Positions 1-64,000 of a stretch of 64,000 nt of DNA are shown here, one piece after another; positions within the stretch are counted from its first letter, which is position 1, and each line of letters starts with the position of its first letter. The stretch comes from Candidatus Falkowbacteria bacterium. GTDB taxonomy: Bacteria > Patescibacteriota > Patescibacteriia > Patescibacteriales > UBA12465. A model generated the notes under the pieces. The model was given only the letters and a program-made list of their open reading frames with translations, did no database searches and was not told the DNA's origin. The translations under genes and the position numbers were made by a program. The stretch covers positions 4,058 through 68,057 of the forward strand of contig JAPLVZ010000009.1 of assembly GCA_026396805.1 (NCBI GenBank). The letters are read 5' to 3'.

Positions 1-527
1 TGTTTAAAAATGTCGACCGTTCCCAAATAATCAATAAAGTCTTAAGTGACGCCCCGGATGGATTATTGATATCGGGCGCAGGCGAAAACGGCGCCTATAT
101 CTTAACGCCGCGTTCGGGAAATTTTTCGGAAGTAAGGAATCTGGTTAAAAATATTTTTACCGCTTCCTCGGCCGAATCGGTCATGACTCCGGTCAAGAAG
201 ATAGTTAAAATTACCGATGCCGCCCAGGTAGTAATTTTAAACGGTACCTGGATCAGCGGCTTGGCCGGCAAAACCGCCGTCATCCTTGAGCAATCCGGTT
301 TTATAATTTCAAAAATCGGCAACGCTCCGGAAAGGAATTATACTCAAACCACCGTTTATAGTTTAGCGACCTCCACTGTCAAAGAAAAATCTCTTAAGAC
401 TCTAGAAACATTGGTTGGCGCCGCTCAATCTTTTAATTTTCCGGCCTGGATAAGCGATTATCAAGCCACCAGCACTGCTCCCGACTTCTTGTTGGTTATT
501 GGCACGGACGCCAATAAAGCCGAATAA
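1..527 (+). CDS. LytR/CpsA/Psr-type envelope protein, C-terminal part (LytR_C-like); 5' end outside window
   Basis: Frame 3 is open from base 3 into the listed ORF 66..527; motif VVILNGTxxxGLAGKTA...YTQTTVY resembles LytR_C domains. Confidence 0.45.
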   Translation, partial: FKNVDRSQIINKVLSDAPDGLLISGAGENGAYILTPRSGNFSEVRNLVKNIFTASSAESVMTPVKKIVKITDAAQVVILNGTWISGLAGKTAVILEQSGFIISKIGNAPERNYTQTTVYSLATSTVKEKSLKTLETLVGAAQSFNFPAWISDYQATSTAPDFLLVIGTDANKAE

Positions 528-535
528 ACAAAAAT

Positions 536-1963
536 ATGGAAAACCTCAATAAAAACCTGCCCCTCGTCGTCATCTGCGGCCGGACTAATGTCGGCAAATC
601 CACCCTTTTTAATTGCTTGGTCGAAAAAAGACAAGCCTTGATTTCTGATATCGCCGGGACGACTCGCGACAGTAATTTAGGCACGGTCGAATGGTCCGGC
701 AGCGCTTTTGATTTGGTGGATACAGCCGGAATAATTGATTCACGCGCTTTAAGCAATCGGAAAATAACTGAAGATGACATTGACAGCCAAACGCAAAAAC
801 AAGCCAGAAATTATCTTAACCAAGCGGACTTGATTATATTTTTAGTGGACGCAAAAACCGGATTATTACCGGAAGACAAAACCATGGCGGCCGGCTTCAA
901 AAAAAATTCCGAGTACCGCCAGAAAACTTTAGTGGTCGCCAATAAGATAGATAATTTTAAAAACGCTTCCGAGGCGGCACAATTCAACCGACTCGGGTTA
1001 GGAGAACCGCGGATCATTTCCGCGGCCAGCGGACTGGGCACCGGCGACCTCTTGGACACTATTATCGACAAGCTGGATAAGCCGAGAAAAAATAAAAAAA
1101 TAGCGGAAGAAGACACAAACGGAATAAATGTTTGTATCATCGGCAAACCGAACGTCGGCAAGTCATCTCTATTAAACGCCATTCTCGGTTATGAGAGAGT
1201 TATCGTCAGCCCGGTTGCTCACACCACTCGCGAATCGCAAAATACCAAAATAATTTATAAGGGCGAAAATATCACCCTGGTAGATACGGCCGGAATCGCC
1301 CGTCATAGCCGCAACACCATCGGTTTTGAAAAACTGGGCGTACAAAAATCTTTAAAATCTTTAGAAAGGGCGGATATCGCCCTCCTAGTCATGGATATCA
1401 GCGAACCGATAACCCATCAGGACGCCAAACTTATCCAAGAGATAAAAGATCGGGGAAAGAGCCTGGTCTTCATCGCCAATAAATGGGATAAACTGGAAAA
1501 TAGGGATACCAAGAAATGGACGGAAATAATTTACGATAAGCTGCCGTTTGCGACCTGGGCCCCCATCCAATTCATTTCCGCTAAGACCGGCGAGAAGGTT
1601 AATAAGATTTTAGATTTGATTATCACGATCGCGACCCAGAGAAAATTGGAATTGAGCGATTCGCAATGTGACAAATTCATGAAAGCGGTCGTTAAGATCC
1701 ATAAACCGGCCAAAGGAAAGGGACTGAAGGCGCCGCGGATTTATGAATTCCGCCAGAAGGATCATAACCCGCCATCTTTTATCGTCAGAATAGGGCCGAA
1801 CGACGATCTTCATTTCTCTTACGTTCGTTTTATGGAAAATCGTCTGCGGGAACGCTTTGGTTTTACCGGAACGCCGCTTAGTGTCCGCGTTACAAAAAAT
1901 AAAAAATCACATACGACCTATAATGAAGCGCCAAACAGGAAATCAACCAGTAACGAAGAATAA
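536..1963 (+). CDS. der: ribosome-associated GTPase Der (EngA)
   Basis: Two tandem G domains with P-loops GRTNVGKST and GKPNVGKSS, DTAG switch motifs, NKxD (ANKID, ANKWD), KH-like C-terminus. Confidence 0.95.
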   Translation: MENLNKNLPLVVICGRTNVGKSTLFNCLVEKRQALISDIAGTTRDSNLGTVEWSGSAFDLVDTAGIIDSRALSNRKITEDDIDSQTQKQARNYLNQADLIIFLVDAKTGLLPEDKTMAAGFKKNSEYRQKTLVVANKIDNFKNASEAAQFNRLGLGEPRIISAASGLGTGDLLDTIIDKLDKPRKNKKIAEEDTNGINVCIIGKPNVGKSSLLNAILGYERVIVSPVAHTTRESQNTKIIYKGENITLVDTAGIARHSRNTIGFEKLGVQKSLKSLERADIALLVMDISEPITHQDAKLIQEIKDRGKSLVFIANKWDKLENRDTKKWTEIIYDKLPFATWAPIQFISAKTGEKVNKILDLIITIATQRKLELSDSQCDKFMKAVVKIHKPAKGKGLKAPRIYEFRQKDHNPPSFIVRIGPNDDLHFSYVRFMENRLRERFGFTGTPLSVRVTKNKKSHTTYNEAPNRKSTSNEE

Positions 1964-1964
1964 T

Positions 1965-2513
1965 ATGAAAATCATCGTCGGCCTGGGCAATCCCGGGGAA
2001 CAATATAAGAGCGCGCGCCATAATACCGGTTGGCTGATTTTAGATAATCTTCTCGGCGACGTGAACTGGTCGGAGAATAAGAAATTCAACGCGCTTCTTT
2101 ATAAAGACGGCGATTTTTTATTCGTCAAACCATTGACCTTCATGAATGAATCAGGAACCAGCGTCCGAAAAATATTGGATTACTACGGGCTGCTGCCAAA
2201 AAACTTCGGCTTGATTAAAAAGAAAGACGCGGATTTACAAAACATTCTGACGGTTATTCATGACGACTTAGATTTAAATTTTGGAGACTATAAAATCGCC
2301 ACGGATTCCGGCAGCGCCGGACATCGAGGCGTCCAGTCGATTATTGATCATTTAAAAACTAAAAAATTCACTCGTCTGCGCTGCGGCATTAAAAATGACC
2401 TGCTCCGAACGCATGTTCCGCCCGATAAATTCGTTCTAGATAATTTCAGCGGCGAAGAGAAAATCAAGCTTAAAGAATTATCATCCCAACTCAATATAAA
2501 AGATATAAAATAA
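1965..2513 (+). CDS. pth: peptidyl-tRNA hydrolase
   Basis: MKIIVGLGNPGxxYxxxRHNxG N-terminus typical of Pth. Start placed at ATG 1965 (2 nt after der stop) instead of the upstream in-frame ATG 1857 that overlaps der. Confidence 0.9.
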   Translation: MKIIVGLGNPGEQYKSARHNTGWLILDNLLGDVNWSENKKFNALLYKDGDFLFVKPLTFMNESGTSVRKILDYYGLLPKNFGLIKKKDADLQNILTVIHDDLDLNFGDYKIATDSGSAGHRGVQSIIDHLKTKKFTRLRCGIKNDLLRTHVPPDKFVLDNFSGEEKIKLKELSSQLNIKDIK

Positions 2514-2559
2514 ACATAAAATCCTCCTAAAAAATTTAGGGGGATTTTATTAAATTATT

Positions 2560-3711
2560 ATGAACCACGAAAACATCACCTACGAAGACAAATATTATTA
2601 TTTAGCCTTCAGCTATTTCCAAAAAATCGGACCGGTAAATATGAAACGACTGGAGAAATTTTTTCCTGATATGCACCAGGCCTGGTTCGCTAACGCCTGG
2701 GAATTGGAACGCGCCGGCCTCAACCCCTCTTTAGCGGACGCTTTTATAAACTGGAGAAAATCCTCGGCGGCTTCCATCGCCAATATAATCAGTGAACTAA
2801 AAAAAGAAGAAATTTCTTTCATCACTTGGAAAGACCCTGATTATCCGGCTCTGCTTAAAGAAATAGCGGTTCCGCCGCCGGTCTTATATTATAAAGGAGA
2901 AATTGAAAGTAGCGCGAAGAGACGTCTGGCAGTCGTCGGTTCCAGAAAATTCAGCGCCTACGGAAGTAAGGCCATCGCCGAATTATTACCGGGAGTAATT
3001 GAATCAGAAATAGAAATTATCAGCGGTTTGGCCTTAGGAATAGACGCTTTAGCGCACCAAAAAACTTTAGAACTGGGAGGAAAAACTTGGGCGGTCCTCG
3101 GTTCCGGCCTGGACTTTAAAAATATTTATCCGGCCGCCAACCGCCGTTTAGCGGAAAATATCATTAATCATGGCGGCGCCCTGATTTCCGAATTTCCGCC
3201 AGGTACTCCGCCCCATAAACAAAACTTCCCGCAACGCAATCGCATTATCGCCGGATTAGCGCAAGCGACCTTAATCGTTGAAGCGCCGATAAAATCCGGC
3301 GCCTTAATCACAGCCGACTGGGCCTTAGAAGAAAATCGGGAAGTCTTGGCCGTGCCGGGAAATATCTTCGCCGAATTTTCCGCCGGCCCCAATAAACTGA
3401 TTAAATCCGGCGCCAGACCGATAACTGCCACCGCCGATATTCTAGAGGTCTACGGATTAAACGACGACAGTGACAGAAATAATAAAATTAAAAAACGCCT
3501 CGCCGGAAGGCCGCTCTTTTTTCCAAAAAACGAAAACGAAGCTATAATCTATAAAATATTAAAGGAAACATCGGAACGCGCGGAAAAAATCAGTTCCGAT
3601 GAAATAATCAGAAAAACAAACCTTGACACCGCGGTCGTAAATAGTACACTAAGTATATTGGAAATCCAAGGGATTGCTAAAAATAGCGAATACGGTTATG
3701 ATTTAAATTAA
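2560..3711 (+). CDS. dprA: DNA-processing protein DprA (Smf)
   Basis: Rossmann-like DprA core (VVGSRKxSxYG, SGLALGIDALAHQ, FPQRNRIIAGL) and C-terminal wHTH-like tail. Confidence 0.9.
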   Translation: MNHENITYEDKYYYLAFSYFQKIGPVNMKRLEKFFPDMHQAWFANAWELERAGLNPSLADAFINWRKSSAASIANIISELKKEEISFITWKDPDYPALLKEIAVPPPVLYYKGEIESSAKRRLAVVGSRKFSAYGSKAIAELLPGVIESEIEIISGLALGIDALAHQKTLELGGKTWAVLGSGLDFKNIYPAANRRLAENIINHGGALISEFPPGTPPHKQNFPQRNRIIAGLAQATLIVEAPIKSGALITADWALEENREVLAVPGNIFAEFSAGPNKLIKSGARPITATADILEVYGLNDDSDRNNKIKKRLAGRPLFFPKNENEAIIYKILKETSERAEKISSDEIIRKTNLDTAVVNSTLSILEIQGIAKNSEYGYDLN

Positions 3712-3725
3712 ATTATCTTGCTCTT

Positions 3726-5951
3726 ATGACTTTAATAATCGTCGAGTCTCCAACCAAGGCCAAAACCATCGGTAAATTCCTGGGCCAAGAATACCAAGTC
3801 GAATCTTCATTCGGCCATATTCGCGATCTTCCCAAAAGTGAAATGGGCGTCGATATTGAAAATGGTTTCACGCCCAAATATGTCATCCCGACCAAGGCTA
3901 AAAAAATCGTCAGCGGCTTAAAGGCCGACGCCAAAAAAGCTTCGGAAGTCATTTTGGCGTCTGATGAAGACCGTGAAGGAGAAGCAATCTCTTGGCATCT
4001 GATTCAGGCTCTAGGATTAGATGAAAAAAAGACTAAGAGAATCGCTTTCCATGAAATTACTAAAAATGCCATTCTAGAAGCCCTGGAAAAACCGCGCCCG
4101 CTTGATTTAAATATGGTTGACGCGCAACAAGCGCGTCGCGTGCTTGATCGCCTGGTCGGTTATGAATTATCCCCCTTCTTATGGAAAAAGGTGGCCAAGG
4201 GCTTATCCGCCGGCCGCGTCCAAAGCGTCGCTACTCGTTTGATAGTCGAAAGGGAACGAGAAATCCAGGCCTTTATCCCGGAAGAATATTGGAGCTTATC
4301 GGCCGATTTCAGCGGCGGGACAGAGACAGAAAAATTTACCGCTGATTTATATAAAATCCGCGACAAAACTTTTGACAAGCTGAAAATAAAAAAAACCGAC
4401 GCGGAGGAGTTAAAAAAAATCCTCCAACCGGCCGATTATACCATCGACAAAATAGAAAAAAAGCAGGTCAGCAAGAATCCGGGCGCGCCTTTCACGACTT
4501 CGACTTTGCAGCAATCCGCTAATCGCCACCTCGGATTCAGCGCCAAACAAACCATGGCCGTCGCCCAAAAACTATATGAAGAAGGGCATATTACCTACAT
4601 GCGAACCGATTCGCTTAATCTGTCTCCGAAGTTCTTAGGCGAAGCCGAGGCCTGGCTTAAGAAAAATTTAGGCGCCGATTACGCGGTCAAGGGCGGACGT
4701 GTTTTTAAAAATAAAAGCAAAAACGCTCAAGAGGCTCATGAAGCGATTCGCCCGACCGAAGCCCATAATACTCCGGAAGAGTTGGGGGCTAAATTGGATA
4801 AAAGCCAAGAACGTTTATACCGCCTAATCTGGCAAAGAGCGGTTGCCAGCCAAATGCCGGCCGCTAAACTGGCCGCGACCGCTATCGACGTCAAGGCCGT
4901 GGACGATAAAGAAATTTATATTTTCCGCGCTAACGGGCAGATGCTGGTTTTTCCCGGTTATCTGAAAATCTGGCCGGAAAATACTAAAGAACAGGAATTG
5001 CCGCTCTTAGAAGAAAAACAATCCATCGCCTTACTGGATTTGCGTTCCGACCAGCATTCCACCAATCCGCCGGCGCGATATTCGGACGCCAGCCTGGTCA
5101 AGGAATTGGAAAAACATGGCATCGGCCGTCCGTCCACTTACGCGCCGACCATCAATACGATCATTGTCCGCAATTACGTGGAACGCGATGACAACAAAAA
5201 ACTTAAACCGACCAGTATCGCTTTTGTCGTCACCGATTTACTGTTGAATCACTTCCCAAAAATCGTCGATTACCAATTCACCGCCGCTATGGAAAATAAT
5301 TTAGACCTCATCGCCGACGGAAAAAAGGGCTGGCAACCGGTCATCGGCGATTTTTACAAAGACTTTCACGATAATTTACAAAAAAAATATATGGAAATCA
5401 ATAAAAATGATATTATGCCGGAAGAAAAATCAAGCGAAATCTGCGATAAATGCGGCGCGGCGATGGTCATTAAAACCGGGCGTTATGGAAAATTTCTGGC
5501 TTGCGGCGCGTTTCCCGATTGCCGCAATATTAAAAAAATGACTGGCGACCAGGGCGGCGAAAAAAAAGAACCGGACGCGAAGACCTTAGAACTGGAAAAA
5601 AAATACGCCGGCAAAGTCTGCGCTAAATGCGGCGCGGCGATGAAAGTAAGAGTAGGGAAGTATGGTCCGTTCCTGGCCTGCTCCGCTTATCCGAAATGTA
5701 AAAATATTAAAAATATCGCCCAGCCCGGAGACGGCCAAGAGGTTGCCTGTCCGATTTGCGGCGACGGTAAAATCGTTAAAAAATTCAGCAAACGTGGCGC
5801 CTTTTACGCTTGTAGTAATTATCCGAAATGTAAAAACGCTTATTGGGGCCAGCCGACCGGAGAAAAATGCCCGGATTGCGAAGCCTTGCTGGTTACCGAT
5901 AAAAACGGAGAAATCAAATGCAGTAATCGCGGCTGTACCTATAAAAAATAA
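3726..5951 (+). CDS. topA: DNA topoisomerase I with four C-terminal zinc ribbons
   Basis: TOPRIM start (IVESPTKAKTI), active-site region ITYMRTDS, four CxxC...CxxC modules (CDKCG.., CAKCG.., CPICG.., CPDCE..). Confidence 0.95.
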   Translation: MTLIIVESPTKAKTIGKFLGQEYQVESSFGHIRDLPKSEMGVDIENGFTPKYVIPTKAKKIVSGLKADAKKASEVILASDEDREGEAISWHLIQALGLDEKKTKRIAFHEITKNAILEALEKPRPLDLNMVDAQQARRVLDRLVGYELSPFLWKKVAKGLSAGRVQSVATRLIVEREREIQAFIPEEYWSLSADFSGGTETEKFTADLYKIRDKTFDKLKIKKTDAEELKKILQPADYTIDKIEKKQVSKNPGAPFTTSTLQQSANRHLGFSAKQTMAVAQKLYEEGHITYMRTDSLNLSPKFLGEAEAWLKKNLGADYAVKGGRVFKNKSKNAQEAHEAIRPTEAHNTPEELGAKLDKSQERLYRLIWQRAVASQMPAAKLAATAIDVKAVDDKEIYIFRANGQMLVFPGYLKIWPENTKEQELPLLEEKQSIALLDLRSDQHSTNPPARYSDASLVKELEKHGIGRPSTYAPTINTIIVRNYVERDDNKKLKPTSIAFVVTDLLLNHFPKIVDYQFTAAMENNLDLIADGKKGWQPVIGDFYKDFHDNLQKKYMEINKNDIMPEEKSSEICDKCGAAMVIKTGRYGKFLACGAFPDCRNIKKMTGDQGGEKKEPDAKTLELEKKYAGKVCAKCGAAMKVRVGKYGPFLACSAYPKCKNIKNIAQPGDGQEVACPICGDGKIVKKFSKRGAFYACSNYPKCKNAYWGQPTGEKCPDCEALLVTDKNGEIKCSNRGCTYKK

Positions 5952-5965
5952 TCTTGCCGGATACG

Positions 5966-6007
5966 AAAGAGCCCCTTCATTTTCAGAATGGGGCTCTTTT
6001 ATTTTTT
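5966..6007. terminator. hairpin plus T-run between convergent topA and the 6051..6344 gene
   Basis: AAAGAGCCCC (5966-5975) pairs with GGGGCTCTTT (5990-5999), followed by TTATTTTTT. Confidence 0.7.
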
Positions 6008-6050
6008 AAAATCTTCGTTCTTGATTTATTTTCTTACCGGTCTATCCGGT

Positions 6051-6344
6051 CTATTTCTTCTTAGACGAGGCTTTCTTGTCTCTTTTGGCTTGGACGAATT
6101 CCATCGCCTTCTTGGCGATTTCTCCTAAAATCATAAAGTAAGTGGCGCTATTTTTCAACTTGTCTTTAGCCAGATCGATAATTCCTTCCGCTTTAATCAC
6201 GCCATTCTCCACCCTTTTAATCAACTTATGGATTTTTTGGACGCTGGCGACAAAATAATAAATCGCCCAACATAAGAAGAAAGTTAGTAGAGCCAAACAG
6301 ACGGCTAAAACCAGATTTAAGATGTCGCTCGAAGTGGAAAACAT
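6051..6344 (-). CDS. small membrane-anchored protein, unknown function
   Basis: 97-aa ORF with one N-terminal hydrophobic helix and a charged helical, Lys-rich C-terminus; last gene of the valS-pheST minus-strand string. Confidence 0.55.
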   Translation of the reverse strand: MFSTSSDILNLVLAVCLALLTFFLCWAIYYFVASVQKIHKLIKRVENGVIKAEGIIDLAKDKLKNSATYFMILGEIAKKAMEFVQAKRDKKASSKKK

Positions 6345-6361
6345 ATTTTTTATTTAATGAT

Positions 6362-8791
6362 TTAAAAGTCTCTTAGTTTCGCTTCAAATTTATGCGCCAG
6401 ATAAGTGATTAGCGCGGCCTGGATCTTATCAACTTCTTCGGCAACCAGGGTCCGGTCTTCAGCTCGATAAGATAAATGGAACGCCAAGCTTTTCTGTCCG
6501 CCGGCTAATTTATTTCCGATATAAACATCAAACAGTTCGACTGATTTGATAAGCGGATTAAATCGGCTTATTTCCCTCCTCAAATCATTATACAATATTT
6601 TGTTCGGGGCGACAAAGGCCAGATCGCGCATTACCGGCGGATATTTCGGCGCTTCGACGCAACGGAAAGACGGCTGGTTAAGAATCAGTTCAACCAACTT
6701 ATTAAAATTTAGTTCCGCTAAAGCCGTCGCTTTCTTTAAATTCAGGTTAGCGGTCGCTTCCTGGCTAAGCAAACCGATAACCCCCAATTCCTGGCCTAGA
6801 ACCACGACTTTAGCCGCTGAATATTTATCCGCCCAACCGGGAAGATTATCAAGAACCAAAAATTCCGTTTCTATCCCCGAATTAAATAAATTCTTAAACA
6901 AGCTATTAATAACGCTTTTTAGGCGGCCGAGCAAATCACCCTCTCCGGCAAGAACGAGCCCGAGACGTTTCTCCTGATAAGGTAAAAAATTTCCCTCGAT
7001 ATTATCTTTTATTACATTACCCATCGTTTTAAAGAAAACGTTGCCGATTTCGAAAAAACCGAAATCATCGCTCTTAAACTGATTAGTCTTGATGTTGGCG
7101 ACCAGCCCGGGCGTAAGCGACTGGCGCAAAAGATTCTGGATTCCGGAAAGAGGATTGGCCAGCTTAAGATAATTGAAAAAATCGATATTTAATTTCTTCA
7201 GTTGATCTTCGCCGACAAAAGAATAATTATAAGCTTCGCTAAGAGAGCCCTTCAGACACAGAATATTTTTTATTTTCCTCTCTATCTTCCCGGTCTCGTT
7301 AACTTCCGGCAAAGCCATCGCCAAAACCGGCAACCGCGCCTCAATCTTATCATAGCCGTAAAGCCTTAAAACTTCTTCGGCTAAATCTTCTTTGCTGGAA
7401 ATATCTTTAGTCGCGCGCCAAGAAGGGATAGAAACTTTCAAAATTTCCTCTTTTTTGCCGTCTAAGGAAAAACCAAGCTTTTCCAAAATACTAATAACGT
7501 TATCACGGGGAATCTCCTGACCGATCTTATTCTTCAGCCAATTTAAATCCAATTCAACCGTTGATTGCTTCTGATCCGCGTTATTGATATCTACTAGAGG
7601 GCTGGCTATCTTCATGCTCGGACAGATTTCTTTTAAGAGCGCCAGGAAACGAAAAATAGCGATTTCAGGCAGAACCGGGTCCAGGGCTTTTTCAAAACGG
7701 ATTGATGACTCGGTGCGCAAATTCAATTTTTGCGAAGTTTTACGGACAGTGGCGGCGGCAAAATTAGCGGATTCCAAAATCAATTCCTTGGTTCCAGGAG
7801 TTATCTCACTGCTGCGCCCGCCCATGATACCGGCCAAAGCCACGGTTTGACGGCCATCGGTAATAACCAAATCATCAACCGATAAAACCCGTTCTTTCTC
7901 GTCTAGAGTTTCTATTGTTTCATTTTTCTCCGCCTGACGGACAAGAATTTTTTTCATTTTCGCGGCGTCAAAGGCATGCAGCGGCTGGCCGCAATCGAAC
8001 ATGACATAATTAGTCAAATCCACGATATTATTAATCGGACGCTGATTAACGGCCACTAATCTTTCCTTGAGCCAAGCCGGCGATTCCTTAATTTCTAGGC
8101 CGCTTACCTTAACCGCCAGGTAACGCGGGCAGGCGTCAGGAGCCGAGACTTTCACTTCCAGTTGGTTATTTTTAGCATCCAAAAAATCCTCTTGGCGAGC
8201 GAACTTTTTTTCATAAGGCAACAGGCGCAGGTTAAAAATGGCCGCCAGTTCGCGCGCTAAGCCATAATGGTTTAAAAGGTCCGGCCGGTTAGATAAGGAT
8301 TTATTATCTATCTCAAAAACAATATCATCGGCCTTCAAATATTTAGCGAACGCTTCTCCGATTTTAGCGTTTTCTTTTAAGACCATTATCACCTCGTGAT
8401 TTTTGCCCAATCCTAATTCATCCTCGGCGCAAATCATTCCTTCCGATTTCTGACCGCGAATCAAAGATTCTTTTATTTCCAGGCCGTTAGGCAGGAGCGC
8501 TCCGATCATGGCGATTGCCACCATCTGCCCGGGAGCGACATTCGGCGCGCCGCAGACGATATTCAGTTTTTTCTTTTTGACGTCCACGACGGTCAGGCGC
8601 AAGCGATCGGCGTTGGGGTGTTTAATGACTGATAAAACTTTTCCGACGACAATTTTATTGAATTGCTGCGCGGAATTAATCAAGCCTTCGACTTCAACCG
8701 TATGATTAGTCAATTCCTGGGCGATATCTTCCGGCTTTATTTTTGACGGAATCTTTACGTAGTCTTTCAACCAATTAAGCGATATATACAT
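6362..8791 (-). CDS. pheT: phenylalanine--tRNA ligase beta subunit
   Basis: 809 aa, N-terminal tRNA-binding (OB) domain, B3/4 and B5 regions, C-terminal FDX-ACB-like region; immediately downstream of pheS. Confidence 0.95.
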   Translation of the reverse strand: MYISLNWLKDYVKIPSKIKPEDIAQELTNHTVEVEGLINSAQQFNKIVVGKVLSVIKHPNADRLRLTVVDVKKKKLNIVCGAPNVAPGQMVAIAMIGALLPNGLEIKESLIRGQKSEGMICAEDELGLGKNHEVIMVLKENAKIGEAFAKYLKADDIVFEIDNKSLSNRPDLLNHYGLARELAAIFNLRLLPYEKKFARQEDFLDAKNNQLEVKVSAPDACPRYLAVKVSGLEIKESPAWLKERLVAVNQRPINNIVDLTNYVMFDCGQPLHAFDAAKMKKILVRQAEKNETIETLDEKERVLSVDDLVITDGRQTVALAGIMGGRSSEITPGTKELILESANFAAATVRKTSQKLNLRTESSIRFEKALDPVLPEIAIFRFLALLKEICPSMKIASPLVDINNADQKQSTVELDLNWLKNKIGQEIPRDNVISILEKLGFSLDGKKEEILKVSIPSWRATKDISSKEDLAEEVLRLYGYDKIEARLPVLAMALPEVNETGKIERKIKNILCLKGSLSEAYNYSFVGEDQLKKLNIDFFNYLKLANPLSGIQNLLRQSLTPGLVANIKTNQFKSDDFGFFEIGNVFFKTMGNVIKDNIEGNFLPYQEKRLGLVLAGEGDLLGRLKSVINSLFKNLFNSGIETEFLVLDNLPGWADKYSAAKVVVLGQELGVIGLLSQEATANLNLKKATALAELNFNKLVELILNQPSFRCVEAPKYPPVMRDLAFVAPNKILYNDLRREISRFNPLIKSVELFDVYIGNKLAGGQKSLAFHLSYRAEDRTLVAEEVDKIQAALITYLAHKFEAKLRDF

Positions 8792-8795
8792 ATAA

Positions 8796-9824
8796 TTAAA
8801 ATTGCTCTAAAAATTTAAGGTCGCCGCTATTAAACAGACGAATATCGTTAATATTATATTTCAACATCGCCAAGCGATTCAAACCAAAACCGAAAGCCAG
8901 CCCCGAATATATTTCCGGATCAATGCCGCCGGCGCGGAGAACTTCCGGGTGAATCAAACCGGCGCCGACTATTTCCAGCCAGCCGGTCTGCTTACAGACG
9001 CGACAGCCGCTTCCTTGGCACAAGAAACAAGTATATTCGCCGTTATTACCAGGTTCGACAAAAGGAAAGAATTTCGGACGCATCCTTAATTTAGTGTTCG
9101 GTCCGAATAAACGTTGTCCGACTATTTCCAAAAAACTTTTTAAATTGGCAAAATTAATATTTTCACCGATGAGTAGCCCTTCCACCTGATAAAAAGTATG
9201 TTCATGGCGCGCGTCCGTCGCTTCGTTCCTGAAACAGCGTCCGGGAATAAGCGCTTTAAGAGGTGCGCCATATTTCTGCATCGCCCTGATCTGAACCGGG
9301 GAAGTCTGGGTGCGCATCAATAAATCATAGTGGCCGTCCTTATTCTTATAATCAACATAAAAGGTGTCTTGCATATCTCTGGCGGGGTGGTTCGGCGGAA
9401 TATTAAGCGCGGTGAAGTTATAATAATCGCTTTCCAGCTCCGGACCGTCGAGAATCATAAAACCTAAAGATGAAAAAATGTCTTCCAGTTCATTCTGGAC
9501 AAGAGTGATCGGATTCAAATGACCTTGCGCCAGATTGGCACCGGGCAAGGTAACATCGATTTCATTATTTTTCGCGACTAGATTATTCAAAGATTTGCTC
9601 AGCGCGTTAAATTTTTCTTGCAGTTCCTTCTTGACGTTATTAGCCAGTTCGCCCGCTTCTTTTTTGAGATCGACGTTTAAATCCTTGAGCCCGCCCATTA
9701 ATTCGCTTAATCGTCCACGGCGCGACAAAAATTTCAATTCTAATTCCTTTAAATGCTCATTAGTCTTGACTCGCGCCAATTGTTCCAGAAATTCGTCGCG
9801 CAATTGATTAAATTTGTTTTTCAT
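8796..9824 (-). CDS. pheS: phenylalanine--tRNA ligase alpha subunit
   Basis: Class II aaRS core (HPARDMQDTFY, RTQTSPVQIR, FRNEATDARH, GFGLNRLAM). Confidence 0.95.
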   Translation of the reverse strand: MKNKFNQLRDEFLEQLARVKTNEHLKELELKFLSRRGRLSELMGGLKDLNVDLKKEAGELANNVKKELQEKFNALSKSLNNLVAKNNEIDVTLPGANLAQGHLNPITLVQNELEDIFSSLGFMILDGPELESDYYNFTALNIPPNHPARDMQDTFYVDYKNKDGHYDLLMRTQTSPVQIRAMQKYGAPLKALIPGRCFRNEATDARHEHTFYQVEGLLIGENINFANLKSFLEIVGQRLFGPNTKLRMRPKFFPFVEPGNNGEYTCFLCQGSGCRVCKQTGWLEIVGAGLIHPEVLRAGGIDPEIYSGLAFGFGLNRLAMLKYNINDIRLFNSGDLKFLEQF

Positions 9825-9828
9825 ATTT

Positions 9829-10209
9829 TTATCGGCTGGTTTTATAACTTATTAAAAATAGCTCCAGGATAGAAAAAATTATTATAAGCAGTAAAAGGTT
9901 GAGCCAATTAAACAGACCGGCGGCCTTTAAGATTAAGAGCAGGATTATGAACAAGGAAAATAAGAATGACTGGCGGAACGCCACTTTGACGGAATTAAAA
10001 GCCAATTCTTTTTTTATAACCACGAAACGGAATAGAAAACCGATTAAGGCGATAATCCCGCTTAAGGAGGCGAAAAGAGCCAGATAAAATAATAGAAAAC
10101 CCAGCCAGTTAGTCGCCGTCGGGTCGACGATGCCGGCCACGAACAGAAAAATTCCCCAGCAGACAGCGGTCAGGACGGACATGACCCATAAATATTTCTT
10201 TAAAGTCAT
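9829..10209 (-). CDS. integral membrane protein, unknown function
   Basis: 126 aa with four hydrophobic segments; start overlaps valS stop by 4 nt (coupled). Confidence 0.6.
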   Translation of the reverse strand: MTLKKYLWVMSVLTAVCWGIFLFVAGIVDPTATNWLGFLLFYLALFASLSGIIALIGFLFRFVVIKKELAFNSVKVAFRQSFLFSLFIILLLILKAAGLFNWLNLLLLIIIFSILELFLISYKTSR

Positions 10210-12845
10210 AAACCTTGGATTATTTTAACTATTTTTTCTAACTCCGCTTGGTAGGCGGCTAGTTTACTCTTGGCCGCGGCCACAATTTCCTCGGGCGCGT
10301 GACCGACAAAATCGGCATTGCTTAGTTTAGCCGATTGCAAGCTAATTATCTTTTCTAAATTTTCTTTTTCTTTCAATAAACGTTCTTTTTCTTTCTTCTT
10401 ATCAACGCCGCCCAAAAGATAAACTTCCCAACCGCCGACAACCGCCGCAATCGCCTTGTCTATTTTATCGCCCTTTTCTCGTATTTCCAAAGATTTCAAA
10501 CCTGTTTTAAGATTGATAATTATTTCCATTTGCTCTTTTAATAACCCGGAGTCCTCGTGACCGTAAATTACCGCCTCCAGTTTCTTCGCCGGTTCAACCT
10601 TATTCTCACCGCGAGCGTTCCTGATAGCGATAACCAGTTCCTGAATTTTTTGGAATTTTTTCTCAACCATGGCGGCTTCGTTGGTCGCCGTCTTAACCGC
10701 TATGTCTTGCGGCCACTGAGCGACCATTAATAAATCGGCGTTAAAATTCGACCAGATCTCTTCGGTGACAAACGGAATAAACGGATGCCATAAGATCAGC
10801 ACGTTCTTTAATATATAAATCAATATTTCCTCCTTATTTTTTTCTATCTTGGCGACTTCCAGATACCAATCGGCCAGCTTATTCCAAGTAAATTCATTCA
10901 ATTCCTCGGCGGCCAAAGAGAAATTAAAATTTTCCAAATGTTCGGTAACGATTTTAGCGCTAGCCGCCAGATTATTTAAAATCCATTTATCCGCCAAGGT
11001 TGGCGCTGGGGCCGTCCGGTAAGCGGTGGCATAAAACTTTTCAGCGGTGGCGGAAAGAATAAAGCGGGAAATATTCCAAAGTTTATTGACGAAGTTGCGT
11101 TTGGATTCAACTTTGGCGTCGCTATAACGAGTATCATTGCCCGGAGTGGAGCCCATGAGTAAAGACAATCTGACGGCATCGGCGCCGTATTGATTGATTA
11201 CTTCTAGCGGGTCAACACCGTTGCCCTTGGATTTAGACATTTTCTTACCATTCTTATCTAAAATTATGCCATGCAAATAAACTGTTGAGAAAGGAATTTC
11301 TCCCAGGGCGAAGAAAGACATCATAATCATGCGTGATATCCAAAGAGTTAATATTTCATAGCCGGTTTCCAGCACTTGAGTCGGGTGAAAGCGCGCCAGA
11401 TCGCCGCTCTTAACACCATCCTTAAAATTATCCGGCCAGCCCAAAGTTGAAAATGTCCACATGCCCGAAGAAAACCAAGTGTCTAAAGTATCGGGATCTT
11501 GAATCCAGCCGGTTCCTGACGGCGCTTCTTGACCGACAAAGATTTCTTCGCCCTTATACCAAACCGGAATCTGATGCCCAAACCAAATCTGCCGGGAAAT
11601 ACACCAATCATGGAGATTTTCCATCCAGTCGCAGTAGCTTTTACTAAATCTTTCCGGAATAAAAGTAATCTCTTTCTTGGCCGCGGCTTCCAAGGCTTTT
11701 TCTTTCAAAGATTTTCCGCCCAAACGTTCTAACTTCTTGTCAACGCTAATAAACCATTGCCGGGATGGAAGGGGCTCAATCGCGGTTTCACAGCGGTAAC
11801 AGACCGACAAGTTATTATTAATATCTTCTTCTTTTTCTAATAATCCTTGTTCTCTTAATTTAGCCACAATCAAATCGCGCGCCTCTACCGCTTTTAAACC
11901 AGAATAAACGCCAAAGCCGTCCCTAATCAGGCCAGCTTCATTGATAACTTTAATTATCGGCAGACTGTTGGCCTGGGCCATTTGCCAATCAATCGCGGAG
12001 TGAGCCGGGGTGACGCCTAAAGCTCCCGTACCGAATTCCAAATCTACATTATAATCAGCGATTATTTTAAGATTGAGTTCCTGACCGCAAAAATTAACCT
12101 TATATTGTTTGCCGATATATCGGCGATAACGCTCATCTTTCGGATTTACGGCCACAGCAGTATCGCCCAACTTGGTTTCCGGACGAGTCGTGGAAATGAC
12201 AATAGGAAAGTCTAAAGAATATTTAAAGGTATAGAGTTTGGCGACCTGCTCCTTATGTTCAACTTCATCGTCCGCTAAAGTCGAGTGACAACGCGGACAC
12301 CAATTAACTATTCTTTCGCCGCGATAAATCACCTCCTCCTGATACATATCAATAAACATCCTGGTTACCGCTTTTTGTCTCGTTTCGTCAAGCGTAAAAG
12401 CTAGACGCGACCAATCTAGGGAAGATCCCATTTTTTTGGTTTGGTGGAGAATAGTAGCTTGAGTTTCATTGACAAATTTCCAAACTTCTGCCAGAAAAGC
12501 CTCGCGCCCTAAGTCGTGGCGAGTCTTTCCTTGTTCTTTCAGAATTTTCTTCTCAACCACGCCCTGGGTGGCAATGGCGGCATGGTCAGTCCCCGGCACC
12601 CATAGAGTTCTATATCCGGATAAACGGCGATATCTTATTAAAAGATCTTCTATCGCCAGCATGGCGCTATGACCAATATGCAATTTAGCGGTAATATTGG
12701 GGGGAGGGAGAATAATGGTATAAGCAGGAGCGTTTTTCGGCAAATCCAGGTTATCAGGATTAAAGAATCCGGATTTCTCCCATTTTTGATAAATATTATC
12801 CTCGGTTTCAGAGGGGTTATAGGTTTTGTCTAATTCTTGTTTCAT
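10206..12845 (-). CDS. valS: valine--tRNA ligase
   Basis: Class I aaRS with HIGH-type (LHIGHS) and KMSKS motifs, editing insertion, C-terminal coiled coil. Confidence 0.95.
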   Translation of the reverse strand: MKQELDKTYNPSETEDNIYQKWEKSGFFNPDNLDLPKNAPAYTIILPPPNITAKLHIGHSAMLAIEDLLIRYRRLSGYRTLWVPGTDHAAIATQGVVEKKILKEQGKTRHDLGREAFLAEVWKFVNETQATILHQTKKMGSSLDWSRLAFTLDETRQKAVTRMFIDMYQEEVIYRGERIVNWCPRCHSTLADDEVEHKEQVAKLYTFKYSLDFPIVISTTRPETKLGDTAVAVNPKDERYRRYIGKQYKVNFCGQELNLKIIADYNVDLEFGTGALGVTPAHSAIDWQMAQANSLPIIKVINEAGLIRDGFGVYSGLKAVEARDLIVAKLREQGLLEKEEDINNNLSVCYRCETAIEPLPSRQWFISVDKKLERLGGKSLKEKALEAAAKKEITFIPERFSKSYCDWMENLHDWCISRQIWFGHQIPVWYKGEEIFVGQEAPSGTGWIQDPDTLDTWFSSGMWTFSTLGWPDNFKDGVKSGDLARFHPTQVLETGYEILTLWISRMIMMSFFALGEIPFSTVYLHGIILDKNGKKMSKSKGNGVDPLEVINQYGADAVRLSLLMGSTPGNDTRYSDAKVESKRNFVNKLWNISRFILSATAEKFYATAYRTAPAPTLADKWILNNLAASAKIVTEHLENFNFSLAAEELNEFTWNKLADWYLEVAKIEKNKEEILIYILKNVLILWHPFIPFVTEEIWSNFNADLLMVAQWPQDIAVKTATNEAAMVEKKFQKIQELVIAIRNARGENKVEPAKKLEAVIYGHEDSGLLKEQMEIIINLKTGLKSLEIREKGDKIDKAIAAVVGGWEVYLLGGVDKKKEKERLLKEKENLEKIISLQSAKLSNADFVGHAPEEIVAAAKSKLAAYQAELEKIVKIIQGL

Positions 12846-12911
12846 GAATTAAAATTACCAAAAAAACGAGTTTAAGTCAACCGAATTCCCCTAAGTCAAT
12901 CAAGTTTTACC

Positions 12912-12940
12912 TTGACTTTAGCAGTAAATAACTATATATT
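12912..12940 (+). promoter_or_regulatory. sigma70-like promoter for the DHH-family gene
   Basis: TTGACT (12912-12917), 17-nt spacer, TATATT (12935-12940), 45 nt before ATG 12986. Confidence 0.5.
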
Positions 12941-12985
12941 AAAGAGTTAAGCCCAAGCTAATTGGCGGAAGTTTATAATTGAAAA

Positions 12986-14128
12986 ATGTTAGATTTAGAA
13001 CAACAAATTTTTCGGCAACTGGAAAAATCAAAAAATGTCCTGATAGTTTTTCCGGCCGATCGGGATAATGACGCGATCGCTTCGGCTCTGGCTCTTTTTC
13101 TGTTCCTAAAAAAAATTGGAGTGGAAACAGAAATCACCGGATTCAAAAATGACGATCGATCCGAACCTTTATTTTTCCTGCCATCTTACCAGGAAATAAA
13201 AAAACAGCTGGATAATCTCCGGCGCTTCATCGTCTCCCTCGATATCAGTCAGGCCAAAGTCAACCAAATTAAATATTCCGTCGATGCCGATCAGCTTAAT
13301 TTTATTATTTCCCCGAAAACCGGCTGGTTCAAGCCGGAAGACGTCTCCACGCGAACAGGCGAATTTAGATATGATCTCATCTTCACCGTCGGCGTCAGCG
13401 ATCTGGAAGCCTTGGGAAAACTCTACGACGACAATGTGGAATTCTTCTACAAGACCACCATTATAAACATCGACCACCAAGCGGCGAACGAGGAATTCGG
13501 ACAGATTAATTTCGTCGACTTGAACGCTATCACCACCGCGGAAATAGTTTTTTATCTCTTAAAAAATTACAAGCCGGAAATGATTTCCGAAGATATCGCC
13601 ACCTGTCTTTTAGCCGGCATCATCCAGCGAACCAAAAACTTTAAGACCGCCAATTTGACGCCGCGCGTCCTTTTAACCACTTCCGAATTAATAACCCTCG
13701 GGGCGCGGCGGGAAGAAATAATCACCCATCTTTATCGGTCAAGGGATATGTCCTCTTTAAAACTGTGGGGAAAAATACTCAACAACCTTCAGGCGGAGAA
13801 AAAGAATGAATTGTTGTGGTCAAAGCTGGACAATAATGATTTTAAAGAGACCGGAGCGACAATGGACAGTTTAAGTGATATTATAGACGAGCTTATCGCC
13901 ACTGTCCCCAGCGCTAAAATCATCCTTATTTTCTGCGAAGAAACGCCTGATAAAACCACGCTCTTGGCTTATTCTCTAAAAAACATCAATGTTCTGGATT
14001 TTATCAGGGAATATGGGGCTCTGGGCGGAATAAAAACGGCTCAAGCGACTTTAAATATGGGGATAAAGGCGGCCATCAGCCAAATAATCCCTAAACTCCA
14101 AAATAAGCTTGAAAAATTAAGCTTATAA
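12986..14128 (+). CDS. DHH/DHHA1-family phosphoesterase-like protein (NrnA-like) with divergent catalytic motifs
   Basis: Overall NrnA-like layout, but DHH reads IDHQ and the DHHA1 GGGH motif reads LGGIK. Confidence 0.7.
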   Translation: MLDLEQQIFRQLEKSKNVLIVFPADRDNDAIASALALFLFLKKIGVETEITGFKNDDRSEPLFFLPSYQEIKKQLDNLRRFIVSLDISQAKVNQIKYSVDADQLNFIISPKTGWFKPEDVSTRTGEFRYDLIFTVGVSDLEALGKLYDDNVEFFYKTTIINIDHQAANEEFGQINFVDLNAITTAEIVFYLLKNYKPEMISEDIATCLLAGIIQRTKNFKTANLTPRVLLTTSELITLGARREEIITHLYRSRDMSSLKLWGKILNNLQAEKKNELLWSKLDNNDFKETGATMDSLSDIIDELIATVPSAKIILIFCEETPDKTTLLAYSLKNINVLDFIREYGALGGIKTAQATLNMGIKAAISQIIPKLQNKLEKLSL

Positions 14129-14209
14129 TGGTATAAAATAACTACTAAACATTATAATCTGGCGAACTTGCATTCTTTCTTGCATTCTTTTTTGACGGCC
14201 ATTATAATA

Positions 14210-14283
14210 GGGCATATAGCTCAGTTGGTTAGAGCACCGCTCTTATAAAGCGGGGGTCGATGGTTCAAGTCCATCTATGCCCA
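14210..14283 (+). tRNA. tRNA-Ile, anticodon UAU
   Basis: Hand-folded cloverleaf: acceptor GGGCATA/TATGCCC, D arm GCTC..GAGC, anticodon stem CCGCT/AGCGG, loop CTTATAA, T arm GATGG-TTCAAGT-CCATC, discriminator A, no encoded CCA. Confidence 0.85.
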
Positions 14284-14296
14284 CAGACGAATAAAA

Positions 14297-14370
<74 letters not shown>

Positions 14371-14380
14371 CCGTCTAGAG

Positions 14381-14412
14381 AATACGCCGTTCATAGCGGC
14401 GTATTTTATTTT
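14381..14412 (+). terminator. intrinsic terminator after the tRNA pair
   Basis: AATACGCCG (14381-14389) pairs with CGGCGTATT (14397-14405), followed by TTTATTTT. Confidence 0.75.
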
Positions 14413-14464
14413 CCTTATTTACAATTTGCTAAAATATTGGTAAATTATAGATGAAATAAAATAT

Positions 14465-14881
14465 ATGTTTTTCAATAAAAAAAACCATCTTAAGCCAAGC
14501 GTTGTCAGCGGAGCGGACAATCCGATCGAATGGTTGGATTATGAAGAGCCGGAAACGGAAGGACAGCTCGCCATTGATGTCTATCAGACCGACAAAAAAA
14601 TAATCATTAAATCCACGATTGCCGGGGTCAAACCGGAAAATTTGAAAATTTCCCTCCATCATGATCTTCTGACCATCAAAGGAACGCGGGCGGCCGACGC
14701 GGAAATAACCGAAGAAGACTATCTTTATCGCGAATGCTATTGGGGATCATTCTCCCGCTCCATAATCTTGCCGGCCGAAGTTGACAATAAGCGCGTGGAG
14801 GCGGAGCTGGAAAATGGCGTTCTCACGATTTCCTTATATAAAACCACTCCTAATAAAATAGAAATTAAGGTAAAAGATTAA
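14465..14881 (+). CDS. small heat-shock protein (Hsp20/alpha-crystallin family)
   Basis: Alpha-crystallin domain pattern (LAIDVYQTDKKIIIKSTIAGVKPENLKISL..., GVLTISL near C-terminus). Confidence 0.85.
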   Translation: MFFNKKNHLKPSVVSGADNPIEWLDYEEPETEGQLAIDVYQTDKKIIIKSTIAGVKPENLKISLHHDLLTIKGTRAADAEITEEDYLYRECYWGSFSRSIILPAEVDNKRVEAELENGVLTISLYKTTPNKIEIKVKD

Positions 14882-14913
14882 CCCTTACCCTTTTAGACAA
14901 TCATTTCTCGCCT

Positions 14914-16830
14914 ATGAAGGCTCCTTTCAAGAATACGGCAATCATTTTCGCTTCAATCCTATCCCTATTAATCGTCTTTTTGGCGATTAATTATTTTATT
15001 TGGCGAAATAATTACCAGGGGCGATTCTATCCGAAAGAATCTATCGGCAATTTAAGCCTAAGCGGCCAAACCAGGGACGAAGCCAAAAAAGCGATAGACG
15101 AGCGCTTCCAACAAATAAATAAAGCCGGATTATCTTTCCGATATGATAAACGATCGGAAAAGCTTGATCTTGACGTTGTCCCCTTTGATTCCGATTTAGC
15201 TCGTCCGACCCTGATTCTTGATTTAGAGGCGTCTCTGGCTAATATCTTTAATCCCAAAGATCATAATAACTTTTTCCATTATTTGATAGCCAAATTTATA
15301 AACAGGGGCGATAAAAAATTATTCCCGATTTATTCCCTGGACGAAGAAGCGGTTAGGGCTTTCTTGGACGACAATTTTAAGGAACTGAATATCGCACCGG
15401 AAAACGCTTATTTTTCTCTGACAAAATCCAGCCCGGAAACAAAAATTATCTCTAACCAAGAAAGACCCGGGAAGGGCATAGACTACGCTAAAATTTTCAG
15501 CGATATTCATAACAGCCTGGCTAATTTGGAAGCGCCGGCAGTCGTCATTAGAACAACATCTTTATACCCGGAAATAAAATGGTCTGACTTGGTCGATTTA
15601 GAGGCTGAAGCTAAAAAAATTATCGGCCGCGGCGAGTTAACCGTCAGCTTCAACGAATTCGGAGAAGCCAGCTCAACGACAAAATACTGGAAAATACAGC
15701 CGGATAAATTAACCACTTGGATAAGTTTGATAAAAACTCAAAATAGCACAACTATTTTTCTGGATCAAGAAAAAATCAAGGAGTATTTAAAAACTAAAAT
15801 AGCTCCAGAAATTGACGAGGAAGATGTCCTGCCGCGTTTTGAGATCAAAAACGGAAAGGTTTCCAGCTGGCAAACCGGTAAAAATGGGAGGAAAGTAGAT
15901 CTGGAGGCCAGCGCTCAAGCAATAACCGTCAATCTTCTCGGCGGCCAAAATGAAACCGGCTTGATAATCAAGGAAACCAGCGGCCAAGAAATCAGTCCGG
16001 ACAACAATCTCCAAATAAAAGAAATCATCGGCACCGGGCACTCAAATTTCGCCGGCTCGCCGATTAATCGAAGAAAAAATATAAAAAACGGGGCCGACAC
16101 CTTGCACGGGATACTCATCAAACCGAATGAAGAATTTTCTTTGCTAACGGCCCTGGGAACAATCGACGCCAGCACCGGCTACTTGCAAGAACTGGTTATC
16201 AAGGGGAATAAGACCGTCCCGGAATTCGGCGGCGGTTTATGCCAGATAGGAACCACAGTCTTTCGATCGGCTTTAGGTTCCGGACTGCCGATAACCATGC
16301 GCCAAAACCATTCCTACCGCGTTTCTTATTACGAGCCGGCCGGGATGGACGCGACTATTTATAACCCTAGGCCGGATCTGCGTTTTATCAACGATACCGG
16401 AAACTATATTCTGATCCAAGCCCGAATAATCAAAGATGATTTGTATTTTGATTTCTGGGGAACTAAAGACGGCCGCATCGCCACCACAACTTACCCGACA
16501 ATCTATAATATAGTGAAGCCGGGGCCGACAAAAATAATCGAAACAACGGATCTGGAGCCGGGGAAAAAGAAATGTACTGAAAGTTCTCATAACGGCGCCG
16601 ACGCTTTCTTTGATTATAAGGTTATTTATCCGGAAGGTTCAACCACCACTCCGATTCAAGAACGAAGATTTTCTTCTCATTATGTCCCTTGGCAGGCGGT
16701 TTGTCTTGTCGGCGTTACCGCGAGTTCCACTCCGGGGACAGCCAGTTCCACTTTAGTGACGGCTTCATCGACCCCGACTGCAGTCGCCAGTTCAACCAAT
16801 CAAACTCAAACACCGACTACATCGAATTAA
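14914..16830 (+). CDS. VanW-domain protein, membrane-anchored, with Ser/Thr-rich C-terminal tail
   Basis: N-terminal TM helix; VanW core (GGGLCQIGTTVFRSAL...MRQNHSYRVSYY); last ~45 aa are ASSTPGT/ASSTLVT/ASSTPTA-type low complexity. Confidence 0.85.
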   Translation: MKAPFKNTAIIFASILSLLIVFLAINYFIWRNNYQGRFYPKESIGNLSLSGQTRDEAKKAIDERFQQINKAGLSFRYDKRSEKLDLDVVPFDSDLARPTLILDLEASLANIFNPKDHNNFFHYLIAKFINRGDKKLFPIYSLDEEAVRAFLDDNFKELNIAPENAYFSLTKSSPETKIISNQERPGKGIDYAKIFSDIHNSLANLEAPAVVIRTTSLYPEIKWSDLVDLEAEAKKIIGRGELTVSFNEFGEASSTTKYWKIQPDKLTTWISLIKTQNSTTIFLDQEKIKEYLKTKIAPEIDEEDVLPRFEIKNGKVSSWQTGKNGRKVDLEASAQAITVNLLGGQNETGLIIKETSGQEISPDNNLQIKEIIGTGHSNFAGSPINRRKNIKNGADTLHGILIKPNEEFSLLTALGTIDASTGYLQELVIKGNKTVPEFGGGLCQIGTTVFRSALGSGLPITMRQNHSYRVSYYEPAGMDATIYNPRPDLRFINDTGNYILIQARIIKDDLYFDFWGTKDGRIATTTYPTIYNIVKPGPTKIIETTDLEPGKKKCTESSHNGADAFFDYKVIYPEGSTTTPIQERRFSSHYVPWQAVCLVGVTASSTPGTASSTLVTASSTPTAVASSTNQTQTPTTSN

Positions 16831-16843
16831 TTAATACCTGTTT

Positions 16844-16866
16844 GTTCGAATCCCACCCTCTCCGCA
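16844..16866 (+). pseudogene. tRNA-Ser-like 3' remnant (T-loop, T-stem 3' strand, acceptor 3' strand)
   Basis: GTTCGAATCCCACCCTCTCCGCA resembles the GGTTCGAATCC...CTCTCCGCCA 3' end of bacterial tRNA-Ser genes. No matching 5' half upstream, because the VanW stop codon is only 13 nt away. Confidence 0.55.
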
Positions 16867-16872
16867 GATTGC

Positions 16873-16899
16873 AAATAGCCCTAGATATGGGCTATTTTT
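16873..16899 (+). terminator. hairpin plus T-run directly after the tRNA remnant
   Basis: ATAGCCC / GGGCTAT stem followed by TTTTT. Confidence 0.65.
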
Positions 16900-16903
16900 G
16901 ATA

Positions 16904-16939
16904 GGGAGAATTGAACTTTGGAACGGTCAGTGCTAATAT
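16904..16939 (+). promoter_or_regulatory. promoter module for the VOC/HAD insert (GGGAGAATTGAA element, -35/-10)
   Basis: GGGAGAATTGAA (16904-16915); TTGAAC (16911-16916), 17-nt spacer ending TGC, TAATAT (16934-16939). Confidence 0.5.
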
Positions 16940-16960
16940 TAAAATAAATAATAAGAATAT

Positions 16961-17311
16961 ATGAAATTAAGATATATTATACTTAAAGTTAAAGACATCC
17001 AAAGAGCTAAAAATTTTTATTCCCGTCTTTTAAGCACCGAACCCACAAAAGAAGAGCGTGATAGAATGGTGGTATTTGATCTACAGAACATAAAAATCGG
17101 TTTATATAACCCCTTGGCTGACGGGGACCCCTTGTCTGAGTCTGATTTTGGAAATAGTTGTTATGCCGCTTTTGGAGTGGAAAATATAGAACCTGAATTA
17201 AAACGCGTATCCGTTTTTGCTGAAATTATATGTCATAAGAAAGTGGATTATCATGAATGGTTTGAATTTAGAGATTCGGAAGGAAATATTCTAGAAATAC
17301 ATAAAATATAA
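16961..17311 (+). CDS. VOC (glyoxalase/bleomycin-resistance/dioxygenase) family protein
   Basis: 116 aa, pattern IILKVKDIQRAKNFYSRLL ... FEFRDSEGNILEI typical of single-domain VOC proteins; visibly AT-rich. Confidence 0.65.
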   Translation: MKLRYIILKVKDIQRAKNFYSRLLSTEPTKEERDRMVVFDLQNIKIGLYNPLADGDPLSESDFGNSCYAAFGVENIEPELKRVSVFAEIICHKKVDYHEWFEFRDSEGNILEIHKI

Positions 17312-17342
17312 AGCAAAATATTATAAAATAGTATAATAACTT

Positions 17343-17738
17343 ATGAAAACAATTCTTGTTGATGCAGTTGCTGCATTTATTATAGAGACAGAAAAAGAAA
17401 ATTTTGAAATATTTGAACCAATGCGTAAAATACTTGATGAATTTCCTAATAGAAAGATTATTCTTACAGGAGCAAACGATGAACAATTTAAAAAATTTGG
17501 TTTAGATAAAATGCCCTACGAAGTTTTTACCTTAAAGCATGACCCGGAAAAAGTGAACCCTGAATATTATAAAAAAATGCTCGAACATTTTAATTTAGAA
17601 GCTGACGATGTCGTTTATTTTGAGCATAGTCCCGAAGCAGTGACCAGCGCACAGTCCGTGGGCATAAAAACTCACTATTGGGATAACGAAAGACGACCAT
17701 TAAGGGAATTAAGCATTTTTCTAGAGCATAACACCTAA
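17343..17738 (+). CDS. HAD-like hydrolase-fold protein (degenerate motif I)
   Basis: 131 aa; ILVDAVAAF where DxDxT is expected (second Asp missing), later ILTGAND and FEHSPEAV..A...G resemble HAD motifs II-IV. Confidence 0.45.
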   Translation: MKTILVDAVAAFIIETEKENFEIFEPMRKILDEFPNRKIILTGANDEQFKKFGLDKMPYEVFTLKHDPEKVNPEYYKKMLEHFNLEADDVVYFEHSPEAVTSAQSVGIKTHYWDNERRPLRELSIFLEHNT

Positions 17739-17866
17739 TTTTGGTGGGTGTGGTGGAATAGCAAAGACGTTCCCAGTGCGTTCTGCCCTCTCCGCCAGTT
17801 TAAGCGGGTTTAAAATAGCTCCAGTCAAGGATTTTAAACGGGGGTTCAAATTATTATCTTTATAAT

Positions 17867-20167
17867 ATGTCAAAAAAATACTCAATTACAAGAATATTAC
17901 TGTTATCTTTATTCCTGGCGGCCACCGGGGCGATAACTTTAGCAATCTTTTTGTTTCACCGGGCCAATCCGATTGCCAATCCGATCGCCGTTGTCAATGC
18001 CGGGTCGGATTGTCCGCTGGCTGTTGCCAACACCACATTTGTAAAATCTTACCGCCTTTTGGCATTTACCAAAATTAACGGCGCCTGGCCGACTAAAGAC
18101 GGCGGTTATATTATTTCCGGCACAACCGATCCGAATATCATGTTTATTCCTCCCGACGGGTTTGTGGCCAAACTCGATTCGCAAGGGAGCGTCAAATGGA
18201 TGAAATTTTTAAAGACAAAAAATGCGGCCGGCGCCGGCAATCCCCTGGGAGAAGAAGATATCCAGTCGATTCTGGAATTGAAAGACGGCGGGTATCTGCT
18301 GGTTTCCAAGGTTTGGGGATTTATCAAGGCCGCGGAATGGAAATCGGATGACACGGAACTGAACAAAATTTTATTTACCAAACTAGATAAGAACGGGAAG
18401 ATGATTTGGAGCAAGTCTTTTACCGGATTTGTGGAAGACGCCAAAAACTCTTTATTAGAAACTGCCGATAAAGGATTTTTATTCTATGCCAGCATCACTG
18501 ATTTGACGCCGAATAAAAGGGGGGAAGACAGCGAGGTTTATTACGATTTGCCTTTTTCTTCGCTTAAGGTCTTCAAATTCGACGTTAACGGGAACCTTCA
18601 ATGGTCGAAAAACATCAGTAATTTCATCGCCCGGAAAAGTGATTCTTTCCTGACTCAAACCGTTGACGGCGGTTATGCTTTGGCGGGTAACTTAGCGCAG
18701 ACCAATTTGGAAAAAGATTCGCCCTATAATTTCGACATTTACCCCGGACTGGCTAAATTTGATAAAAATTTTAATTTTGAATGGGCTAAAAGTTTCGAAG
18801 GCATCCCTTTGGAAATGGCCGCGGCGATAAAGCAATCCGACGGAACATATAAAATTGGGTCTCAAAAAATGCACCAAGGAGCCATTGTCACCCGCGGATT
18901 GGCGCGAACAAAAGATAATGGTTATCTGGTTTTGGGAAATTTGTCTATGGCCTCCTCATTAATGACGGACAGCCTGGATTTAAATTCCGGTCAGCCGCAT
19001 TCTTATTTGGTAGGATTTAAATTTAATGCTGCCGGCGATTTGGAGTGGGTGAAAAAAGTGACCCTGAATTTCAATATGTATTCCGGTCCGATGACCGACT
19101 ATTCTCTGATGACGACAAAAGATAACAACCTAATGATTGCCGGTTCCATTCTCTGGGCCGATGAAGATTATGAAACTAAAAGCCAGGCGGTTGCCAGCCA
19201 GCGGGATTGGTATGTCAAAAAATATGGCGAGATGGAAATGTTAAAAGACAATAGCCAAAAAAGCAAACAATCCCAGCAAGATTGGAAAAAGGTGCAGACG
19301 GCCATTGAGGTCGCGGCGGCGGGAGTCCGCTCCGGCGTTTTGATGATGAAAACCGATCAAGAATTGAATCCCAGTTGGATCAAGATAGCCAAACCGCAGC
19401 GCGCCATTACCAATTACGTTTTGAAAGCGACCTTAGATAACGGAGCGATTGTGGCCGGTGAATACGAAACTAATGTGGTAAAATCGGTTATGTTCGGTAA
19501 TAAAACTTATTATAAAGACGGCTTTTTGATGAAGCTAGACGCGAGCGGCAACGTCAAAGGCGATATTTGGCTCGCTAACTATGATAAAAACGTGATTACG
19601 GAAATAATGACGCCTTACGCGACTACTAATGATTTGACCATTAGAGTTACGCCTTACCCGATTGTTTTGACCAATCGCCAACCGGAGTTTTCTCTTTATA
19701 AAAAAGCTAAAACTACCGTTTGGGCCGCTTTCAAAAGTTCTAAAAACACCGCCTGTCCGATTTTACTAAAAATTTCCGCTAACAGTAATCCGTTACAAAA
19801 CTCGACTTCCACTTCGAGCGCGGAAAAGACTTGGCCGCAAATTAATTATGAAAAAGCGATTCCGGTTGAACCGGCGAACGGCAAAAGCCAAGCTATTCAT
19901 AATGAGCTTCTTCCCATTCTGAATCAACTTTACAACAATCAAGTCAAACTGACCGACAATATGTCGGGCATGATGCTGGACTATATATTTGACCGGATTG
20001 TTACCGGCGGCGATAAGGCGGAGATTAAAAAATATTTGGAAGGGCTGGGCTATAAGACACAAGATGAAACGGAATACCAGTTGACGATGTATAAAGTCGG
20101 CTATTTCTTAAATTTAACTTTTTCTTTAAATAATACCAACAAGGGATTTTTAGAGATCACTTATTAA
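17867..20167 (+). CDS. large signal-anchored/secreted repeat protein (recurrent xDGGYxxxG beta-propeller-like units)
   Basis: N-terminal hydrophobic segment; at least 7 spaced repeats (KDGGYIISGTT, KDGGYLLVSKV, ADKGFLFYASI, VDGGYALAGNL, KDNGYLVLGNL, KDNNLMIAGSI, LDNGAIVAGEY) each followed by a W-containing strand. Confidence 0.7.
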   Translation: MSKKYSITRILLLSLFLAATGAITLAIFLFHRANPIANPIAVVNAGSDCPLAVANTTFVKSYRLLAFTKINGAWPTKDGGYIISGTTDPNIMFIPPDGFVAKLDSQGSVKWMKFLKTKNAAGAGNPLGEEDIQSILELKDGGYLLVSKVWGFIKAAEWKSDDTELNKILFTKLDKNGKMIWSKSFTGFVEDAKNSLLETADKGFLFYASITDLTPNKRGEDSEVYYDLPFSSLKVFKFDVNGNLQWSKNISNFIARKSDSFLTQTVDGGYALAGNLAQTNLEKDSPYNFDIYPGLAKFDKNFNFEWAKSFEGIPLEMAAAIKQSDGTYKIGSQKMHQGAIVTRGLARTKDNGYLVLGNLSMASSLMTDSLDLNSGQPHSYLVGFKFNAAGDLEWVKKVTLNFNMYSGPMTDYSLMTTKDNNLMIAGSILWADEDYETKSQAVASQRDWYVKKYGEMEMLKDNSQKSKQSQQDWKKVQTAIEVAAAGVRSGVLMMKTDQELNPSWIKIAKPQRAITNYVLKATLDNGAIVAGEYETNVVKSVMFGNKTYYKDGFLMKLDASGNVKGDIWLANYDKNVITEIMTPYATTNDLTIRVTPYPIVLTNRQPEFSLYKKAKTTVWAAFKSSKNTACPILLKISANSNPLQNSTSTSSAEKTWPQINYEKAIPVEPANGKSQAIHNELLPILNQLYNNQVKLTDNMSGMMLDYIFDRIVTGGDKAEIKKYLEGLGYKTQDETEYQLTMYKVGYFLNLTFSLNNTNKGFLEITY

Positions 20168-20218
20168 TATGGTATAATTATTAATATAATATTATTTAAG
20201 TTAACAGATTCAGCTAAT

Positions 20219-20797
20219 ATGAAAATTGTTCAACAAATAGACTTCTCTTCTGTTCTCTTTGATACCTTATTCGGATTAATTTTATTTTTTTGTCTTGATT
20301 CATTTCTGGAGATTAAGGGGATTCTCCCCTTTATTTTTTATCTTTTCAGCATCGTCATCCTCGTCCATTGGTGGTTAAACTTCAAATCAGCTGATGACGC
20401 TTTCGGTGAGGAGGTAACAAATTCGGCTATTGATTTAGTCTTTGGAATTATCTACGTTATTTTAATCGAATATATCATTCTCAACGCTAAATTATTCGCC
20501 GTCACGACCGCTACCTGGTTTCTAATTAGCCTTTTGGCGATTGATTTGATTTGGGCTTTAATTTGGCGTTATATCGGCCGATGGAACACAACTGATAAAG
20601 AAAAAATCAAACGCATGGAAAAGGAGTTGGATCATTGTATTCTGGTTAACTCGGCCGCGACCGCAGTTTTTATTTTTTTAGTAATCATGGCTCAATTTTT
20701 ACCCCTGCCTTTCTACATTGCCGGATTTATTGTATTATACATTATTTTCATTATAGCCACTTTTAAAACTAAGATCATTGATTTAAGAATTTTTTAA
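20219..20797 (+). CDS. polytopic membrane protein, unknown function
   Basis: 192 aa with 5-6 hydrophobic helices; AT-rich. Confidence 0.6.
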   Translation: MKIVQQIDFSSVLFDTLFGLILFFCLDSFLEIKGILPFIFYLFSIVILVHWWLNFKSADDAFGEEVTNSAIDLVFGIIYVILIEYIILNAKLFAVTTATWFLISLLAIDLIWALIWRYIGRWNTTDKEKIKRMEKELDHCILVNSAATAVFIFLVIMAQFLPLPFYIAGFIVLYIIFIIATFKTKIIDLRIF

Positions 20798-20842
20798 TTT
20801 TACTGTTTTAAATCTGTTTCACCTTCTCTGGATTCTAAACTA

Positions 20843-20870
20843 AAAACATACGCGAGTGCGTATGTTTTTT
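20843..20870. terminator. bidirectional terminator between convergent genes
   Basis: AAAAACATACGC GAGT GCGTATGTTTTT perfect palindrome. Confidence 0.8.
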
Positions 20871-20911
20871 ATTTATAGACTGAACCCGCGAGCACTATTT
20901 AACTTCAACCG

Positions 20912-21664
20912 CTATTTCACTATATCCCCTTCAATAATTTTGTTTTCTTCGGCCGTACCGCTTTTCTTTCGAAAAGTGACCAGTTGCTGCAAAACCGTGA
21001 GAAGAGTTAAAACAAACCAATATAAAGTCAGGCCGCCGGGTAAAGAGATGCCGATGAAAATAGTGATGGCCGGCATGAAATATAACATCTGCTTATTCAT
21101 AATCGCCGCCATACTTTCATCTTTTGATCCGGGGGTCTTAACGACTGGTTGCTTGGTGATCATCATCTTGGCTTGCCAAAATTGAGCCAGCCCGGCTAAG
21201 ACTGCCAAGGGAATACTAGGTTTGCCTAAATCCAAAAAACCGAAAGAGACCAAATTAATCGTTTCCGGCCTGGAGATAAAGCTATAGACATAATCCAATT
21301 TATTGTTGACGCCATCACGGAAAACTCGATACACCGCGATTAAAAAGGGAAGTTGAATCAAGAGGGGCAGACAAGAAGAAAAGGGGTTCACCTTATTATT
21401 CTTATATAAATCCATGGTTGCCCGGCTTAACGCGGTCTTGTCGTTCCCATATTCTTTTTTCAATTCGTTTATTTTGGGTTGTAAATCCTGAAGAGATTTT
21501 TGGGACTTGATGGCGGAGCGACCCAGCGGCCAAAGTATCAATTTAAGAACGGCCGTAAGAAAAATAATGGCCAAACCTAAATCATGGAAGGAAATAGTAT
21601 TATAAAGATAAACCAGGAGATTTAAGATCGGTTGATAAAAAACGATTGTAAAAAAGTGAACCAT
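20912..21664 (-). CDS. yidC: membrane protein insertase YidC (short Oxa1-type form)
   Basis: 250 aa, conserved core (LPLLIQLPFLIAVY, multiple TM helices), located in the canonical rpmH-rnpA-yidD-yidC string. Confidence 0.9.
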   Translation of the reverse strand: MVHFFTIVFYQPILNLLVYLYNTISFHDLGLAIIFLTAVLKLILWPLGRSAIKSQKSLQDLQPKINELKKEYGNDKTALSRATMDLYKNNKVNPFSSCLPLLIQLPFLIAVYRVFRDGVNNKLDYVYSFISRPETINLVSFGFLDLGKPSIPLAVLAGLAQFWQAKMMITKQPVVKTPGSKDESMAAIMNKQMLYFMPAITIFIGISLPGGLTLYWFVLTLLTVLQQLVTFRKKSGTAEENKIIEGDIVK

Positions 21665-21714
21665 AGTAATATTTTAATTAATTAGGAATTTTTTATAGCT
21701 TTTAAACCTTTAGA

Positions 21715-21972
21715 TTATCTAACCGGGTCATTACCGCCCTTGTTCCAAGGATTACAGCGCAAGATGCGCCAACTGGTCATCATTCCTCCTTTTATAATAC
21801 CGTATTTTTCAATAGCTTCAACCGCATACTGGGAACAAGAGGGATTAAAACGGCAAAAACCACGGGGATATAATGACTTAAAGGGTCCATGATCAAAAGA
21901 AAAGGTTTTTTGATAAACTTTTATTAATCTGACAACCAGCCGTCGCGGAAAATAAACAATCATTTCGTACAT
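21715..21972 (-). CDS. yidD: membrane protein insertion efficiency factor YidD
   Basis: [19 protein letters not shown] and RILRCNPW signature. Confidence 0.9.
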
Positions 21973-21990
21973 AAATTATCTAATATTAGC

Positions 21991-22332
21991 CTATTTATAC
22001 AATTTAAGTTTTTTTAAAGCTAAAATAAGGGCTTCTTTTATCTCTTCAAACTTTTTATTTAATATTTGAGAAAAAACTATAATAACCAAATCTTTGCCAT
22101 TTTTCAAATTAGGAAGTTCTTTTTGAATGATTTCCCTTATTTGACGTTTAATCTTATTTCTTATAACCGCTTTTTTGCTAACTTTAGTACTGATTAAAAC
22201 GCCCAGACGATTAACTTCCAGCCCGTTACCGGCCGCTTTAATGCCAAAAAGTTTCGTATAAAAAGATTGACCGGTCTTAAAAGCTCGGTCAAACTCTTTA
22301 TCTTTAGTTATTCTATTGCTTTTTTTTAACAT
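21991..22332 (-). CDS. rnpA: ribonuclease P protein component
   Basis: 113 aa basic protein, position between rpmH and yidD, motif VSKKAVIRNKIKRQIRE. Confidence 0.9.
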   Translation of the reverse strand: MLKKSNRITKDKEFDRAFKTGQSFYTKLFGIKAAGNGLEVNRLGVLISTKVSKKAVIRNKIKRQIREIIQKELPNLKNGKDLVIIVFSQILNKKFEEIKEALILALKKLKLYK

Positions 22333-22348
22333 CTGGCATATATAACGC

Positions 22349-22486
22349 TTACTTTGATAATTTCTTGCGGCCTTTATCTCGGCGGCGTTTTAAAACATCG
22401 CGTCCATCCTTAGTGCTCATTCTTTTTATAAACCCATGTTTTGTTTTGGCTCGTTTCTTATTGGGCTGGTAGGTCCTTTTCGGCAT
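22349..22486 (-). CDS. rpmH: 50S ribosomal protein L34
   Basis: Not in the ORF track (45 aa). Reverse strand translates to [45 protein letters not shown]. Confidence 0.95.
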
Positions 22487-22614
22487 AAGATCAAATTTAA
22501 TTTATTATTCTTCTATAAGATAACACTTTTATTTATCGGAGTCAATAAAGGTTTAAAAATATTTTCTAAAAAGTTGTCCCCTTATTATTAACATATCGTG
22601 AACAACCGGCAAGC

Positions 22615-22643
22615 TTGTGATAAACTGGTTTATCTAATATAAT
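22615..22643 (+). promoter_or_regulatory. candidate dnaA promoter
   Basis: TTGTGA (22615-22620), 17-nt spacer, TATAAT (22638-22643), 55 nt before ATG 22698. Confidence 0.5.
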
Positions 22644-22697
22644 TAAATTTGATATAAATCTCTAATCAATATCCCTAAACCAAGATAATTAACTACT

Positions 22698-24107
22698 ATG
22701 ACTAGCGAACAAATCTGGCAAGCCGTCTTAGGAGAAATAGAATTAAGCTTATCAAGAGCTAATTTTGTTACTTGGTTTAAAGATACTTTCATCTCTTCTT
22801 TTGAAAATAACCGAATCATCATCTGCGTCCCTAATGCTTTCGTTAAAAAATGGCTGGAAGAGAAATACCATAAGAATATTCTAAGCGCCTTAGAGAGCGT
22901 CACTAAGCAAAAAATCCAAGAAATTATTTATAAGATAGAATTGAGAAGGGGGCCGATTCCGATATTAATGGTTGACGGGTCGGAAAACAAGACAGAAGAG
23001 AACGCCTCGTCCAACCAGTTTAAGAAAAGGGAAACAGCGATAAATAGCAATTCCTCCTCTAACAATGGGGCCAGTAACCAGCAAGGATTGAATTCGCGCT
23101 ATCAGTTTGAAAATTTCGTAGTCGGCCGGGGTAACGAGCTGGCTCACGCCGCTTGTTTGGCGGTCGTTGAAAATTTGGGTAAGTCTTATAATCCTTTATT
23201 TATTTATGGGGGGGTCGGGCTAGGCAAAACCCATCTATTACAAGCTATCGGCAACGCCGTTTCCAAAAAGACAAATAAAATCTTATACGCCACCAGCGAA
23301 AAATTCACCAATAATTATATCCAGGCCGTAAAAAGCGGTAAAGCCAAAGAGTTTAAAAATTTATACCGCAATGTTGATTTACTGTTAGTCGATGACGTCC
23401 AATTCATGGGCGGGAAAGACGGGACCCAAGAAGAATTCTTCCACACCTTTAATGAGCTGCAACAGAATGACAAGCAAATAGTGCTTACTTCCGACCGACC
23501 GCCAAAATCAATCCCCGCCATCGAAGGCCGCCTGATTTCCCGTTTTGAGTCGGGGATGGTGGCTGATATCGGCAAGCCGGATATTGAAACCAAGATTGCT
23601 ATTTTAGAAAAAAAATCTATTGAAAAAGGCTGTCCGCTCGATCGGGAGATATTGGCTTATATCGCCGAACACGTTCAAAATAATATCCGCGAACTGGAGG
23701 GCGCTCTGATAAAAGTTATCGCTTCCCATCAGTTTAAAGGATTGACGCCGAATTTAAAAAGTGTCAAGGAAATTCTTAGCGACTATGTTTCCAATATCAA
23801 AATTAAGTCGCTGACCCCCAAAGAGATTGTCGAGGCGACGGCCAGGTTTTACAACACGACCTATAAAGATCTGATCGGGAAAAGCCGTAAAAAAGAATTG
23901 GTTTGGCCCAGACAAATCGCCATCTTCCTTATCAGAGAAGATATCGGCACCTCGTACCCGACCATCGGAGCCGAATTGGGGGGGCGCGACCACACCACGG
24001 CCATGCATTCTTATAATAAAATCCAGCGCGAAACCGTAGAAAAAGGGAATGAAAAAATAAAACAAGAATTAAACTCCATCAGGCAATTGTTTAATTCTTC
24101 CTATTAA
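22698..24107 (+). CDS. dnaA: chromosomal replication initiator DnaA
   Basis: AAA+ Walker A GGVGLGKTHLL, LLVDDVQF box, C-terminal DNA-binding signature LGGRDHTTAMHS; Asn/Ser-rich linker after domain I. Confidence 0.97.
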   Translation: MTSEQIWQAVLGEIELSLSRANFVTWFKDTFISSFENNRIIICVPNAFVKKWLEEKYHKNILSALESVTKQKIQEIIYKIELRRGPIPILMVDGSENKTEENASSNQFKKRETAINSNSSSNNGASNQQGLNSRYQFENFVVGRGNELAHAACLAVVENLGKSYNPLFIYGGVGLGKTHLLQAIGNAVSKKTNKILYATSEKFTNNYIQAVKSGKAKEFKNLYRNVDLLLVDDVQFMGGKDGTQEEFFHTFNELQQNDKQIVLTSDRPPKSIPAIEGRLISRFESGMVADIGKPDIETKIAILEKKSIEKGCPLDREILAYIAEHVQNNIRELEGALIKVIASHQFKGLTPNLKSVKEILSDYVSNIKIKSLTPKEIVEATARFYNTTYKDLIGKSRKKELVWPRQIAIFLIREDIGTSYPTIGAELGGRDHTTAMHSYNKIQRETVEKGNEKIKQELNSIRQLFNSSY

Positions 24108-24388
24108 CCAAAGCCCCTGCCTGTGGAATAATCTGTTAACAACTTGTTAAGTTCTTGATGAAAAAAATCATACCCGGGGGATAAAAATGAATTTAAAAAA
24201 GTTGCCCCCAAAGAGCAACCAAGAATAAACAATTAAAACCCTTCTTTGCCACCTAAGGGGAGTAGTAGAAAAACCAATAAAAACCTAATCAAAAATAAAT
24301 AAATTAAATAAATCTAAAGTTATCCCCGCCCTTATTACTGTTATTAGTTTAATATATATAAATTAATAATATAGTAACCATTAAATAT
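24108..24388. promoter_or_regulatory. candidate oriC (dnaA-dnaN spacer with DnaA-box-like motifs and AT-rich tract)
   Basis: TGTGGAATA 24122-24130, GGGGGATAA 24176-24184, TTGCCCCCA 24202-24210, TTATCCCCG 24320-24328 (6-7 of 9 matches to TTATCCACA or its complement); long A/T runs 24266-24388. Confidence 0.5.
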
Positions 24389-25513
24389 ATGCGCTTAGTC
24401 AGCTTGCAGGAAAATTTAAAGAAAGGATTAAACTTAGTGGGACATATAACCACTAAGAATATTAATTTGCCGATTCTTAATAATATCTTGATAAAAGCCG
24501 AAAAGGGGAATATTGAGCTGATAAGCACTAATCTGGAAATAGGCGTTATTCACCAATTGCGCGGTAAAATAGAGGCCGACGGGCAATTCACGGTTGATTC
24601 TAAACTTATTACTGAATATGTTAACTTACTGAACGGAACCGGGAAGGTCAAATTAGAAGAGAAGGACGGCGAATTGAGACTGGAATGCGGCAACTACAAG
24701 ACTAAGATTAAAGGCGACCTCGCCAAAGAATTTCCTTTAATTCCGGTTATTCCTAAAGATACTTACTTCAGTTGTCAGATTGCCGATCTTAGAAAAGCCC
24801 TGAATAGCGTTATCTTTGCGGTCTCTACCAGTGAGAATAGGGTAGAGCTGACCGGCGTTCTCTTTTCGTTCTTAAAGGATAAGTTGAGTTTAGCCGCCAC
24901 TGACAGCTATCGTCTGGCAGAAAGCGAGATTAACGTGGTTAACAAGGGAGCTAAAGATAATGTTAAAGTTATCGTTCCGGCCAAAACCGCGGGCGAGTTT
25001 CTTAGAATATTAAACAGTCTTGATTTAAGCTCGTTAGAGTCGGAAGTCGATGTTAAAATTTATATAACCGAAAACCAGATATTATTTACAGTCGATTCCG
25101 TTGACTTAATTTCTCGTTTGATTAACGGACATTACCCGGATTACAAGCAGATTATCCCGACGCAGAGTCAGACGGAAATATTAGTGGAGAGAGGAGAACT
25201 GACGAGAGCGGTTAAAGCGTCGGCGCTTTTTTCAAAAACTGGAATTAACGACGTTACTCTTAAATTTTCTAAAAACAAAATTATTGTTTCGGCCTTTTCC
25301 GGGGCCAGCGGTGAAAGCCAGGCCGAGATTGACGCGACTGTGACCGGCGGAGACAATGAGATAACTATAAATTATCGCTATTTAATCGACGGTTTAAATA
25401 ATATCAGCGGCGACTTGGTCAGGATAGGAATTTTAAACAGTAATACCCCGTGTGTCTTAAAAGCGGAAAAAGATGATAGTTATTTGTATATCGTCATGCC
25501 GATAAGACAGTAA
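24389..25513 (+). CDS. dnaN: DNA polymerase III beta sliding clamp
   Basis: 374 aa, three-domain clamp pattern, position after dnaA, C-terminal YLYIVMPIR. Confidence 0.95.
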   Translation: MRLVSLQENLKKGLNLVGHITTKNINLPILNNILIKAEKGNIELISTNLEIGVIHQLRGKIEADGQFTVDSKLITEYVNLLNGTGKVKLEEKDGELRLECGNYKTKIKGDLAKEFPLIPVIPKDTYFSCQIADLRKALNSVIFAVSTSENRVELTGVLFSFLKDKLSLAATDSYRLAESEINVVNKGAKDNVKVIVPAKTAGEFLRILNSLDLSSLESEVDVKIYITENQILFTVDSVDLISRLINGHYPDYKQIIPTQSQTEILVERGELTRAVKASALFSKTGINDVTLKFSKNKIIVSAFSGASGESQAEIDATVTGGDNEITINYRYLIDGLNNISGDLVRIGILNSNTPCVLKAEKDDSYLYIVMPIRQ

Positions 25514-25543
25514 TTGATTAGTATTAATTAGTCTTCGTTTTTT

Positions 25544-25573
25544 AAAAACAGCCCTCTATCCGGGCTGTTTTTG
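25544..25573. terminator. bidirectional terminator between dnaN and the PBP gene
   Basis: AAAAACAGCCC ... GGGCTGTTTTT. Confidence 0.8.
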
Positions 25574-25574
25574 T

Positions 25575-28391
25575 TTATTTCATATTTAATCCTATTTCAT
25601 TGCTTTTGATTATAGCTCCGTTCCAGTCGTTGAGCCGGGCGTAAAGGAGATAAGCCCCGGCCGGGGGCGGGGTGGCCCAGAAAATTTCCAGCGGAGAAGA
25701 GGGATTATCTATATCTTTCAAATTAGTTAAATTGCCGCTTAAAACATTTTTTATAAAAACATTTATTGAGGCGGTTCTGGATGGATTGCCGATATCCAGT
25801 TTTATGGATAAAGGAAAAGAATCGACCTTAAGATTGGCGCCGGAAGAAGGGTTGATTATTTCCAGCGAACCCTTGTTCGAACCGACGGGGTTATTTTTGA
25901 TATTCAGATTAAAATTAGTCGAGGCTTCGCCGCAATTTTCAACGCTATCGCAAACCACCGCCTTAAGAGTGTGATAACCATTATTTAAGAAAGTTATCGG
26001 TTGGCTGGTCAGGGCTGTTTTAGCCACGGTTTGCCAGAGGTTATTATTAAGATAGTATTCTATGCGGCTGATGTCCTTGGCGCCGAGAACCTCTATTTGG
26101 ACAGCTAAGTTATCAGAAGAGATGGTTTGGTTGGCGAGCGGAGATATTATTTTTATCAGCGGCTTATCGGCGGAAGCTGGCGTTCCGGAATTGATTGGTG
26201 TTGAAGAAGCGTTTTTTTTCGCCCAGAGCTTAACCGCGTTTTCCCAAATATTAAATTGGGGGTCTAAAGCGGGATCAATCGGCGCCGGGCCTAAAGGATC
26301 GTTTTTATCGACATAATATAAAATATCATGATAACCAGGGCCGGTTTTGGTTCCAATCAGTTCAAGCGGAGTTGAACTGCCGGCCGGTAATCCGGTGGTA
26401 ATATCAACTTGAGTAGTTTCAGCGGGGATAATCCCGTCTAAAATAGGTTTGCCGGTTTTATAATTATCAGGAGCTTTAAAAGTTTCTGTCGGGGTGTCTC
26501 CTAAAACCTTGGCCATAAAGTCATGCCAGATCGGCGCGGCTAAAACGCTGCCGTCAGCCTTGCCCTTCATGGCTTTGTTGTCGCTGTTGCCGACCCAGAC
26601 CCCGGTAACGATTGAGGGGGTATAGCCGATGGTCCAGGCGTCATGAAAATCATTCGTGGTTCCGGTCTTCACGGCCACCGGGCGATTACCGAGAGTCAAA
26701 GAATTTTTGGCGCCGAAGATATAAGTTCGGGCTTCGTTATCGGACAAGATACTGTTTATCATTCTCGCCACTTTTGAATTAAGAACCTTTTTTTCTGACG
26801 GTCGGTATTCTTCTAAAACGCGACCATTTTTATCCTCAACTTTCAGAATGCTGACAAGGGGACTGATTTGACCGTCACGGGCGAAAGCGCTGTAAGCGTT
26901 CACATGCTCTAAAAGTTTGACTTCCGCTCCGCCCAAGACCAAAGAGAGGCCAAAGCGGCTGCGGGGGTAAAGAGTCGTATAGCCTAAATTCTCCGCCAGA
27001 TCGATAACATTATTAATATCGGCCAGATAAATCGCTTTTACGGCCGGGATATTTAATGATCCGGCTAAAGCCTGGCGGATGGTAACCGGGCCGCGTTCCT
27101 TAAGGTCGTAATCATGCGGAGTGTAAGGGTCGGCCGGATTGGTTGAAAAATTAGTGACGACATCGTAAAGAATAGTGTCGGGGGTATAGCCTTTTTCAAA
27201 CAAGGCCGCATAGACGACGGGTTTCAGTGAAGATCCGGGCTGGCGCGGCCGAGTCGCCACGTTAACTTGGCCGTCGATAGAGTCGTCAAAATAATCGCGG
27301 CTGCCGACCATGGCCAATATCTGTCCGGTCTTCGGATCGATAGCGACAAGAGCGGCGTTGTTGGCCCCGTATTTTTCCGGATAATCTTTAGTCTTATTGG
27401 CGATTGCTTCTTCAGCCGCCCGCTGTTTATATAAATCAAGAGTGGTATATATTTTTAGCCCTTCTTGTTCTACCATTTTTTCGCCGTATTTATCCGCCAA
27501 AACATCTTTGATGTACATGACAAAATGCGGAGCGGTAATATTCGTTTCCGGTCCTTTGAATTTTATCTCTTGAATTTTAGCGGCGTCGCGTTCAACTTCG
27601 GAAATATAACCTTGTTGCGCCATCAGATCTAAAACATAATCCTTTCTGCCTAAAAGGATATCTTTATTGGGGCCGTAAGGGGAATAACGACTCGGGACCT
27701 GGACTATGGCTGCCAAGACGGCCGCTTCCGCCAAAGAAACATCTTTAACATTCTTGCCGAAATATTTTTGGCTGGCGGCCTCGACGCCATAAGCGGTTGA
27801 TCCATAAGGAATTTCATTGAGATACATCTGAAGGATTTCATCTTTAGAGAATTTTTTTTCCAGACGATAAGCTAAAACCAATTCTTTCACTTTGCGAGGA
27901 ATGGTTTTTTCCGAAGTCAGGACGGCGTTCTTGATGAACTGTTGGGTTAAGGTGGACCCGCCGGCGCTGCGGTTGAAAACAATATTGGTTATTACCGTTC
28001 GAAACATTGACCAGAGACTGAATCCGCCGTGCTTATAAAAATTCTTGTCTTCTATGGCCACGGTGGCCTGTTTAACGTAATCCGGGATATCCTTTAAGGC
28101 TACCAAAGTTCTTCTTTGATTTCCGCTAATTTCATATAAAACATTTTCTCCAGTCCGGTCATAAATCTTAGTGCTTTGGGCCACCTCTCTGGTCATCAGT
28201 TGATTAGGATTAGGCAGGTCGCGAGAAACCCAAAAAACATAAATAATGGCCAATATCAGTAAAAAAAGAGCTAATAGTAAGGCTGATTTTATAAAATGTC
28301 TGGTTTTTTTATTATAAGGAGATTTTTGGCCGGGGTATTGGTGATTTTTTTTCCAGTTTGAGGAGGTTCTCCTTAGTTGCGGAATAGGCAT
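25575..28391 (-). CDS. bifunctional class A penicillin-binding protein (PBP1A-type) with ~300-aa C-terminal extension
   Basis: GT51 motifs (EDKNFYKHGG, GGSTLTQQ, RKVKE), transpeptidase SxxK (GSSLKP), KTGTTND; N-terminal TM anchor; extra C-terminal beta-rich region. Confidence 0.92.
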   Translation of the reverse strand: MPIPQLRRTSSNWKKNHQYPGQKSPYNKKTRHFIKSALLLALFLLILAIIYVFWVSRDLPNPNQLMTREVAQSTKIYDRTGENVLYEISGNQRRTLVALKDIPDYVKQATVAIEDKNFYKHGGFSLWSMFRTVITNIVFNRSAGGSTLTQQFIKNAVLTSEKTIPRKVKELVLAYRLEKKFSKDEILQMYLNEIPYGSTAYGVEAASQKYFGKNVKDVSLAEAAVLAAIVQVPSRYSPYGPNKDILLGRKDYVLDLMAQQGYISEVERDAAKIQEIKFKGPETNITAPHFVMYIKDVLADKYGEKMVEQEGLKIYTTLDLYKQRAAEEAIANKTKDYPEKYGANNAALVAIDPKTGQILAMVGSRDYFDDSIDGQVNVATRPRQPGSSLKPVVYAALFEKGYTPDTILYDVVTNFSTNPADPYTPHDYDLKERGPVTIRQALAGSLNIPAVKAIYLADINNVIDLAENLGYTTLYPRSRFGLSLVLGGAEVKLLEHVNAYSAFARDGQISPLVSILKVEDKNGRVLEEYRPSEKKVLNSKVARMINSILSDNEARTYIFGAKNSLTLGNRPVAVKTGTTNDFHDAWTIGYTPSIVTGVWVGNSDNKAMKGKADGSVLAAPIWHDFMAKVLGDTPTETFKAPDNYKTGKPILDGIIPAETTQVDITTGLPAGSSTPLELIGTKTGPGYHDILYYVDKNDPLGPAPIDPALDPQFNIWENAVKLWAKKNASSTPINSGTPASADKPLIKIISPLANQTISSDNLAVQIEVLGAKDISRIEYYLNNNLWQTVAKTALTSQPITFLNNGYHTLKAVVCDSVENCGEASTNFNLNIKNNPVGSNKGSLEIINPSSGANLKVDSFPLSIKLDIGNPSRTASINVFIKNVLSGNLTNLKDIDNPSSPLEIFWATPPPAGAYLLYARLNDWNGAIIKSNEIGLNMK

Positions 28392-28539
28392 ATTTGTATA
28401 TTTATGGGATAATTATATCATAGGCCGAAGTAATGAATAAGGGGGTCTTGCTTAATTTGACATAATGTGTTATAATATTATGATAAAATCATGAGAAATA
28501 TTTGAGAAATAATACTGATTCAAACTTATTTTAAAATCT

Positions 28540-30120
28540 ATGAATTTTCGCCATCTTTTTGAAAAGCCCATTAAAAACGTTCCTCAATTAGAGACGGTCT
28601 CTTCTGAAACAGCCAAATTTAAGCCTTCAGCTAAGATGTCTAAAGAGAAAATTGCTTTAGGAGTAGGCGCGGCCGCTTTAGTTTTTGGAAGTGTCCAGGC
28701 CGAAGCAATGAACGGCCCGGAAACGAAAGATGATAAAAAAACTAAAATAGAAACTAGCGCCGATAATTCAGATAAAAGACCGGAGTCCCCGACAACCTAT
28801 CGGATGAGCGGAGCGGATTTTGCTCCGGCTGAAACTAATCGAGTCGGCGGAGCGGATTCCCCGATTCGAGTCGGCGGAGCGGACCCGTCTAAAGCGCGAA
28901 GCTGGATAGAAAAACAAACAAAAGAAAATGGCCAAGAATTAGTGCGTCTTAATTTTGCCATTAATTTTTTTGTTGATAAGGCGGATATCTCCCCTGATGA
29001 CGCGAAAGAAATCGCGGCGCAGTTTTCAGAATTTTTAGATAATATCAAGCCGGAAAATTATCAACAGGTTCTAGAATCGGAGTGGGTCGTTTTTAGTTCT
29101 TGCAGTGAAGAACAAACGCTTAATTGGGGGGAAGAGGGTAATAAAAATTTGGCCGAGGCGCGCGGCGCGGCGACTATGGAAATTTTAAAAAAAGAATTAG
29201 CGACGCATAATTTTTCCGCTTTGGACGCCGGGAAGGTACCGGCTTTAAAAGATAAAAAGATCGACGTTACCATTGCTTCCGAGCACTCGGAAAATTTAGG
29301 AGTTACTTTGGTAACTGATTTAAATAATCCGGACACGGGAGAGAAGTATACTGCTTCTGAAGTGGAAAAAATGAAGAAGGATGATCCGGAAAAATATGAG
29401 CAGCTAAAAGCGAAAAATCGATTCGCCTATTTTAAAGCGGAAGTTGTCAGTGAATCGGAAAAAACTTCGGGAAATATCGTTAAATTAATTTCTCAATATG
29501 ATCGTTCGATTTTTATGGCTGATAAAAGCGGTTCTATGAGGGATGATTTGAAGGATATGTATAATGAGGTGAAAGAGGAAATAAGCTCTTTGCCTGGGAC
29601 CGAGCTTCTTTTATCTAATTACTCCGATAAGTTTGAAGGGATAAAGGAATTTAACGTTAATAAAGTTGAAGAAAATTTCAGTGCCAAGATCGGTCCTTGC
29701 CAAGAAACGACTATTCCGGTCTTGGCAAAATTATTGGAGCATTTATCGGCCGATTCGTCGGCTAAGGAAAATTTAAAAACCATTATTACCGTTCATACCG
29801 ATGAATCTTTGCAGTTTTTTAATTATTACGCTTTAGAGTATATTGATAATCTAGCTAAAAAATCCCGAACCGAGATTGTGTTTGTTTTTTATTCCAAACC
29901 TGACCCCAAGTGGAATAATCCCGACGACCCGGCCTTTAAAGGTGAAAAGGTTATGGTGTCCTTGGATGACGTTATGAAAAATACCGCTAATTTTCTAAAA
30001 TTAGATAGCATTAGCGCTACTGATAAAGAAAAAATAGATAAGGCTAAAGTAAAAATAATAGATTTGAGCGATTTTAAGAATAAAAATGGTCGGACAGTCT
30101 CTTTGCCAACTTATAATTAA
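28540..30120 (+). CDS. secreted or anchored protein with vWA-like C-terminal domain and possible OmpA-like middle region
   Basis: Hydrophobic segment ALGVGAAALVFGSVQAEA; tandem RVGGADSP/RVGGADPS; NKNLAEARGAATMEILKKEL resembles the OmpA_C NxxLSxxRA motif; MIDAS-like DKSGSM. Confidence 0.6.
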   Translation: MNFRHLFEKPIKNVPQLETVSSETAKFKPSAKMSKEKIALGVGAAALVFGSVQAEAMNGPETKDDKKTKIETSADNSDKRPESPTTYRMSGADFAPAETNRVGGADSPIRVGGADPSKARSWIEKQTKENGQELVRLNFAINFFVDKADISPDDAKEIAAQFSEFLDNIKPENYQQVLESEWVVFSSCSEEQTLNWGEEGNKNLAEARGAATMEILKKELATHNFSALDAGKVPALKDKKIDVTIASEHSENLGVTLVTDLNNPDTGEKYTASEVEKMKKDDPEKYEQLKAKNRFAYFKAEVVSESEKTSGNIVKLISQYDRSIFMADKSGSMRDDLKDMYNEVKEEISSLPGTELLLSNYSDKFEGIKEFNVNKVEENFSAKIGPCQETTIPVLAKLLEHLSADSSAKENLKTIITVHTDESLQFFNYYALEYIDNLAKKSRTEIVFVFYSKPDPKWNNPDDPAFKGEKVMVSLDDVMKNTANFLKLDSISATDKEKIDKAKVKIIDLSDFKNKNGRTVSLPTYN

Positions 30121-30245
30121 ATGATCTTCCCGCTTCTTTAGGGAAGGAACATAATTTGAAATAATTTAATTCAGATTTTAAAGCCGCGCTTTGAAAAGCG
30201 GGGCTTTTGTTGTTATAATGGAAACGGTGCGATAATAATAAAATT

Positions 30246-31028
30246 ATGATTACCAGTTTGGCCAATAAGACGATTAAAGACGCGGCCGCTTTAAAGAAAC
30301 CGAGAGAACGGAAGAAAAATGGGCTGATTCTAATCGACGGTTCCAGGGAAATTGAAATGGCGCTATGCGCCCGAGTGGAAATAATTTCTTTGTTTTATTG
30401 TTTGGAGCTCATCGCTGATAAGTCGGATATTTTTAATCTTGTCGATTCGGAAAAAAGAATAGAAGTTTCCGCGGCCGTCTTTAAAAAAATTTGTTACAAG
30501 GAAAACCCGGACGGGTTTTTGGCGATCGCCAGACCAGAAAATAAAAAATTGTCCGATTTGAAATTAAGCGCCGAGGCCCTGGTGGTTGTTTTAGAAAATA
30601 TTGAGAAGCCGGGGAATTTAGGAGGGATAATCAGGACGGCTTACGCGGCCGGGGTGGAGGCGATAATTATCAATAGCGCCCAGACCGATATTTATAATCC
30701 GAATGTAATCCGGGCAAGCGAGGGGCATATTTTTAAGGAGGATATTGCCAGCGCTTCGATTGGTGAAACCATTAAATGGTTAAAGAAAAATAAAATAAAG
30801 AGTTTCGGGGCGGCTACGATTGGGGCGAAGATTTATACGGAAGTTAATTTACGGGGACGGGTGGCGATGGTTTTAGGATCAGAAGCGGAAGGATTGAGTA
30901 AAAAATGGCTGGAAGAAGCGGATAAATTAATTAAGATACCGATGAAAGAAGGGATTGATTCTTTAAATGTTTCAGTGGCGGCAGGTATTATTATTTATGA
31001 GGCGTTGCGGCAGAGAACGGTAAAATAG
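30246..31028 (+). CDS. SpoU/TrmH-family RNA 2'-O-methyltransferase
   Basis: SPOUT motifs (ENIEKPGNLGGIIRTA, VLGSEAEGLS, IPMKEGIDSLNVSVAAGIIIYE). Confidence 0.88.
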   Translation: MITSLANKTIKDAAALKKPRERKKNGLILIDGSREIEMALCARVEIISLFYCLELIADKSDIFNLVDSEKRIEVSAAVFKKICYKENPDGFLAIARPENKKLSDLKLSAEALVVVLENIEKPGNLGGIIRTAYAAGVEAIIINSAQTDIYNPNVIRASEGHIFKEDIASASIGETIKWLKKNKIKSFGAATIGAKIYTEVNLRGRVAMVLGSEAEGLSKKWLEEADKLIKIPMKEGIDSLNVSVAAGIIIYEALRQRTVK

Positions 31029-31134
31029 AAGCGGCAAGTCGATTTGAGACACCTGATAGAAATAGGTATTTGACAAGAATGAATATTTTTATTAATATTA
31101 ACCTAAATTATCGCACAGGATAATTTATTTATTT

Positions 31135-31206
31135 GCGCCCGTAGTTCAGCGGATAGAACGGGAGCCTTCTAAGCTCTAGACGAGGGTTCGACTCCCCCCG
31201 GGCGTA
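31135..31206 (+). tRNA. tRNA-Arg, anticodon UCU
   Basis: Acceptor GCGCCCG/CGGGCGT (G1-U72), D arm GTTC..GAAC, anticodon stem GGAGC/GCTCT, loop CTTCTAA, T loop TTCGACT; one A-C mismatch in the T stem. Confidence 0.8.
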
Positions 31207-31261
31207 CGTTTCGCAAAATAGTTGACAGACCGAGTTGTTTCACAATACAATAGCATTACAT

Positions 31262-31744
31262 ATGCCACAAGTTAAATGTAAGATATGTAATAAAGAATTT
31301 TATGCCAAACCGAGTAATTTAAAACGAGGTTATGGCAGGTTTTGTTCTCGGAAATGTCAGTATGAAGGGCAAAAAACAGGTAAATTTATCGTGTGCGATA
31401 TTTGCGGTCAGGAGGCATGGAAAACTCCTAAAGATTTAAGAAATTCAAAAAGTGGTAAGTATTTTTGCAGTAAAAAGTGTCAAGCCATTTGGAGAAATAA
31501 ACACTATAGAGGTGAAAGGCATTCTAATTGGCGGGGTGGTGAATTTATTTATCTCAGGATAATGAAAGAAAGTAAGGTTGAACCAATTTGTAATGTTTGC
31601 GGGATTAAAGATAGACGGATATTGCTCATCCACCACCTGGATCATAACAGGAAACATAATACGATAGATAATCTTATATGGTTATGCTGGAATTGTCATT
31701 ATTTAGTTCATAATTATAATCAGAAGATTATAATTAAAAATTAG
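31262..31744 (+). CDS. HNH endonuclease with two N-terminal zinc-ribbon repeats
   Basis: CKICNKEF..FCSRKCQ and CDICGQE..FCSKKCQ repeats, then HHLDHNRKHN..NLIWLCWNCH HNH core. Start moved to ATG 31262 (track uses TTG 31235). Confidence 0.85.
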   Translation: MPQVKCKICNKEFYAKPSNLKRGYGRFCSRKCQYEGQKTGKFIVCDICGQEAWKTPKDLRNSKSGKYFCSKKCQAIWRNKHYRGERHSNWRGGEFIYLRIMKESKVEPICNVCGIKDRRILLIHHLDHNRKHNTIDNLIWLCWNCHYLVHNYNQKIIIKN

Positions 31745-31747
31745 AAT

Positions 31748-31821
31748 GGTGCCTATAGTTTAATGGTAGAACAATTGGTTGTGGTCCAATTAGCGAGAGT
31801 TCGATTCTCTCTAGGCACCCA
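31748..31821 (+). tRNA. tRNA-His, anticodon GUG, with encoded G-1 and CCA
   Basis: G-1 at 31748, acceptor GTGCCTA/TAGGCAC, anticodon stem ATTGG/CCAAT, loop TTGTGGT, T arm GAGAG-TTCGATT-CTCTC, CCA at 31819-31821. Confidence 0.9.
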
Positions 31822-31830
31822 GTATAAAAT

Positions 31831-31857
31831 AACAGCCATTCGGCTGTTGTTTTTTTT
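31831..31857 (+). terminator. intrinsic terminator after tRNA-His
   Basis: AACAGCC ATTC GGCTGTT followed by GTTTTTTTT. Confidence 0.8.
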
Positions 31858-31875
31858 CTGTGGTATAATCTAATT

Positions 31876-33549
31876 ATGACGGATAATACCTCTCAAATTA
31901 ATAACGCCTGCCAACCGGAGCCGCTCGTTGCCTATTTCAGCATGGAAATCGCTCTGGAAAATAATATCAAAACTTACGCCGGCGGACTTGGAGTTCTGGG
32001 CGGCGATATTCTGCGCTCGGTCGCTGATTTAAGATTTCCGATGATCGGGGTTACTCTTTTTAATCGCGATGGTTATTTTAAACAAGTTATCGGCGATAAC
32101 GGGGACCAAGAAGCCTATCCGGACAAGTCTGATTTTTTACGTCTGGAAAAGATGCCCCAAATCGTCGCGGTTGATATCGGCAAAGAAAAAGTTCTTGTCG
32201 GAGTTTGGCGCTACTTGATAAAAAGCGAAAGCGGTTTTAAAGTTCCGGTTTATTTTTTGGATACGGATTTGCCGGAAAATGCGCCAGCTAATCGTGAACT
32301 GTGCGGCGTTTTATACGGTGGCGATGAAGGGTATCGCTTAAAACAAGAAATAATCCTAGGTCGCGGCGGAATAAAGATGCTGGCCGCTATCGGCCATCAG
32401 CATATTAAGAAAATTCATTTAAACGAGGGCCACGGCGCTTTGGCGGCCGTAGAATTATTTTTAAACTCTAAACAGAAACGAGAAAAAGACAAACTTAAAG
32501 AAGTCAGAAATAAATGTGTTTTTACCACCCATACGTCGCTTCCGAAAGCGCAGGATATTTTCTCCCTCTCGTATTTATTAAGTTTTCAGCCGGATTTTCC
32601 GGGGTCTTTGACCGGGTTGATTAAGAACAATGAAATTAATCTAACGCAAACCGGTTTTTATTTTTCCGGCTTTGTTAACGCGGTCTCGGCGGCGCACCGG
32701 CGAGAAGCGCGGAAAATTTATAAGAATAACCGAATCAAGGCGGTAACTAACGGAGTTGATTCTTTGTTTTGGACGGCGCCGGAATTCAAAGAACTTTATG
32801 ATAAGCATATCACCGGGTGGAGAGCGGATAATTCTTTATTAAGAAAAGTTAAACAGATAGCGGCAACTGAAGTTTGGTTGGCGCATCAGCGGGCTAAAAA
32901 GCGGCTGGTGGATTATATCAATAAAAGACAGGAGATTAAACTGGATTATGATATTTTTACCATCGCGTTCGCTCGCCGTTTTGCGGTTTATAAACGACCC
33001 GAATTCCTTTTTCAAGATTTAAGCCGCTTGCTGAAAATAAATAATAAGAGGCGTCTGCAATTAATTTATGCCGGTAAGGCCCATCCCCAAGACTTAGAAG
33101 GTAGGGAATTGGTCAAAAAGATAAATTTGCTTTCCCAAGAGATGAGCCGGAACATCAAACTAGTTTTTCTGGAAGATTATGACCTTGATAAGGCGCGCCT
33201 GTTAACGGCCGGGGCCGACCTTTGGCTGAATAGCCCTTTGCCGCCGAATGAAGCCTCGGGCACAAGCGGTATGAAAGCGGCCCATAACGGCATTCCGCAA
33301 GCGAGTACCTTAGACGGCTGGTGGAAAGAAGGCTACAAGAAAAATAAAACCGGTTGGCTGATAAAAGAAAAGAAAAGCGGAGAGATTTATGATTTGCTGG
33401 AAAAAGAGATTTTGCCGCTTTATTATGATTTTCCTGAAAAATGGCGGAAGCTGATGGTTTCTACAATTAGTCTAAACGCTTCGCGCTTCAATGCGCAGAG
33501 GGTCTTGAAGCAATATATAGGCAAGGCTTATAAAATAAAAAAATATTGA
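31876..33549 (+). CDS. glgP: alpha-glucan (glycogen/maltodextrin) phosphorylase, short GT35 type
   Basis: 557 aa; FSMEIAL...YAGGLGVLGGD N-terminus and PLP-lysine region EASGTSGMKAAHNG. Confidence 0.9.
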   Translation: MTDNTSQINNACQPEPLVAYFSMEIALENNIKTYAGGLGVLGGDILRSVADLRFPMIGVTLFNRDGYFKQVIGDNGDQEAYPDKSDFLRLEKMPQIVAVDIGKEKVLVGVWRYLIKSESGFKVPVYFLDTDLPENAPANRELCGVLYGGDEGYRLKQEIILGRGGIKMLAAIGHQHIKKIHLNEGHGALAAVELFLNSKQKREKDKLKEVRNKCVFTTHTSLPKAQDIFSLSYLLSFQPDFPGSLTGLIKNNEINLTQTGFYFSGFVNAVSAAHRREARKIYKNNRIKAVTNGVDSLFWTAPEFKELYDKHITGWRADNSLLRKVKQIAATEVWLAHQRAKKRLVDYINKRQEIKLDYDIFTIAFARRFAVYKRPEFLFQDLSRLLKINNKRRLQLIYAGKAHPQDLEGRELVKKINLLSQEMSRNIKLVFLEDYDLDKARLLTAGADLWLNSPLPPNEASGTSGMKAAHNGIPQASTLDGWWKEGYKKNKTGWLIKEKKSGEIYDLLEKEILPLYYDFPEKWRKLMVSTISLNASRFNAQRVLKQYIGKAYKIKKY

Positions 33550-33573
33550 CTCGGATAAAATTAATTTGGATAA

Positions 33574-33608
33574 AAAAAGAAGGACCGGATTTATTTCCTG
33601 GTCCTTTT
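33574..33608. terminator. bidirectional hairpin between convergent glgP and histidine kinase
   Basis: AAGGACC ... GGTCCTT flanked by A-run and T-run. Confidence 0.65.
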
Positions 33609-33631
33609 CAATTTTCTTGTTTTTATAGATT

Positions 33632-34435
33632 CTATGGTCTCGCCAATTTAGCGGTAAAGGTCATTACCGTCCCTTTACCGAGCACGCTACTGGCGAAAAT
33701 TGTTCCGCCCTGTTCTTTTATCAGACTTTGGCATAGTCGCAGACCCAGTCCGGTGCCGCCCTCATCGTTCGTTCCCTTAGTTGAATAGAATTTAGGGCCA
33801 AACAATTTTTCTAGATTTTCCGGTTTGACACCGATTCCAGTATCAGTCACTGAAACCGAGACGAAACCATCTATGGTAATTGCCGAGATAATGATTCTCC
33901 CTTCAGGGTTAGTGAATTTTATGGCGTTAAAGACCAAATTTCTAATCACCGCCTGAATGGTATTGGCGTCGGCGTAAATAATAATTTCAGCGGATACATC
34001 GTTGTGGAGGCTGACCTGTTTTTCGTCGGCGTTCAGCTGTAACAGGCCGATGACATTATCGCCTATTTCTTTCAAAGAGATATTGGCCAGAGAAATTGGC
34101 TGTTTTCCTAGTCGCATTTTAGACCAATCTAGTAAATTTTCTAGCAGAGCAAAGATTTTTTGGGCTTGTTTATTAATCATCCGAGAAGATTCTTTGCGTT
34201 CGACCGCAGTTAAATCATTATAATTATATTTTAACAATTCGGTCAAGCCCAGCAAGCCGACAAAAGGACTGCGAAGATCGTGAGCGATAAGGGAAAATAG
34301 TTTTTCCATTTCCTGAACTTTTTTATTTAGTCCTTTGTTTTTGGATTCTAGTTCTTCGATTTTTTTCATCAGTCGGGCGGCGGATCCGATGTTTCTTAAA
34401 TTTATTAAAAAATTTTTAATCATTTTTTCTATCAT
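33632..34435 (-). CDS. soluble sensor-less histidine kinase (HisKA + HATPase_c only)
   Basis: H box SLIAHDLRSPF, N box VIRNLVFNAIKF, G1 DTGIG, G2 GGTGLGL; only a ~45-aa coiled-coil N-terminus; no response regulator adjacent. Confidence 0.88.
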   Translation of the reverse strand: MIEKMIKNFLINLRNIGSAARLMKKIEELESKNKGLNKKVQEMEKLFSLIAHDLRSPFVGLLGLTELLKYNYNDLTAVERKESSRMINKQAQKIFALLENLLDWSKMRLGKQPISLANISLKEIGDNVIGLLQLNADEKQVSLHNDVSAEIIIYADANTIQAVIRNLVFNAIKFTNPEGRIIISAITIDGFVSVSVTDTGIGVKPENLEKLFGPKFYSTKGTNDEGGTGLGLRLCQSLIKEQGGTIFASSVLGKGTVMTFTAKLARP

Positions 34436-34643
34436 GGCTATTATTTTTTGTTTTTAAGGTTCGTTAATTGTGAAAATTCATCATAACACATTTTTAATAT
34501 TTGTGCAAGAGTCTGGTAATTTTATAATATCTTTTGACTAAAATAAGCCATTTTAAAAAGAAGATTTTTTGTATTTTCCATATTTTCCAATTCGGCCGGA
34601 AAGAGCTATAATGTTTGTATTAGTATTAATAATATTTAATTTT

Positions 34644-34913
34644 ATGCCCAAAAAGAAACAAGCCAAATCTTCGGGAACGACCACCGAACAATTTAAAGTT
34701 TACGGTCACGAAGCCTTAAAAAAGATTAAGGAATTAATCAAAGAAGGCAATATCCGCCGGATTATCATTAAGGATGAAAAGGGTAAGATTCTCATGGAGA
34801 TTCCGATGACCTTCGCCGTCGTTGGAACTGTTTTCGCTCCGGTCTTGGCGGCCATCGGTGCTTTGGCGGCCGTTTTGAATAAGTGCACTATAGAGGTGGA
34901 GAGAAAAAAATAA
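34644..34913 (+). CDS. DUF4342-like small protein
   Basis: Pattern EQFKVxGxELxxKIKELIKEGNIRRIIIKDEKGKxLxEIP followed by a hydrophobic Gly/Ala-rich tail; start set at ATG 34644 rather than TTG 34569. Confidence 0.6.
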   Translation: MPKKKQAKSSGTTTEQFKVYGHEALKKIKELIKEGNIRRIIIKDEKGKILMEIPMTFAVVGTVFAPVLAAIGALAAVLNKCTIEVERKK

Positions 34914-35019
34914 TCAGTTGAATGATTCGGATATAAGAAAGCTCAATATAAAAAGACTCCTGATAATAGGAGCCTTTTTTATGTTGGTCAAATTTTAAAT
35001 TATTGCGGCGACTTTTGAG

Positions 35020-36393
35020 CTATTGCATCAGAGTCAAGACTTCGTCTCGTTTCTTTTCCATTATTTCTCGGCTGATTGCCTCTAAATTCAAACGTATTTT
35101 CGGCTCGGTATTTGAGCCGCGGACATTAAACCAGAAGTCCGGGTATTCTATCGTCAAACCGTCTAAGCGCGTAATCTTTCCGTCGCCGTATTTAGCCAGA
35201 ACATTGTTAAAGACCGCTTCTTTATCGCCGACCAAACGATTTATTTCTCCGGAATGGAAGTATTTTTTATATTGGGAAACATAAGCGGCGATACCGTTCG
35301 GTGTTTGCGAAACCAAGGTTAAGAGTTTTAGGATAATAATGCTCGGGTATTCAAAACAGCCGGCCTCGCCGCGCAGATAGAAATGGCCGGAAGCTTCACC
35401 GGCAAAAAAAATGTCTTCTTTTAACATCTGCTCCTTAATTAAGGAATGACCGACGCGGGTCATTACCGGAATGCCGCCGTTTTCTTTTATCAGGTCGATG
35501 GTGATACGACCCGGACGGGCGTCATAACCTATTTTCGCTCCGGGCTTAATTTCTAAAAACATTTTGGACAAGAGGCCGCGGGTAATTGACTGGTCGATTG
35601 TGTCTCCTCTATTATCAAGAAAAAACAGGCGGTCGCCGTCGCCGTCAATCGCGATACCAAGATCCGCTCCTCTCATTTTAATCTCGGCTTTTATTTGGAT
35701 AAGATTTTCTTCTTTAATTGGGTCGGCTTCATGAGCAGGGAAAGAACCGTCAAGAGAAAAGTTTAAGGGAATCAACTCACACGGAAGATTAGTGAATAAG
35801 GATTTAACGTAGGTCGCGCCCATACCGTTAGCGGTATCAATCACCACTTTCAAAGATTTTATTTTAGAATGATCGGTAAAAGAAAACGCGTAATCGGTTT
35901 CGTCTTGTAGGGCTTGGTCATTTTTGGATATTTCTCCGGGAATGGCCGCCGGCAGGAAGTGATTGGCTAAAACTTTGTCTTTTAAATAATTGATTCCCGT
36001 CTCGCCGCTAATCGGTATTCCTTGAGCGCGGACCAGCTTGAACCCGTTCCATTCTTTGGGGTTGTGCGAAGCGGAGACGATGATGCCGCCGTCATATTTA
36101 TAATGGCCGACGGCAAAATACATGGTCGGGGTAGAAATCATGCCCAAATCAATAACATCGGCGCCGGCTTCGGCCAATCCCCTGATTAAGTTCTCTTTCA
36201 ACTCCGGAGAAGACAGGCGCATATCGGTGGCGACAGCGACTTTTAATTTTTTGCCCTTGATGTGGTCGGGGTCGTTTTTTCTGAGTTCTACATAGGCCAA
36301 GCCCAAGAGGCGACCGAGCTCATTATCAAAATCCCGGCCGTAGACGCCGCGGATATCGTAAGCTTTAAAGATTTCCGGATTTATTGGTAGCAT
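35020..36393 (-). CDS. phosphomannomutase/phosphoglucomutase-family enzyme
   Basis: Phosphoserine loop SASHNPKEWNGFK, metal loop AIDGDGDRLFF, sugar-binding GEASGH. Confidence 0.9.
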   Translation of the reverse strand: MLPINPEIFKAYDIRGVYGRDFDNELGRLLGLAYVELRKNDPDHIKGKKLKVAVATDMRLSSPELKENLIRGLAEAGADVIDLGMISTPTMYFAVGHYKYDGGIIVSASHNPKEWNGFKLVRAQGIPISGETGINYLKDKVLANHFLPAAIPGEISKNDQALQDETDYAFSFTDHSKIKSLKVVIDTANGMGATYVKSLFTNLPCELIPLNFSLDGSFPAHEADPIKEENLIQIKAEIKMRGADLGIAIDGDGDRLFFLDNRGDTIDQSITRGLLSKMFLEIKPGAKIGYDARPGRITIDLIKENGGIPVMTRVGHSLIKEQMLKEDIFFAGEASGHFYLRGEAGCFEYPSIIILKLLTLVSQTPNGIAAYVSQYKKYFHSGEINRLVGDKEAVFNNVLAKYGDGKITRLDGLTIEYPDFWFNVRGSNTEPKIRLNLEAISREIMEKKRDEVLTLMQ

Positions 36394-37504
36394 AGAACCA
36401 AAGGCCTCCTAAACCGAGCCAGACGGTGATTAAGCCGAATATCCAGCCGACAAAGGGGATAGAAAATAATAGCCAGCAGATAATTACTCCCGGCACCAGA
36501 GACCAAGCTAAAGGCAAGCTCTCTTTTTTCAGTATTTTTTTAATAAGGATGTTGCCCAACAAGATGGCCGTTAATATCTTGGCGGCATAAATCGCTATCA
36601 GCCAAATCGCGCCCAGGATAAGAGCCAGCGGAATCCCGATAACGGTGAACATTAAAACCAAAGCGACCGGAGGTAAGACGAAGAAGAAAAGTAGCCCTGG
36701 GATAAGGGTTCGGATCGGTTTTTCTTCTATCAGGCCGATAGTTTTATAAATACCTTTCTTACAGACGGTAGTCATGACTAAGCCGACAACGATGGCGGCG
36801 AAGATAGCGAAGAGGCGTCCCCAAAGCCAAGGCCAAAAATGGTCATTAATTTTTACTGCCGGAGTTTTTTGTTGGATATTGCCGGCGATGCTGGCTCCGG
36901 GAGAAACACTGGCGGCTGTTTTGGAAGTGTAATTAATATCACCGTTGATTATCGCGCCGGAAGCGACGGTTAATTTTTGAGTAGTGCCGCCGTTTAATTT
37001 TAGATCAATATTTTTGCCGATTTTGCCGGTGATTAAAGCCTGCCCGGCATAGCCGCTTAAACTGCCGTCAATAATTCCTCTGGCCGATAGGTTCGATCCG
37101 GCGATATAAGCGTCCCAGCCTATTTGAGATTCTGTTCCTAGAACGACGTTAGCGCCGAAAGCGTTGATGTTGCGAGCGACCGTTCCGTTGATGGTGAGAG
37201 TATTGCCGGCGATGCGAATATTGCCGCCGACATCCCCATTGACCGTTATGTCTTGACTGGCGGCGATGATGTCTCCCTCTACTCGTCCGTTAACGGTGAT
37301 GACTTGGGCGGCGGCGATAAGATCGCCGCTAATAGTGCCGTCGATTATAATAGATTGTCCGGCGGCGTAGAGATTGCCGCTGACGATTTCTTCTTTAGGG
37401 ACATAGATATTTCCGCCTGTCTTGGTTCCGGCGGCTTTTAAGGCGGAGAAAGGTATTAAGAATAAGACCAAAAACAAGAAAATTTTGGCGATTTTTTTAG
37501 TCAT
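36365..37504 (-). CDS. bactofilin-like beta-helix repeat protein fused to a polytopic membrane domain
   Basis: Signal-like N-terminus, ~170 aa of repeated G(D/N)IxxAGxxxTINGxV units, then 4-5 TM helices; 3' end overlaps the PMM start by 29 nt. Confidence 0.7.
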   Translation of the reverse strand: MTKKIAKIFLFLVLFLIPFSALKAAGTKTGGNIYVPKEEIVSGNLYAAGQSIIIDGTISGDLIAAAQVITVNGRVEGDIIAASQDITVNGDVGGNIRIAGNTLTINGTVARNINAFGANVVLGTESQIGWDAYIAGSNLSARGIIDGSLSGYAGQALITGKIGKNIDLKLNGGTTQKLTVASGAIINGDINYTSKTAASVSPGASIAGNIQQKTPAVKINDHFWPWLWGRLFAIFAAIVVGLVMTTVCKKGIYKTIGLIEEKPIRTLIPGLLFFFVLPPVALVLMFTVIGIPLALILGAIWLIAIYAAKILTAILLGNILIKKILKKESLPLAWSLVPGVIICWLLFSIPFVGWIFGLITVWLGLGGLWFYATNKSGNL

Positions 37505-37585
37505 AGCGATATTGTTAAATTTTAAAAAATGATATAGTATAAGAGGTCTGAATATAATAGAATACTTTGATTATAGCCCAAATAT

Positions 37586-39211
37586 ATGGGGGAAGCAATA
37601 AAGGACCTGCTTTTAAATTATGCTTCCGGTTTTAAGAATCGGGATGATTTAGAAGCCGGGAAAAGGATAATCTGCAAGCGTTATGGCTTAGCGGCCGTTC
37701 CTAATTCCGATATTCTGAAAGAGTATCGTTTTTTGTTGTCTGAAAATAAGATTGTCCAAATTCTCCCTCTGGAAAAAATATTACGCAAGCGCGCCATCAG
37801 GACTTTATCGGGGATAGCGCCGGTTGCCGTTCTGACTAAGCCCTATCCGTGTCCGGGCGCCTGCGCTTATTGCCCACACGAAAAAAATGTCCCGGCCAGC
37901 TATCTGTCTAACGAACCGGCGGTAATGCGCGCCATCCGTTGCGGCTATGATCCTTATAAACAGATCGTCTTGCGTTTGAAGGCGCTGGAAAATAACGGCC
38001 ATGAGCCGACTAAGATTGAATTGATAGTTATCGGCGGCACCTGGAGCTACCTGCCGATTAAATATAAATATTGGTATATCGTGAATTGTTTTCGAGCGGT
38101 TAATGATTTTGTAAAAGTAGGCCGGTTAGTTTTTAAGCGTCCGGGAGGAGAAGAGAAATTCAATATTGGCTTAAAATCTCCTTACGCTAAAAATTTATCT
38201 TTAAATAAATTAAAGGCCGCACTTACCAAGGAACAGAAAAAGAATGAAGGCGCCGTTTATAGCCTTATTGGCTTGACCCTGGAAACTCGGCCGGATTATA
38301 TTAATACTAAAGAAATTCTGGAAATGCGCGCCTTGGGAGCGACTCGGGTAGAGATCGGCGTCCAGGCGGTTGATGATAAGATTTTGAAATTAAATAGGCG
38401 CGGGCACGGCGTCAAGGAAATCGCGGCGGCCACTAAATTATTAAAGGAATACGGTTTTAAAGTCACTTATCATTTAATGCCGGCCTTGCCGGGCGCGACG
38501 CCAAAAAAGGATTTAGCGTTATTTAAGAAATTATTCAGCGACGAGCGCTTCCAGCCCGATCAGATTAAATTTTATCCGACTGTCGTAACCGCCGGAAGTT
38601 TATTGGCTCGTTGGTACAGCCAAGGGAAGTATCAACCTTATACTGACAAGCAACTTCAGGAGTTGATCGTGAAATGCAAAGCCATTGTTCCGCCTTATGT
38701 CAGAATAATCCGATTAATTCGGGATATCCCGGGCGAGTCGATTATCGCCGGCAATAAGATTACGAATTTACGTCAGATTCTGAAAGATAGAGGCGTAAAA
38801 TGTAATTGTATCCGTTGCCGCGAGGCCAAGGAACAAGTTATCGCTTCGGATTATAAGATTAGAGCAATAAAATATCCGTCTTCCGGAGGCCTAGAATATT
38901 TTATCAGCGCGGCCAGCCGGGACGGGAAAACTTTATACGGATTTTGCCGCCTAAGAATAGATCAGAATAGTCCGGTGGCTCCGGCTATCATCAGAGAGTT
39001 GCATGTTTATGGCGTACTAGTTTCTATCGGCGGAGCTAAAAAGGTCCAACACAGCGGACTAGGAAAAAGATTAATGAAAGAGGTGGAAGAAATCGCGGCT
39101 AAAGCCGGAGCGATTAAAATTGCCGTCATTTCCGGGGTCGGAGTAAAGGGGTATTATAAAAAGCTGGGCTATAAGGAAAAAGATACTTATATGGTCAAGA
39201 ATTTTATTTAA
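37586..39211 (+). CDS. elp3: Elp3-family radical-SAM/GNAT enzyme (tRNA U34 modification type)
   Basis: 541 aa; CPGACAYCP (CxxxCxxC) radical-SAM cluster, Elp3-type core, C-terminal GNAT (HSGLGKRLMKEVEEIA). Confidence 0.85.
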   Translation: MGEAIKDLLLNYASGFKNRDDLEAGKRIICKRYGLAAVPNSDILKEYRFLLSENKIVQILPLEKILRKRAIRTLSGIAPVAVLTKPYPCPGACAYCPHEKNVPASYLSNEPAVMRAIRCGYDPYKQIVLRLKALENNGHEPTKIELIVIGGTWSYLPIKYKYWYIVNCFRAVNDFVKVGRLVFKRPGGEEKFNIGLKSPYAKNLSLNKLKAALTKEQKKNEGAVYSLIGLTLETRPDYINTKEILEMRALGATRVEIGVQAVDDKILKLNRRGHGVKEIAAATKLLKEYGFKVTYHLMPALPGATPKKDLALFKKLFSDERFQPDQIKFYPTVVTAGSLLARWYSQGKYQPYTDKQLQELIVKCKAIVPPYVRIIRLIRDIPGESIIAGNKITNLRQILKDRGVKCNCIRCREAKEQVIASDYKIRAIKYPSSGGLEYFISAASRDGKTLYGFCRLRIDQNSPVAPAIIRELHVYGVLVSIGGAKKVQHSGLGKRLMKEVEEIAAKAGAIKIAVISGVGVKGYYKKLGYKEKDTYMVKNFI

Positions 39212-39240
39212 AGTTAGACAAATTATTTTTTTAATTTTTT

Positions 39241-39269
39241 TTGGAGTTTAAGTTAGAATATGCTATAAT
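39241..39269 (+). promoter_or_regulatory. promoter of the yhhQ-like leader
   Basis: TTGGAG (39241-39246), 17-nt spacer ending TGC, TATAAT (39264-39269). Confidence 0.55.
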
Positions 39270-39344
39270 TAATATATTATGTTGATTACTAAAAATATTA
39301 CAACTTGGTCGGGATTTACTTCCGCATCTCTTAGACTCTATTAA

Positions 39345-39392
39345 CCCAGGGTGTATTTAGTAATTCTAAAGCACCCTTGGGGGTGTTTTTTT
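39345..39392 (+). terminator. leader terminator with competing antiterminator upstream of yhhQ-like gene
   Basis: Terminator CACCC(39372-76)/GGGTG(39381-85) plus U7 (39386-92). Alternative 9-bp helix CCCAGGGTG(39345-53)/CACCCTTGGG(39372-81) uses the same nucleotides. Confidence 0.6.
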
Positions 39393-39414
39393 ATTAATTA
39401 AAAACAACTTTATT

Positions 39415-40092
39415 ATGTCTTCAGATATTAAGTTTTTAGAACAAATTCCCGTGTCTCCGGAAAAGATTAGCTTCAAAATTATAATTGCTTTAACTCTTTA
39501 TTTGGTTTCGCTTTTTGCCGCCAATACATTGGGTCTAAAAATAATGCCTTTTATTTTTGGCACGCATTTGTCAGTCGCTGTTTTCTTTTTTCCGTTTGTG
39601 TTTTTGATGACCGATATCATCGGTCAGGTTTACGGCAAACCAATGGCCAGAAATTTCGTGCTGGCCGGCTTTATCAGTATTTGTTTATTCATGGTTTACT
39701 CTTTCATTTCCTTATTTGTGCCTTGGGCGCAAGAAGGCCTGAGGTTCAAAGATAGTTTTAATACGATTTTCGGCCTTTCGTTAAGAATGTCGTTAGCCTC
39801 GCTCTTAGCTTATCTGATTGCAGAATATCAGGATGTCGCGGCTTTTTTCTTTTTTAAGAAAAAATTTAATAAAAGCGCTTTTTGGCTACAATCCAATCTC
39901 TCTAACCTCTGGTCGCAACTTTTAGATACGGCTATTTTTATGCTTGTTGCTTTTGCGGGCGTATATTCTATTAAGACCATACTACTTATCGGGCTCCCCT
40001 GGTGGTTATATAAAGTCGGCATGGGATTTATCTATACCCCCTTATCTTATTTAGGTATATATCTCCTTAAATATGAAAATAAAAACATTTAA
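39415..40092 (+). CDS. yhhQ: YhhQ/VUT-family transporter (queuosine-precursor transporter family)
   Basis: Strong family pattern: FPFVFLMTDIIGQVYG, SLLAYLIAEYQDV, SNLWSQLLDTAIFMLVAF. Confidence 0.85.
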   Translation: MSSDIKFLEQIPVSPEKISFKIIIALTLYLVSLFAANTLGLKIMPFIFGTHLSVAVFFFPFVFLMTDIIGQVYGKPMARNFVLAGFISICLFMVYSFISLFVPWAQEGLRFKDSFNTIFGLSLRMSLASLLAYLIAEYQDVAAFFFFKKKFNKSAFWLQSNLSNLWSQLLDTAIFMLVAFAGVYSIKTILLIGLPWWLYKVGMGFIYTPLSYLGIYLLKYENKNI

Positions 40093-40771
40093 AACCTCGA
40101 TCTTTAAGCCGAATGAAAATTTATTATCTTTTGTTGCGAGATATTTGCAAAAGATTCCTGATAACAGCATCTTGGTCGTTACTTCTAAAATAGTCGCTCT
40201 ATCTGAAGGGCGATTTATTAATGACGCAGATGAAACAACTAAAGAGAGGATAATCAGGCAAGAAAGCGAAACAGTTTTAAAGACTAAATATGTTTATTTG
40301 ACGATTAAAGACGGAATAGTTATGGCTAACGCCGGTGTGGACGAGAGTAACGGTAACGGTTTAATAATATTATTGCCGCAAGACAGTTTTAAGGCGGCGT
40401 CAAAAATTCGTCGTCACTTTAAGAAGAAACTTCGGCTCAAAAATTTTGGCGTAATCATTACCGACAGTCGCTGTTTGCCTCTTCGCGCTGGGATTACCGG
40501 GGTAGCCTTGGGTTATGCGGGCTTTAAAGGACTAAAAAGTTATCAGGGTAAATTGGACATTTTCGGTCGGCCTTTTCAATATTCTCGCGTCGATGTGGCC
40601 GACAGCTTGGCCACGGCGGCTGTTTTTTGCATGGGTGAAGGCCAGGAAAAACAGCCGCTGGCCCTTATCAGCGAGGTCCGACTGGACTATGTTGAAAGAA
40701 TAAATAAAGATGAGTTAAAAATTGATCTGAGGGAGGATATGTATGAGCCGTTATTTAGAAAAATTAAATAA
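40073..40771 (+). CDS. CofE-like gamma-glutamyl ligase family protein (F420-0:glutamate ligase / FolC2-type fold)
   Basis: VVTSKIVALSEGR, ANAGVDESN, VIITDS, VADSLATAA motifs of the F420_ligase family; start overlaps the yhhQ-like gene by 20 nt. Confidence 0.8.
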   Translation: MKIKTFKTSIFKPNENLLSFVARYLQKIPDNSILVVTSKIVALSEGRFINDADETTKERIIRQESETVLKTKYVYLTIKDGIVMANAGVDESNGNGLIILLPQDSFKAASKIRRHFKKKLRLKNFGVIITDSRCLPLRAGITGVALGYAGFKGLKSYQGKLDIFGRPFQYSRVDVADSLATAAVFCMGEGQEKQPLALISEVRLDYVERINKDELKIDLREDMYEPLFRKIK

Positions 40772-40843
40772 TAGTTAGTTTCAATAGCTAGTTTTTGACA
40801 AAAGACTTCGTCTAAACTAAGATTAAAAGATAATATTAATAAT

Positions 40844-42088
40844 ATGAAATACGATCACTTAAAACAACAAGATCCGGCCGTTTGGGAAATAATTGAGAGA
40901 GAGGAAAAACGGCAGAATGAGGAATTGGAGCTTATTGCTTCGGAAAATTACGTTTCTCCGGCGGTTCTTGAAGCGATGGCCACGGTTTTGACCAATAAAT
41001 ACAGTGAAGGCTATGCCGGCCATCGTTATTACGGCGGCAACGCGGTTATTGACGAGATTGAACTCTTGGCGATTGAGCGGGCCAAAAAATTATTTGACGC
41101 CGAGCATGTTAACGTCCAGCCTCTGTCCGGGTCTCCGGCCAATGCCTCAGTTTATATGGCTTTTTTAAATCCTGGCGATAAGGTTTTGGGCCTAAAACTT
41201 GATCACGGCGGTCATTTATCGCACGGACATAAGGTTAATTTTTCCGGCCGCTTATATAATTTTGTCCAATATGGAGTTAATTTGGAAACCGGAATAATTG
41301 ATATGGACGAAGTCAGGGAAATCGCTCTGCGCGAGCGGCCGAAAATGATTGTCGCCGGTTTTAGCGCTTATTCCCGAGAAATTGACTGGCAGAAATTTAA
41401 GGATATCGCCGATGAGATTGGCGCGTATACGTTCGCGGATATCGCTCATATCGCGGGATTAATTGCCGCTAAGCAGATTAAGAATCCGGTGCCGATATTT
41501 GATGTCGTGTCCACGACGACGCATAAGACTTTACGCGGTCCGCGCGGAGCCATTATTATGTGCAAGGAAAAATACGCTAAGCAGATAAATAGCGCGGTTT
41601 TTCCGGGCATGCAGGGCGGTCCGCATGACCATATCACCGCGGCTAAAGCGGTGGCTTTCGGCGAAGCGCTGAAGCCGGAATTCATTGAGTATTCTAAACA
41701 GATTATAAAAAACGCTCAAGCCATGGCCCAAGAATTCATTAATCTCGGCTATCGGATAATTTCCGGGGGGACGGATAACCATTTGATGGTTCTGGACTTG
41801 ACCAGCAAGGGAACGGTCGGCAAGGAAGCGGAGAAAGCGTTAGAAAAGATAGGTATTTCCATTTCCCGCTCCACTATTCCGAATGATCCGAATCCGCCGA
41901 TGAATCCGAGCGGAATCAGGGTTGGCACGCCGGCGGTTACGACCCGAGGCATGAAAGAAGCGGAGATGAAATTAATTGTCGGCTATATCAATGAGGCCCT
42001 GGAAAATAAAACTGACGAAGGAAAGCTGGATAGCTTAAAAAAACAGGTTAAAGCTTTATGCAATAAATTTCCGATTCCGACAAAGTAA
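40844..42088 (+). CDS. glyA: serine hydroxymethyltransferase
   Basis: ELIASENY, PLP-lysine motif TTTHKTLRGPRG. Confidence 0.97.
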   Translation: MKYDHLKQQDPAVWEIIEREEKRQNEELELIASENYVSPAVLEAMATVLTNKYSEGYAGHRYYGGNAVIDEIELLAIERAKKLFDAEHVNVQPLSGSPANASVYMAFLNPGDKVLGLKLDHGGHLSHGHKVNFSGRLYNFVQYGVNLETGIIDMDEVREIALRERPKMIVAGFSAYSREIDWQKFKDIADEIGAYTFADIAHIAGLIAAKQIKNPVPIFDVVSTTTHKTLRGPRGAIIMCKEKYAKQINSAVFPGMQGGPHDHITAAKAVAFGEALKPEFIEYSKQIIKNAQAMAQEFINLGYRIISGGTDNHLMVLDLTSKGTVGKEAEKALEKIGISISRSTIPNDPNPPMNPSGIRVGTPAVTTRGMKEAEMKLIVGYINEALENKTDEGKLDSLKKQVKALCNKFPIPTK

Positions 42089-42119
42089 GAGACGAAAGTT
42101 TTAAATAGTTAATAATTAA

Positions 42120-42926
42120 ATGGTAAAAAAAATTGACGGGACGGCGATTGCTGAAAAAGTAAAAGATGTCATCGCCCAAAATATATTCAAGCTTAAAGGA
42201 CCAAGGCCGAACTTGGCCATTGTTTTAGTGGGTGAACGCGCGGATTCCCAACTCTATGTGGCCCTAAAAGAAAGAGAGGGCAAAAAGGTCGGCGTGGAAA
42301 CGCATGTCTATAAATTGCCGGTTGATATTTCCGAAGAGGAATTATTTGATGTTATCGGTTTTTTAAATAAAGACGCTTCTATCGACGGCATTCTAGTTCA
42401 GTTACCTTTACCGGAAAAATTTAATACCGATAAAGTAATCGCCGCAATTGATCCGCTTAAAGATGTGGACGGTTTTCACCCACTCCATCCCGACTATATA
42501 ATTTCTCCGGTGTCGGCGGCTATTCTGGCTTGTCTGGAAGATATAAAATTCTCCGGCGCCGGTAAATCGGCTTGCGTCTTATATAACTCCGAAGTCTTTG
42601 GTCAGAGTATTAAAGATATTTTAGAGAAAAAAGGATTAAAAGTCAGCTTGAAAGATAATCCCGAGAAAGCGGATTTGTTAGTAACGGCTTTAGGTGAACC
42701 GCATAAGATAAAAAAAGAAATGATTAAAGACGGCGCGGTGATAATTGATATTGGGATTACCAAACAAGACGGTAAGGTTCTGGGCGATGTGGATTTTGAA
42801 GATATTAAAGATAAGGCGAGTTATATTACTCCGGTACCTGGCGGTATTGGACCGATGACTATCGCTTTTTTATTTAAGAATGTCTGGGAAATATTTCAAA
42901 GGCGGAAAAATGGTAATTTTAGCTAA
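42120..42926 (+). CDS. folD: bifunctional methylenetetrahydrofolate dehydrogenase/cyclohydrolase
   Basis: LVGERADSQLYV, ILVQLPLP, VDGFHP, PVPGGIGPMT motifs. Confidence 0.95.
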   Translation: MVKKIDGTAIAEKVKDVIAQNIFKLKGPRPNLAIVLVGERADSQLYVALKEREGKKVGVETHVYKLPVDISEEELFDVIGFLNKDASIDGILVQLPLPEKFNTDKVIAAIDPLKDVDGFHPLHPDYIISPVSAAILACLEDIKFSGAGKSACVLYNSEVFGQSIKDILEKKGLKVSLKDNPEKADLLVTALGEPHKIKKEMIKDGAVIIDIGITKQDGKVLGDVDFEDIKDKASYITPVPGGIGPMTIAFLFKNVWEIFQRRKNGNFS

Positions 42927-42935
42927 TATTAAAGG

Positions 42936-44717
42936 ATGATAAGTCAAAAAAAACAGCAATTAAGAGAGCTTTTAAAGATTCATTTCGGCTATGAATCTTT
43001 TTTGCCTGGGCAAGAAAAAGCCATTGATAACATTCTGGCCGGACAAGATACGCTTGTCGTTTTGCCGACCGGGGGCGGGAAATCCTTGATTTATCAGCTT
43101 CCCGCGTTAGTTTTAGAGGGGATAACTATCGTTATTTCGCCGCTCATCGCTTTAATGAAAGATCAAGTTGATTCTTTGGAACGCGTCGGCATTCCGGCCA
43201 CCTTTATTAATTCTTCTATTTCTCCGGAGGAAATGACCAAGCGTTTGGCGAAAATAAAAAGCGGCGCCTACAGAATAATTTATATCGCTCCGGAGCGTTT
43301 TTATAATCAAACTTTCTTAATGGAGCTCAAAAATATTAAAGTATCCTTATTTGCGATTGACGAGGCGCATTGTATCAGCCAATGGGGCCATGATTTTAGG
43401 CCGAGTTATTTGCGCCTTAAAGACGCGATTAAACTGGTCGGTTCGCCGACCGTGGTCGCGTTGACGGCGACGGCTACCCCGGAAGTGCGCGATGATATTA
43501 TCAAGCAGTTAGATATGTCCGATGTGGATATGGTTATTACGGGTTTTGCTCGTCCGAATTTACAGTTCGCGGTTGTACCGACGCCAAACGGGCAAAAAAT
43601 TGAAAATATTATTAATCTTTTTACGACCGGTTCGGACATGGGCAGCGGAATTATTTATGTCGGAACCAGATCAAAGGCCGATGAACTGGTTGAGGCGTTG
43701 ACGGATAATAATATCAAAGCCGTTGTTTATCATGCCGGCATGGATGCCAATAGCCGCGATTGGGTTCAGGAGCAATTTATGGAAGGAAAGGCCCAGGTCG
43801 TCGTGGCGACGAACGCTTTTGGTTTAGGAATAAACAAAAAAGATATCCGTTTCGTCATCCATCATGACTTACCGGGGACGATTGAAGCTTATTATCAGGA
43901 AGCGGGTCGCGCCGGACGCGACGGCATCCCCAGTTTCTGCTTATTATTCTATCATCAGCAAGATCGCTATCTGCGTGAGTTTTTTATCAAGGGCGATAAT
44001 CCCGATCCGGCCATAATTATCGAGGTTTATGATTTTCTTCTGCGCCGCGCCGGATTGGAAGTAGACGCGCAGGCGTCTATTCTGATTACTTACGCGGAAA
44101 TCGCCCAGAGCTTATCGGAATCGGTTCCGGAAATGGCCATCGGAACAGCTTTGAAGATTTTAGAGAAAGAAGGCTATCTGTCGCGGCCGAATGAAAAAAC
44201 TTCCAATTCCTTTTTGAAAACTAAAAAAGATTGGGTGGAGATTGTCGCTTCTTTAAGCAAGCGCGCCAAGAGCCAATTAGAAATCGTGAGTGATTTAGGC
44301 TTAAAATATCGGAATGAATTAATCGCGGGCTGGGAGTTCAATCCCGAAGAAGTGGCCGTAGTCTTAAAAATAAAAAAAGATTCGCTGCTTCGAGCCGTTA
44401 AGAAGCTGGCGGAGAAAGATCTGGTTGAATATAAACCGCCTTATCGGGGCACAGAAATAAAAATTTTAAAAGTAGTGGAACCGGCTGACCTGAATCTAGA
44501 TTTTAAAGCGTTAAAAGCCAAGGCGGGGCGCGCTTATGAAAAATTAAATGAGATGGAAAATTATGTTTATCATCTTGGTTGCCGCCAGTCCTATATCTTA
44601 AATTATTTTGGCGATTCGCGCTCCGCGCCTTGCGGCCAGTGTGATAGCTGTTTGAAATTAAAGAAGAATAAGGACCAAGGCAAGAGTGATTATCGTTATA
44701 AAGAATATTTAAATTAA
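42936..44717 (+). CDS. recQ: ATP-dependent DNA helicase RecQ
   Basis: PTGGGKS Walker A, DEAHCISQWGHDFRP, RecQ C-terminal region with a CxxC-containing zinc motif near the end. Confidence 0.93.
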   Translation: MISQKKQQLRELLKIHFGYESFLPGQEKAIDNILAGQDTLVVLPTGGGKSLIYQLPALVLEGITIVISPLIALMKDQVDSLERVGIPATFINSSISPEEMTKRLAKIKSGAYRIIYIAPERFYNQTFLMELKNIKVSLFAIDEAHCISQWGHDFRPSYLRLKDAIKLVGSPTVVALTATATPEVRDDIIKQLDMSDVDMVITGFARPNLQFAVVPTPNGQKIENIINLFTTGSDMGSGIIYVGTRSKADELVEALTDNNIKAVVYHAGMDANSRDWVQEQFMEGKAQVVVATNAFGLGINKKDIRFVIHHDLPGTIEAYYQEAGRAGRDGIPSFCLLFYHQQDRYLREFFIKGDNPDPAIIIEVYDFLLRRAGLEVDAQASILITYAEIAQSLSESVPEMAIGTALKILEKEGYLSRPNEKTSNSFLKTKKDWVEIVASLSKRAKSQLEIVSDLGLKYRNELIAGWEFNPEEVAVVLKIKKDSLLRAVKKLAEKDLVEYKPPYRGTEIKILKVVEPADLNLDFKALKAKAGRAYEKLNEMENYVYHLGCRQSYILNYFGDSRSAPCGQCDSCLKLKKNKDQGKSDYRYKEYLN

Positions 44718-44754
44718 TGCGATAGAGAATATTTAAGTTAACGCGCCAGTATTT

Positions 44755-45444
44755 ATGAAACCGGAACAAGCGGAAAAATTATTAAATTTAGTGAAGCGGA
44801 ATTACCAGGAGATTGCCGCTAGTTTTGACGCGACCAGAAAAAAGGAAATCTGGCCGAAAATAAGAGAACTGGCGGACGCGGTTCTTGACGGCGACTGCGT
44901 CCTTGATGCCGGTTGCGGTAACGGGCGATTACTAGAAGCTTTAAAAAATAAAAAAATAAAATACCTCGGCCTGGATAATAGCGCCGAGCTGATTAAGGCG
45001 GCCAGCAAGAATTATCCGCTCCATGAATTCAGGGAAGCGGACATTTTGGATTTAGCTAATGTGCCTGAAAAAGATTTTGATCATATTTTTTGTTTGGCGG
45101 TTTGGCAGCATATCCCCGGGGAAGAATTAAGAGTGAAATTTTTAAAGAACCTGGCCGCCAAAATAAAACCTTCCGGCCGGATTATTATCAGCGTTTGGAA
45201 TCTTGGGCGCCTGCCAAAATACCGGAAAATGATTTTGAAAAATTATTGGCGGAAATTTATCGGTCGGTATGAGCTTGAAGTCCGCGACCTTATTTTTTCT
45301 TGGAAGAATTCTTCGGGTCAGTCTGTCAGCGAGCGTTATTACCACGTATTTACGCTAAGGGAAATAAAGCGCTTAAGCGCGATTGCCGGCTTGAAAATAA
45401 TTGAAATAAATCGGGATAGGCATAATATTTGGGTGCGTTATTGA
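44755..45444 (+). CDS. class I SAM-dependent methyltransferase
   Basis: Motif I VLDAGCGNGRLL, post-I LGLDNS, motif II/III spacing typical. Confidence 0.8.
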   Translation: MKPEQAEKLLNLVKRNYQEIAASFDATRKKEIWPKIRELADAVLDGDCVLDAGCGNGRLLEALKNKKIKYLGLDNSAELIKAASKNYPLHEFREADILDLANVPEKDFDHIFCLAVWQHIPGEELRVKFLKNLAAKIKPSGRIIISVWNLGRLPKYRKMILKNYWRKFIGRYELEVRDLIFSWKNSSGQSVSERYYHVFTLREIKRLSAIAGLKIIEINRDRHNIWVRY

Positions 45445-45517
45445 CGCTTTTAAATGGTGCGATATAATGAGATTACTAAATGATTAAATTAGATTGCTAA
45501 ATAACTAAAAAGTAATT

Positions 45518-45847
45518 ATGTCTAACGCCAGCGAGTTAACAAAGAGTAACTTTACCGCCGAGGTTTTAAGCAGCCCGATACCGGTTTTAGTCGATTTTTG
45601 GGCGCCCTGGTGCATGCCCTGTAAAATGATGGCTCCGATTCTTGATGAATTGGCCGCGGAAATGGAGGGCAAATTGAAAATTGCCAAGGTTAATACGGAA
45701 GACGAGGCTAATCAGTCTTTGGCCATGGAATATCAGATTCAAAGTATTCCGAATATGAAATTATTTAAGGGCGGCCAGGTGGTTGGAGAATTTATCGGCC
45801 TAAGAAATAAAGAATCTTTGAAGAAAGAGATTAAAAATTTATTATAA
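45518..45847 (+). CDS. trxA: thioredoxin
   Basis: 109 aa with FWAPWCMPCK active site. Confidence 0.95.
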   Translation: MSNASELTKSNFTAEVLSSPIPVLVDFWAPWCMPCKMMAPILDELAAEMEGKLKIAKVNTEDEANQSLAMEYQIQSIPNMKLFKGGQVVGEFIGLRNKESLKKEIKNLL

Positions 45848-45886
45848 ATAAAGCCGGCGTCCGCTTAGGACGCGGTTCTTAATAAT

Positions 45887-47113
45887 ATGAGTATTTTCGA
45901 AGATAATAATCGGCGTTTAGCCGATATCAGAGAACTGGAAGGAATAAGTGAAGCGGAGATGTCCGTTTTAGATAATCCGGTCCAGACTAAATACGCCGAA
46001 TTGGAAGTTAACGGTCGGAAATATCCGGCTTGGCGCATTGTTTATAACCGCGCGCTCGGTCCGGGCAAGGGCGGCATCAGATTCCATCCCGACGTCAGCG
46101 AAGATGAAGTTAAATCTTTGTCTTTTTGGATGGCCCTGAAAAACTCATTGGCCGATATTCCTTACGGCGGCGCCAAAGGCGGAGTAAAATTCAATCCGAA
46201 AGATTCTAATCAAGAAGAACTGGAAGCAATCAGCCGCGCTTATATTCGCGCTTTCCATGAATATTTGGGCGAGAACAAAGACGTGCCGGCGCCGGATGTT
46301 TATACGAACGCGCAGATAATGGCCTGGATGCTGGACGAGTTTGAAAAAATAAATGGCCGCCATGAACCGGGTATGATTACCGGGAAGCCTTTAGAAATCG
46401 GCGGTTTGGCCTTAAGAGGCGATGCGACAGCTCGAGGCGGGTATTTAATTATCAAAGAAATGGCCGCGGAGTTCCTCCGAGGACGCCGGAATAAGAAAAT
46501 TAAGATTGCTATCCAAGGCTTTGGCAACGCCGGTTTATTCATGACGGAAAAATTATTTAATGACGGCTATAAGATTATCGCCGTTTCCGATAGCCAAGGC
46601 GCTGTCTATAATGAAGACGGCTTAAATATTCCTGAAATCATCAAGCTGAAAAACAGCGGCCAGTCGGTCGGCGTATATAGCGGCGGAAGAAAGATAAGCA
46701 ACGCGGAACTCTTGGAATTACCGGTCGATATCTTAGTCTTGGCGGCTTTGGAAAATCAGATTATAAAAGAGAACGCGCCGCGCGTCAGAGCGGATTATTT
46801 GGTGGAACTCGCAAACGGGCCGATAAGTTATGAAGCGGATTTGATACTGGAGAAAAATAAAAAGATAATCGTGCCGGACATCCTGGCTAATTCCGGCGGC
46901 GTCATCGTCAGTTATTTCGAATGGGCGCAGAATAAGACGGGGCAGATCCTGGACGAAGAATACCTGCGCGGATTATTGGGAAAAAAGATGAAGCTGAATT
47001 GGCGGCGAGTTTATGAAAAATATTCAGAAAAAAACGGAGCGATAACTTTGCGTCAAGCGGCCTATATCTTAGCCATCCGAAAAATATTAACGGCGGAAAA
47101 ATGGCGCGGCTAA
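45887..47113 (+). CDS. gdh: Glu/Leu/Phe/Val-family amino-acid dehydrogenase (glutamate dehydrogenase-like)
   Basis: Catalytic region GPGKGGIRFHP, GGAKGG, Rossmann GFGNAG. Confidence 0.9.
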   Translation: MSIFEDNNRRLADIRELEGISEAEMSVLDNPVQTKYAELEVNGRKYPAWRIVYNRALGPGKGGIRFHPDVSEDEVKSLSFWMALKNSLADIPYGGAKGGVKFNPKDSNQEELEAISRAYIRAFHEYLGENKDVPAPDVYTNAQIMAWMLDEFEKINGRHEPGMITGKPLEIGGLALRGDATARGGYLIIKEMAAEFLRGRRNKKIKIAIQGFGNAGLFMTEKLFNDGYKIIAVSDSQGAVYNEDGLNIPEIIKLKNSGQSVGVYSGGRKISNAELLELPVDILVLAALENQIIKENAPRVRADYLVELANGPISYEADLILEKNKKIIVPDILANSGGVIVSYFEWAQNKTGQILDEEYLRGLLGKKMKLNWRRVYEKYSEKNGAITLRQAAYILAIRKILTAEKWRG

Positions 47114-47157
47114 GGAAGCCCTCAAAGGATGACGCCTCAATGAGAAAAAATGGAAAT

Positions 47158-47192
47158 AAAAAAGACGGGAATTAGATCCCGTCTTTTATTTT
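47158..47192. terminator. bidirectional terminator between gdh and the convergent thioredoxin-fold gene
   Basis: AAAGACGGGA ATTAGA TCCCGTCTTT followed by TATTTT. Confidence 0.8.
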
Positions 47193-47217
47193 AAACCCGG
47201 AGCTTATTTTAAGACTT

Positions 47218-48237
47218 TTACTCGCAACCGGCGGCGGCGGTTCCGGCAGTCGCCGTTCCGGAACCGAATCCGGCGGCGGGAGCGGCGCTGGAGAGCGTAG
47301 CTTCGCATTCTTTCGGTTGAGTATTAAAAGCGCTGCAAATAGTCGCCAGTAGAGAAGCGGAATCGCGGGCACCGGCGATTTCCTGGCCGTTGATGACTAA
47401 AGTTGGAGAGCCGCCAACTTTATATTTATCGTTAGCTGCTTTATCAACCTCGAAACCGGGGTATTTGCCTTGATAGCCAATATTATCAGTGAAATTGCTG
47501 GTTACTTTAAAACTGCTATCGGTTTTGGAAACGCAAGCGGCCAGTTTAGTCTTGTCAACCTTGGCGGAGTCAAGACAGGCGGTCGATTCGCTGGATTCCA
47601 AGAAACATTTTAAGTAAGGGCTAAGCTTGCCGTTCTGTTCTTTCTGGATACAATATTGGGTCAGGTTTTCGTTTAATTCTTTTTGGCCATGCATGGCGTA
47701 GCTGCAGAACTTTAGTTGGAAATTAATCTTATTACCTAGAGCCGCTAAAACGGGCAGGATGCCTTTTTCAATCTGGGTGCCGTAGGGGCAATAGCTCATG
47801 ACGAATAACTCCACGGTCGGTTTAGCGCTTTTAACGGAAACAGTCGCGGCCGGGGCGGGTTTCCCGGCGGCGCCGTTAGCGCCGGTCGCGTCGGCCGCCG
47901 TCTTGACGGTCTCATCAATATTTAAAGCTTGAGGGAAGAATAATTTTCCGTCTTTAGATAAGTATGATTCGACGACATCGCTGACGACATCTATTTTAAA
48001 CTTATAAAGTCCGTACTCGGTCGTTGTTTCTTTAATGGTCGCCTTGCTGCCGCTTTGCATTAAATTATCATTGATAAAATTTTCGGCCCTGGTTTTAGCT
48101 TCGTCCGGATTTAAATTCTTCACCGGCCGATGGAAAGAGAACAGGCCGATTATAACTAGCGCGATTACGAGAATAATCGGCAGGACTATCCTCATGAAAA
48201 CTTCTTTAGAAAAGAGCCTTTTTATAGCGTTTTTCAT
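47218..48237 (-). CDS. membrane-anchored thioredoxin-fold (DsbA/glutaredoxin-like) protein with CPYG motif
   Basis: N-terminal TM helix; FVMSYCPYGTQ where CxxC is expected; several further Cys; Ala/Gly/Thr-rich C-terminal tail. Confidence 0.6.
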   Translation of the reverse strand: MKNAIKRLFSKEVFMRIVLPIILVIALVIIGLFSFHRPVKNLNPDEAKTRAENFINDNLMQSGSKATIKETTTEYGLYKFKIDVVSDVVESYLSKDGKLFFPQALNIDETVKTAADATGANGAAGKPAPAATVSVKSAKPTVELFVMSYCPYGTQIEKGILPVLAALGNKINFQLKFCSYAMHGQKELNENLTQYCIQKEQNGKLSPYLKCFLESSESTACLDSAKVDKTKLAACVSKTDSSFKVTSNFTDNIGYQGKYPGFEVDKAANDKYKVGGSPTLVINGQEIAGARDSASLLATICSAFNTQPKECEATLSSAAPAAGFGSGTATAGTAAAGCE

Positions 48238-48331
48238 AATGTTTTATGATTATTATTTATTATTATTCCTCTATTATAGTAAAAATAAGAAGAGTCGTCA
48301 AAGAGTCGTCAAGGCCGGGCCAAAACACTCG

Positions 48332-49114
48332 TTAATTACGCGGTAGAGCCGCTTGCAGTTCTTTAGGCAGGCCAATCCGGAAATCTTGGGTCACGCCTTT
48401 TAGATCACGGAAACTTAAATGATCGGCTACCAAAAAGACTCGGCCGAGATTAAGTTTTTTATTTTTTAGTTCGGTTTTCTTGGTGCAGTATAAATTGTCG
48501 CCGACGAGCGGATAGCCATACGCAAAAAAATGGACGCGGATCTGGTGAGTTCGGCCGGTCTTAAGGCTGATTTTCAATAAGGTGTAATTAACGAATCTTT
48601 TCAAAACTTCGAATTCAGTCAAAGCGGCGCGCGATTTCAACCAACTGGTAATATTTCCTTGATCGCGGCCTTTCGGATGACGCCGACTTAACAGATCCTC
48701 GGAACCGGACGGCAGAGCCGCCATCTTATAGCCTTCTTGCGAGCGGGTGATCGGAAAATTTATCGCGCCGAAATCTTTGGTAACCCGGCCGTGAACCAGG
48801 GCGACGTATTCTTTATTGATTTCGCGTTCCTTGAATTGATTTTTAAGATTATCAAAACTGGCTTGAGTTTTGGCGATAACCATCAGTCCGCTGACCTCTT
48901 TATCCAGGCGATGAACAAGACCGGGACGGATAGGGTCGTCGCCGACATCTTTTATTTTTTTATAATTGGCAATCAGCCAATCGGCCAACGTCGGCTCGGT
49001 TAAATTTCCTCCGGCATGCGCGGCTAATCCGGCCGGTTTGTTGATAACCAGATATTCGGGGGTGGCCGCGATTATTTCCGGAACCAATTCTGGCGCCAAA
49101 ACAGTTTTAGCCAT
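48332..49114 (-). CDS. RluA-family pseudouridine synthase
   Basis: Catalytic motif HRLDKEVSGLMVIAK, GRTHQIRVH. Confidence 0.9.
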   Translation of the reverse strand: MAKTVLAPELVPEIIAATPEYLVINKPAGLAAHAGGNLTEPTLADWLIANYKKIKDVGDDPIRPGLVHRLDKEVSGLMVIAKTQASFDNLKNQFKEREINKEYVALVHGRVTKDFGAINFPITRSQEGYKMAALPSGSEDLLSRRHPKGRDQGNITSWLKSRAALTEFEVLKRFVNYTLLKISLKTGRTHQIRVHFFAYGYPLVGDNLYCTKKTELKNKKLNLGRVFLVADHLSFRDLKGVTQDFRIGLPKELQAALPRN

Positions 49115-49117
49115 AAT

Positions 49118-50593
49118 TTAAAAGTTAGTATTATTATAAGTCGGGCCGCCGCTCTTTTTTTGGCGGCTGAAGATAATCTCCAGGTCGGAACGTTTTACGC
49201 CGCCCAGCAGGCAGAGAACAATAAAATAAATGGCGCCGGCGGCTATTATGACAATAATCAGGCCGCTCAAGCCGGTCCGACTGAAAGGCGCCAGCCAATA
49301 AAGACCCAGCCCCATGATAGCCGCGCTGGCCAAAGATTTTAAGCTTAAGACTAAATTCGGCCGGAAGCGGCTGTATTTAAATACGCAAATGGCGGAAAAA
49401 ATTGCAATCAGGACTTCACTGTATATGGTAACGGCCGCCGCGCCGAAATATGAATATTTGGGAATAAGGAAAAGATAGGCGGCCACGGCGGTCAAGCTGG
49501 TAAAAATATAATAGCCGATCATTTTTTTCTGACGGTCTAAAGCAATGACGGCGTGGGAAAACATTGTGCCCAAAAAGACGGCCGCTACCCCGAAAATAAG
49601 GATTTGCAAGATCAAACCGGAGGCGGCGAAGTCTTTGCCGGCAATCGCCGTCATTATCGGTCGGCCGAGAAATTGTGCGCCGACGATAAGAGGAATAGTG
49701 ATGAACGCCATAAAATCAAAAGATTTTTGGAGCACGCGTTTAAAGTAGTCAGAGGCTTTGTCCGACCAGGCGGTCGTCAGAATCGGCAAAATTAGACCGG
49801 CGAACATAAAAGGAACAGTCGTTAAGACATCAATTACCTTATAAGTAGCGCCGTATAAGCCGACTTCATCAACGCCTCTGAATAATGAAAGAAATAAAAT
49901 ATCGGCGCGCAGATAGATCAGATTAAGGACTATCGTAATCGCCAACGGCCAGGATTTGAACCAGATCTGTTTCCAAATCGCCCAATCAAATTCCAGTTTG
50001 ATAAAGGCAAATTTTGCGGCCAGCAGGTAATGGCCGGCAAAACTGGCGGCGGCCGAAGCGACGCTGGCCCATAAGATTCCGTTTAAGCCGGCATCAAGCT
50101 TTTTGGTCAGGATAATCCCGATAAGAAGCACGAGACGGCTGATAACTTCAGCGACCGCGTCACGACCCATGCTTAATTTTTTTTGGAAGAGACCGATGAT
50201 AACTTGATTGAGCGCCGGGAAGATAAAAGAGGCGAGAGCGACCAAGACCCCGATTTTTATCGCCTGGCTATAAGGAAAAAAAATCACGATGAGAGGCGCC
50301 AGCCCGAGGACGGCGATAATAGAAATAAGGCGCAGGCTGAAAATATTATTCAAGATTTTATTTTCTTCGTTGCCCCGGGCGCTGATCATCTGGACAGTGA
50401 CGAGAGTCAGGCCGAAATCAGCGATGACCGCGAAGAAAGTCAGGAAGGTTAAAACAGTCGTATATTCGCCGAAACCGGTCCGACCCAGATAGCGCGTGAT
50501 AAAAGCTAAAGCTAAAAGGCCTAAAACCGTGGAGATAATTTTACCGGCGATTTGGATTATTGTATTATGAGCCACCCTTTTCGCTAAACTCAT
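49118..50593 (-). CDS. MOP-superfamily flippase (Wzx/MurJ-like polysaccharide or lipid-linked oligosaccharide exporter)
   Basis: 491 aa, ~14 TM helices, N-terminal pattern NTIIQIAGKIISTVLGLL typical of the polysaccharide-biosynthesis flippase family. Confidence 0.75.
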   Translation of the reverse strand: MSLAKRVAHNTIIQIAGKIISTVLGLLALAFITRYLGRTGFGEYTTVLTFLTFFAVIADFGLTLVTVQMISARGNEENKILNNIFSLRLISIIAVLGLAPLIVIFFPYSQAIKIGVLVALASFIFPALNQVIIGLFQKKLSMGRDAVAEVISRLVLLIGIILTKKLDAGLNGILWASVASAAASFAGHYLLAAKFAFIKLEFDWAIWKQIWFKSWPLAITIVLNLIYLRADILFLSLFRGVDEVGLYGATYKVIDVLTTVPFMFAGLILPILTTAWSDKASDYFKRVLQKSFDFMAFITIPLIVGAQFLGRPIMTAIAGKDFAASGLILQILIFGVAAVFLGTMFSHAVIALDRQKKMIGYYIFTSLTAVAAYLFLIPKYSYFGAAAVTIYSEVLIAIFSAICVFKYSRFRPNLVLSLKSLASAAIMGLGLYWLAPFSRTGLSGLIIVIIAAGAIYFIVLCLLGGVKRSDLEIIFSRQKKSGGPTYNNTNF

Positions 50594-50667
50594 TTTCTTG
50601 TCTTTTAAGCGTTATTTTTATATAATATTAAAGTCTGGATTAATTATATCATATTTACAATACCTTT

Positions 50668-51105
50668 ATGAAAATCGCCAAAAAACAGGTTTTATCTCTT
50701 ATTTTTCTAGTCGTTTTCGGCCTTATCGCTCTTAGCGCCGCTTGGCCGGCTCAAGCCGATCAAAGTTTACTGGATAGCCAGATCGGCCTGAACAATGCCG
50801 GACAAGTCTATGGAAATACCACAGCGCCGGATATCCGTTATACCATCGCTAAGATAATTAATATTGTTTTAGGCTTTTTGGGAATAATTTTTATCGGTTT
50901 GACTATTTTTGCCGGTTTCCAATATATGACGGCCGGCGGCAATGAGGAAAAAAACAAGAAGGCGGTCGGGTTGCTCACGAACGCCGTTATCGGCGTGCTG
51001 ATTATTTTAATGGCCTGGGGTATCACCAGATTCACTATCAGGCAATTGGGCCGAGCGGCCAATAACGCGGTTGATTATCAAACTTATAGTCCGTATATGC
51101 CATAA
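50668..51105 (+). CDS. small secreted or membrane protein (signal peptide plus two TM helices; possibly TrbC/VirB2-pilin-like)
   Basis: Signal-like N-terminus ending AQA; two hydrophobic helices flanking MTAGGNEEKNKK; the pilin-like assignment is only a resemblance. Confidence 0.5.
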   Translation: MKIAKKQVLSLIFLVVFGLIALSAAWPAQADQSLLDSQIGLNNAGQVYGNTTAPDIRYTIAKIINIVLGFLGIIFIGLTIFAGFQYMTAGGNEEKNKKAVGLLTNAVIGVLIILMAWGITRFTIRQLGRAANNAVDYQTYSPYMP

Positions 51106-51120
51106 TCGATCCGTCTTGGG

Positions 51121-51149
51121 TTGACAATAGTTTAATTTGTGGTATTATT
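51121..51149 (+). promoter_or_regulatory. nusA promoter
   Basis: TTGACA (51121-51126), 16-nt spacer, extended -10 TGGTATTAT (51140-51148). Confidence 0.6.
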
Positions 51150-51157
51150 GTCATTAG

Positions 51158-51190
51158 AAAGCTAGTTGTTCATCACAATTAGCTTTTTCT
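51158..51190 (+). promoter_or_regulatory. leader hairpin between promoter and nusA start
   Basis: AAAGCTAGTTG (51158-68) pairs with CAATTAGCTTT (51176-86), followed by TTCT. Confidence 0.5.
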
Positions 51191-51217
51191 CTTAATAATT
51201 AATTTAATTTTCATTAT

Positions 51218-52603
51218 ATGTCGGAAATAAGCAGTGCCATTAAGCAGTTATGCGAAGAAAAAAATCTGGATTATAAGGCGGTCATTTCCGCCGTGGAATT
51301 AGCTTTAGCGGCCGCCTACCGCAAGGATTACGGGGAGCGCAATCAGAATATCCACGTTAAATTCGATCCTAATACCGGCAATTCGGAGATTTTTGATTTG
51401 AAAACGGTCGTGGAAAATTTGCCGGAAGCCGAAGAAGCGGAAATGCTCCATAATCTCTATAATCCTAATCTGAAGGAATTAAGTAAAGAGGAATTCCGAA
51501 ACGAATTTAAAAATGATTTCAGGAATGAAACCAGAAAAGAAGAAGTCTTGGTCGAAGACGGCAAGAAAAAATTCAATCCGAAGACCGATATCCAAATCAA
51601 GGAAGCGATGATCTTAAAACATGACGCCAAAGTCGGCGATGAAATTATGACCGATCTGCCGGCTCCGGAAAGTTATGGCCGGATGGCCGCGCAGACCGCG
51701 AAACAGGTTATCATCCAAAAATTCCGGGAAATGGAACGAGATATGATTTTCAGCGAGTTCAAAGGCAAGGAGAGAGAAGTTGTTTCCGGCATTGTTCAAA
51801 GACGCGAAGGCCGTTTTGTTTTTGTCGATCTCGGCAAAGCCATCGGCGTCTTACCGGCCGAAGAACAGATTTACGGTGAGCGCTATAATCCCAGCGATCG
51901 CATTAAAGTGTTTATTAGAGAAGTGCGCGAAGGCCACAAGGGTCCGGAAATAATCCTTTCCCGACGCTCCGAAGAAATTTTGCGTAAGGTTTTCTATTTG
52001 GAAATTCCGGAAGTGGCTAACGGTTTGGTGGAAATAAAATCCGTCGCGCGTGAAGCCGGTTCTCGTTCTAAAGTCGCCATTTGGACTGACGCGGAAAATG
52101 TTGACCCGATCGGGTCTTGCGTCGGCCAGCGCGGTTCCAGGGTTCAGACTATTATCAGCGAATTGGGCGGAGAAAAGATTGATATTATTGAATATAACGA
52201 AGACGACGCCAAATTCATCGCTAACGCGCTCGCTCCGGCCAAGGTCATTTCGATTGATTTGGTGGAGTCTGAGCATAAAGCGATTGTTAAAGTCAGTCCC
52301 GATAAATTGTCGTTGGCAATCGGTAAGGCCGGGCAGAATGTCCGTTTGGCGGCGCGCTTAACCGGTTGGAAGATAGATATTATTGAAGCCACCGAAGACG
52401 GCGACAAGAAAGTTTTGGGCGTTGATGAAAACAGTGAAGAGTTGGGCGGGGAAAATGAGATTATCAAAGTAGCGGAAGCGAGTGAAACGGAAGTGGTTAA
52501 AGAAACGGCCGGAGAAGTTAAAGCCAAAGTTGTGGAAGGAACTGCCATCGAGGCCGCTCCGAAAACGAAGTCTAAAAAAGTCAAAAAGGTCAAAAAAGAA
52601 TAA
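51218..52603 (+). CDS. nusA: transcription termination/antitermination factor NusA
   Basis: N-terminal RNAP-binding domain, S1 (VSGIVQRREGRFVFVDLG), two KH domains (GSRVQTIISELGGEKIDII; GKAGQNVRLAARLTGWKIDI), acidic/Lys tail. Confidence 0.95.
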   Translation: MSEISSAIKQLCEEKNLDYKAVISAVELALAAAYRKDYGERNQNIHVKFDPNTGNSEIFDLKTVVENLPEAEEAEMLHNLYNPNLKELSKEEFRNEFKNDFRNETRKEEVLVEDGKKKFNPKTDIQIKEAMILKHDAKVGDEIMTDLPAPESYGRMAAQTAKQVIIQKFREMERDMIFSEFKGKEREVVSGIVQRREGRFVFVDLGKAIGVLPAEEQIYGERYNPSDRIKVFIREVREGHKGPEIILSRRSEEILRKVFYLEIPEVANGLVEIKSVAREAGSRSKVAIWTDAENVDPIGSCVGQRGSRVQTIISELGGEKIDIIEYNEDDAKFIANALAPAKVISIDLVESEHKAIVKVSPDKLSLAIGKAGQNVRLAARLTGWKIDIIEATEDGDKKVLGVDENSEELGGENEIIKVAEASETEVVKETAGEVKAKVVEGTAIEAAPKTKSKKVKKVKKE

Positions 52604-52630
52604 TAATAAAAAATAAATAAAACCTAATTT

Positions 52631-54640
52631 ATGTTAACAAACTTATTTATTCTCGGGAGCGCTCTGGTCGCTCTCATCTATGGCGGAGTGGTTATCGTTT
52701 CTATCCTGCATAAGCCCGAAGGAAACGACAAAATGAAAGAAATCGCGGCCGCTATTCAAGCCGGCGCTAAAGCTTTTTTAAATCGTCAGTATCGCGCGGT
52801 GGCGCTCGTGGCGGCCGTCTTATTTTTACTCATCGGTTTTGTTCCGGCTTTAGGCTGGCTCACCGCTCTGGCGTTTTTAGCGGGCGCGGTTTTGTCGGCT
52901 TTGACCGGTTATATCGGCATGTATGTCAGCGTTCGCGCTAACGTCCGGACGACGGAAGCGGCTCGCGGCGGTTTAGCCAAAGCCTTAAACGTCGCCGTTT
53001 ATGGCGGCAGTGTTACCGGGATGCTCGTTGTCGGATTGGCTTTGCTGGGCACGGCCGGTTTTTATTTTTTAACTCACGATTTGCACGCTTTAATCGGTTT
53101 CGCTTTCGGCGGATCGCTCATTTCTATTTTTGCCCGTTTAGGCGGCGGTATTTATACTAAGGCCGCGGACGTGGGCGCCGACTTAGTCGGGAAAGTTGAA
53201 GCTAATATTCCGGAAGACGATCCTCGCAATCCCGCGGTTATCGCCGACAACGTCGGTGATAATGTCGGCGATTGCGCGGGCATGGCGGCTGATTTATTCG
53301 AGACTTACGCGGTCACTTCAATCGCGGCCATGATTTTAGGCAGTTTGCTTTTTGCCGGCCGCGACAACATCATTTTATATCCGTTAGTTTTAGGCGCGGT
53401 TTCTATTATTGCTTCCATCATCGGTATTGGCTTTATCCGTTTAGGGAAAAAGAATAATATCATGCGCGCTTTGTATAAAGGCTTGATCGCGGCTGGCATT
53501 TTATCGGCCATCGCTTTTTACCCGATCACTAAATACATGATTGACGGCGCTTTAAGCCTTAATATTTATTTAGCTTCGCTTATCGGTTTGGCCGTTACCG
53601 GCTTGCTGGTAATTATCACTGAATTTTATACCTCAACCGCTTTTAGTCCGGTTAAAGGAATCGCGGAAGCTTCAAAAACCGGCAGCGGCACTAACGTCAT
53701 CGCCGGTTTGGCAGTGGCCATGAAATCCACCGCTTTACCGGTTATCGTTATTTGTTTGGCGATTCTTGGCGCTTATTCTTTGGCCGGCTTATATGGTATC
53801 GCCGTTGCGGCCATGGCCATGTTATCAATGGCGGGGATTATTGTCACCATCGACGCTTATGGGCCGATTACCGATAACGCCGGCGGTATCGCGGAAATGG
53901 CGGAATTGGGAGAGGATGTGCGAAACGTCACCGATCCGTTAGACGCGGTCGGCAATACCACTAAAGCCGTTACCAAGGGTTATGCCATCGGTTCGGCCGC
54001 TTTAGCTGCCCTAGTCTTATTCGCCGATTTCACTTATAAGATAAAAGACGGCGGCGGCAACGCCCAGTTTATGATTGACAATCCTTATGTCTTAATCGGA
54101 TTATTTATCGGCGGGTTATTGCCGTATTTATTCGGGGCCATGGCCATGAAAGCGGTCGGACGCGCGGCCGGCTCGGTCGTGGAAGACGTTCGCGCCCAGT
54201 TCCGGGAAAAGACCGGCATTATGAACGGCACGGAAAAACCGGATTACGGACGCACCGTTGATATCGTTACTAAGGCGGCCATAAAAGAAATGATCATTCC
54301 AGCCTTGATTCCGGTGGCCGCTCCGATTATTGTCGGTTTTGGTTTTAATATATTCGGCGCCGGGCGCGGTCTGGAAGCTTTAGGCGGGCTGCTCGTCGGT
54401 TCCATCGTCACCGGAATTTTTGTCGCCGTTTCGATGACATCAGGTGGCGGCGCTTGGGATAACGCCAAGAAATATATTGAAGCCGGGCATTTCGGCGGCA
54501 AGGGTTCGGACGCGCATAAGGCGGCGGTGACCGGCGACACGGTCGGCGATCCTTATAAAGATACCGCCGGACCGGCGATCAATCCGATGATTAAAGTTTT
54601 AAATATTGTGGCCTTACTGATTGTGGGGTTATTGCTCTAA
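52631..54640 (+). CDS. hppA: membrane-integral proton/sodium-translocating pyrophosphatase
   Basis: 669 aa, ~16 TM, signatures [49 protein letters not shown]. Confidence 0.96.
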
Positions 54641-54678
54641 ACGGGTTGTTACTCCGCTTCTACTAAATTAAAATATTT

Positions 54679-55980
54679 ATGCAAGTTATTAAAAAAGATT
54701 TACCCAAATCACAGATTGAATTGACCGTGGAGCTGTCCAACGAAGAGTTCGCTCCTTATATTGAGAAAGGAGCGGAAAAGGTTTCTAAAGAAGTCAAAAT
54801 CGAAGGCTTCCGGCCGGGCAAAGTTCCGCTTAACGTCTTAAAGCAGAAGATTGGCGAGATGACTATCTTAGAAGAAGCCGCTAATTTGGCCATTCGTAAG
54901 ACTATCGACGAAGTAGTTGAGAAAAATACTATGGGTCGTCAGGCTGTCGGCCAGCCGCAAGTAAACGTCACTAAGCTCGCGCCGAATAATCCTTTGGAAT
55001 ATAAAGTTATTGTTTCTATTCTCCCGGAAATTGCTTTAGGAAAATATAAGGATTTAAATATCAAGCCGGAAGAGGCCAAGGTAGAGGGCAAAGAATTAGA
55101 GCGAGCCATGAATGATCTAAGGGAAATGCGCGCGAGCGAAGTTATTGTCGACCGGGAAGTGAAAATGAGCGATAAGGCGGTAGTGGATATCAAGATGTTT
55201 TTAGATAAAGTACCGCTCGAGGATGGCGAACATAAAGAATTAGGATTATTACTCGGCAAAGATTATTTCGTGCCTGGTTTTGACAAAAAGCTCGTCGGCG
55301 CGAAGAAAGGCGAGAAGCGAAAATTTGAGCTTCCTTATCCCGACAATCATCATCAGAAAAATCTCGCCGGCAAGATGGTTGAGTTTGAGGTTACCGTTAA
55401 GGAGGTTTATGATCGTATCCTGCCGGAATTAAACGATGAATTTGCCACTTTTTTTCAGCTTAAGGATCTGGAAGAATTAAAGAAAAATTTGGAAGCCAGC
55501 TTGCTTCAAGAGAAGAAACATCGGGCGGATTTAAAAAATGAATCAGAGCTGCTCTCTAAAATAGTCGCCGACGCCAAATTTGGAGAATTCCCGGAAGAAA
55601 TAATCCAGAACGAACTCAAGAATATGCTGGCCGAACTGGAGCAGAGCGTCGTCCGCCAGGGCGGGAAGTTTGAAGATTATTTGTCCAGTCTCAAGAAAGA
55701 TCGGGCGGCCCTAATGTTAGAAATGGCGCCTAACGCCGTTAAGCGCATCAAATCAGCGCTCATTATTCGCGAACTGGCTGTTATTGAAAAGATCGCGCCG
55801 ACCGAACATGAAATCCATGAAAAGATTGACGAGCTCAAAAAGCAATATGCGAGCAATAAGGAAGTTATGAAAATGTTGGAGGAGCCGGGTTACTATACTT
55901 ATTTAGCTAATATCTTGACTAATGAAAAAGTAATCGCGAAATTAAAAGAATGGAACTATGCCAAGCCTGGCGCAAAATAA
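54679..55980 (+). CDS. tig: trigger factor
   Basis: 433 aa, N-terminal ribosome-binding GFRPGKVP motif, central FKBP-like domain. Confidence 0.93.
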   Translation: MQVIKKDLPKSQIELTVELSNEEFAPYIEKGAEKVSKEVKIEGFRPGKVPLNVLKQKIGEMTILEEAANLAIRKTIDEVVEKNTMGRQAVGQPQVNVTKLAPNNPLEYKVIVSILPEIALGKYKDLNIKPEEAKVEGKELERAMNDLREMRASEVIVDREVKMSDKAVVDIKMFLDKVPLEDGEHKELGLLLGKDYFVPGFDKKLVGAKKGEKRKFELPYPDNHHQKNLAGKMVEFEVTVKEVYDRILPELNDEFATFFQLKDLEELKKNLEASLLQEKKHRADLKNESELLSKIVADAKFGEFPEEIIQNELKNMLAELEQSVVRQGGKFEDYLSSLKKDRAALMLEMAPNAVKRIKSALIIRELAVIEKIAPTEHEIHEKIDELKKQYASNKEVMKMLEEPGYYTYLANILTNEKVIAKLKEWNYAKPGAK

Positions 55981-56416
55981 AAAAGCCCGATTTGATTATG
56001 AGATACTGGATAAATATGAAGCCGGTCTAGTTCTCTATGGCCACGAAGTCAAAGCGGTGCGCGCCGGTCAGGTCAGTCTGAAGGGCAGTTATATCTCCGT
56101 TCGGACTAAAAACGGGAAAACCGAACTCTATCTTATCAGCGCCATGATTTTCCCTTATAAGTCTGCCGGACCGATGCCGAACTATAATCAGACGCGGGAA
56201 CGCAAATTACTTTTGAAAAAAGGGGAAATTAGTCAATTATTAGGCAAGAAACAGACCGAGGGCTTGACACTCGTCCCCCTCAAAATATATACTAATCATA
56301 GTTTTCTGAAGCTTGAATTCGCCGTCGCCAAAGGCAAGAAGAAATATGATAAGCGCGAGGCGATTAAGAAGCGAGAAGTAGACAGAAATCTAAGGTCATT
56401 AACAAAAAGGCGCTAG
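55958..56416 (+). CDS. smpB: SsrA-binding protein SmpB
   Basis: ARFDYEILDKYEAGLVLxGxEVK pattern, basic C-terminal tail; overlaps tig by 23 nt and precedes the tmRNA. Confidence 0.93.
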   Translation: MPSLAQNKKARFDYEILDKYEAGLVLYGHEVKAVRAGQVSLKGSYISVRTKNGKTELYLISAMIFPYKSAGPMPNYNQTRERKLLLKKGEISQLLGKKQTEGLTLVPLKIYTNHSFLKLEFAVAKGKKKYDKREAIKKREVDRNLRSLTKRR

Positions 56417-56434
56417 CGCCTTTACAGTGATTAA

Positions 56435-56818
56435 GGGGATGCAAGGCCTCGACAGCCGGCCTTTTTCTAAATATTCAAAACGCGCTTAGTTATCCGCGTT
56501 AAACTGACTAAAAAACATAATTGCCAAAACGGCAAGAGCATTCACTTGGGCTTGCCCGAGCTATGCTCCAGTTATGGCCTAATTAATAAAGCCATAGCCA
56601 TCGGACACGGCCAGTCTTCATAACCGTTTTTCCGGTGTCATTAACATGAAGATAGATACTATCCGCTCTTTCCGGAAAGATATCGAAACAACAGAAAGAT
56701 CGTTCCAATCGCTTTTGTTCGGTTTCTGATGATTGGGATTAAACAACAAAATCGATCTATTTTTGTAAATGTATTTAGATAAACCGACTGGACATGGGTT
56801 CAACTCCCATCATCTCCA
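56435..56818 (+). ncRNA. ssrA: tmRNA (SsrA)
   Basis: 5' GGGGATGCAAGGCCTCGACAG, 3' GGACATGGGTTCAACTCCCATCATCTCCA; acceptor pairing GGGGATG/CATCTCC includes G3-U; internal tag frame ending ...SYAPVMA-TAA at 56580-56582; directly after smpB. Confidence 0.9.
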
Positions 56819-56832
56819 CATTAGTTAGCAGC

Positions 56833-56914
56833 GGTCCAGTGGTGGAACTGGTATACACGCAGCACTTAAAATGCTGTGCCGTAAGGTATGTGGGTTCGAT
56901 TCCCACCTGGACCA
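56833..56914 (+). tRNA. tRNA-Leu, anticodon UAA (class II, long variable arm)
   Basis: Acceptor GGTCCAG/CTGGACC, anticodon stem CAGCA/TGCTG, loop CTTAAAA, 13-nt variable arm, T arm GTGGG-TTCGATT-CCCAC. Confidence 0.9.
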
Positions 56915-56927
56915 CGTAGTTTAAATT

Positions 56928-57002
56928 GCGGGTATAGTATAGTGGTTATTATACGTGCTTGCCAAGCACGATAGACGGGTTCGATTCCCGTTACCCGCTC
57001 CA
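56928..57002 (+). tRNA. tRNA-Gly, anticodon GCC, CCA encoded
   Basis: Acceptor GCGGGTA/TACCCGC, anticodon stem CGTGC/GCACG, loop TTGCCAA, T arm ACGGG-TTCGATT-CCCGT, discriminator U, CCA 57000-57002. Confidence 0.92.
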
Positions 57003-57121
57003 AACGAGAAACACCATTTTATTGGTGTTTTTTGTTGTTTGTTTACCGATTATGGCTTAGGCCTAACAGGGATTGAAAAATATTAAAATTATTGACACTT
57101 ACGATTAGGTTGTGCTATATT
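56997..57121 (+). repeat. junction module copy 1 (core GCTCCA, hairpin-terminator, GGGATTGAAAAA, promoter)
   Basis: 56997-57038 matches 58879-58920 at 41 of 42 nt; hairpin ACACCA-TTTTAT-TGGTGT 57011-57028 plus U-run; TTGACA 57092-57097, 18-nt spacer, TATATT 57116-57121. Confidence 0.85.
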
Positions 57122-57174
57122 CTTTTATTACCTTAAAAATAGAATAATCACTAAAATTTATAGGAGGATTAAAC

Positions 57175-57957
57175 ATGAACTTAACATTAGACGAGCTTAA
57201 ACCATATTTTGGCGGATGGTTAGAGATCAAGAAAACAAATGCATGTCATTTTCAAGGAGGAATCAGGACCCTAACTATCACCGACGGTAATATCTTAAAA
57301 ATTGAGTTTGTTTGGAAGATGCAATTTGAGGGATGGCCGAGTAAAAACCCCAGATGGATCCATGTTCCAGAATTTACGGAATATAATATCAATCTTGAGG
57401 ATTGCAGTGTTCCTAGTTGGGAAACGGTTAAAGAAAAAACAATTCTTCTTTACTTTGCTTCTGCCGATGGAAAAATAATATTTCATATGGCTAATGACAT
57501 GAATCCCATCAAAACGCTGGATACTGAAGGCTGCCCCGTGTTGCTTAGACTGGAACTACAAAAAATGAAAGAGCAGTTTCTTTCGGTAATGGATCTAAGC
57601 AAGATATCAAGAGTTAATTTCGATTTAGCACTAATCCCCATTAAGGAGGGCTGCAGATTTATGCGAATTGATTTAAAATGGCAAGGCGCCATAAAGTCTT
57701 TCATAAGGATTCAGAAAAATGCCGAAGACAACCATGCTCGTATTTATTATGGTCTTCTTCACGAAATTGCCGGACAGTTTTCGTTAACGCACTATGACAT
57801 AGAACACTTAATGTCTGATAGGGGCGGAGGATTTCTACGGCGCTTAGAAGAAAACAATATAGAAGTTTGGGGATCAAGTTCATATTTTCCTGGAGAACCG
57901 AACCATGAACTAACCAGAAGTATTTTAAGGGAAGAATTGTTTTGTCAGGTTAGTTGA
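57175..57957 (+). CDS. hypothetical protein (cassette 1 cargo)
   Basis: 260-aa ORF with strong RBS (TAGGAGGATTAAACATG), own promoter and terminator; no family recognised by eye. Confidence 0.75.
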   Translation: MNLTLDELKPYFGGWLEIKKTNACHFQGGIRTLTITDGNILKIEFVWKMQFEGWPSKNPRWIHVPEFTEYNINLEDCSVPSWETVKEKTILLYFASADGKIIFHMANDMNPIKTLDTEGCPVLLRLELQKMKEQFLSVMDLSKISRVNFDLALIPIKEGCRFMRIDLKWQGAIKSFIRIQKNAEDNHARIYYGLLHEIAGQFSLTHYDIEHLMSDRGGGFLRRLEENNIEVWGSSSYFPGEPNHELTRSILREELFCQVS

Positions 57958-58010
57958 TAAGAGTTTGGACAATCAAAACAATGAATGATTGATTGATTGA
58001 GAATAGTAAG

Positions 58011-58045
58011 GCTGGGTGTAATAATATCCCAGCTTTTTTATTTTC
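58011..58045 (+). terminator. terminator of cassette 1 gene
   Basis: GCTGGG (58011-16) pairs with CCCAGC (58028-33), then TTTTTTATTTT. Confidence 0.75.
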
Positions 58046-58047
58046 CT

Positions 58048-58108
58048 AAATTTATAACCAAACTGCAAAAGGAGCTCACAAACAAAGCAGTCCAAAAGGG
58101 CTGTTTTT
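58048..58108 (+). repeat. cassette end motif copy 1 plus degenerate junction hairpin
   Basis: AAATTTATAACCAAACTGCAAAAGGAGCTC; 58050-58077 is identical to 58855-58882 (28 nt); then ACAAACAAAG, hairpin CAGTCC-AAAA-GGGCTG (58088-58103), TTTTT. Confidence 0.85.
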
Positions 58109-58159
58109 GTGTTATAATATGTATAATATCAATATCTCGCCATAATAAATCACAAATCT

Positions 58160-58801
58160 ATGCCCTCTACAAAAATCTTTCTCACCTCTTCCGTCAATCT
58201 CGTCGCGAAAGATATCGCCCAAAAGATTGGCGGCGCCAAGAACAAAAAACTTCTTTATATCTATACCGCTTGCGAAAAGAAGCTTGGCGAGCCTTGGCAA
58301 ATAGCCGATAGAAACGCTCTCGTTGAAGCCGGTTTCAAAGTTATTGATTATACAATAACCGGTAAAACTAAAGAAGCTATAAAAAAAGACATTCAAAAAA
58401 TAGATGTCATATATTTTAGCGGCGGGAACACCTTTTATCTTCTTCAGCAAATTCAACTCACCAAATCCGCTCCTATATTTCGCGAGGTTGTAAAAAATGG
58501 CAAGATTTATATTGGCACCAGCGCCGGTTCTATTGTGGCTGGCCCGGATATTTATCCAACTTACAAATTAGACAACGCGAAGCAAGCACCAAAGTTAAAA
58601 GGTTATAAAGGTTTGGGTCTAGTGGATTTTGTTGTCTTGCCCCATTGGGGCAGCCAACATTTTAAAAAACGTTACCTTAAGCAAAGATTAGCCCATAACT
58701 ATAACACCAAGCATAAGTTAGTTATTTTAAACGACTATCAATATCTGCAGATAGAAGACGGGTGGTATCGAATGGTTGAGATTAAACATAAAACTAGTTA
58801 A
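58160..58801 (+). CDS. peptidase S51 (dipeptidase E-like) family protein (cassette 2 cargo)
   Basis: IYFSGGNTFYLL, IGTSAGSIVAGP (nucleophile Ser context), LPHW; extended -10 TGTTATAAT at 58110-58118 upstream. Confidence 0.75.
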   Translation: MPSTKIFLTSSVNLVAKDIAQKIGGAKNKKLLYIYTACEKKLGEPWQIADRNALVEAGFKVIDYTITGKTKEAIKKDIQKIDVIYFSGGNTFYLLQQIQLTKSAPIFREVVKNGKIYIGTSAGSIVAGPDIYPTYKLDNAKQAPKLKGYKGLGLVDFVVLPHWGSQHFKKRYLKQRLAHNYNTKHKLVILNDYQYLQIEDGWYRMVEIKHKTS

Positions 58802-58852
58802 TTAATTGTTAGTTTATATACGAGAAAGATCTCTCAACTCTACATTAATTTT

Positions 58853-58995
58853 AGATTTATAACCAAACTGCAAAAGGAGCTCCAAACGAGAAACGCCATT
58901 TTATTGGTGTTTTTTGTTGTCGATTTAGCTATTTTAGGTTAGGGATAACGGGGATTGAAAAGTATTGACTAAAACAAAATATTATTGTAATATTT
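58853..58995 (+). repeat. cassette end motif copy 2 plus junction module copy 2
   Basis: AGATTTATAACCAAACTGCAAAAGGAGCTC, core and hairpin ACGCCA-TTTTAT-TGGTGT (58893-58910), GGGGATTGAAAA (58950-58961), TTGACT 58965-70, 17-nt spacer, TAATAT 58988-93. Confidence 0.85.
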
Positions 58996-59040
58996 AATGT
59001 CCTTAATTAATGTATCATTAACAACAAAAATACACAGAAA

Positions 59041-59352
59041 ATGGAAACAGTTACAGAATTTACCGTAATGGGTGAGAAACAAAAAGTCAAAGTTCTTTTT
59101 GAGAGTGTTTTTCAAATGAAATATTTCATTCGATTCACTCGAAACATTATTATTAGTATCGCCGAAGGCAATAATAGTCGGACAACCGGCGATATATTTT
59201 TCTGGAAAAAGGGAAATGATGAAGTTTATAAATCTATTGGTTACATGGACCTCGCTGAAAGAGATACAAATGATACTCTTTGGAGAGTCCAACCGAAAAG
59301 AACATCCTGTGTTGAGCTCGGGAAAAGGATAGTTATGTTTCTGACCGATTAA
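59041..59352 (+). CDS. hypothetical protein (cassette 3 cargo)
   Basis: 103-aa ORF downstream of the junction promoter and followed by a terminator; preferred over the overlapping antisense ORF 58969..59292, whose product looks like noise. Confidence 0.55.
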   Translation: METVTEFTVMGEKQKVKVLFESVFQMKYFIRFTRNIIISIAEGNNSRTTGDIFFWKKGNDEVYKSIGYMDLAERDTNDTLWRVQPKRTSCVELGKRIVMFLTD

Positions 59353-59377
59353 ACTGATTTCTCAGAAAAACCGGACT

Positions 59378-59405
59378 AAGGCTGAATTTGTGTCAGCCTT
59401 TTTTA
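59378..59405 (+). terminator. terminator of cassette 3 gene
   Basis: AAGGCTGA (59378-85) pairs with TCAGCCTT (59393-400), then TTTTT. Confidence 0.75.
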
Positions 59406-59412
59406 TATCCTC

Positions 59413-59487
59413 AAATTTATAACAAAACCGCAAAATGAACCCGGACGTAAAATAAACGAAAAACAGACCTGGTTCCGGTCTGTTTTT
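59413..59487 (+). repeat. cassette end motif copy 3 plus junction hairpin (also a bidirectional terminator)
   Basis: AAATTTATAACAAAACCGCAAAATGAAC (59413-59440), A-rich spacer, hairpin ACAGACC(T)GG-TT-CCGGTCTGT (59463-59483) flanked by A-run and T-run. Confidence 0.75.
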
Positions 59488-59559
59488 GCTGTCCAGATAA
59501 ATATTCTTTTTGCGGGGCCTATAAGTTATTGATATCGGGCGACAGAATAAAGCTTTTAT

Positions 59560-61290
59560 TTATTGAAATTTAATATAATTATGCCGCGGGCAAACGATAA
59601 CTTTATCCCCATCTTTAAAAATTTTAGTGGCGTATTTGGTGGCGATTAAGCAAGGAATATTAAGCTCTCGAGAAACAATGGCCGCGTGGCAGGTGATACC
59701 GCCATGGTCGGTGACGATGGCGGCGGCTTTTTTCATGGCCGCCAGAATATCCGGGGTGGTGGCGACAGAAATCAAAACATCTCCTTCCCGCATTTTATTC
59801 ATATCCGCCGTTGAATTGATTATTTTTACTTCTCCATAAATCCAATTGCCGGTTTTCCCCAAGCAAGCGGCCGTCCCTTCCAATAATTTTAGATTTTGGC
59901 CGTCTTGGATGGCCTTTTCCGGTTCGATATTTTTTTGCAAGTACTTGTCCGCCGCCGCGCCGTATAAGAATTTTTTGTCTTGATAAGGATAAACGCAATA
60001 ATTGCTTCTTTCCTGCAGTTCTTGGCGGGAAACGGTTAAGCGGCCACGCAATAAATCTTTGGATTCTTCCCGGGTCAGATTAAATAGGTCTTCTTTTTTA
60101 TAATCCGGCGCCAATTTGGCAAAAATCTGATACATCAGATAGAAGATCAGGAAGGCGGTATCTTTGCGGTGTATCTTTAAATAGGAAAGCAGGCCTAAGG
60201 CGTTAATGAAGTTTTGATGCCGGAGGTCAATCTTTAATTGACGATAAATTTCTTGCTTGCTGGCTTGGACTTCTTTTTCATTATTAAGCAAGCTGTTTTT
60301 TTCTTTTTCCAGCTCCGTCCTATTTTTTGCCCGGAGCTCCTTAAAAATTTGTTGAAAATATCCTAATTCAAAACCCGGACCGACATAACCATAATTAAGC
60401 CAGCGCCAACGGGAATAAATATCCTTTAATTCTTGTAGGCAGGGGCTATTTTGGCTCTTTAAGGCTAATTCTAATAATTCCAGTCTTAGTATCTGGGTAT
60501 AAGTTAATTTTTCCGGAGCCAATAGCCGTTCCATGACATAACCTAAGTTCAATTTGGTCGGTTTGATTTTATTGACCAAATATTTTTTTAAATAATTGGA
60601 GAAGAGCTGATCTTTCAGATCGAAGATAGCGATAGTGTTCAGACCGATTTGAATAGAAATAATTTCCAAAAATTTATCGAAGAGCCGCAGCGCTTTATTT
60701 TTAGAAATTTGGAAATTATTTTGATAGAGTTCCTGAAAGATTTTTTTAGCCTCTTCGCCGACCGCGATACTTTCCGGATAAATGATTTTAAAAACGAAAG
60801 TCGGATTTTTCAGCAGTTTTTTTAAAGAATCCTCGGCCCCCTGTTCAATTATGTCTTTTTCGAAATAGAATTGACCATAATTTCCCCTATAAACGGCGAT
60901 AGCGTCAGACACTTTTTTAATAATTCCTTTCCGGACCCCGTAATCGGACACATAAGCAATCAACATATAGTCAAGCGATAAAAAACAAACGCCGCTCTCT
61001 TCGTTTAATAAGAAATATTTTTGTTTTTGTTCATCTCGCTCCAGAAAAATTCCCTGTAAAGATTTGAAGAAACGATAATCATTGTTCAGGGAATAGAAAT
61101 TCTGCCGATTTTTTTGTTTTTTGAAAACTATATTCAGTTTTATCAATTTATCTAATTCTCGTTGCACGTTCGCCTGATTTTTATCAGTCAATTTGATTAT
61201 TTCCGAAGTCGATAATAATTCGGTTCGATTATCGAAAAGGACGGAAAGAATATCAAACGTTATTTGAGAAGAGAATAGTTTATTAATCAT
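59560..61290 (-). CDS. wHTH DNA-binding domain fused to unknown central region and C-terminal PEP-utilizer phosphohistidine swivel domain
   Basis: N-terminus LSTSEIIKLTDKNQANVQRELDKLIKLNIV (ArsR/MarR-like wHTH); C-terminus EGDVLISVATTPDILAAMKKAAAIVTDHGGITCHAAIVSRELNIPCLI matches the PEP-utilizing-enzyme mobile domain with the conserved His. Confidence 0.8.
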   Translation of the reverse strand: MINKLFSSQITFDILSVLFDNRTELLSTSEIIKLTDKNQANVQRELDKLIKLNIVFKKQKNRQNFYSLNNDYRFFKSLQGIFLERDEQKQKYFLLNEESGVCFLSLDYMLIAYVSDYGVRKGIIKKVSDAIAVYRGNYGQFYFEKDIIEQGAEDSLKKLLKNPTFVFKIIYPESIAVGEEAKKIFQELYQNNFQISKNKALRLFDKFLEIISIQIGLNTIAIFDLKDQLFSNYLKKYLVNKIKPTKLNLGYVMERLLAPEKLTYTQILRLELLELALKSQNSPCLQELKDIYSRWRWLNYGYVGPGFELGYFQQIFKELRAKNRTELEKEKNSLLNNEKEVQASKQEIYRQLKIDLRHQNFINALGLLSYLKIHRKDTAFLIFYLMYQIFAKLAPDYKKEDLFNLTREESKDLLRGRLTVSRQELQERSNYCVYPYQDKKFLYGAAADKYLQKNIEPEKAIQDGQNLKLLEGTAACLGKTGNWIYGEVKIINSTADMNKMREGDVLISVATTPDILAAMKKAAAIVTDHGGITCHAAIVSRELNIPCLIATKYATKIFKDGDKVIVCPRHNYIKFQ

Positions 61291-61301
61291 ATAAGGATTA
61301 T

Positions 61302-61339
61302 TATGCTAATTTAGTATAACAATATGTTATATTAGCATA
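61302..61339. promoter_or_regulatory. nested palindrome, operator candidate upstream of the wHTH-swivel gene
   Basis: TATGCTAAT-TTAG-TATAACA-ATA-TGTTATA-TTAGCATA, 12 nt from the start codon at 61290; a third TATGCTAAT lies at 61428-61436 within GCTAATCTTAGC. Confidence 0.55.
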
Positions 61340-61548
61340 GCTACTTTCAAAAAGCAAGACTTTTCCACTTATTTTTAGCTTATTTCGCTGAATTTTTTGC
61401 TTCTTATATAATTATTATGTAATAAAATATGCTAATCTTAGCTAAAAATTAATTTTTGGAATGATTGCTTTATTAATCTCTATTTACTTTTTATTTTGTT
61501 CTGACTATAATTGGAATACTCAAGTTATAATAATTAATTTCTAAAAAT

Positions 61549-62700
61549 ATGGGATTTTTTGAAAAACTTGGTTTTAACAACCCTAAAGCCAAAGAAGTGC
61601 CTCTATCGCGATTGGGTGCAAGAACTAGAGCAGAAAAATTAGCCGAAGATAAAGAAAAAAGGGAAGATTGGGCTATGAATAAAAAAGGTGACAGAGCGGA
61701 TATGTCGGAAAAAGGCCGCAGTTTGCCTTCGCGGGAAACTCCTGATGGTTATAGTGAAAACGAAGGTTGGTATCAGGACGAGAAACGCTTGAGACAGTCG
61801 TTTGATGAAAATGATGAAAATGGGATTCCCAATAATGAAGCGGTTTCTAACGACGATTATTGTAAACAGACAGCTCAACCCGAAGACGGTGTGGTAGAAG
61901 AAAATATCGGAGATTTGAAAAAAATATTAGATAAGAAATTAGCCGGTAAATTAGCTAATACCCCCGATCGTCTGAAAAGGGCCAGGGTTTCTCTCTCCGG
62001 GAAAAGTGAAATCGAGCAAACGCTTGCGAAGACCAGGGAAGTGTATTCCGGTACCGAGGAAGAACAATTAGACGCCAAGATAGATCTCGATTTAATGAAA
62101 GGAAGAAAAGAAGCGTTTTTTCGGAGGATAGAGAGAAATAAAACCGAGAGAGCGAATAAGGAAAGTGCTCAAAAAAGTTTCGATAAAATTAAAAGAGCCG
62201 CTCCAGAATATTCCGACAGTGAAATAGCATTAATGACGAAGGCTTTCAATTGGCTGAGATTACCCGAGAAGCGACGGCAAGAATCTCCGCTGCTTGATGT
62301 TAAAGGCGGGCCGCTAAAACCCGAAGAAATTTTAGAACTGGCTAACGACTATGGCGATTACCAGGTTGAGCAAGGCGAATGGGGGAAGGCGCGTTTTAAG
62401 TCGGAGAATTTTCGGGGACGAGAGCAATTAGTCAATTATAAAACATTATCGGACGGTCAGATTGAGAAATATATCGCCCATAGTGATGACCCCGGCGATT
62501 ATTATTATGACTTAAAGGAAAAAAGCACCGTAGACAGTAAGAATAATGATAAGATGAAATATGTTTTTGTAAAAACCATTCCCGGGTTATTACCGCGCCG
62601 ATTAGAAACCAGGGGTGGTTTACCTTCAAATCGTCAAAGAACGCCAGACGATAAAAGCAAGGCAGGTAAAAAGCCGGCGCTCGAGACACTGGCCGCTTAA
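61549..62700 (+). CDS. highly charged hypothetical protein (cassette 4, divergent from the wHTH-swivel gene)
   Basis: 383-aa ORF rich in E/K/D/R, probably largely disordered; C-terminus ...KPALETLAA. Confidence 0.65.
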   Translation: MGFFEKLGFNNPKAKEVPLSRLGARTRAEKLAEDKEKREDWAMNKKGDRADMSEKGRSLPSRETPDGYSENEGWYQDEKRLRQSFDENDENGIPNNEAVSNDDYCKQTAQPEDGVVEENIGDLKKILDKKLAGKLANTPDRLKRARVSLSGKSEIEQTLAKTREVYSGTEEEQLDAKIDLDLMKGRKEAFFRRIERNKTERANKESAQKSFDKIKRAAPEYSDSEIALMTKAFNWLRLPEKRRQESPLLDVKGGPLKPEEILELANDYGDYQVEQGEWGKARFKSENFRGREQLVNYKTLSDGQIEKYIAHSDDPGDYYYDLKEKSTVDSKNNDKMKYVFVKTIPGLLPRRLETRGGLPSNRQRTPDDKSKAGKKPALETLAA

Positions 62701-62703
62701 ATT

Positions 62704-62839
62704 ATCTATATTAATCCATAAAAGAGATTCTAAGTAAAAAGCACCGTTTTATCGGTGTTTTTTTGTGTCTATTGAATCGCCCTATGTCAGCGGTAAGGGG
62801 AATTGAAATCTTGACTTAAACGAAGTATTGGGGTAATAT
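62704..62839 (+). repeat. cassette end motif copy 4 plus junction module copy 3
   Basis: TATCTATATTAATCCATAAAAGAGATTCT (62704-62731), hairpin GCACCG-TTTTAT-CGGTGT (62741-62758) plus U-run, GGGGAATTGAAA (62797-62808), TTGACT 62811-16, 17-nt spacer, TAATAT 62834-39. Confidence 0.8.
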
Positions 62840-62953
62840 AAAAAGTCAACATCAGCTCTTTAAAAAATAAGGTTAATTGGATTAATTACTAAATCCATCT
62901 AAATTCAGGTGGGGTTAAAAATTAATCCAATTATTAATTTAAATCATGTAATC

Positions 62954-63319
62954 ATGGAAAAATATCGTAGTAAAGCTTTTATTACAACATCGGTAACACT
63001 ACTTTCCTTTTCGTTCATCGTCCTTAATGTAATACCGATAATTATGCCCAGTCTTGTGGCTTATGTCTTTGGATCTAATAAGTACAGATATAAAACTCTG
63101 TATGGATTATCCAGCATTCATTTTCTGATTTCGATGCTGGCCGGCGAATTGACCTTTTTCATAATCAGTTCTTTCGCCATCAATTATATTATGGATTTTT
63201 ATAATCCTAAAATATTTTGGTATATAGTTATCGCTAGCTTTATATCAAACTATTTATTCTCGGTAATTTTCTATTTTTTAGGGAGTTATCTGGCTAAAAT
63301 TAGAAAAGCCAGAGGTTAA
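62954..63319 (+). CDS. small polytopic membrane protein (cassette 5)
   Basis: Four hydrophobic helices; start set at ATG 62954 (track uses GTG 62909); start choice uncertain. Confidence 0.55.
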   Translation: MEKYRSKAFITTSVTLLSFSFIVLNVIPIIMPSLVAYVFGSNKYRYKTLYGLSSIHFLISMLAGELTFFIISSFAINYIMDFYNPKIFWYIVIASFISNYLFSVIFYFLGSYLAKIRKARG

Positions 63320-63370
63320 ATTAGTTGTTATAGAACTTTCACAAATAAATTCACTTAATATAGGAGAACC

Positions 63371-63892
63371 ATGAAAAAATCAAATGAATCACCAGTAGGA
63401 AAAAGGCCATTCCACGAATCAATCGTGGATGCAATTAGTTATTGCCCTTTTAGCGCCCTCGATGTTTTAGCCAGACTTATTAAATCCACCAAAATTCCAC
63501 AGAATCATGATGCCATCATTGAGGCCTGGAAAAGAGCGATGGAGATTATAAATTCCGATGATGATTATGGCGTTCCTGAAAGTGTTTCAGGACAAAAGCC
63601 TGTCGATTATGTACAGTTAATGAATTCAGCCGGGAGTCTCGAAGAAGCCCTTAGGCTGGGATTTGATTTTCTTCCTCTTGACGGGAGATTTTTGGGCCCC
63701 CAGGGAAAAATATTATTATTCCGCAATAATCTTCCCAAGGGCCATGAAGAAGTCGCTGAAATAATAGTGACGGACGCTGAAAAAAATGACGGTAAAATAA
63801 TTTTTTGTGCCGCCTGGGGGAAGGATTATAAAAAATACGAACTAACAGCCAATTCTGGAGATAAAATTGAGGATTGGTCTGACAAATGGTAA
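63371..63892 (+). CDS. hypothetical protein (cassette 5)
   Basis: 173-aa ORF with RBS ATAGGAGAACCATG and downstream terminator; no family recognised. Confidence 0.7.
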   Translation: MKKSNESPVGKRPFHESIVDAISYCPFSALDVLARLIKSTKIPQNHDAIIEAWKRAMEIINSDDDYGVPESVSGQKPVDYVQLMNSAGSLEEALRLGFDFLPLDGRFLGPQGKILLFRNNLPKGHEEVAEIIVTDAEKNDGKIIFCAAWGKDYKKYELTANSGDKIEDWSDKW

Positions 63893-63912
63893 AAGATTAA
63901 ACAGGGTAAACA

Positions 63913-63946
63913 AAAAGGAAGACCAAAATTTTAGGCTTCCTTTTTT
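63913..63946 (+). terminator. terminator of cassette 5
   Basis: GGAAG(A)CC ... GGCTTCC followed by TTTTTT. Confidence 0.7.
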
Positions 63947-63971
63947 CATATCCTCTATGGCGGTAGTTTTT

Positions 63972-64000
63972 AAATTTATAATTAATCCGCGAAAGGATCT
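63972..64000 (+). repeat. cassette end motif copy 5 (runs into window edge)
   Basis: AAATTTATAATTAATCCGCGAAAGGATCT aligns with the other four end motifs (AAATTTATAA..GC.AAAGGA.CT). Confidence 0.7.

Follow-up and report, generated by a model that had tools for sequence, protein, structure and literature searches.

Upstream of a Vut_1-family transporter gene, in a 64,000-nucleotide stretch of Candidatus Falkowbacteria DNA (the window), lies a leader in which a short upstream open reading frame (uORF) is followed by two helices that compete for one strand. The locus raises the question of what decides between these helices, a ligand bound by the RNA or a ribosome translating the uORF, and which pathway is controlled in this way. 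A preliminary description made from the sequence alone had left open both a riboswitch-like element and an attenuator, consisting of a terminator/antiterminator pair and a translated uORF, and had set the operon in a preQ1/yhhQ context. Our analysis bears out the attenuator through the conservation of the uORF and the covariation of both helices among relatives. The features of the locus are collected in Table 1.

Table 1. Features of the leader and of the downstream operon, with positions counted from the first letter of the window.
Feature	Position	Strand	Evidence and remarks
-35-like hexamer TTGGAG	39241-39246	+	sequence; weak, 3/6 match to TTGACA
Extended -10 box TGcTATAAT	39261-39269	+	sequence; uORF AUG 9 nt downstream
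Leader-peptide uORF, 21 codons + TAA, MLITKNITTWSGFTSASLRLY	39279-39344	+	sequence, ORF list, relatives
Conserved core, codons 1-13, M L x6 T W S G/S F	39279-39317	+	codon tables; proposed stall module
Antiterminator 5' strand (strand 2) CCCAGGGTG	39345-39353	+	folding, covariation, swap test; extended helix to 39361
Shared strand (strand 3) CACCCTTGGG	39372-39381	+	sequence, folding; partner 39345-39353 or, via CACCC, 39381-39385
Intrinsic terminator	39368-39392	+	stem 39368-39389, U7 39386-39392; scan, folding, covariation
Vut_1-family transporter, first regulated gene	39415-40092	+	PF02592 2.6e-36; TIGR00697 123 bits; synteny
CofE-like "putative folate metabolism gamma-glutamate ligase" (FolC2-like)	40073-40771	+	PF01996; TIGR04132
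glyA	40844-42088	+	Pfam SHMT 4e-162; distal operon gene
folD	42120-42926	+	THF_DHG_CYH domains; distal operon gene

The uORF had been described as 21 codons running from the ATG at 39279 to a stop at 39342-39344, and these coordinates are correct; the stop is TAA, the product is MLITKNITTWSGFTSASLRLY, and its Trp10 and Phe13 codons fall at 39306-39308 and 39315-39317. We read the upstream regions at 80 genome loci where relatives of the transporter are encoded, asking only for W-S-(G/S)-F with an in-frame upstream ATG. A short ORF was found in about 37 of the 80 loci, in which Trp is invariably codon 10 and the form is M-L-x6-T-W-S-(G/S)-F, with the exceptions of Ile (three cases) or Arg (one) at position 2 and of Ser (three) at position 9. 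In the codon table of 33 genome leaders, Leu2 is written with all six Leu codons (TTG, TTA, CTG, CTA, CTT and CTC), Thr9 with ACT, ACC and ACG, Ser11 with all four TCN codons, position 12 with all four GGN codons for Gly or with AGC/AGT for Ser, and Phe13 with TTT and TTC. This free synonymous variation within a fixed frame demonstrates selection on the peptide and not on an RNA motif. The uORF is thus conserved at the amino-acid level and, on this comparative sequence evidence, is taken to be a translated leader peptide, translation itself not having been measured.

A degenerate form of the uORF pattern, ATGYTNNNNANNNNNNNNANNNNNACNTGGTCNRGNTTY, was also used to scan metagenomes. The pattern matches once in the 64-kb window, at the leader, where 0.01 matches are expected by chance. 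At least 120 metagenome loci were retrieved, and among the matches listed 97 are uORFs of the leader type with 13-32 codons. The remaining 23 were set aside as chance matches, since most stop in frame right after ML and a few exceed 32 codons; those with early stops come mostly from gut samples. Two matches on viral contigs, lying inside a long ORF, were likewise judged to be chance. Because this retrieval demanded ATG, YTN and ACN-TGG-TCN-RGN-TTY, invariance at these positions is partly built into the metagenome set, and the unbiased leaders are only the 33-37 of the protein-anchored genome scan. Across the approximately 130 leaders listed from Patescibacteria genomes and metagenomes, codons 1-13 carry no indel and the reading frame is fixed. 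The same peptide profile is found in 121 unique leaders: position 11 is always Ser and position 12 Gly or Ser (the metagenome part being pattern-retrieved), and D, E and P are absent from positions 3-8. The selected 13-mer includes Leu2, and acidic residues and proline are absent from it. Past codon 13 a tail of 1-12 codons, variable in both length and sequence, leads to the stop and overlaps the antiterminator strand. A Pfam scan of the 21-residue peptide returned no family, the motif strings TWSGF and TWSSF had no relevant occurrence in the literature library searched, and a literature search on the motif, on leader peptides in Patescibacteria and on folate regulation in CPR/Patescibacteria found nothing relevant.

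The "good promoter" of the preliminary description is present at the coordinates given, with a reservation about its -35 hexamer. TATAAT (39264-39269) stands at a 17-nt spacing from TTGGAG and, with TG at 39261-39262, forms an extended -10, whereas TTGGAG itself is weak; since this hexamer matches the consensus at only 3/6 positions, the site falls below threshold and is not listed by a promoter/consensus scan of the window. Our promoter call rests on the perfect extended -10 together with -10 boxes at equal spacing in related leaders. Counted at a match of at least 5/6, -10-like hexamers in the 121 unique leaders are most frequent 6 nt (18 leaders) and 9 nt (22 leaders) upstream of the ATG, over a background of about 2, and only 12 leaders have an SD-like motif. 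Because -10 boxes lie 6 or 9 nt before the AUG and SD-like motifs are rare, translation of the uORF is probably leaderless or nearly so, an inference from spacing for which there is no mapped 5' end.

Downstream of the uORF, the terminator core pairs CACCC (39372-39376) with GGGTG (39381-39385) around a TTGG loop and is followed by U7 (39386-39392); the terminator scan reports a 9-pair stem at 39368-39389. The alternative is a helix of 9 bp with one bulged U, formed by CCCAGGGTG (39345-39353) and CACCCTTGGG (39372-39381), whose 5' strand begins 1 nt after the uORF stop. Both structures had been proposed earlier, the terminator with its tetraloop and U7 and the competing helix immediately past the stop, and both are present at the positions given for them. 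The antiterminator fold reaches -18.8 kcal/mol (z = -4.9), a value matched by none of 200 shuffles. With -19.9 kcal/mol (z = -3.3), the long helix is also the fold of the RNA from 39342 to 39392, the duplex of strands 2 and 3 taken by itself gives -19.5 kcal/mol (z = -5.6), and the full naked leader of the window also folds into the antiterminator. The terminator alone amounts to -11.2 kcal/mol and forms in the folding calculations only when 39345-39356 is withheld. Folding with and without this segment shows that the two helices, which share one strand, are true alternatives.

Relatives of the leader preserve this arrangement. A strict scan recognised a terminator in 83 unique leaders and assigned none to about one leader in four; several of the latter have one by eye, and some of those without an assigned terminator may use other expression platforms, possibly translational. 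With strand 2 defined as the best partner of the terminator 5' half plus loop, its start in the 83 leaders has a median position of -1 nt relative to the end of the stop codon (IQR -6.5 to +1) and lies 27 nt after the first nucleotide of the Phe13 codon (IQR 24.5-29), an observed geometry that fits control by a ribosome. When strand 2 was paired with the terminator of another leader, the mean duplex energy weakened from -16.2 kcal/mol for native pairs to -10.4 kcal/mol, and 0 of 10000 permutations was as good as the native set. Covariation was scored on a plain MAFFT alignment of 77 leaders, built without reference to structure, with partners slid by 1-3 columns and 500 shuffles as controls. 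For the antiterminator, 76% of cells are paired and the score is 0.332, a value that slid partners do not approach (0.162 at most); alignment pair 49-116, for example, is GC in 22 leaders, CG in 16, AU in 4 and UG in 4. For the terminator the corresponding values are 84% paired cells and 0.398, with slid partners reaching no more than 0.163, and for neither helix did any of the 500 shuffles score as high. RNAalifold independently recovers the terminator, 5 of whose 6 pairs show compensatory changes. By this comparative evidence, a strand-sharing, mutually exclusive antiterminator and terminator are both conserved and covarying, so the proposal passes the check on orthologous leaders that would have refuted it had the helices not been conserved. 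An all-against-all column pairing on the same alignment was dropped as composition noise in favour of explicit structures with slid controls. A pause or 1:2 hairpin inside the uORF was also considered and rejected: GGUCGGGA can pair with UUCCG in the window, yet there is no excess folding across the 77 leaders.

The effect of a ribosome on this choice was modelled with fixed, assumed footprint offsets, the RNA being free from +15 with Phe13 in the P site and from +13 with the stop codon in the A site. The terminator is present in the minimum-free-energy fold of 92% of the 83 leaders with a ribosome at the stop and of 28% with Phe13 in the P site, which indicates that a finished uORF favours termination and that a hold near codon 13 favours read-through. 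It had been suggested that a terminating ribosome would mask the antiterminator strand, and the modelled ribosome at the stop agrees with this. Naked leaders hold the terminator in 57%, so the untranslated default is not uniformly ON. Within the model, helix choice is decided by ribosome position; there is no in vivo test. A minority class, with uORFs of 14-15 codons and the hairpin/terminator 5' strand 0-3 nt past the stop (e.g. L113, L127 and L161), would follow the same logic, because a ribosome held at codon 13 would directly melt the 5' strand of the hairpin.

What the leader controls is evident from the genes that it precedes. The transporter of the window meets only broad models, TIGR00697 ("queuosine precursor transporter") and Pfam Vut_1, and scores 57 bits against a cutoff of 252 with the YhhQ-specific (E. 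coli-type) model NF008406; its homologs are all from Patescibacteria, e.g. Falkowbacteria and Buchananbacteria. For the CofE-like protein encoded next, TIGR04132 is the best NCBIfam match (211 bits, below the curated cutoff of 350). The gene order of the window operon recurs in 13 related genome loci, and the CofE-like ligase follows Vut_1 in about 70 of the 80 loci. A DHFR-like gene lies between the two in nine loci, and thyA is nearby in eleven. It has been reported that CT611, a CofE homolog from Chlamydia, substitutes for FolC in an E. coli folC mutant and that imported folate is retained through polyglutamylation (PMC1971073). For the 89 scorable metagenome leaders among the matches listed, the first gene encodes Vut_1 in 32, an NlpC/P60 protein in 21, a CofE-like ligase in 7, an FGase-family protein in 7, SHMT in 3, a FolC-type Mur ligase in 2, HPPK (folK) in 1 and FolB in 1. 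The leader also heads glyA-folD, and further genes in its operons include folD, thyA and a RibD_C/DHFR_1-like reductase. The taxonomic labels of some assemblies are unreliable.

The gene set observed is thus folate-related: it comprises folate salvage and one-carbon metabolism (import, reduction, glutamylation and use), not queuosine. Since the leader heads genes of folate uptake, reduction, polyglutamylation and biosynthesis and of one-carbon metabolism, it is inferred to be the cis-regulator of a folate regulon in many Patescibacteria. The preQ1/yhhQ framing is accordingly abandoned, given the NF008406 score and the folate genes next to the leader; the folates that the preliminary description had named among the compounds for probing were an apt choice. 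The folate regulon also makes the name "queuosine precursor transporter" doubtful for this Vut_1 clade; judging from synteny and shared regulation, the label is probably wrong and the protein a folate importer. Positions 3-6 of the uORF are enriched in NAY codons (Asn, His and Tyr), and queuosine sensing through such codons was considered; it was rejected on the grounds that several leaders have none, that NAU and NAC are mixed and that the regulon is one of folate.

We consider it reasonably likely, in the absence of data on stalling, termination or effector, that the leader is a ribosome-mediated transcription attenuator with a conserved, probably leaderless peptide, in which a nascent-peptide stall leads to read-through. 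Transcription would start on the uORF AUG or no more than about 3 nt away from it, and the ribosome would translate M-L-x6-T-W-S-(G/S)-F. On reaching the stop it would place its footprint over the antiterminator 5' strand, whereupon the GC hairpin and U-run would form, the transcript would end at about 39392 and the operon would be OFF. If the ribosome were instead held at about codon 13, its leading edge would lie some 10 nt short of that strand; the antiterminator, the stronger helix in the window (-19 vs -11 kcal/mol), would form, and polymerase would read into the operon of Vut_1, the CofE-like ligase, glyA and folD (ON). Without any functional test, the conservation pattern argues for a function through the amino-acid sequence of the nascent chain. 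A regulated nascent-chain stall near codon 13 is the most economical account because 13 residues are selected in exact register from Met1, and since such a short peptide never leaves the exit tunnel, the nascent chain itself would be the cause of the stall. Three points are inferences: the role of the 13-mer as a nascent-chain stall module, the correspondence of stalling to ON, and folate or one-carbon status as the quantity that the stall reports.

The sensor could be of several kinds. A folate species might bind in the exit tunnel alongside the peptide; the peptide might report whether its own N-terminus is formylated, a modification dependent on 10-formyl-THF; the efficiency of initiation on a leaderless AUG, also dependent on fMet-tRNA, might be the signal; or the supply of Ser- or Gly-tRNA might be. 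The last two options explain the conservation of the peptide poorly. We propose only tentatively, and with somewhat more doubt than conviction, that ML..TWS(G/S)F is an arrest sensor of folate or one-carbon status, through tunnel-bound folate or N-terminal Met formylation, and as such the first translation-based vitamin sensor, governing a phylum-wide folate-salvage regulon in Patescibacteria that includes a new Vut_1 folate transporter family and new candidate gamma-glutamyl hydrolases. The direction of the stall is unsettled: feedback would need more stalling when folate is scarce, and substrate induction is equally possible. Known ligand-induced arrests would give substrate induction, and we know of no ligand-induced arrest peptide that stalls more when its ligand is scarce.

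Other readings of the leader have to be weighed against a nascent-peptide stall, and two of them keep the ribosome in control. Regulation might lie in initiation without any arrest, the leaderless uORF being translated only with formylated fMet-tRNA (hence 10-formyl-THF) and the peptide being incidental or speed-tuning; translation to the stop would mask the antiterminator (OFF), and folate shortage would lower initiation and release the antiterminator (ON). The leaderless architecture, the presence in the regulon of glyA and folD, which feed 10-formyl-THF, the antiterminator fold of the naked window leader and the terminator restored in 92% of leaders by a modelled ribosome at the stop all speak for this. 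We nevertheless regard it as unlikely, though not to be dismissed, as it leaves unexplained both the conservation of 13 residues in fixed register from Met1 and the conserved 27-nt spacing from Phe13 to strand 2, and the minimum-free-energy fold of naked leaders is free of the terminator in only 43%. Classical amino-acid attenuation, in which a shortage of charged tRNA slows the ribosome at Trp10 or at Ser/Gly 11-12 as in trpL, appears improbable. It would account for a Trp at codon 10 and a stall-to-strand-2 geometry that resemble E. coli trpL, for the constant Ser at position 11 and Gly/Ser at position 12, these being substrate and product of SHMT, and for glyA as a member of the regulon. 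However, Trp is encoded only once and regulatory codons do not form a run; conservation extends to Thr9, Phe13, Leu2 and the profile at positions 3-8; and the regulon is one of folate salvage, transport and biosynthesis, not of Trp, Ser or Gly biosynthesis, the end product of the window operon not being an amino acid.

We give very little credence to the two readings in which the uORF plays no part in sensing. In one, the leader RNA would bind a ligand (preQ1, THF or another) and the uORF would be fortuitous, and mutually exclusive helices before a vitamin-type transporter are indeed typical of riboswitch expression platforms. At gathering score, however, no cis-regulatory Rfam family is found in the window, so that the preQ1-I/II/III, THF-I/II and ZTP classes are not matched, and an E-value scan of the leader gave only STnc180, Phe_leader and rimP, far below cutoff and aligning only to the terminator, which drives these sub-threshold matches. 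The sole conserved block keeps its reading frame and varies at synonymous positions, the 42 nt beginning at Trp10 fold no more than background (mean z = -0.01), and the segment that separates strands 2 and 3 varies and is rich in A/U. Rfam was also scanned at 20 Vut_1 loci without the leader in search of a THF riboswitch there and returned only tRNAs. With no family found, a conserved block that is coding and no conserved fold inside the uORF, the riboswitch-like option of the preliminary description does not stand. The other such reading is that the uORF is a small protein with a function of its own, or the hairpin a mere terminator of elp3, and that nothing is regulated. The upstream elp3 does end at 39211 and needs a terminator, and small conserved ORFs can be real genes. 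Against this, a promoter and the uORF intervene between elp3 and the hairpin, other leaders have other upstream neighbours (tRNA genes, rplK and others), the leader precedes about ten different folate-related gene families, and the C-terminal tail of 1-12 codons is variable and overlaps the antiterminator strand.

The favoured attenuator with a nascent-peptide stall shares its layout with trpL-type attenuators: a short uORF is translated, the 5' strand of an antiterminator lies at its stop codon, this helix and the terminator helix exclude each other, and the intrinsic terminator precedes the first gene. In both, a stall about ten codons in would give read-through and completion would give termination, as proposed here for the folate leader. 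The Trp codons of E. coli trpL are at positions 10-11. Unlike these attenuators, the present leader has no tandem regulatory codons and is under selection for its peptide and not for codon identity; it is probably leaderless, lacks a conserved 1:2 pause hairpin and serves a vitamin pathway instead of an amino-acid pathway.

In its proposed sensing principle the leader most resembles effector-sensing arrest peptides, which include TnaC (tryptophan), SpeFL (ornithine) and ErmBL/ErmCL together with the cat/cmlA leaders (antibiotics). The Erm and Cat leaders sense a small molecule in the exit tunnel, and they are comparable in shortness to the 13 residues found here. There is no sequence similarity to these peptides and no Pfam match, and neither arrest nor an effector has been demonstrated for the present leader. 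Its output is an intrinsic terminator/antiterminator pair, in contrast to Rho for TnaC and SpeFL and to SD unmasking for Erm, and its conserved block is anchored to the N-terminus in exact register, whereas that of TnaC is anchored to the stop codon. The common ground, on the reading proposed here, would be that the conserved amino-acid sequence of a short leader matters and that a stalled ribosome remodels the downstream mRNA and switches the operon on (TnaC: PMC8429421).

The window peptide reads I7-T8-T9-W10, and in MifM of B. subtilis I70, T72 and W73 are among or beside the arrest-critical residues at the tunnel constriction; kinship through ITTW was judged a coincidence (PMC4423224). MifM stalls 16-19 residues past its Trp and needs a DEED cluster, whereas the uORFs described here end 4-13 codons after Trp10 without acidic residues, and there is no evidence of homology.

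The mycobacterial leaderless cysteine-rich uORF attenuators likewise have a short leaderless ORF directly behind the promoter. In them the translation of the uORF controls the downstream operon, and Cys is sensed through runs of Cys codons, unlike the fixed 13-residue peptide without runs that we find here. In function, the closest analogues are the cis-acting folate and one-carbon leaders of the THF-I, THF-II and ZTP classes. THF riboswitches head folate transporter and biosynthesis genes, and the ZTP riboswitch heads the one-carbon genes glyA and folD. These, however, are RNA aptamers, whereas the conserved part of the present leader is coding and has no Rfam match.

In summary, we regard the leader as a case of ribosome-mediated attenuation in which both the leader-peptide family and the class of pathway under control are new, and it could represent a new sensing principle. 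The 13-codon ORF is short and synthesizable and can be tested directly in cell-free translation. As far as we know, cis-regulation in Patescibacteria (Candidate Phyla Radiation) is largely uncharted, and here a leader element defines a regulon from sequence alone. Through it, a widespread clade labelled "queuosine precursor transporter" is reassigned, probably correctly, to folate uptake, and NlpC/P60 and FGase proteins, together with two proteins that lack annotation, emerge as candidates for folate-salvage functions. Leaders of bacterial vitamin and cofactor genes are normally riboswitches; a leader peptide acting as a vitamin regulator, if true, would bring a new class of signal within the reach of nascent-chain sensing.

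In Patescibacteria, the gene for the Vut_1 transporter is almost always followed by that for a CofE-like folate gamma-glutamate ligase, with a DHFR-like gene placed between the two in nine of the loci; glyA-folD often lies downstream of this pair, with thyA nearby. Judged from sequence, the gene set looks like a cassette for folate import, reduction and polyglutamylation. The name “queuosine precursor transporter” is, therefore, probably mistaken for the Patescibacteria Vut_1 clade.

The leader, a small upstream ORF (uORF) followed by antiterminator and terminator helices, also precedes other genes in metagenome loci. Judged from sequence alone, NlpC/P60-family and FGase-family genes are under direct control of this same leader. 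The two proteins have no known function; one possibility is that they act in folate salvage as gamma-glutamyl or formyl-glutamate hydrolases. Immediately behind the leader in further loci are genes for a multi-pass membrane protein of ~240 amino acids and for an 84-amino-acid protein. No Pfam match was obtained for either of these, and both are candidates for folate-related functions, in transport or in an accessory role, that are as yet unknown.

Positions in the window and loci of the features discussed
Feature	Position in window	Loci
Vut_1 gene set	39415-42926	L001-L080
12-codon insertion in Vut_1	39424-39459	
A/U-rich stretch after the U-run	39393-39414	related loci
NlpC/P60 family, ~205 aa, N-terminus MEYRAVGNRCAV		L093, L100, L102, L114, L133, L143, L154, L163, L166, L179, L183, L197
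FGase family		L101, L121, L151, L180, L185, L189, L193
Membrane protein, ~240 aa		L103:1373-2125, L107:4060-4836, L187:3-650(-)
84-aa protein		L135, L139, L194
Short-class leaders		L084, L087, L101, L105, L113, L127, L161, L163, L174, L177 and others
Leader with TWS(S)F out of frame		L018, about 2000-2060
Vut_1 without leader		L023, L026-L029, L033, L034, L036, L052, L057, L061, L065, L070, L072, L076, L079
tmRNA and six tRNA genes	56435-56821; 14210-14370; 31135-31819; 56833-56999	
379-aa protein	36365-37504 (-)	

The leaders themselves vary. In a short class, the uORF comprises only 14-15 codons and the hairpin begins 0-3 nt 3' of its stop codon. In some of these (L161, L101), the hairpin may sequester the Shine-Dalgarno sequence of the next gene, and the expression platform of the class may be translational, not transcriptional. 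In one Falkowbacteria locus, the A-run before TGG is longer by one A, which places TWS(S)F out of frame and reflects either a decayed leader or an assembly error. In many leaders, the U-run that ends the terminator is followed immediately by A/U-rich sequence resembling TTATTTAYYTAA, which leads up to the start codon and contains no Shine-Dalgarno sequence. This stretch, seen in the window and at the equivalent position in related loci, may be an A/U-rich translation-initiation region.

Homologs of the window transporter begin MSSEK.. at the equivalent ATG, and the window protein carries after Met-Ser-Ser an insertion, DIKFLEQIPVSP, that is absent from nearly all of them. Upstream of the leader lies elp3, and just upstream of elp3, on the opposite strand, is the gene for a 379-aa protein in which a bactofilin-like repeat region precedes a C-terminal half that is hydrophobic. 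Elsewhere in the window, three of the six tRNA genes come immediately after the tmRNA gene.

Inspection of upstream regions revealed no leader before Vut_1 in many Nomurabacteria-like and Paceibacteria-like genomes. In these leaderless loci, a conserved gene lies only 10-40 nt upstream of Vut_1; that it is rplK, encoding ribosomal protein L11, is a guess made from its C-terminal sequence alone. If the gene is indeed rplK, folate uptake in these bacteria would share a transcript with a gene for a ribosomal protein.

Follow-up and report, generated by a model that had tools for sequence, protein, structure and literature searches.

A transporter gene overlapping a FolC2-type ligase gene: a probable folate import and trapping pair in a Candidatus Falkowbacteria bacterium

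In Firmicutes, FolT-FolC clusters, frequently preceded by a THF riboswitch, place the substrate component of a folate ECF transporter beside folylpolyglutamate synthase. A second type of enzyme is represented by the chlamydial FolC2 protein (CT611), a member of the COG1478 family that complements an Escherichia coli folC mutant (PMC1971073; PMC4161248). The YhhQ/QPTR family (COG1738, PF02592) comprises queuosine-precursor transporters, for preQ0/preQ1 in E. coli and for queuine in Chlamydia trachomatis (PMC5372724; PMC11130926). A 2025 survey reported folA, glyA, or folD in 90.8% of CPR genomes and no folate transporter homologues in the CPR genomes that it covered (PMC11974145). Our literature search found no paper linking the Vut_1/YhhQ and FolC2/CofE families.

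Here, we describe a locus at which members of these two families are encoded by overlapping genes. The window, by which we mean the whole stretch of DNA analyzed, comprises 64,000 nt of the forward strand of contig JAPLVZ010000009.1 (positions 4,058 to 68,057; assembly GCA_026396805.1) from a Candidatus Falkowbacteria bacterium, one of the ultra-small CPR/Patescibacteria (Patescibacteriota; Patescibacteriia; Patescibacteriales; UBA12465). The source genome is 90% complete, and gene absences are stated at that level. The features of the locus, in window coordinates, are as follows.

39241-39269, + strand: promoter-like site of the extended -10 kind: TTGGAG and TATAAT boxes 17 nt apart and a TG one base before the -10 box
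39279-39344, + strand: leader uORF of 21 codons, MLITKNITTWSGFTSASLRLY, with a T-W-S-[GS]-F motif at residues 9-13
39345-39353, + strand: predicted antiterminator segment CCCAGGGTG, directly 3' of the uORF stop
39368-39395, + strand: predicted intrinsic terminator: hairpin with arms AAAGCACCC and GGGTGTTTT around a TTGG loop, followed by a U run
39415-40092, + strand: Vut_1/YhhQ-family membrane transporter of the CofE-linked clade, 225 aa (PF02592, TIGR00697)
40073-40771, + strand: CofE-fold gamma-glutamyl ligase, FolC2 type, 232 aa (PF01996; TIGR04132 best)
40795-40823, + strand: promoter-like site between the ligase gene and glyA (TTGACA, 17 nt, TAAGAT; 10/12 in the consensus scan)
40844-42088, + strand: glyA, serine hydroxymethyltransferase, which uses tetrahydrofolate (PF00464, 539.8 bits; NF000586, 606.9 bits against a cut-off of 335)
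42120-42926, + strand: folD, methylene-THF dehydrogenase/methenyl-THF cyclohydrolase (PF02882, 125.6 bits; PF00763, 121 bits)

Profile matches confirmed the four genes of the original prediction, all on the + strand, with glyA and then folD downstream of the ligase gene. The 20-nt overlap that it had reported is likewise present, with the ligase ATG at 40073-40075 and the transporter TAA at 40090-40092. Against the FolD equivalog models, the folD product scored 168 to 226 bits, below the cut-off of each. Given the promoter-like site at 40795-40823, glyA and folD may also be transcribed separately, on their own.

To place the pair among its relatives, we compared the 80 nearest ligase homologue loci, 75 of which had enough upstream DNA for a neighbor count. 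A Vut_1 ortholog lay directly upstream of the ligase on the same strand in 44 of these 75 CPR loci, and the two genes overlapped by 35, 26, 20, 11, or 4 nt in 37 of the 44, which argues that the overlap is not due to chance; the pairing figure is drawn from nearest homologues rather than from an even sample, and the counts overstate independence because the sampled genomes are related. A RibD_C/DHFR_1-like (here DHFR-like) gene was wedged between transporter and ligase in at least 8 further loci, and also in a distant Vut_1-ligase pair (genome G169). FolB was directly upstream of the ligase in 4 loci, FolA-ThyA-dCMP deaminase was near it in 12 to 16, and 37 of the 80 ligase loci held a core folate gene (GlyA-FolD, FolB, DHFR-like, and FolA-ThyA are among the neighbors). 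The pair spans loci labeled Falkow-, Nomura-, Magasanik-, Uhr-, Colwell-, Moran-, and Buchananbacteria and Paceibacterota while the other neighbors change, and a distant type of 34 to 42% identity retains the pairing. GlyA-FolD, on the other hand, adjoined the ligase in only 12 to 14 of the 80 loci, all close relatives sharing the whole Elp3-to-GDH synteny. The conserved unit is thus the transporter-ligase pair, not glyA-folD. Of the gene order argument put forward in the original prediction, the transporter-ligase link held up (44/75), whereas the adjacency of glyA and folD, lineage specific at 14/80, was its weakest part.

An even sample of 301 Patescibacteria genomes gave the phyletic pattern. 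FolC was present in 54/301 and PF01996 in 72/301, and both occurred as strong matches in one genome only. Every sampled genome with this Vut_1 clade (15/15) carried a FolC or CofE-family gene, compared with 122/301 overall. Most of the approximately 44 genomes with a FolC2-type gene had no Vut_1 at all, and pairing characterizes a subgroup only.

The ligase matched PF01996 (F420_ligase) with 131.6 bits, and its best NCBIfam match was the FolC2-type model TIGR04132 (211.4 bits over positions 1-237 of 241), though below the curated cut-off of 350 bits; we therefore class it as related to FolC2 but outside the chlamydial FolC2 equivalog. Against the CofE model TIGR01916, it scored 136.9 bits, some 75 bits less than against TIGR04132 and below the cut-off of 180.65. 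True CofE (F420-0:L-glutamate ligase) was rejected as its identity on this score and on the absence of cofD from the genome. Other transporter-linked or FolB-linked CPR copies were also FolC2-type best, at 198 to 265 bits, while a distinct CPR PF01996 protein scored as true CofE (238.5 bits against 180.65). The closest solved structure was Archaeoglobus fulgidus CofE (98 bits), to which the core motifs TSK..AEGR, NAG.D.SN, ITD, and MGEG aligned; these motifs are invariant in 37 ligase relatives. We found 4025 ligase homologues, and some sources already give the name DHFS/FPGS. Like chlamydial FolC2, the ligase belongs to the PF01996 fold and family, has TIGR04132 as its best match over the full length, clusters with folate genes, and occurs in a genome in which neither a canonical FolC nor F420 genes were found. 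Unlike it, it falls short of the equivalog to which the chlamydial protein belongs. Chlamydia also makes folate de novo, with folC2 clustered with folB-folKP-folA, whereas the putative ligase described here is partnered by a transporter in a genome without folate biosynthesis. Of these proteins, only chlamydial CT611 has been reported to complement folC (PMC1971073).

The genome inventory is in keeping with these assignments. Canonical folC was not found in the 90%-complete source genome. Neither was cofD, which was missing from two same-genus genomes as well, and the source genome has only one PF01996 gene; this favors the FolC2 role raised in the original prediction and agrees with its remark that no F420 pathway is evident. 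DHFR (folA), ThyA, FolB, the DHFR-like gene, FTHFS, and FolP were also not found in the source genome, yet the folate users GlyA, FolD, Fmt, and ThyX are present, which leaves a closed THF cycle without a route of synthesis. For queuosine, Tgt, QueA, and QueH are present but QueC and QueF were not found, so that the genome must import preQ1, and the transporter described here is its only Vut_1.

The transporter, a small membrane protein of multi-pass type, has five to six hydrophobic segments. It belongs to Vut_1 (PF02592, 125.7 bits; gathering score 27.2) and passes the curated cut-off of the "queuosine precursor transporter" model TIGR00697 (123.4 bits against 50.95), but by score it is no E. 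coli-type preQ0/preQ1 equivalog (NF008406, 57 bits against a cut-off of 252). With the canonical clade it shares N37, K42, D67, G74, R124, A128, S129, W157, S163, D171, F175, A179, K200, and Y212, and thus resembles the YhhQ/QPTR transporters in Pfam family, size, topology, and core residues, as it does in having no ECF energizing module nearby. It differs from them in clade-specific substitutions at otherwise conserved positions (e.g., T164N, G167S, and Y197W, window numbering), in its gene linkage to FolC2/FolC, and in its proposed substrate, a folate. In a quick-search tree, unrooted and with long branches, the linked Vut_1 proteins formed one clade (SH-aLRT 100) whose sister clade contained the more distant ligase-linked pairs, and tgt-adjacent Vut_1 proteins were placed elsewhere. 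Among the next-nearest relatives, Vut_1 lies directly upstream of canonical FolC in G281 and G007 (TIGR01499, 291 and 293 bits) and adjoins glyA in G060; FolC and FolC2 beside related transporters constitute a nonorthologous swap. Clade and gene context map imperfectly, given a FolC-adjacent Vut_1 in G041 (L098) that falls in a clade also containing tgt-adjacent members.

Upstream of the pair, we identified a leader with the features of a leader-peptide transcription attenuator, namely, a short uORF and mutually exclusive antiterminator and terminator helices. The uORF, with the consensus MLxxKxIxTWS[GS]F, occurs in 37 distinct copies in related loci and other CPR genomes. At the five motif codons, minor alleles numbered 13, 1, and 75 at codon positions 1, 2, and 3, respectively; variation is thus nearly all at third positions, which demonstrates selection on the leader peptide. 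The leader precedes Vut-CofE, FolB-CofE, CofE alone, DHFR-like-CofE, and a FolB-FolK operon (G095). In relatives, a TATAAT-like box ends 7 to 10 nt before the uORF ATG and there is no Shine-Dalgarno sequence, which makes a leaderless or almost leaderless uORF probable. In the window itself, the promoter-like site at 39241-39269 was read from the letters; the consensus scan did not list it, as its -35 hexamer matches at only 3/6 positions. The terminator was the top terminator-like match of the scan and ends about 20 nt before the transporter ATG. The antiterminator segment is complementary to its 5' arm and loop, and the predicted duplex (-12.1 kcal/mol) is more stable than the terminator hairpin (-6.3 kcal/mol); in folding predictions, the centroid was the antiterminator pairing and the minimum-free-energy structure was the terminator. 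The same layout recurs in about 26 of the 37 leaders with different, covarying sequences, and the median distance from uORF stop to antiterminator segment in the leader set is 2.5 nt. An Rfam search of the leader returned no preQ1 or THF riboswitch.

In its short uORF, its alternative helices, and its predicted control by ribosome position, the leader is like trpL, hisL, pheL, and TnaC. Unlike them, it has no run of codons for a regulating amino acid (no codon is repeated) but the invariant T-W-S-[GS]-F, its uORF is probably leaderless, and it has only three RNA segments, so that absence of translation predicts read-through. The pair also parallels the Firmicutes FolT-FolC arrangement, with a proposed folate importer beside a retaining glutamylating enzyme, both under a folate-related leader; the parts differ, with Vut_1 in place of an ECF S-component, a CofE fold in place of a Mur-ligase fold, and a peptide attenuator in place of a riboswitch.

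Taken together, these observations make it moderately probable that the two genes form a module for folate salvage and retention, coupling import to polyglutamylation; the substrate assignment of the transporter draws wholly on gene context. The Vut_1 protein, diverged from queuosine-precursor transporters, would import folate or a close pteridine or pteroate relative; given that this genome has no DHFR and makes its thymidylate with ThyX, the compound probably enters in reduced form. The CofE-fold enzyme, translationally coupled to the transporter, would act as a FolC2-type folylpolyglutamate synthase, adding gamma-glutamates that would keep the cofactor in the cell and suit it to use by GlyA, FolD, Fmt, and ThyX. 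The putative attenuator would set operon expression: a ribosome finishing the uORF would cover the antiterminator segment, allowing the terminator to form, while with no such ribosome the antiterminator would form and the operon would be transcribed. A further extension, which we regard as speculative and unlikely, is that these parts make up a CPR folate regulon assembled by recruitment (a YhhQ-derived importer, a CofE-derived polyglutamylase, and the leaderless TWSGF leader), with the leader sensing folate status directly. Initiation on leaderless mRNA would need formylated initiator tRNA and hence 10-formyl-THF, and folate shortage would then reduce uORF translation and open the antiterminator.

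One alternative is that the transporter is a preQ1 importer feeding Tgt and merely co-operonic with a folate ligase, or a dual carrier of preQ1 and a pteridine. Ordinary annotation would then explain the gene: TIGR00697 is passed (123 against 51 bits), the family-wide core residues are kept, and a genome with Tgt, QueA, and QueH, without QueC/QueF, has this as its sole Vut_1. Dual specificity seems chemically plausible, as preQ1 and pterins share a 2-amino-4-oxopyrimidine ring, and shifts of specificity within the family are known (E. coli preQ0/preQ1 versus Chlamydia queuine; PMC11130926). Against this, none of the 80 loci had a tgt or que gene beside the transporter ortholog, whereas other CPR Vut_1 genes, outside the linked clade, do adjoin such genes, and the transporter locus bears neither this linkage nor a preQ1 riboswitch. 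The separate clade and the low NF008406 score (57 against 252) also tell against a canonical role, and three genomes (G242, G163, and G229) carry a second, canonical Vut_1 alongside the linked one. Sister transporters have FolC next to them in place of FolC2, some pairs contain an inserted DHFR-like gene, and folB-folK has the same leader. Tgt occurs in 263/301 genomes and Vut_1 in 39/301, with 224 of the 263 Tgt-bearing genomes lacking Vut_1, so that most CPR bacteria supply Tgt without any Vut_1; conversely, this Vut_1 clade is present without a Tgt match in G169 (100% complete) and G090. We consider the queuosine-precursor or dual role rather unlikely. The original prediction's suggestion that this YhhQ homologue may not be a queuosine-precursor transporter gains from the separate clade and the FolC/FolC2 linkage but is held back by a salvage set that needs a preQ1 importer and by the lack of another Vut_1 in the genome.

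Two further readings weigh less. The pair could handle another carboxylate cofactor, through salvage of F420-0/FO with CofE-type glutamylation, or the ligase could be a dihydrofolate synthase that takes imported (dihydro)pteroate instead of a polyglutamylase; we find this improbable. In its favor, the ligase has the CofE fold and core motifs, and the score of the wedged reductase is slightly higher for RibD_C (riboflavin/FO-branch pyrimidine reductase) than for DHFR_1; in some genomes, FolB and FolK accompany the ligase or lie behind the same leader, which would be consistent with an incomplete pterin branch in need of a dihydrofolate synthase. However, cofD is absent from all three genomes searched, the ligase is below the CofE cut-off while a true-CofE-like protein exists elsewhere in CPR, its recurrent neighbors are all folate or thymidylate genes, and the exchange with canonical FolC suggests that the substrate is a folate; with FolP not found in the source genome, dihydropteroate import would be required. 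Adjacency without functional meaning, with the two genes inherited as a block of synteny within a single CPR lineage and overlapping as a by-product of genome compaction, is highly improbable. In its favor, gene overlaps are common in the compact genomes of CPR bacteria, the glyA-folD adjacency is indeed lineage specific, and most FolC2-type genomes of the even sample lack Vut_1. Yet the pair persists across many CPR groups while all other neighbors change, its distant type is still paired, insertions into it are folate related, and FolC, an analogous enzyme, takes the place of the ligase beside sister transporters.

The folate salvage-and-retention reading of the original prediction is thus supported. 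The computational tests proposed for it all came out in its favor, and evidence stronger than the glyA-folD adjacency came from the conserved pair, the DHFR-like wedge, the FolC swap, and the leader common to folB-folK, with the queuosine salvage set and sole Vut_1 as the caveat. Comparison across hundreds of relatives makes folate import and trapping the probable function of a transporter fused in expression to a FolC2-type ligase. If so, the pair would fill an acknowledged gap, namely, how CPR bacteria obtain and retain folate.

The original prediction placed four open reading frames on one strand of this locus, the first two, for a transporter and a ligase, overlapping by 20 nt. All four were confirmed at their coordinates on the plus strand, and the overlap is borne out by the start and stop positions: the ligase begins with an ATG at 40073, so that its first 20 nt also belong to the transporter gene, which ends with a TAA at 40090-40092. 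The window comes from contig 6 of 17 in an 827.6-kb genome that is 90% complete and whose nearest relatives carry the labels Falkowbacteria or Patescibacteria.

Features of the locus, in window coordinates
39279-39344, plus strand: leader upstream open reading frame (uORF), 21 codons, MLITKNITTWSGFTSASLRLY
39345-39353, plus strand: segment complementary to the terminator 5' arm and loop, directly after the uORF stop
39368-39395, plus strand: intrinsic terminator
39415-40092, plus strand: Vut_1/YhhQ-family gene, 225 aa (PF02592, 125.7 bits; TIGR00697, 123.4 bits)
40073-40771, plus strand: CofE-fold ligase gene, 232 aa (PF01996, 131.6 bits)
40795-40823: promoter-like site, TTGACA-17 nt-TAAGAT, in the 72-nt gap between ligase and glyA
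40844-42088, plus strand: glyA (profile match)
42120-42926, plus strand: folD (profile match)

A Shine-Dalgarno-like sequence is absent 5' of the ligase ATG, which fits translational coupling of the two genes, and we infer that the ligase is coupled to the transporter in this way. The glyA and folD genes may have their own promoter at the promoter-like site. A bacterial Elp3 gene (37586-39211; TIGR01211, 510 bits) belongs to the same conserved block as the pair, as does a class I SAM methyltransferase gene (44755-45444). Several independent comparative lines support the proposal that the pair forms a folate salvage-and-retention module, in which the predicted roles are those of a folate importer and a folate glutamylase.

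We placed the ligase relative to FolC2 and CofE by profile scores. Among curated models it scores highest on TIGR04132 ("putative folate metabolism gamma-glutamate ligase"), with 211.4 bits over its full length, below the model cut-off of 350. The CofE model TIGR01916 gives 136.9 bits, 75 bits lower and also below its cut-off (180.65). Six other CPR copies, comprising distant transporter-linked pairs, a FolB-linked, a RimK-linked and an unlinked one, present the same picture, with TIGR04132 scores of 198 to 265 bits. One CPR PF01996 protein of another kind, encoded beside an archaeal-type SAM synthetase gene (L134:2420-3148, genome G173), scores 238.5 bits on TIGR01916 and resembles true CofE. 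Because the ligase and the six copies favor TIGR04132 and another CPR protein looks like true CofE, the ligase does not, by these scores, group with the true F420 ligases, a grouping that would have counted against the original prediction. The CPR ligase is thus a relative of FolC2, but one that scores under the equivalog cut-off. Of the solved structures, A. fulgidus CofE is the closest; its catalytic core motifs align with those of the ligase, and these motifs are invariant across 37 relatives.

The FolC2 concept dates from 2007, and close homologues of the ligase are already named "dihydrofolate synthase / folylpolyglutamate synthase" in some public sources. The FolC2 protein of Chlamydia (CT611) belongs to the same family, COG1478, and is able to complement a folC mutant of E. 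coli (PMC1971073; PMC4161248). A second additional PF01996 type in CPR has 391 aa, with an insertion of about 150 aa inside the domain (L135:2468-3643, genome G294); the organisms with this type or the true-CofE-like type are not known to make F420. Genome G117, which has no Vut_1 gene, carries two tandem FolC2-type genes with a 4-nt overlap (L133:3049-4493), whose products are 56% and 60% identical to the window's ligase.

We then considered what the genome itself requires, with every absence limited by its 90% completeness. A search of the genome found no folC, only weak Mur-ligase matches; tblastn found no ThyA, FolA, FolB or DHFR-like gene; and DHFR, FTHFS, FolP and cofD were likewise not found in this genome, so that the check for a canonical folC and F420 genes came out in favor of the original prediction. 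The genome has a single PF01996 gene. Its folate users are GlyA, FolD, Fmt and ThyX, the last adjoining a dCMP deaminase gene, and together they form a closed tetrahydrofolate cycle that leads from serine to methylene-THF and, via ThyX, to dTMP, and via FolD and Fmt to formyl-Met-tRNA. With no route to make folate and no DHFR, the cell must import folate, probably in a reduced form, and pathway knowledge suggests that it would benefit from retaining what it imports.

The nearest 80 CPR loci of more than 573 relatives, with 54-84% identity, were collected in a scan with the ligase alignment that used one genome per species, and upstream neighbors were counted in the 75 of them with at least 900 nt upstream. 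A Vut_1 ortholog (55-90% identical) lies directly upstream on the same strand in 44 of these 75 loci, and in 37 of the 44 the genes overlap by 35, 26, 20, 11 or 4 nt. The glyA and folD part of the original prediction's gene-order argument is weaker: these two genes adjoin in only 14 and 13 of the 80 loci, which are close relatives that share the whole synteny from Elp3 to GDH, and we rejected this lineage-specific adjacency as a main argument. Elsewhere the pair follows nusG-rplK and precedes a dCMP deaminase gene, a MazG-like gene, canonical folA and thyA (12-16 loci). In four loci the gene immediately upstream of the ligase is not the transporter but FolB (83 bits), and 37 of the 80 hold at least one core folate gene.

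In at least eight further loci, a gene for a protein of roughly 175 aa (173-234 aa in the loci listed below) stands between transporter and ligase and overlaps both. Its product scores above gathering on two models, RibD_C (39-62 bits) and DHFR_1 (31-50 bits).

RibD_C/DHFR_1-like genes between transporter and ligase, in locus coordinates
L020:4166-4690
L033:7483-8004
L066:7460-8011
L071:7465-8004
L086:1982-2506
L113:3112-3816

This gene also occurs in loci that hold canonical folA, so it is probably not an ordinary DHFR; its product may reduce an oxidized imported pteridine. In 10 loci a RimK-like ATP-grasp ligase gene adjoins the FolC2-type gene (including L009:6179-7186 and L136:3130-4122). 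Its weak matches include the RimK family, MptN, CofF and cyanophycin synthetase (ATP-grasp part). Possibly it is another amino-acid ligase with the same cofactor tail as its substrate. In genome G155, which lacks Vut_1, a predicted 231-aa membrane protein without a Pfam match is encoded downstream of the FolC2-type gene, between the RimK-like and DHFR-like genes (L136:4210-4905); it is a candidate alternative importer.

The transporters themselves were compared in a tree of 40 sampled Vut_1 genes, the linked ones and E. coli YhhQ, built by a quick search and unrooted, with long branches. In this tree, the linked transporters form one clade (SH-aLRT 100). Its sister clade (support 99) consists of more distant but still adjacent pairs, whose transporters and ligases are 34-37% and 38-42% identical to the window's proteins and one of which contains the DHFR-like gene. 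The next relatives, in a 68-row clade (support 99), lie directly upstream of canonical FolC in genomes G281 and G007 (TIGR01499, 291 and 293 bits; a 1-nt gap and a 26-nt overlap), and another member, in G060, lies directly downstream of glyA. One transporter lineage thus partners either of two unrelated folate glutamylases, a pattern that is classically the mark of non-orthologous displacement.

In an even sample of 301 Patescibacteria genomes, Vut_1 occurs in 39, PF01996 in 72, FolC in 54 and Tgt in 263; these genomes are related, and the counts are descriptive rather than a test. FolC and a strong PF01996 match occur together in only one genome. FolC or PF01996 is present in all 15 genomes with a Vut_1 gene of the 68-row clade (a FolC2-type gene in nine, adjacent in seven of these; FolC in five; PF01996 fragments in one), compared with 11 of 24 other Vut_1 genomes and 122 of 301 overall. 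About 44 genomes hold a FolC2-type gene, most of them without Vut_1, indicating that the pair is typical of a subgroup and that other importers must exist.

A competing explanation is that the transporter serves preQ1, or has a dual role. The original prediction had suggested that this YhhQ homologue may carry no queuosine precursor at all. Tgt, QueA and QueH are present and QueC, QueF and QueG were not found in the genome (90% complete), so the cell must also import preQ1. The transporter is a PF02592 member, but its locus does not show the functional signature expected of queuosine-precursor transport. In the tree, the four Vut_1 genes that adjoin tgt are placed in other clades, and three genomes (G242, G163 and G229) each hold one Vut_1 of each kind; the FolC-adjacent Vut_1 of G041 sits in a clade that also has tgt-adjacent members. 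Two genomes with a Vut_1 gene of the clade, G169 (100% complete) and G090, have no Tgt match, and 224 of the 263 Tgt-bearing genomes lack any Vut_1. We regard a preQ1 or dual role as less probable than the folate reading, but as a serious alternative.

Tgt co-occurrence was discarded as a discriminator: at 13 of 15 clade genomes it equals the background rate (87% of genomes), and apart from the two Tgt-less genomes it is uninformative. The transporter has no sequence match in the PDB, and a complex prediction from both alignments scored 0.00 in a run without controls, which is evidence neither way. Among other folate or vitamin transporters, BT1 was not found in the genome, and an ECF_trnsprt scan gave one sub-threshold match (18.9 versus 30.7 bits; G000:C1:27600-28049). 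This ECF-like 191-aa ORF (L132:980-1555, minus strand) is conserved in same-genus genomes and adjoins an Fe-hydrogenase-like gene; its product could import preQ1, a role otherwise unfilled, or another vitamin.

The leader provides a separate link between transporter and folate. A permissive Rfam scan of its 203 nt returned only sub-threshold, terminator-driven matches, with no preQ1, THF or other riboswitch. Among 37 distinct uORF copies in CPR loci, T-W-S-[GS]-F is fixed at residues 9-13 (MLxxKxIxTWS[GS]F), and minor alleles in the motif codons number 13 at position 1, 1 at position 2 and 75 at position 3; this third-position variation indicates that the peptide is under selection. The complementary segment and terminator recur in the same layout, with covarying sequences, in about 26 of the 37 leaders, and the antiterminator duplex is at least as stable as the terminator. 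The uORF has no Shine-Dalgarno sequence, and in many copies only 7-10 nt separate an upstream TATAAT box from the ATG, suggesting that it is probably leaderless.

The leader precedes Vut-CofE, FolB-CofE, DHFR-like-CofE and CofE alone. This distribution, which includes the FolB-FolK operon described next, defines a folate regulon and so links the transporter to folate by independent evidence. A search with the leader pattern matched 6 of 301 genomes, against 3 for a reversed control pattern, and the matches fit the consensus beyond the pattern itself. One, in G095 (L130), precedes a FolB-FolK operon; those in G043, G251 and G029 (L128, L129 and L131) precede unknown small ORFs. Behind its TWSSF leader, the G095 operon (L130:600-2355) encodes folB-folK, a 2OG-Fe(II) oxygenase and a 479-aa protein without a Pfam match, and could represent an incomplete or unusual branch of pterin metabolism.

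In the mechanism we propose, incomplete translation of the leader would let the antiterminator form and the operon be transcribed. The transporter would import a folate, and the coupled FolC2-type enzyme would add gamma-glutamates that trap it and raise its affinity for GlyA, FolD, Fmt and ThyX. Genomes that use ThyA would add a DHFR and sometimes also the DHFR-like protein encoded between transporter and ligase. One attractive possibility is that the signal is 10-formyl-THF, sensed via formylated initiator tRNA at leaderless initiation. Our literature search found no description of a folate-related leader peptide.

In the FolT-FolC clusters of Firmicutes, an importer lies beside a glutamylase behind a folate-related leader. 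The CPR pair parallels this design, but all three of its parts are unrelated to theirs. Across CPR/Patescibacteria, most genomes retain enzymes that use folate but lack a pathway to make it. Among the CPR genomes that it covered, a 2025 survey found no homologues of folate transporters (PMC11974145). In our literature search, no paper linked COG1738/PF02592 with folC, FolC2/COG1478 or folate.

If our reading is correct, the missing folate importer of a sizeable CPR subgroup would come from within the "queuosine precursor transporter" family, as one of its branches, and the routine YhhQ and "F420 ligase" labels would be misleading on both counts. A single transporter family would then offer a clear example of a substrate switch from one GTP-derived heterocycle to another, and folate metabolism would have recruited the CofE fold independently for a second time. 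Clones of these genes would allow direct tests of how ultra-small symbionts and their hosts exchange vitamins.

Follow-up and report, generated by a model that had tools for sequence, protein, structure and literature searches.

Integrase-less elements that accrete in tandem at tRNA and tmRNA genes are a known phenomenon. Cis-mobilizable elements (CIMEs), integrative mobilizable elements (IMEs), tycheposon islands and the Dehalococcoides islands at ssrA, the tmRNA gene, all share this kind of accretion. Here, the window, a 64,000-nt contig stretch from an uncultured Falkowbacteria bacterium (CPR), contains cassettes located 3' of a glycine tRNA gene. Core synteny with at least ten relatives stops 0–2 nt from the end of this tRNA-Gly, at ...GCTC. 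The island extends from the tRNA-Gly to an S1 (rpsA-like) gene, covering approximately 11.5 kb (window position 57003 to roughly 68500), and is hypervariable in Falkowbacteria-like Patescibacteria. It is very probably a horizontally exchanged cassette island anchored at the tRNA-Gly. The initial annotation had judged the array by eye to be more AT-rich than its flanks; its GC content is indeed 35–40%, versus about 43% for the whole window, but the regions at 20–26 kb and 28–32 kb are equally low. The genome also encodes DprA, and a type IV pilin-like gene lies nearby.

The tRNA-proximal part of the island consists of head-to-tail cassettes of 0.6–3.3 kb, each of which is a self-contained transcription unit (Table 1). 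In this layout, a strong bidirectional-terminator hairpin directly follows ...GCTC, often with a promoter behind it and sometimes with GGGRATTGAA before the promoter. One or two cargo genes come next, followed by a 33-nt end motif, E (TAAATTTATAACCAAACTGCAAAAGGAGCTCCA), ending in the GCTC(CA) of the tRNA-Gly 3' end. The 260-aa protein of unit 1 gave only a sub-threshold Pfam match (Ocnus). Homologs of the PEP-utilizers swivel domain of unit 4 recur in the islands of at least seven other genomes, and those of the 173-aa protein of unit 5 (50–86%) in arrays at both tRNA-Gly(gcc) (L006, L027/37) and tRNA-Gly(tcc) (L031/36). Past the window edge, the sequence as read from locus L003 continues with a hairpin and promoter, then a cassette for a 176-aa AAA_33 kinase, and then EamA-flavokinase.

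Table 1. Coordinates of the array and its left flank in the window.
Feature	Position	Strand	Evidence or remark
smpB	55958-56416		with tmRNA, conserved left flank of the array
tmRNA (ssrA)	56435-56819	+	ARAGORN; Rfam RF00023, 132 bits
tRNA-Leu(taa)	56833-56915	+	
tRNA-Gly(gcc)	56928-57002	+	last bases GCTC(CA), 56997-57002
Unit 1 left end, type a 14-bp hairpin and U-run	57003-57036	+	-17.4 kcal/mol, z -7.5; terminator scan
Unit 1 start, AGGGATTGAA	57069-57078	+	
Unit 1 promoter, TTGACA-18-TATATT	57092-57121	+	
Unit 1 cargo, 260-aa orphan protein	57175-57957	+	ORF
E1 (TAAATTTATAACCAAACTGCAAAAGGAGCTCAC), right end of unit 1	58047-58079	+	exact match; nhmmer 31.1 bits
Unit 2 left end, type b hairpin and U-run	58080-58118	+	-13.4 kcal/mol
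Unit 2 extended -10 box, TGTTATAAT	58110-58118		hairpin U-run leads into the box
Unit 2 cargo, peptidase S51 family, 213 aa	58160-58801	+	Pfam PF03575, 6.8e-36
E2, right end of unit 2	58852-58884	+	1 mismatch; 29.9 bits; ends GCTCCA as the tRNA does
Unit 3 left end, type a hairpin	58885-58918	+	-17.0 kcal/mol; 85% over 88 nt to 56997-57084
Unit 3 start, GGGGATTGAA	58950-58959	+	left end spans 58885-58994
Unit 3 promoter, TTGACT-17-TAATAT	58965-58993	+	
Unit 3 cargo, 103-aa orphan protein	59041-59352	+	
Unit 3 cargo's own terminator	59378-59400		
E3, degenerate	59412-59444	+	5 mismatches in 30-nt core; 20.2 bits
Unit 4 left-end hairpin and U-run	59459-59487	+	-14.2 kcal/mol
Unit 4 cargo, 576-aa wHTH protein, C-terminal PEP-utilizers swivel domain	59560-61290	-	Pfam PF00391, 2e-21
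Unit 4 cargo, 383-aa charged orphan protein	61549-62700	+	
Junction 4, E-like remnant	62697-62763	+	score 18.5, below null 95th percentile (20.0); not significant by sequence
Junction 4 hairpin, type a-like	62736-62763		-12.9 kcal/mol
Unit 5 start, GGGAATTGAA	62798-62807	+	
Unit 5 promoter, TTGACT-17-TAATAT	62811-62839	+	
Unit 5 cargo	62954-63892	+	121-aa membrane protein, 62954-63319; 173-aa protein, 63371-63892
E5	63971-64000	+	16.7 bits; alignment score 39; cut at window edge, continues beyond

E1 reproduces the 30-mer of the initial annotation exactly (58048–58077), whereas the copies at 58853–58882 and 59413–59442 carry one and five mismatches, and E5 carries six across its first 30 nt. 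The alignment score of E3 (42.5) exceeds the null maximum of 32.5, and none of 100 shuffles contained two motif matches. Four of the five copies first listed (58048, 58853, 59413 and 63972) are thereby retained, but the one at 62704 is not significant by sequence. This position is nevertheless a true junction, as seen in the comparison with a relative about 90% identical to the window (L006), whose homology stops just past the tRNA end and restarts at 62733; at the matching position, L006 carries a 23-nt partial tRNA-Gly copy in place of E. The BLAST alignment with L006 reaches window position 57038, though the hairpins differ from 57003 onward. The exact 28-nt repeat (58050–58077 and 58855–58882) was recovered as described, and so was the copy of the tRNA end, in which 56997–57038 and 58879–58920 agree at 41 of 42 positions; in the latter case, 85% identity is kept over 88 nt. 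However, E and the tRNA share only a conserved GCTC(CA), not an att-like partial tRNA.

E is confined to a single genomic setting. At up to eight mismatches it has no copy in the remaining 56 kb of the window, and across many Patescibacteria contigs E arrays occur only 3' of tRNA-Gly. In all 12 loci holding both, E and tRNA-Gly share a strand and E is on the 3' side. Other E loci are found upstream of that S1 gene. The linkage involves both the tRNA-Gly(gcc) that follows tmRNA and tRNA-Gly(tcc), which share the same 3' half. Variable islands without any E occur in some relatives (L011, L072). Among mobile-element collections, no significant match was found in GenBank phages (one 20-nt chance match to the hairpin part, E-value 0.7), none in PLSDB plasmids, and none in any of 80 IMG/VR loci. 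Each of about 30 positions of E is 75–100% conserved across 32 distinct Patescibacteria junctions with unrelated upstream cargo. E has no dyad symmetry apart from GGAGCTCC, and no structure is predicted for it.

A strong hairpin with a U-run follows every E. Six such structures, five within the window and one just past its edge, were folded, with energies of −12.9 to −17.4 kcal/mol and z-scores of −3.2 to −7.5. The A-rich segment, initially described as a spacer preceding a 6-bp hairpin, instead forms the 5' arm of one long bidirectional-terminator-like stem of 11–14 bp, pairing with the U-run. Some of these pairs are G.U, which in the predicted folds suggests that the hairpin acts as a terminator at the RNA level rather than in recombination. 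The start modules hold as first described, with (A/G)GGRATTGAA and a TTGACA/T promoter opening three units. Of 54 junctions, 6 have GGGRATHGAA in the 130 nt that follow, where 0.26 would be expected.

The hairpin modules are exchangeable. The hairpin of unit 1 begins at the first base past the tRNA, and the same type a also follows E in the window (58885) and in L058, L031/36, L027/37 and L053. A sequence near-identical to the type b left end of unit 2 is found 3' of tRNA-Gly at the integrase insertions of L159 and L008. Across different genomes, about six modules (types a–f) occur behind both tRNA ...GCTC and E ...GCTC, and the two bases following GCTC (CA or AC/AA) depend on which hairpin type is present and not on whether the tRNA or E precedes them. 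Gene-content differences between relatives break at the junctions, as the initial annotation had anticipated. Besides L006, most pairs of relatives align up to 0–2 nt from the tRNA-Gly end, and two loci from one metagenome (L044 and L053) are 97.5% identical through GGAGCTCA and unrelated beyond it. Alignment ends fall within 70 nt of a junction in 98 of 732 cases, compared with 18.2 ± 4.2 by chance; within islands only, the values are 15 of 188 and 4.5 ± 2.0. A PEP-utilizer cassette is common to L036 (tcc) and L068 (gcc), and other cassettes are common to the pairs L042/L068, L037/L058, L035/L063 and L026/L063; the 173-aa gene is shared more widely. Cassettes have thus been shuffled not only among arrays and positions but even among different tRNA-Gly genes. 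Sixteen contigs, drawn from nine or more sequencing runs, contain the exact S51 protein, and all have the same cassette order. This independent assembly excludes an artefact, and the constant order indicates that the array is stable in that population. The initial annotation had held that constant gene order would speak against it; order is invariant in these 16 contigs, yet other relatives differ at the junctions. No circular or excised forms were seen among the assembled contigs, the short ones showing no terminal overlaps. The constant order and the lack of circular forms in these contigs argue against recent activity.

The ORFs scanned bear out the initial statement that the window lacks an integrase or transposase. 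No tyrosine recombinase was detected in six-frame ORFs of the 64-kb window or the 6.3 kb beyond it, and Pfam searches revealed no domain of a recombinase or transposase among 30 ORFs of 150 aa or more from 1–47 kb, in the cassette proteins or, by the precomputed Pfam list, in the 47–56 kb region as seen in L001/L006. In three other genomes, however, a tyrosine integrase adjoins the tRNA-Gly 3' end (L008/L155, L065 and L159); the L159 sequence behind tRNA-Gly is nearly that of the window behind E1. These elements carry an HUH-type rolling-circle Rep (PF23343) and Zot. A decayed element in L035 starts at tRNA-Gly with hairpin b, ends with E and retains an integrase fragment (aa 298–341) 67 nt from E. 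No intact integrase was found beside E in any locus examined. For the intact prophage in L008/L155, no right end could be located, and E is missing from the 10 kb retrieved past its integrase.

With E restricted to the tRNA-Gly 3' end, breakpoints at junctions, swappable hairpins and integrases at the same site, the initially proposed cassette array stands. These findings suggest that the island was probably built via site-specific recombination at GCTC. In the proposed mechanism, a circular cassette would present E-GCTC-hairpin as its recombination site, and a site-specific recombinase would act on this site together with either the tRNA-Gly 3' end or a further E, exchanging strands at or just past GCTC. 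The GCTC(CA) of the tRNA-Gly is the array anchor and would also be the crossover point. Against this mechanism, E and the tRNA are identical over just 4–6 nt, a stretch shorter than the overlap region found in typical att sites of tyrosine recombinases. Each new cassette would land beside the tRNA and shift older ones outward, where their E motifs decay. The E scores with increasing distance from the tRNA (31.1, 29.9, 20.2, not detected, 16.7 and 6.9 bits) follow the age gradient predicted by insertion at the tRNA end. The recombinase would be encoded outside the array, the best candidate being the tyrosine integrase family of the same tRNA-Gly end acting in trans; that this family is the driver is a tentative proposal. 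The cassettes may be integrase-less derivatives or hitchhikers of its elements. Overall, the best reading, and a moderately likely one, is that integrase-less cassettes accreted in tandem through site-specific recombination at GCTC, using a recombinase provided in trans.

Alternatively, the units may be remnants of full-size integrase-bearing elements, such as prophages, that inserted at tRNA-Gly and lost their mobility genes; the cassettes themselves would never have been mobile, and E would be the kept right end of former elements. L035 is such a remnant, intact integrase elements hold the site in L008, L065 and L159, and both the decay of E with distance and the lack of within-population polymorphism fit. 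This explanation is nonetheless unlikely, as inert scars would drift, in contrast to the conservation of E beside unrelated cargo. Most cassettes, in the window and in other arrays, keep both ends without integrase fragments (tblastn and HMM), some cassettes, bounded by junctions, recur in different positions and behind two different tRNA-Gly genes, and the promoter and terminator of each unit look organised rather than accidental.

Cassettes could also be swapped by natural transformation and RecA, with the E/hairpin modules (30–55 nt) as homology anchors and no site-specific recombinase; Neisseria 'minimal mobile elements' are the model for such homology-anchored exchange. The DprA and pilin-like genes and the absence of a recombinase from the ORFs scanned agree with it, and recombination between E copies would likewise place breakpoints at shared-motif edges. 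However, the six hairpin types stand behind both tRNA-Gly and E, which homologous recombination could not join because they share only GCTC(CA). It also leaves unexplained the existence of E, its conservation across genomes with only 68–80% identity in their core genes, its single orientation and its tRNA-Gly-only location, and we regard it as improbable.

A regulatory origin, in which E and the hairpin form a 3'-UTR/terminator module, a small RNA or a transcription-factor site whose island position is incidental to mobility, is more doubtful still. E contains a perfect Shine-Dalgarno-like AAAGGAG and always precedes the strong G.U-containing terminator stem, and the upstream ORF stops inside E in L014 and L036, so E would be transcribed there. 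Yet E lacks predicted structure and any Rfam match, the upstream gene's own terminator usually intervenes, the distance from E to the next promoter varies, and the tRNA-end/E equivalence and island restriction go unexplained. Single-strand (HUH/Y1 or rolling-circle) insertion 3' of GCTC by a helper enzyme, for example from a Rep-encoding inovirus-like prophage and modelled on IS200/IS605-type elements or filamentous-phage satellites, would suit the strict orientation exactly 3' of a 4-nt sequence, the hairpins near both cassette ends and the Rep and Zot genes of the integrase elements, but it is highly implausible, since hairpins of at least six unrelated sequence types cannot be conserved recognition hairpins, the ORFs scanned in the window include no HUH gene and the fetched prophage loci lack E.

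The initial annotation could not match the array to a described class, which is too strong a statement given the comparable CIMEs, IMEs, tycheposons and Dehalococcoides ssrA islands. The Falkowbacteria array itself has no description in the literature searched, and it is unusual in its miniature size, its sequence-conserved 33-nt end motif and the lack of a recombinase found in cis. Since relatives swap cassettes exactly at E, it resembles a miniature integrase-less gene-capture island.

The repeat structure that the initial annotation described downstream of tRNA-Gly is present in the window. Its units, called cassettes here, are closed by a 33-nt end motif, E, with the full consensus TAAATTTATAACCAAACTGCAAAAGGAGCTCCA. 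A motif search with the 30-mer AAATTTATAACCAAACTGCAAAAGGAGCTC located the copies E1, E2, E3, and E5 (see the table). A further copy claimed at 62704 is background-like by sequence, with a local alignment score of 18.5 against a null 95th percentile of 20.0. The stretch 56997-57038 equals 58879-58920 at 41 of 42 positions, as first reported, and the likeness runs on to 88 nt at 85%. Most of the 42-nt repeat consists of the hairpin module; position 57013 is A, and the corresponding base at junction 2, 58895, is G. The tRNA-Gly 3' end reads ...CCCGCTC up to and including the putative crossover point GCTC, and E1 ends ...AAAAGGAGCTC and E3 ends ...AAAATGAACCC. Past this point, the left ends read AACGAGAAACACC in unit 1 (from 57003), ACAAACAAAGCAGTCC in unit 2 (from 58078), AACGAGAAACGCC in unit 3, and AAGTAAAAAGCACCG in unit 5 (from 62732). 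Since only the last 6 nt of E match tRNA-Gly, its reading as a partial tRNA was rejected. E is not a generic intergenic element, having no other copy in the window outside the array. Nor are the hairpin types generic terminators of this genome, as within the window they are found only at junctions.

Features of the array, of the rest of the window, and of related loci (L handles denote public contigs or loci of relatives; positions without a handle refer to the window)
Feature	Position or locus	Remark
tmRNA	56435-56819	Start of the RNA gene cluster preceding the array
tRNA-Leu(taa)	56833-56915	
tRNA-Gly(gcc)	56928-57002	Array begins at the end of this gene
E1	58048	Exact match to the 30-mer
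E2	58853	1 mismatch
E3	59413	5 mismatches
E5	63971	6 mismatches across the first 30 nt; copy truncated by the window edge
Predicted consensus promoters	57092, 58965, 62811	
Predicted extended -10 box	58110	
GGGRATHGAA sites	57069, 58950, 62798; L011 ~11085; L024, L054, L058, L063	
PEP-utilizers swivel proteins	59560-61290 (-); L013/55, L027, L031/36, L060, L068, L072	Two genes in L068
tRNA-Gly ends with GCTCCA	Window, L011, L024, L037, L054, L063	
tRNA-Gly ends with GCTCAC or GCTCAA	L006, L008, L023, L035, L036, L060	
dnaA	22698-24107	
Origin-region genes dnaA and dnaN, with dprA	22698-25513 and 2560-3711	
Core ORFs with no Pfam match at E-value <= 1e-5	17867-20167; 28540-30120	766 aa; 526 aa
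Radical-SAM cassette	L006 11085-12945	1.9-kb insert
Inovirus-like prophage	L008 11092-19459 / L155 2749-11116; also L159 885-3057	

Folding places a strong hairpin with a U-run after every junction (-12.9 to -17.4 kcal/mol, z -3.2 to -7.5), and E itself is predicted to be unpaired. Of the "A-rich spacer + 6-bp hairpin" described earlier, the hairpin and U-run stand; the supposed spacer forms one side of an 11-14-bp stem, as its 5' arm, and base-pairs with the U-run. Some of the stem pairs are G.U, which makes the structures resemble RNA-level bidirectional terminators, and a predicted terminator-like hairpin separates every neighboring pair of units. Three units open with (A/G)GGRATTGAA and a TTGAC(A/T) promoter, in agreement with the original reading, and in a fourth, which carries peptidase S51, an extended -10 box (TGTTATAAT) is joined to the hairpin. 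Of 54 junctions, 6 have the related pattern GGGRATHGAA within the next 130 nt, where about 0.26 would be expected by chance. This pattern is similar to the reverse complement of a tRNA T-arm (GGTTCGATTCC) and also to the 3' end of some CRISPR repeats.

The cargo is as listed previously: a 260-aa orphan, peptidase S51, a 103-aa orphan, a 576-aa protein with wHTH and PEP-utilizers domains, a 383-aa orphan, a 121-aa membrane protein, and a 173-aa protein. The PADLOC defense-system models gave no matches beyond weak ones to the wHTH end of the 576-aa protein (PDC-M05A at 6e-12; Csa3/CARF-type at >= 1e-4) and to a 176-aa kinase located past the window edge (P-loop matches, about 1e-3). Proteins with the PEP-utilizers swivel domain at the C terminus recur as tRNA-Gly island cargo in many genomes, sometimes with two copies. 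The array is somewhat AT-rich, as had been judged by eye, with 35-40% GC; two core stretches of the window are equally low. An Rfam scan of 55-64 kb at E-values up to 1 returned, apart from tmRNA and tRNAs, only a sub-threshold L20_leader match at 57953-58046, directly upstream of E1 (26.5 bits against a cut-off of 58.7; E-value 0.07), which was judged spurious. In L014, E stands directly upstream of infC-rpmI-rplT; the coincidence of this location with the L20_leader match is probably fortuitous.

The sequence past position 64,000, which the initial annotation had asked to see, was read from public contigs in which the exact 173-aa protein occurs. After E5 follow, in this order, a hairpin, a promoter, the 176-aa AAA_33 kinase, an EamA-flavokinase fusion, and 402-aa and 117-aa proteins; then come a borderline E-like remnant (score 24.5), a PBP-family protein, an S1 (rpsA-like) gene, and ftsH. 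Since S1-ftsH forms the conserved right flank in relatives, the variable island spans tRNA-Gly to S1, about 11.5 kb here. In 1-47 kb, Pfam scans of the 30 ORFs with 150 aa or more matched housekeeping genes only, among them engA, pth, dprA, topA, pheST, valS, dnaA, dnaN, and a PBP, apart from three ORFs lacking a match, and precomputed Pfam lists show that 47-56 kb is housekeeping too. The gene dnaA (22.7 kb) and dnaN, taken with the minimum of the cumulative GC skew (about 14-22 kb), indicate that oriC lies within the window, and thus the array, some 33 kb away from dnaA, does not lie at the terminus.

The absence of an integrase from the window, asserted at the outset, holds: an HMM of 60 Patescibacteria tyrosine integrases found nothing in six-frame ORFs of the window and of 6.3 kb beyond. 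Recombinase and transposase Pfam domains were not found in the cassette proteins or in the 30 ORFs of 1-47 kb, and the cassette proteins gave neither a tyrosine or large serine recombinase domain nor one of a replication module (primase/helicase). No terminal inverted repeats were found among the 25 longest of 53 inverted-repeat pairs. An IS200/IS605 element, another insertion sequence, or a MITE is argued against by at least six unrelated hairpin types and by the lack of a transposase domain in these proteins and ORFs.

Public SmpB names assign the organism to Candidatus Falkowbacteria, within the Patescibacteria/CPR. The loci of relatives, anchored on SmpB homologues, share a left flank and then differ in gene content. 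In all-against-all comparisons, most pairs lose core synteny at a point 0-2 nt away from where the tRNA ends, in line with the initial suggestion that gene-content differences may break at the junctions. The relative L006 (GCA_030692125.1), with about 90% nucleotide identity to the window, matches it through the tRNA-Gly end (BLAST to 57038, the hairpins differing from 57003) and again from 62733. In between, L006 carries a cassette whose two products, a radical SAM/SPASM enzyme of 363 aa and a Cys/Gly-rich peptide of 49 aa, look like a RiPP pair. This cassette lies between copies of a 23-nt direct repeat that matches the tRNA-Gly 3' end, a classical partial tRNA, and has inner direct repeats of about 130 nt, each with TTGTGAC twice; no integrase was found in it. 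In the Falkowbacteria-like L008/L155, an inovirus-like Rep-Zot prophage is inserted at this site: its tyrosine integrase directly abuts the tRNA-Gly end, and it also encodes a Rep of G2P type, Zot, and a LexA/S24-like repressor. A Dcm/NgoFVII/Vsr restriction-modification system and GmrSD follow the prophage in L155. The prophage right end (attR) was not found, and the L155 extension of L008 shows neither E nor a partial tRNA repeat. The integrases of L065 and L159 occupy exactly the same position, and L011, L068, and L072 have other genes again at the tRNA-Gly end. The closest SmpB variant (L170, 98% identity) lies on a contig that stops before the tRNA.

About six hairpin types, a to f, account for the sequences right after ...GCTC of the tRNA, and these types, often near-identical, also follow ...GCTC of E in other genomes. 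The two bases past GCTC (CA, AC, or AA) track the hairpin type and not the tRNA or E, which indicates that the neighboring cassette decides whether the tRNA gene encodes CCA. In L159, the sequence past tRNA-Gly beside the integrase (ACAAACAAAGGCAGTCCGAAAGGGCTG) is almost identical to the window sequence past E1. Two contigs from one metagenome, L044 and L053, share 97.5% identity up to ...GGAGCTCA and then continue into type f and type a modules, respectively. In 98 of 732 cases, an alignment stops no more than 70 nt from a junction, against 18.2 +/- 4.2 at random (maximum 36 in 2000 trials), and within islands in 15 of 188 cases, against 4.5 +/- 2.0; as the ends are not independent events, these counts are descriptive only.

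Cassettes are common to arrays at differing ranks and behind differing tRNA-Gly genes. A PEP-utilizer cassette is common to L036, at tRNA-Gly(tcc), and L068, at tRNA-Gly(gcc), and other cassettes are shared by L042/L068, L037/L058, L035/L063, and L026/L063. The 173-aa gene is shared more widely than these pairwise cassettes. Alternative cassette order within the population, which had been looked for as a sign of activity, was absent: all 16 contigs with the exact S51 protein are invariant, and the order is likewise constant in contigs with the exact 173-aa protein. This invariance suggests that the array may be stable, possibly fossil, in this population. None of 15 short contigs had the terminal overlap of a circular form. 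Sequencing runs with this genome are ERR15302213, ERR15302214, ERR15302187, SRR20698639, and SRR20698651.

A profile search with E, as the initial annotation recommended, revealed same-orientation arrays of 2-5 copies in L013/55, L027/37, L058, L020, L063, and L053, and exact-pattern scans placed E in many Patescibacteria contigs. The profile search gave 32 distinct E junctions with a core of about 30 nt that is 75-100% conserved per position, and nearly all of them run on into an A-tract, hairpin, and U-run. In all 12 loci holding both, E lies downstream of tRNA-Gly on the same strand. Two genes serve as anchor: tRNA-Gly(gcc), located after tmRNA, and, for L031/36 and L060, tRNA-Gly(tcc), a different gene with the same 3' half. 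Further E loci, found upstream of S1, belong to this same island. Pattern matches outside CPR-type contexts (Clostridia, SAR116, Staphylococcus, and a 124-kb IMG/VR contig) are attributed to chance, as they lack GGAGCTC and the hairpin and lie mostly in coding sequence. E with its hairpin gave nothing significant against GenBank phages (one 20-nt chance match to the hairpin part, E-value 0.7) and no match among PLSDB plasmids. The 80 IMG/VR loci with related integrases contain neither E nor the tRNA-Gly core.

In the unrelated contig L061 (1676-1710), an E-like 28 nt (TAAATTTATAATCAAACTGCGAAAGGAG) is followed by an ATG 6 nt further on and seems to be a ribosome-binding region. Logan contigs of this strain (L161-L169 and L002) often start within the tRNA-Gly 3' part or within E1, as expected if co-occurring genomes share k-mers of these sequences. 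This is indirect evidence that E occupies several genomic contexts in the same samples.

The HMM from 60 homologues detected no integrase near any E, an intact integrase beside E was not found, and the short integrase contigs L158 and L159 lack E. In L035, an element opens at tRNA-Gly with hairpin b and TTGTGAC repeats, holds an integrase fragment, and closes with E; this arrangement points to E as the right end of integrase-bearing elements of this kind. The repeat TTGTGAC(N5-6)TTGTGAC adjoins the integrase end just past the tRNA-Gly hairpin in L159, L035, L006, and L008, and stands at both ends of the L006 cassette. These repeats, which may be arm-type integrase binding sites, are not present in the window array.

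Site-specific accretion is the simplest account of the array. Each cassette would extend from a hairpin to E, and a circular cassette would have E-GCTC-hairpin as its recombination site; strand exchange at GCTC, with either the tRNA-Gly end or a further E as partner, would insert it. The best candidate for the recombinase is the integrase family found at this tRNA-Gly end in L008, L065, and L159. The predicted role of the hairpin as a terminator against upstream transcription fits this account, as does the predicted promoter, which would free the cargo from its context. The E scores outward from the tRNA (31.1, 29.9, 20.2, undetected, 16.7, and 6.9 bits) fall with distance, a trend consistent with insertion next to the tRNA and subsequent decay. 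The same gradient, together with the L035 element, would also be accounted for if the array were a graveyard of decayed elements. However, that explanation leaves unexplained why E is strongly conserved across unrelated cassettes and why reshuffling is precise at the junctions. A purely RNA-level role of E would leave its confinement to tRNA-Gly islands unexplained. DprA, which acts in the uptake and processing of transforming DNA, is encoded in the window and would suit homologous recombination via transformation, but the 4-6 bases common to the tRNA end and E cannot join them.

Beyond accretion as such, there is a real, though less than even, chance that Falkowbacteria-like Patescibacteria possess a previously undescribed integron-like gene-capture system. 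The tRNA-Gly 3' end would be its platform, the 33-nt GCTC-ending motif its cassette site, and autonomous mini-cassettes with their own promoter and terminator its mobile units, with a dedicated recombinase encoded at another locus, either by the host or by a helper element, for instance the inovirus-like prophages at the same site. These prophages might also replicate or package cassettes as satellites. CPR/Patescibacteria genomes are tiny and have few recognized mobile elements, and the source of their strain-specific genes is therefore poorly understood. One predictable hotspot behind tRNA-Gly and a 33-nt tag at cassette ends would give a direct handle on the origin of accessory genes. As E is searchable in any metagenome, the flexible gene pool, here peptidase S51, PEP-utilizer-domain proteins, kinases, a radical-SAM/peptide pair, and many orphans, could be harvested and its exchange between lineages followed. 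If a recombinase acting in trans moves promoter-bearing mini-cassettes at GCTC, this would add a new, compact site-specific system that is conceptually intermediate between integrons, dif modules, and tRNA islands, and a capture system of this kind would be a convergent counterpart of integrons in ultra-small, host-dependent bacteria. If the cassettes are scars only, the locus still records the building and decay of islands in streamlined genomes.

Among known systems, CIMEs and IMEs pile up in tandem next to an ICE at a tRNA or other att site (PMC5704250; for Streptococcus, PMC7563491). Like the window units, they are recombinase-less, have att-type borders, stack head-to-tail at one chromosomal site, and are believed to rely, for movement in trans, on the integrase that a related element with the same site encodes. 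In contrast, the window units are single-gene transcription units of 0.6-3.3 kb and not islands of several kb or more, their repeats consist of a dedicated 33-nt motif, with just GCTC(CA) in common with the tRNA, instead of partial-tRNA att copies, the array lacks conjugation and mobilization genes, and the host is a CPR bacterium. The array has its boundary at the tRNA 3' end, as tRNA-targeting islands do. Tycheposons of Prochlorococcus likewise seed variable islands at tRNA/tmRNA genes of streamlined genomes (bioRxiv 10.1101/2020.12.28.424599), successive integrations moving older elements inward so that degenerate remnants and cargo modules build up; their own tyrosine or serine recombinase, replication module, and partial tRNA separators of about 40 nt have no counterpart in the window array. 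In Dehalococcoides, tandem islands gather at the tmRNA locus (ssrA) by site-specific integration (PMC3146451), but they integrate into ssrA itself, carry integrases, and are many kb long.

The dif modules of Acinetobacter are also small, promoter-bearing accessory modules between short conserved sites (PMC6449649). They too have no recombinase in cis, and an enzyme encoded by the host presumably shuffles them from one replicon to another. Their pdif sites, located on plasmids, are 28-bp XerC/XerD dyads that alternate in orientation, whereas E is non-dyad, of single orientation, chromosomal, and tied to tRNA-Gly. A dif/Xer (IMEX) reading was rejected, as E lacks two 11-bp arms around a 6-bp spacer and the island is near oriC, not the terminus. 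The array resembles an integron in its one-directional succession of small cassettes at a fixed platform, each closed by its own recombination site, in a putative crossover at the extreme edge of the site with few shared bases, and in a newest cassette that would lie closest to the platform. An integron proper is argued against on several grounds. There is neither intI nor attI: no tyrosine recombinase was found in six-frame ORFs of the window and the 6.3 kb beyond, and a tRNA sits upstream of the array. For attC, E is sequence-conserved and predicted to be unpaired, whereas attC sites are structure-conserved, sequence-variable imperfect palindromes (R''-L''...L'-R'). The junction core is GCTC(CA) and not G|TTRRRY (GTTRRRY core), and the cassettes have their own predicted promoters and terminators, while integron cassettes are mostly promoterless and expressed from Pc. 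Literature searches on CPR/Patescibacteria islands, integrons, and cassettes yielded no description of such an arrangement. Tandem accretion at tRNA/tmRNA genes, integrase-less elements moved in trans, and small promoter-bearing modules with short sites are already known. What is new is the miniature single-gene scale, the dedicated, sequence-conserved 33-nt end motif with only GCTC(CA) common to the tRNA, the use of two tRNA-Gly genes as anchors, and the presence in CPR bacteria.
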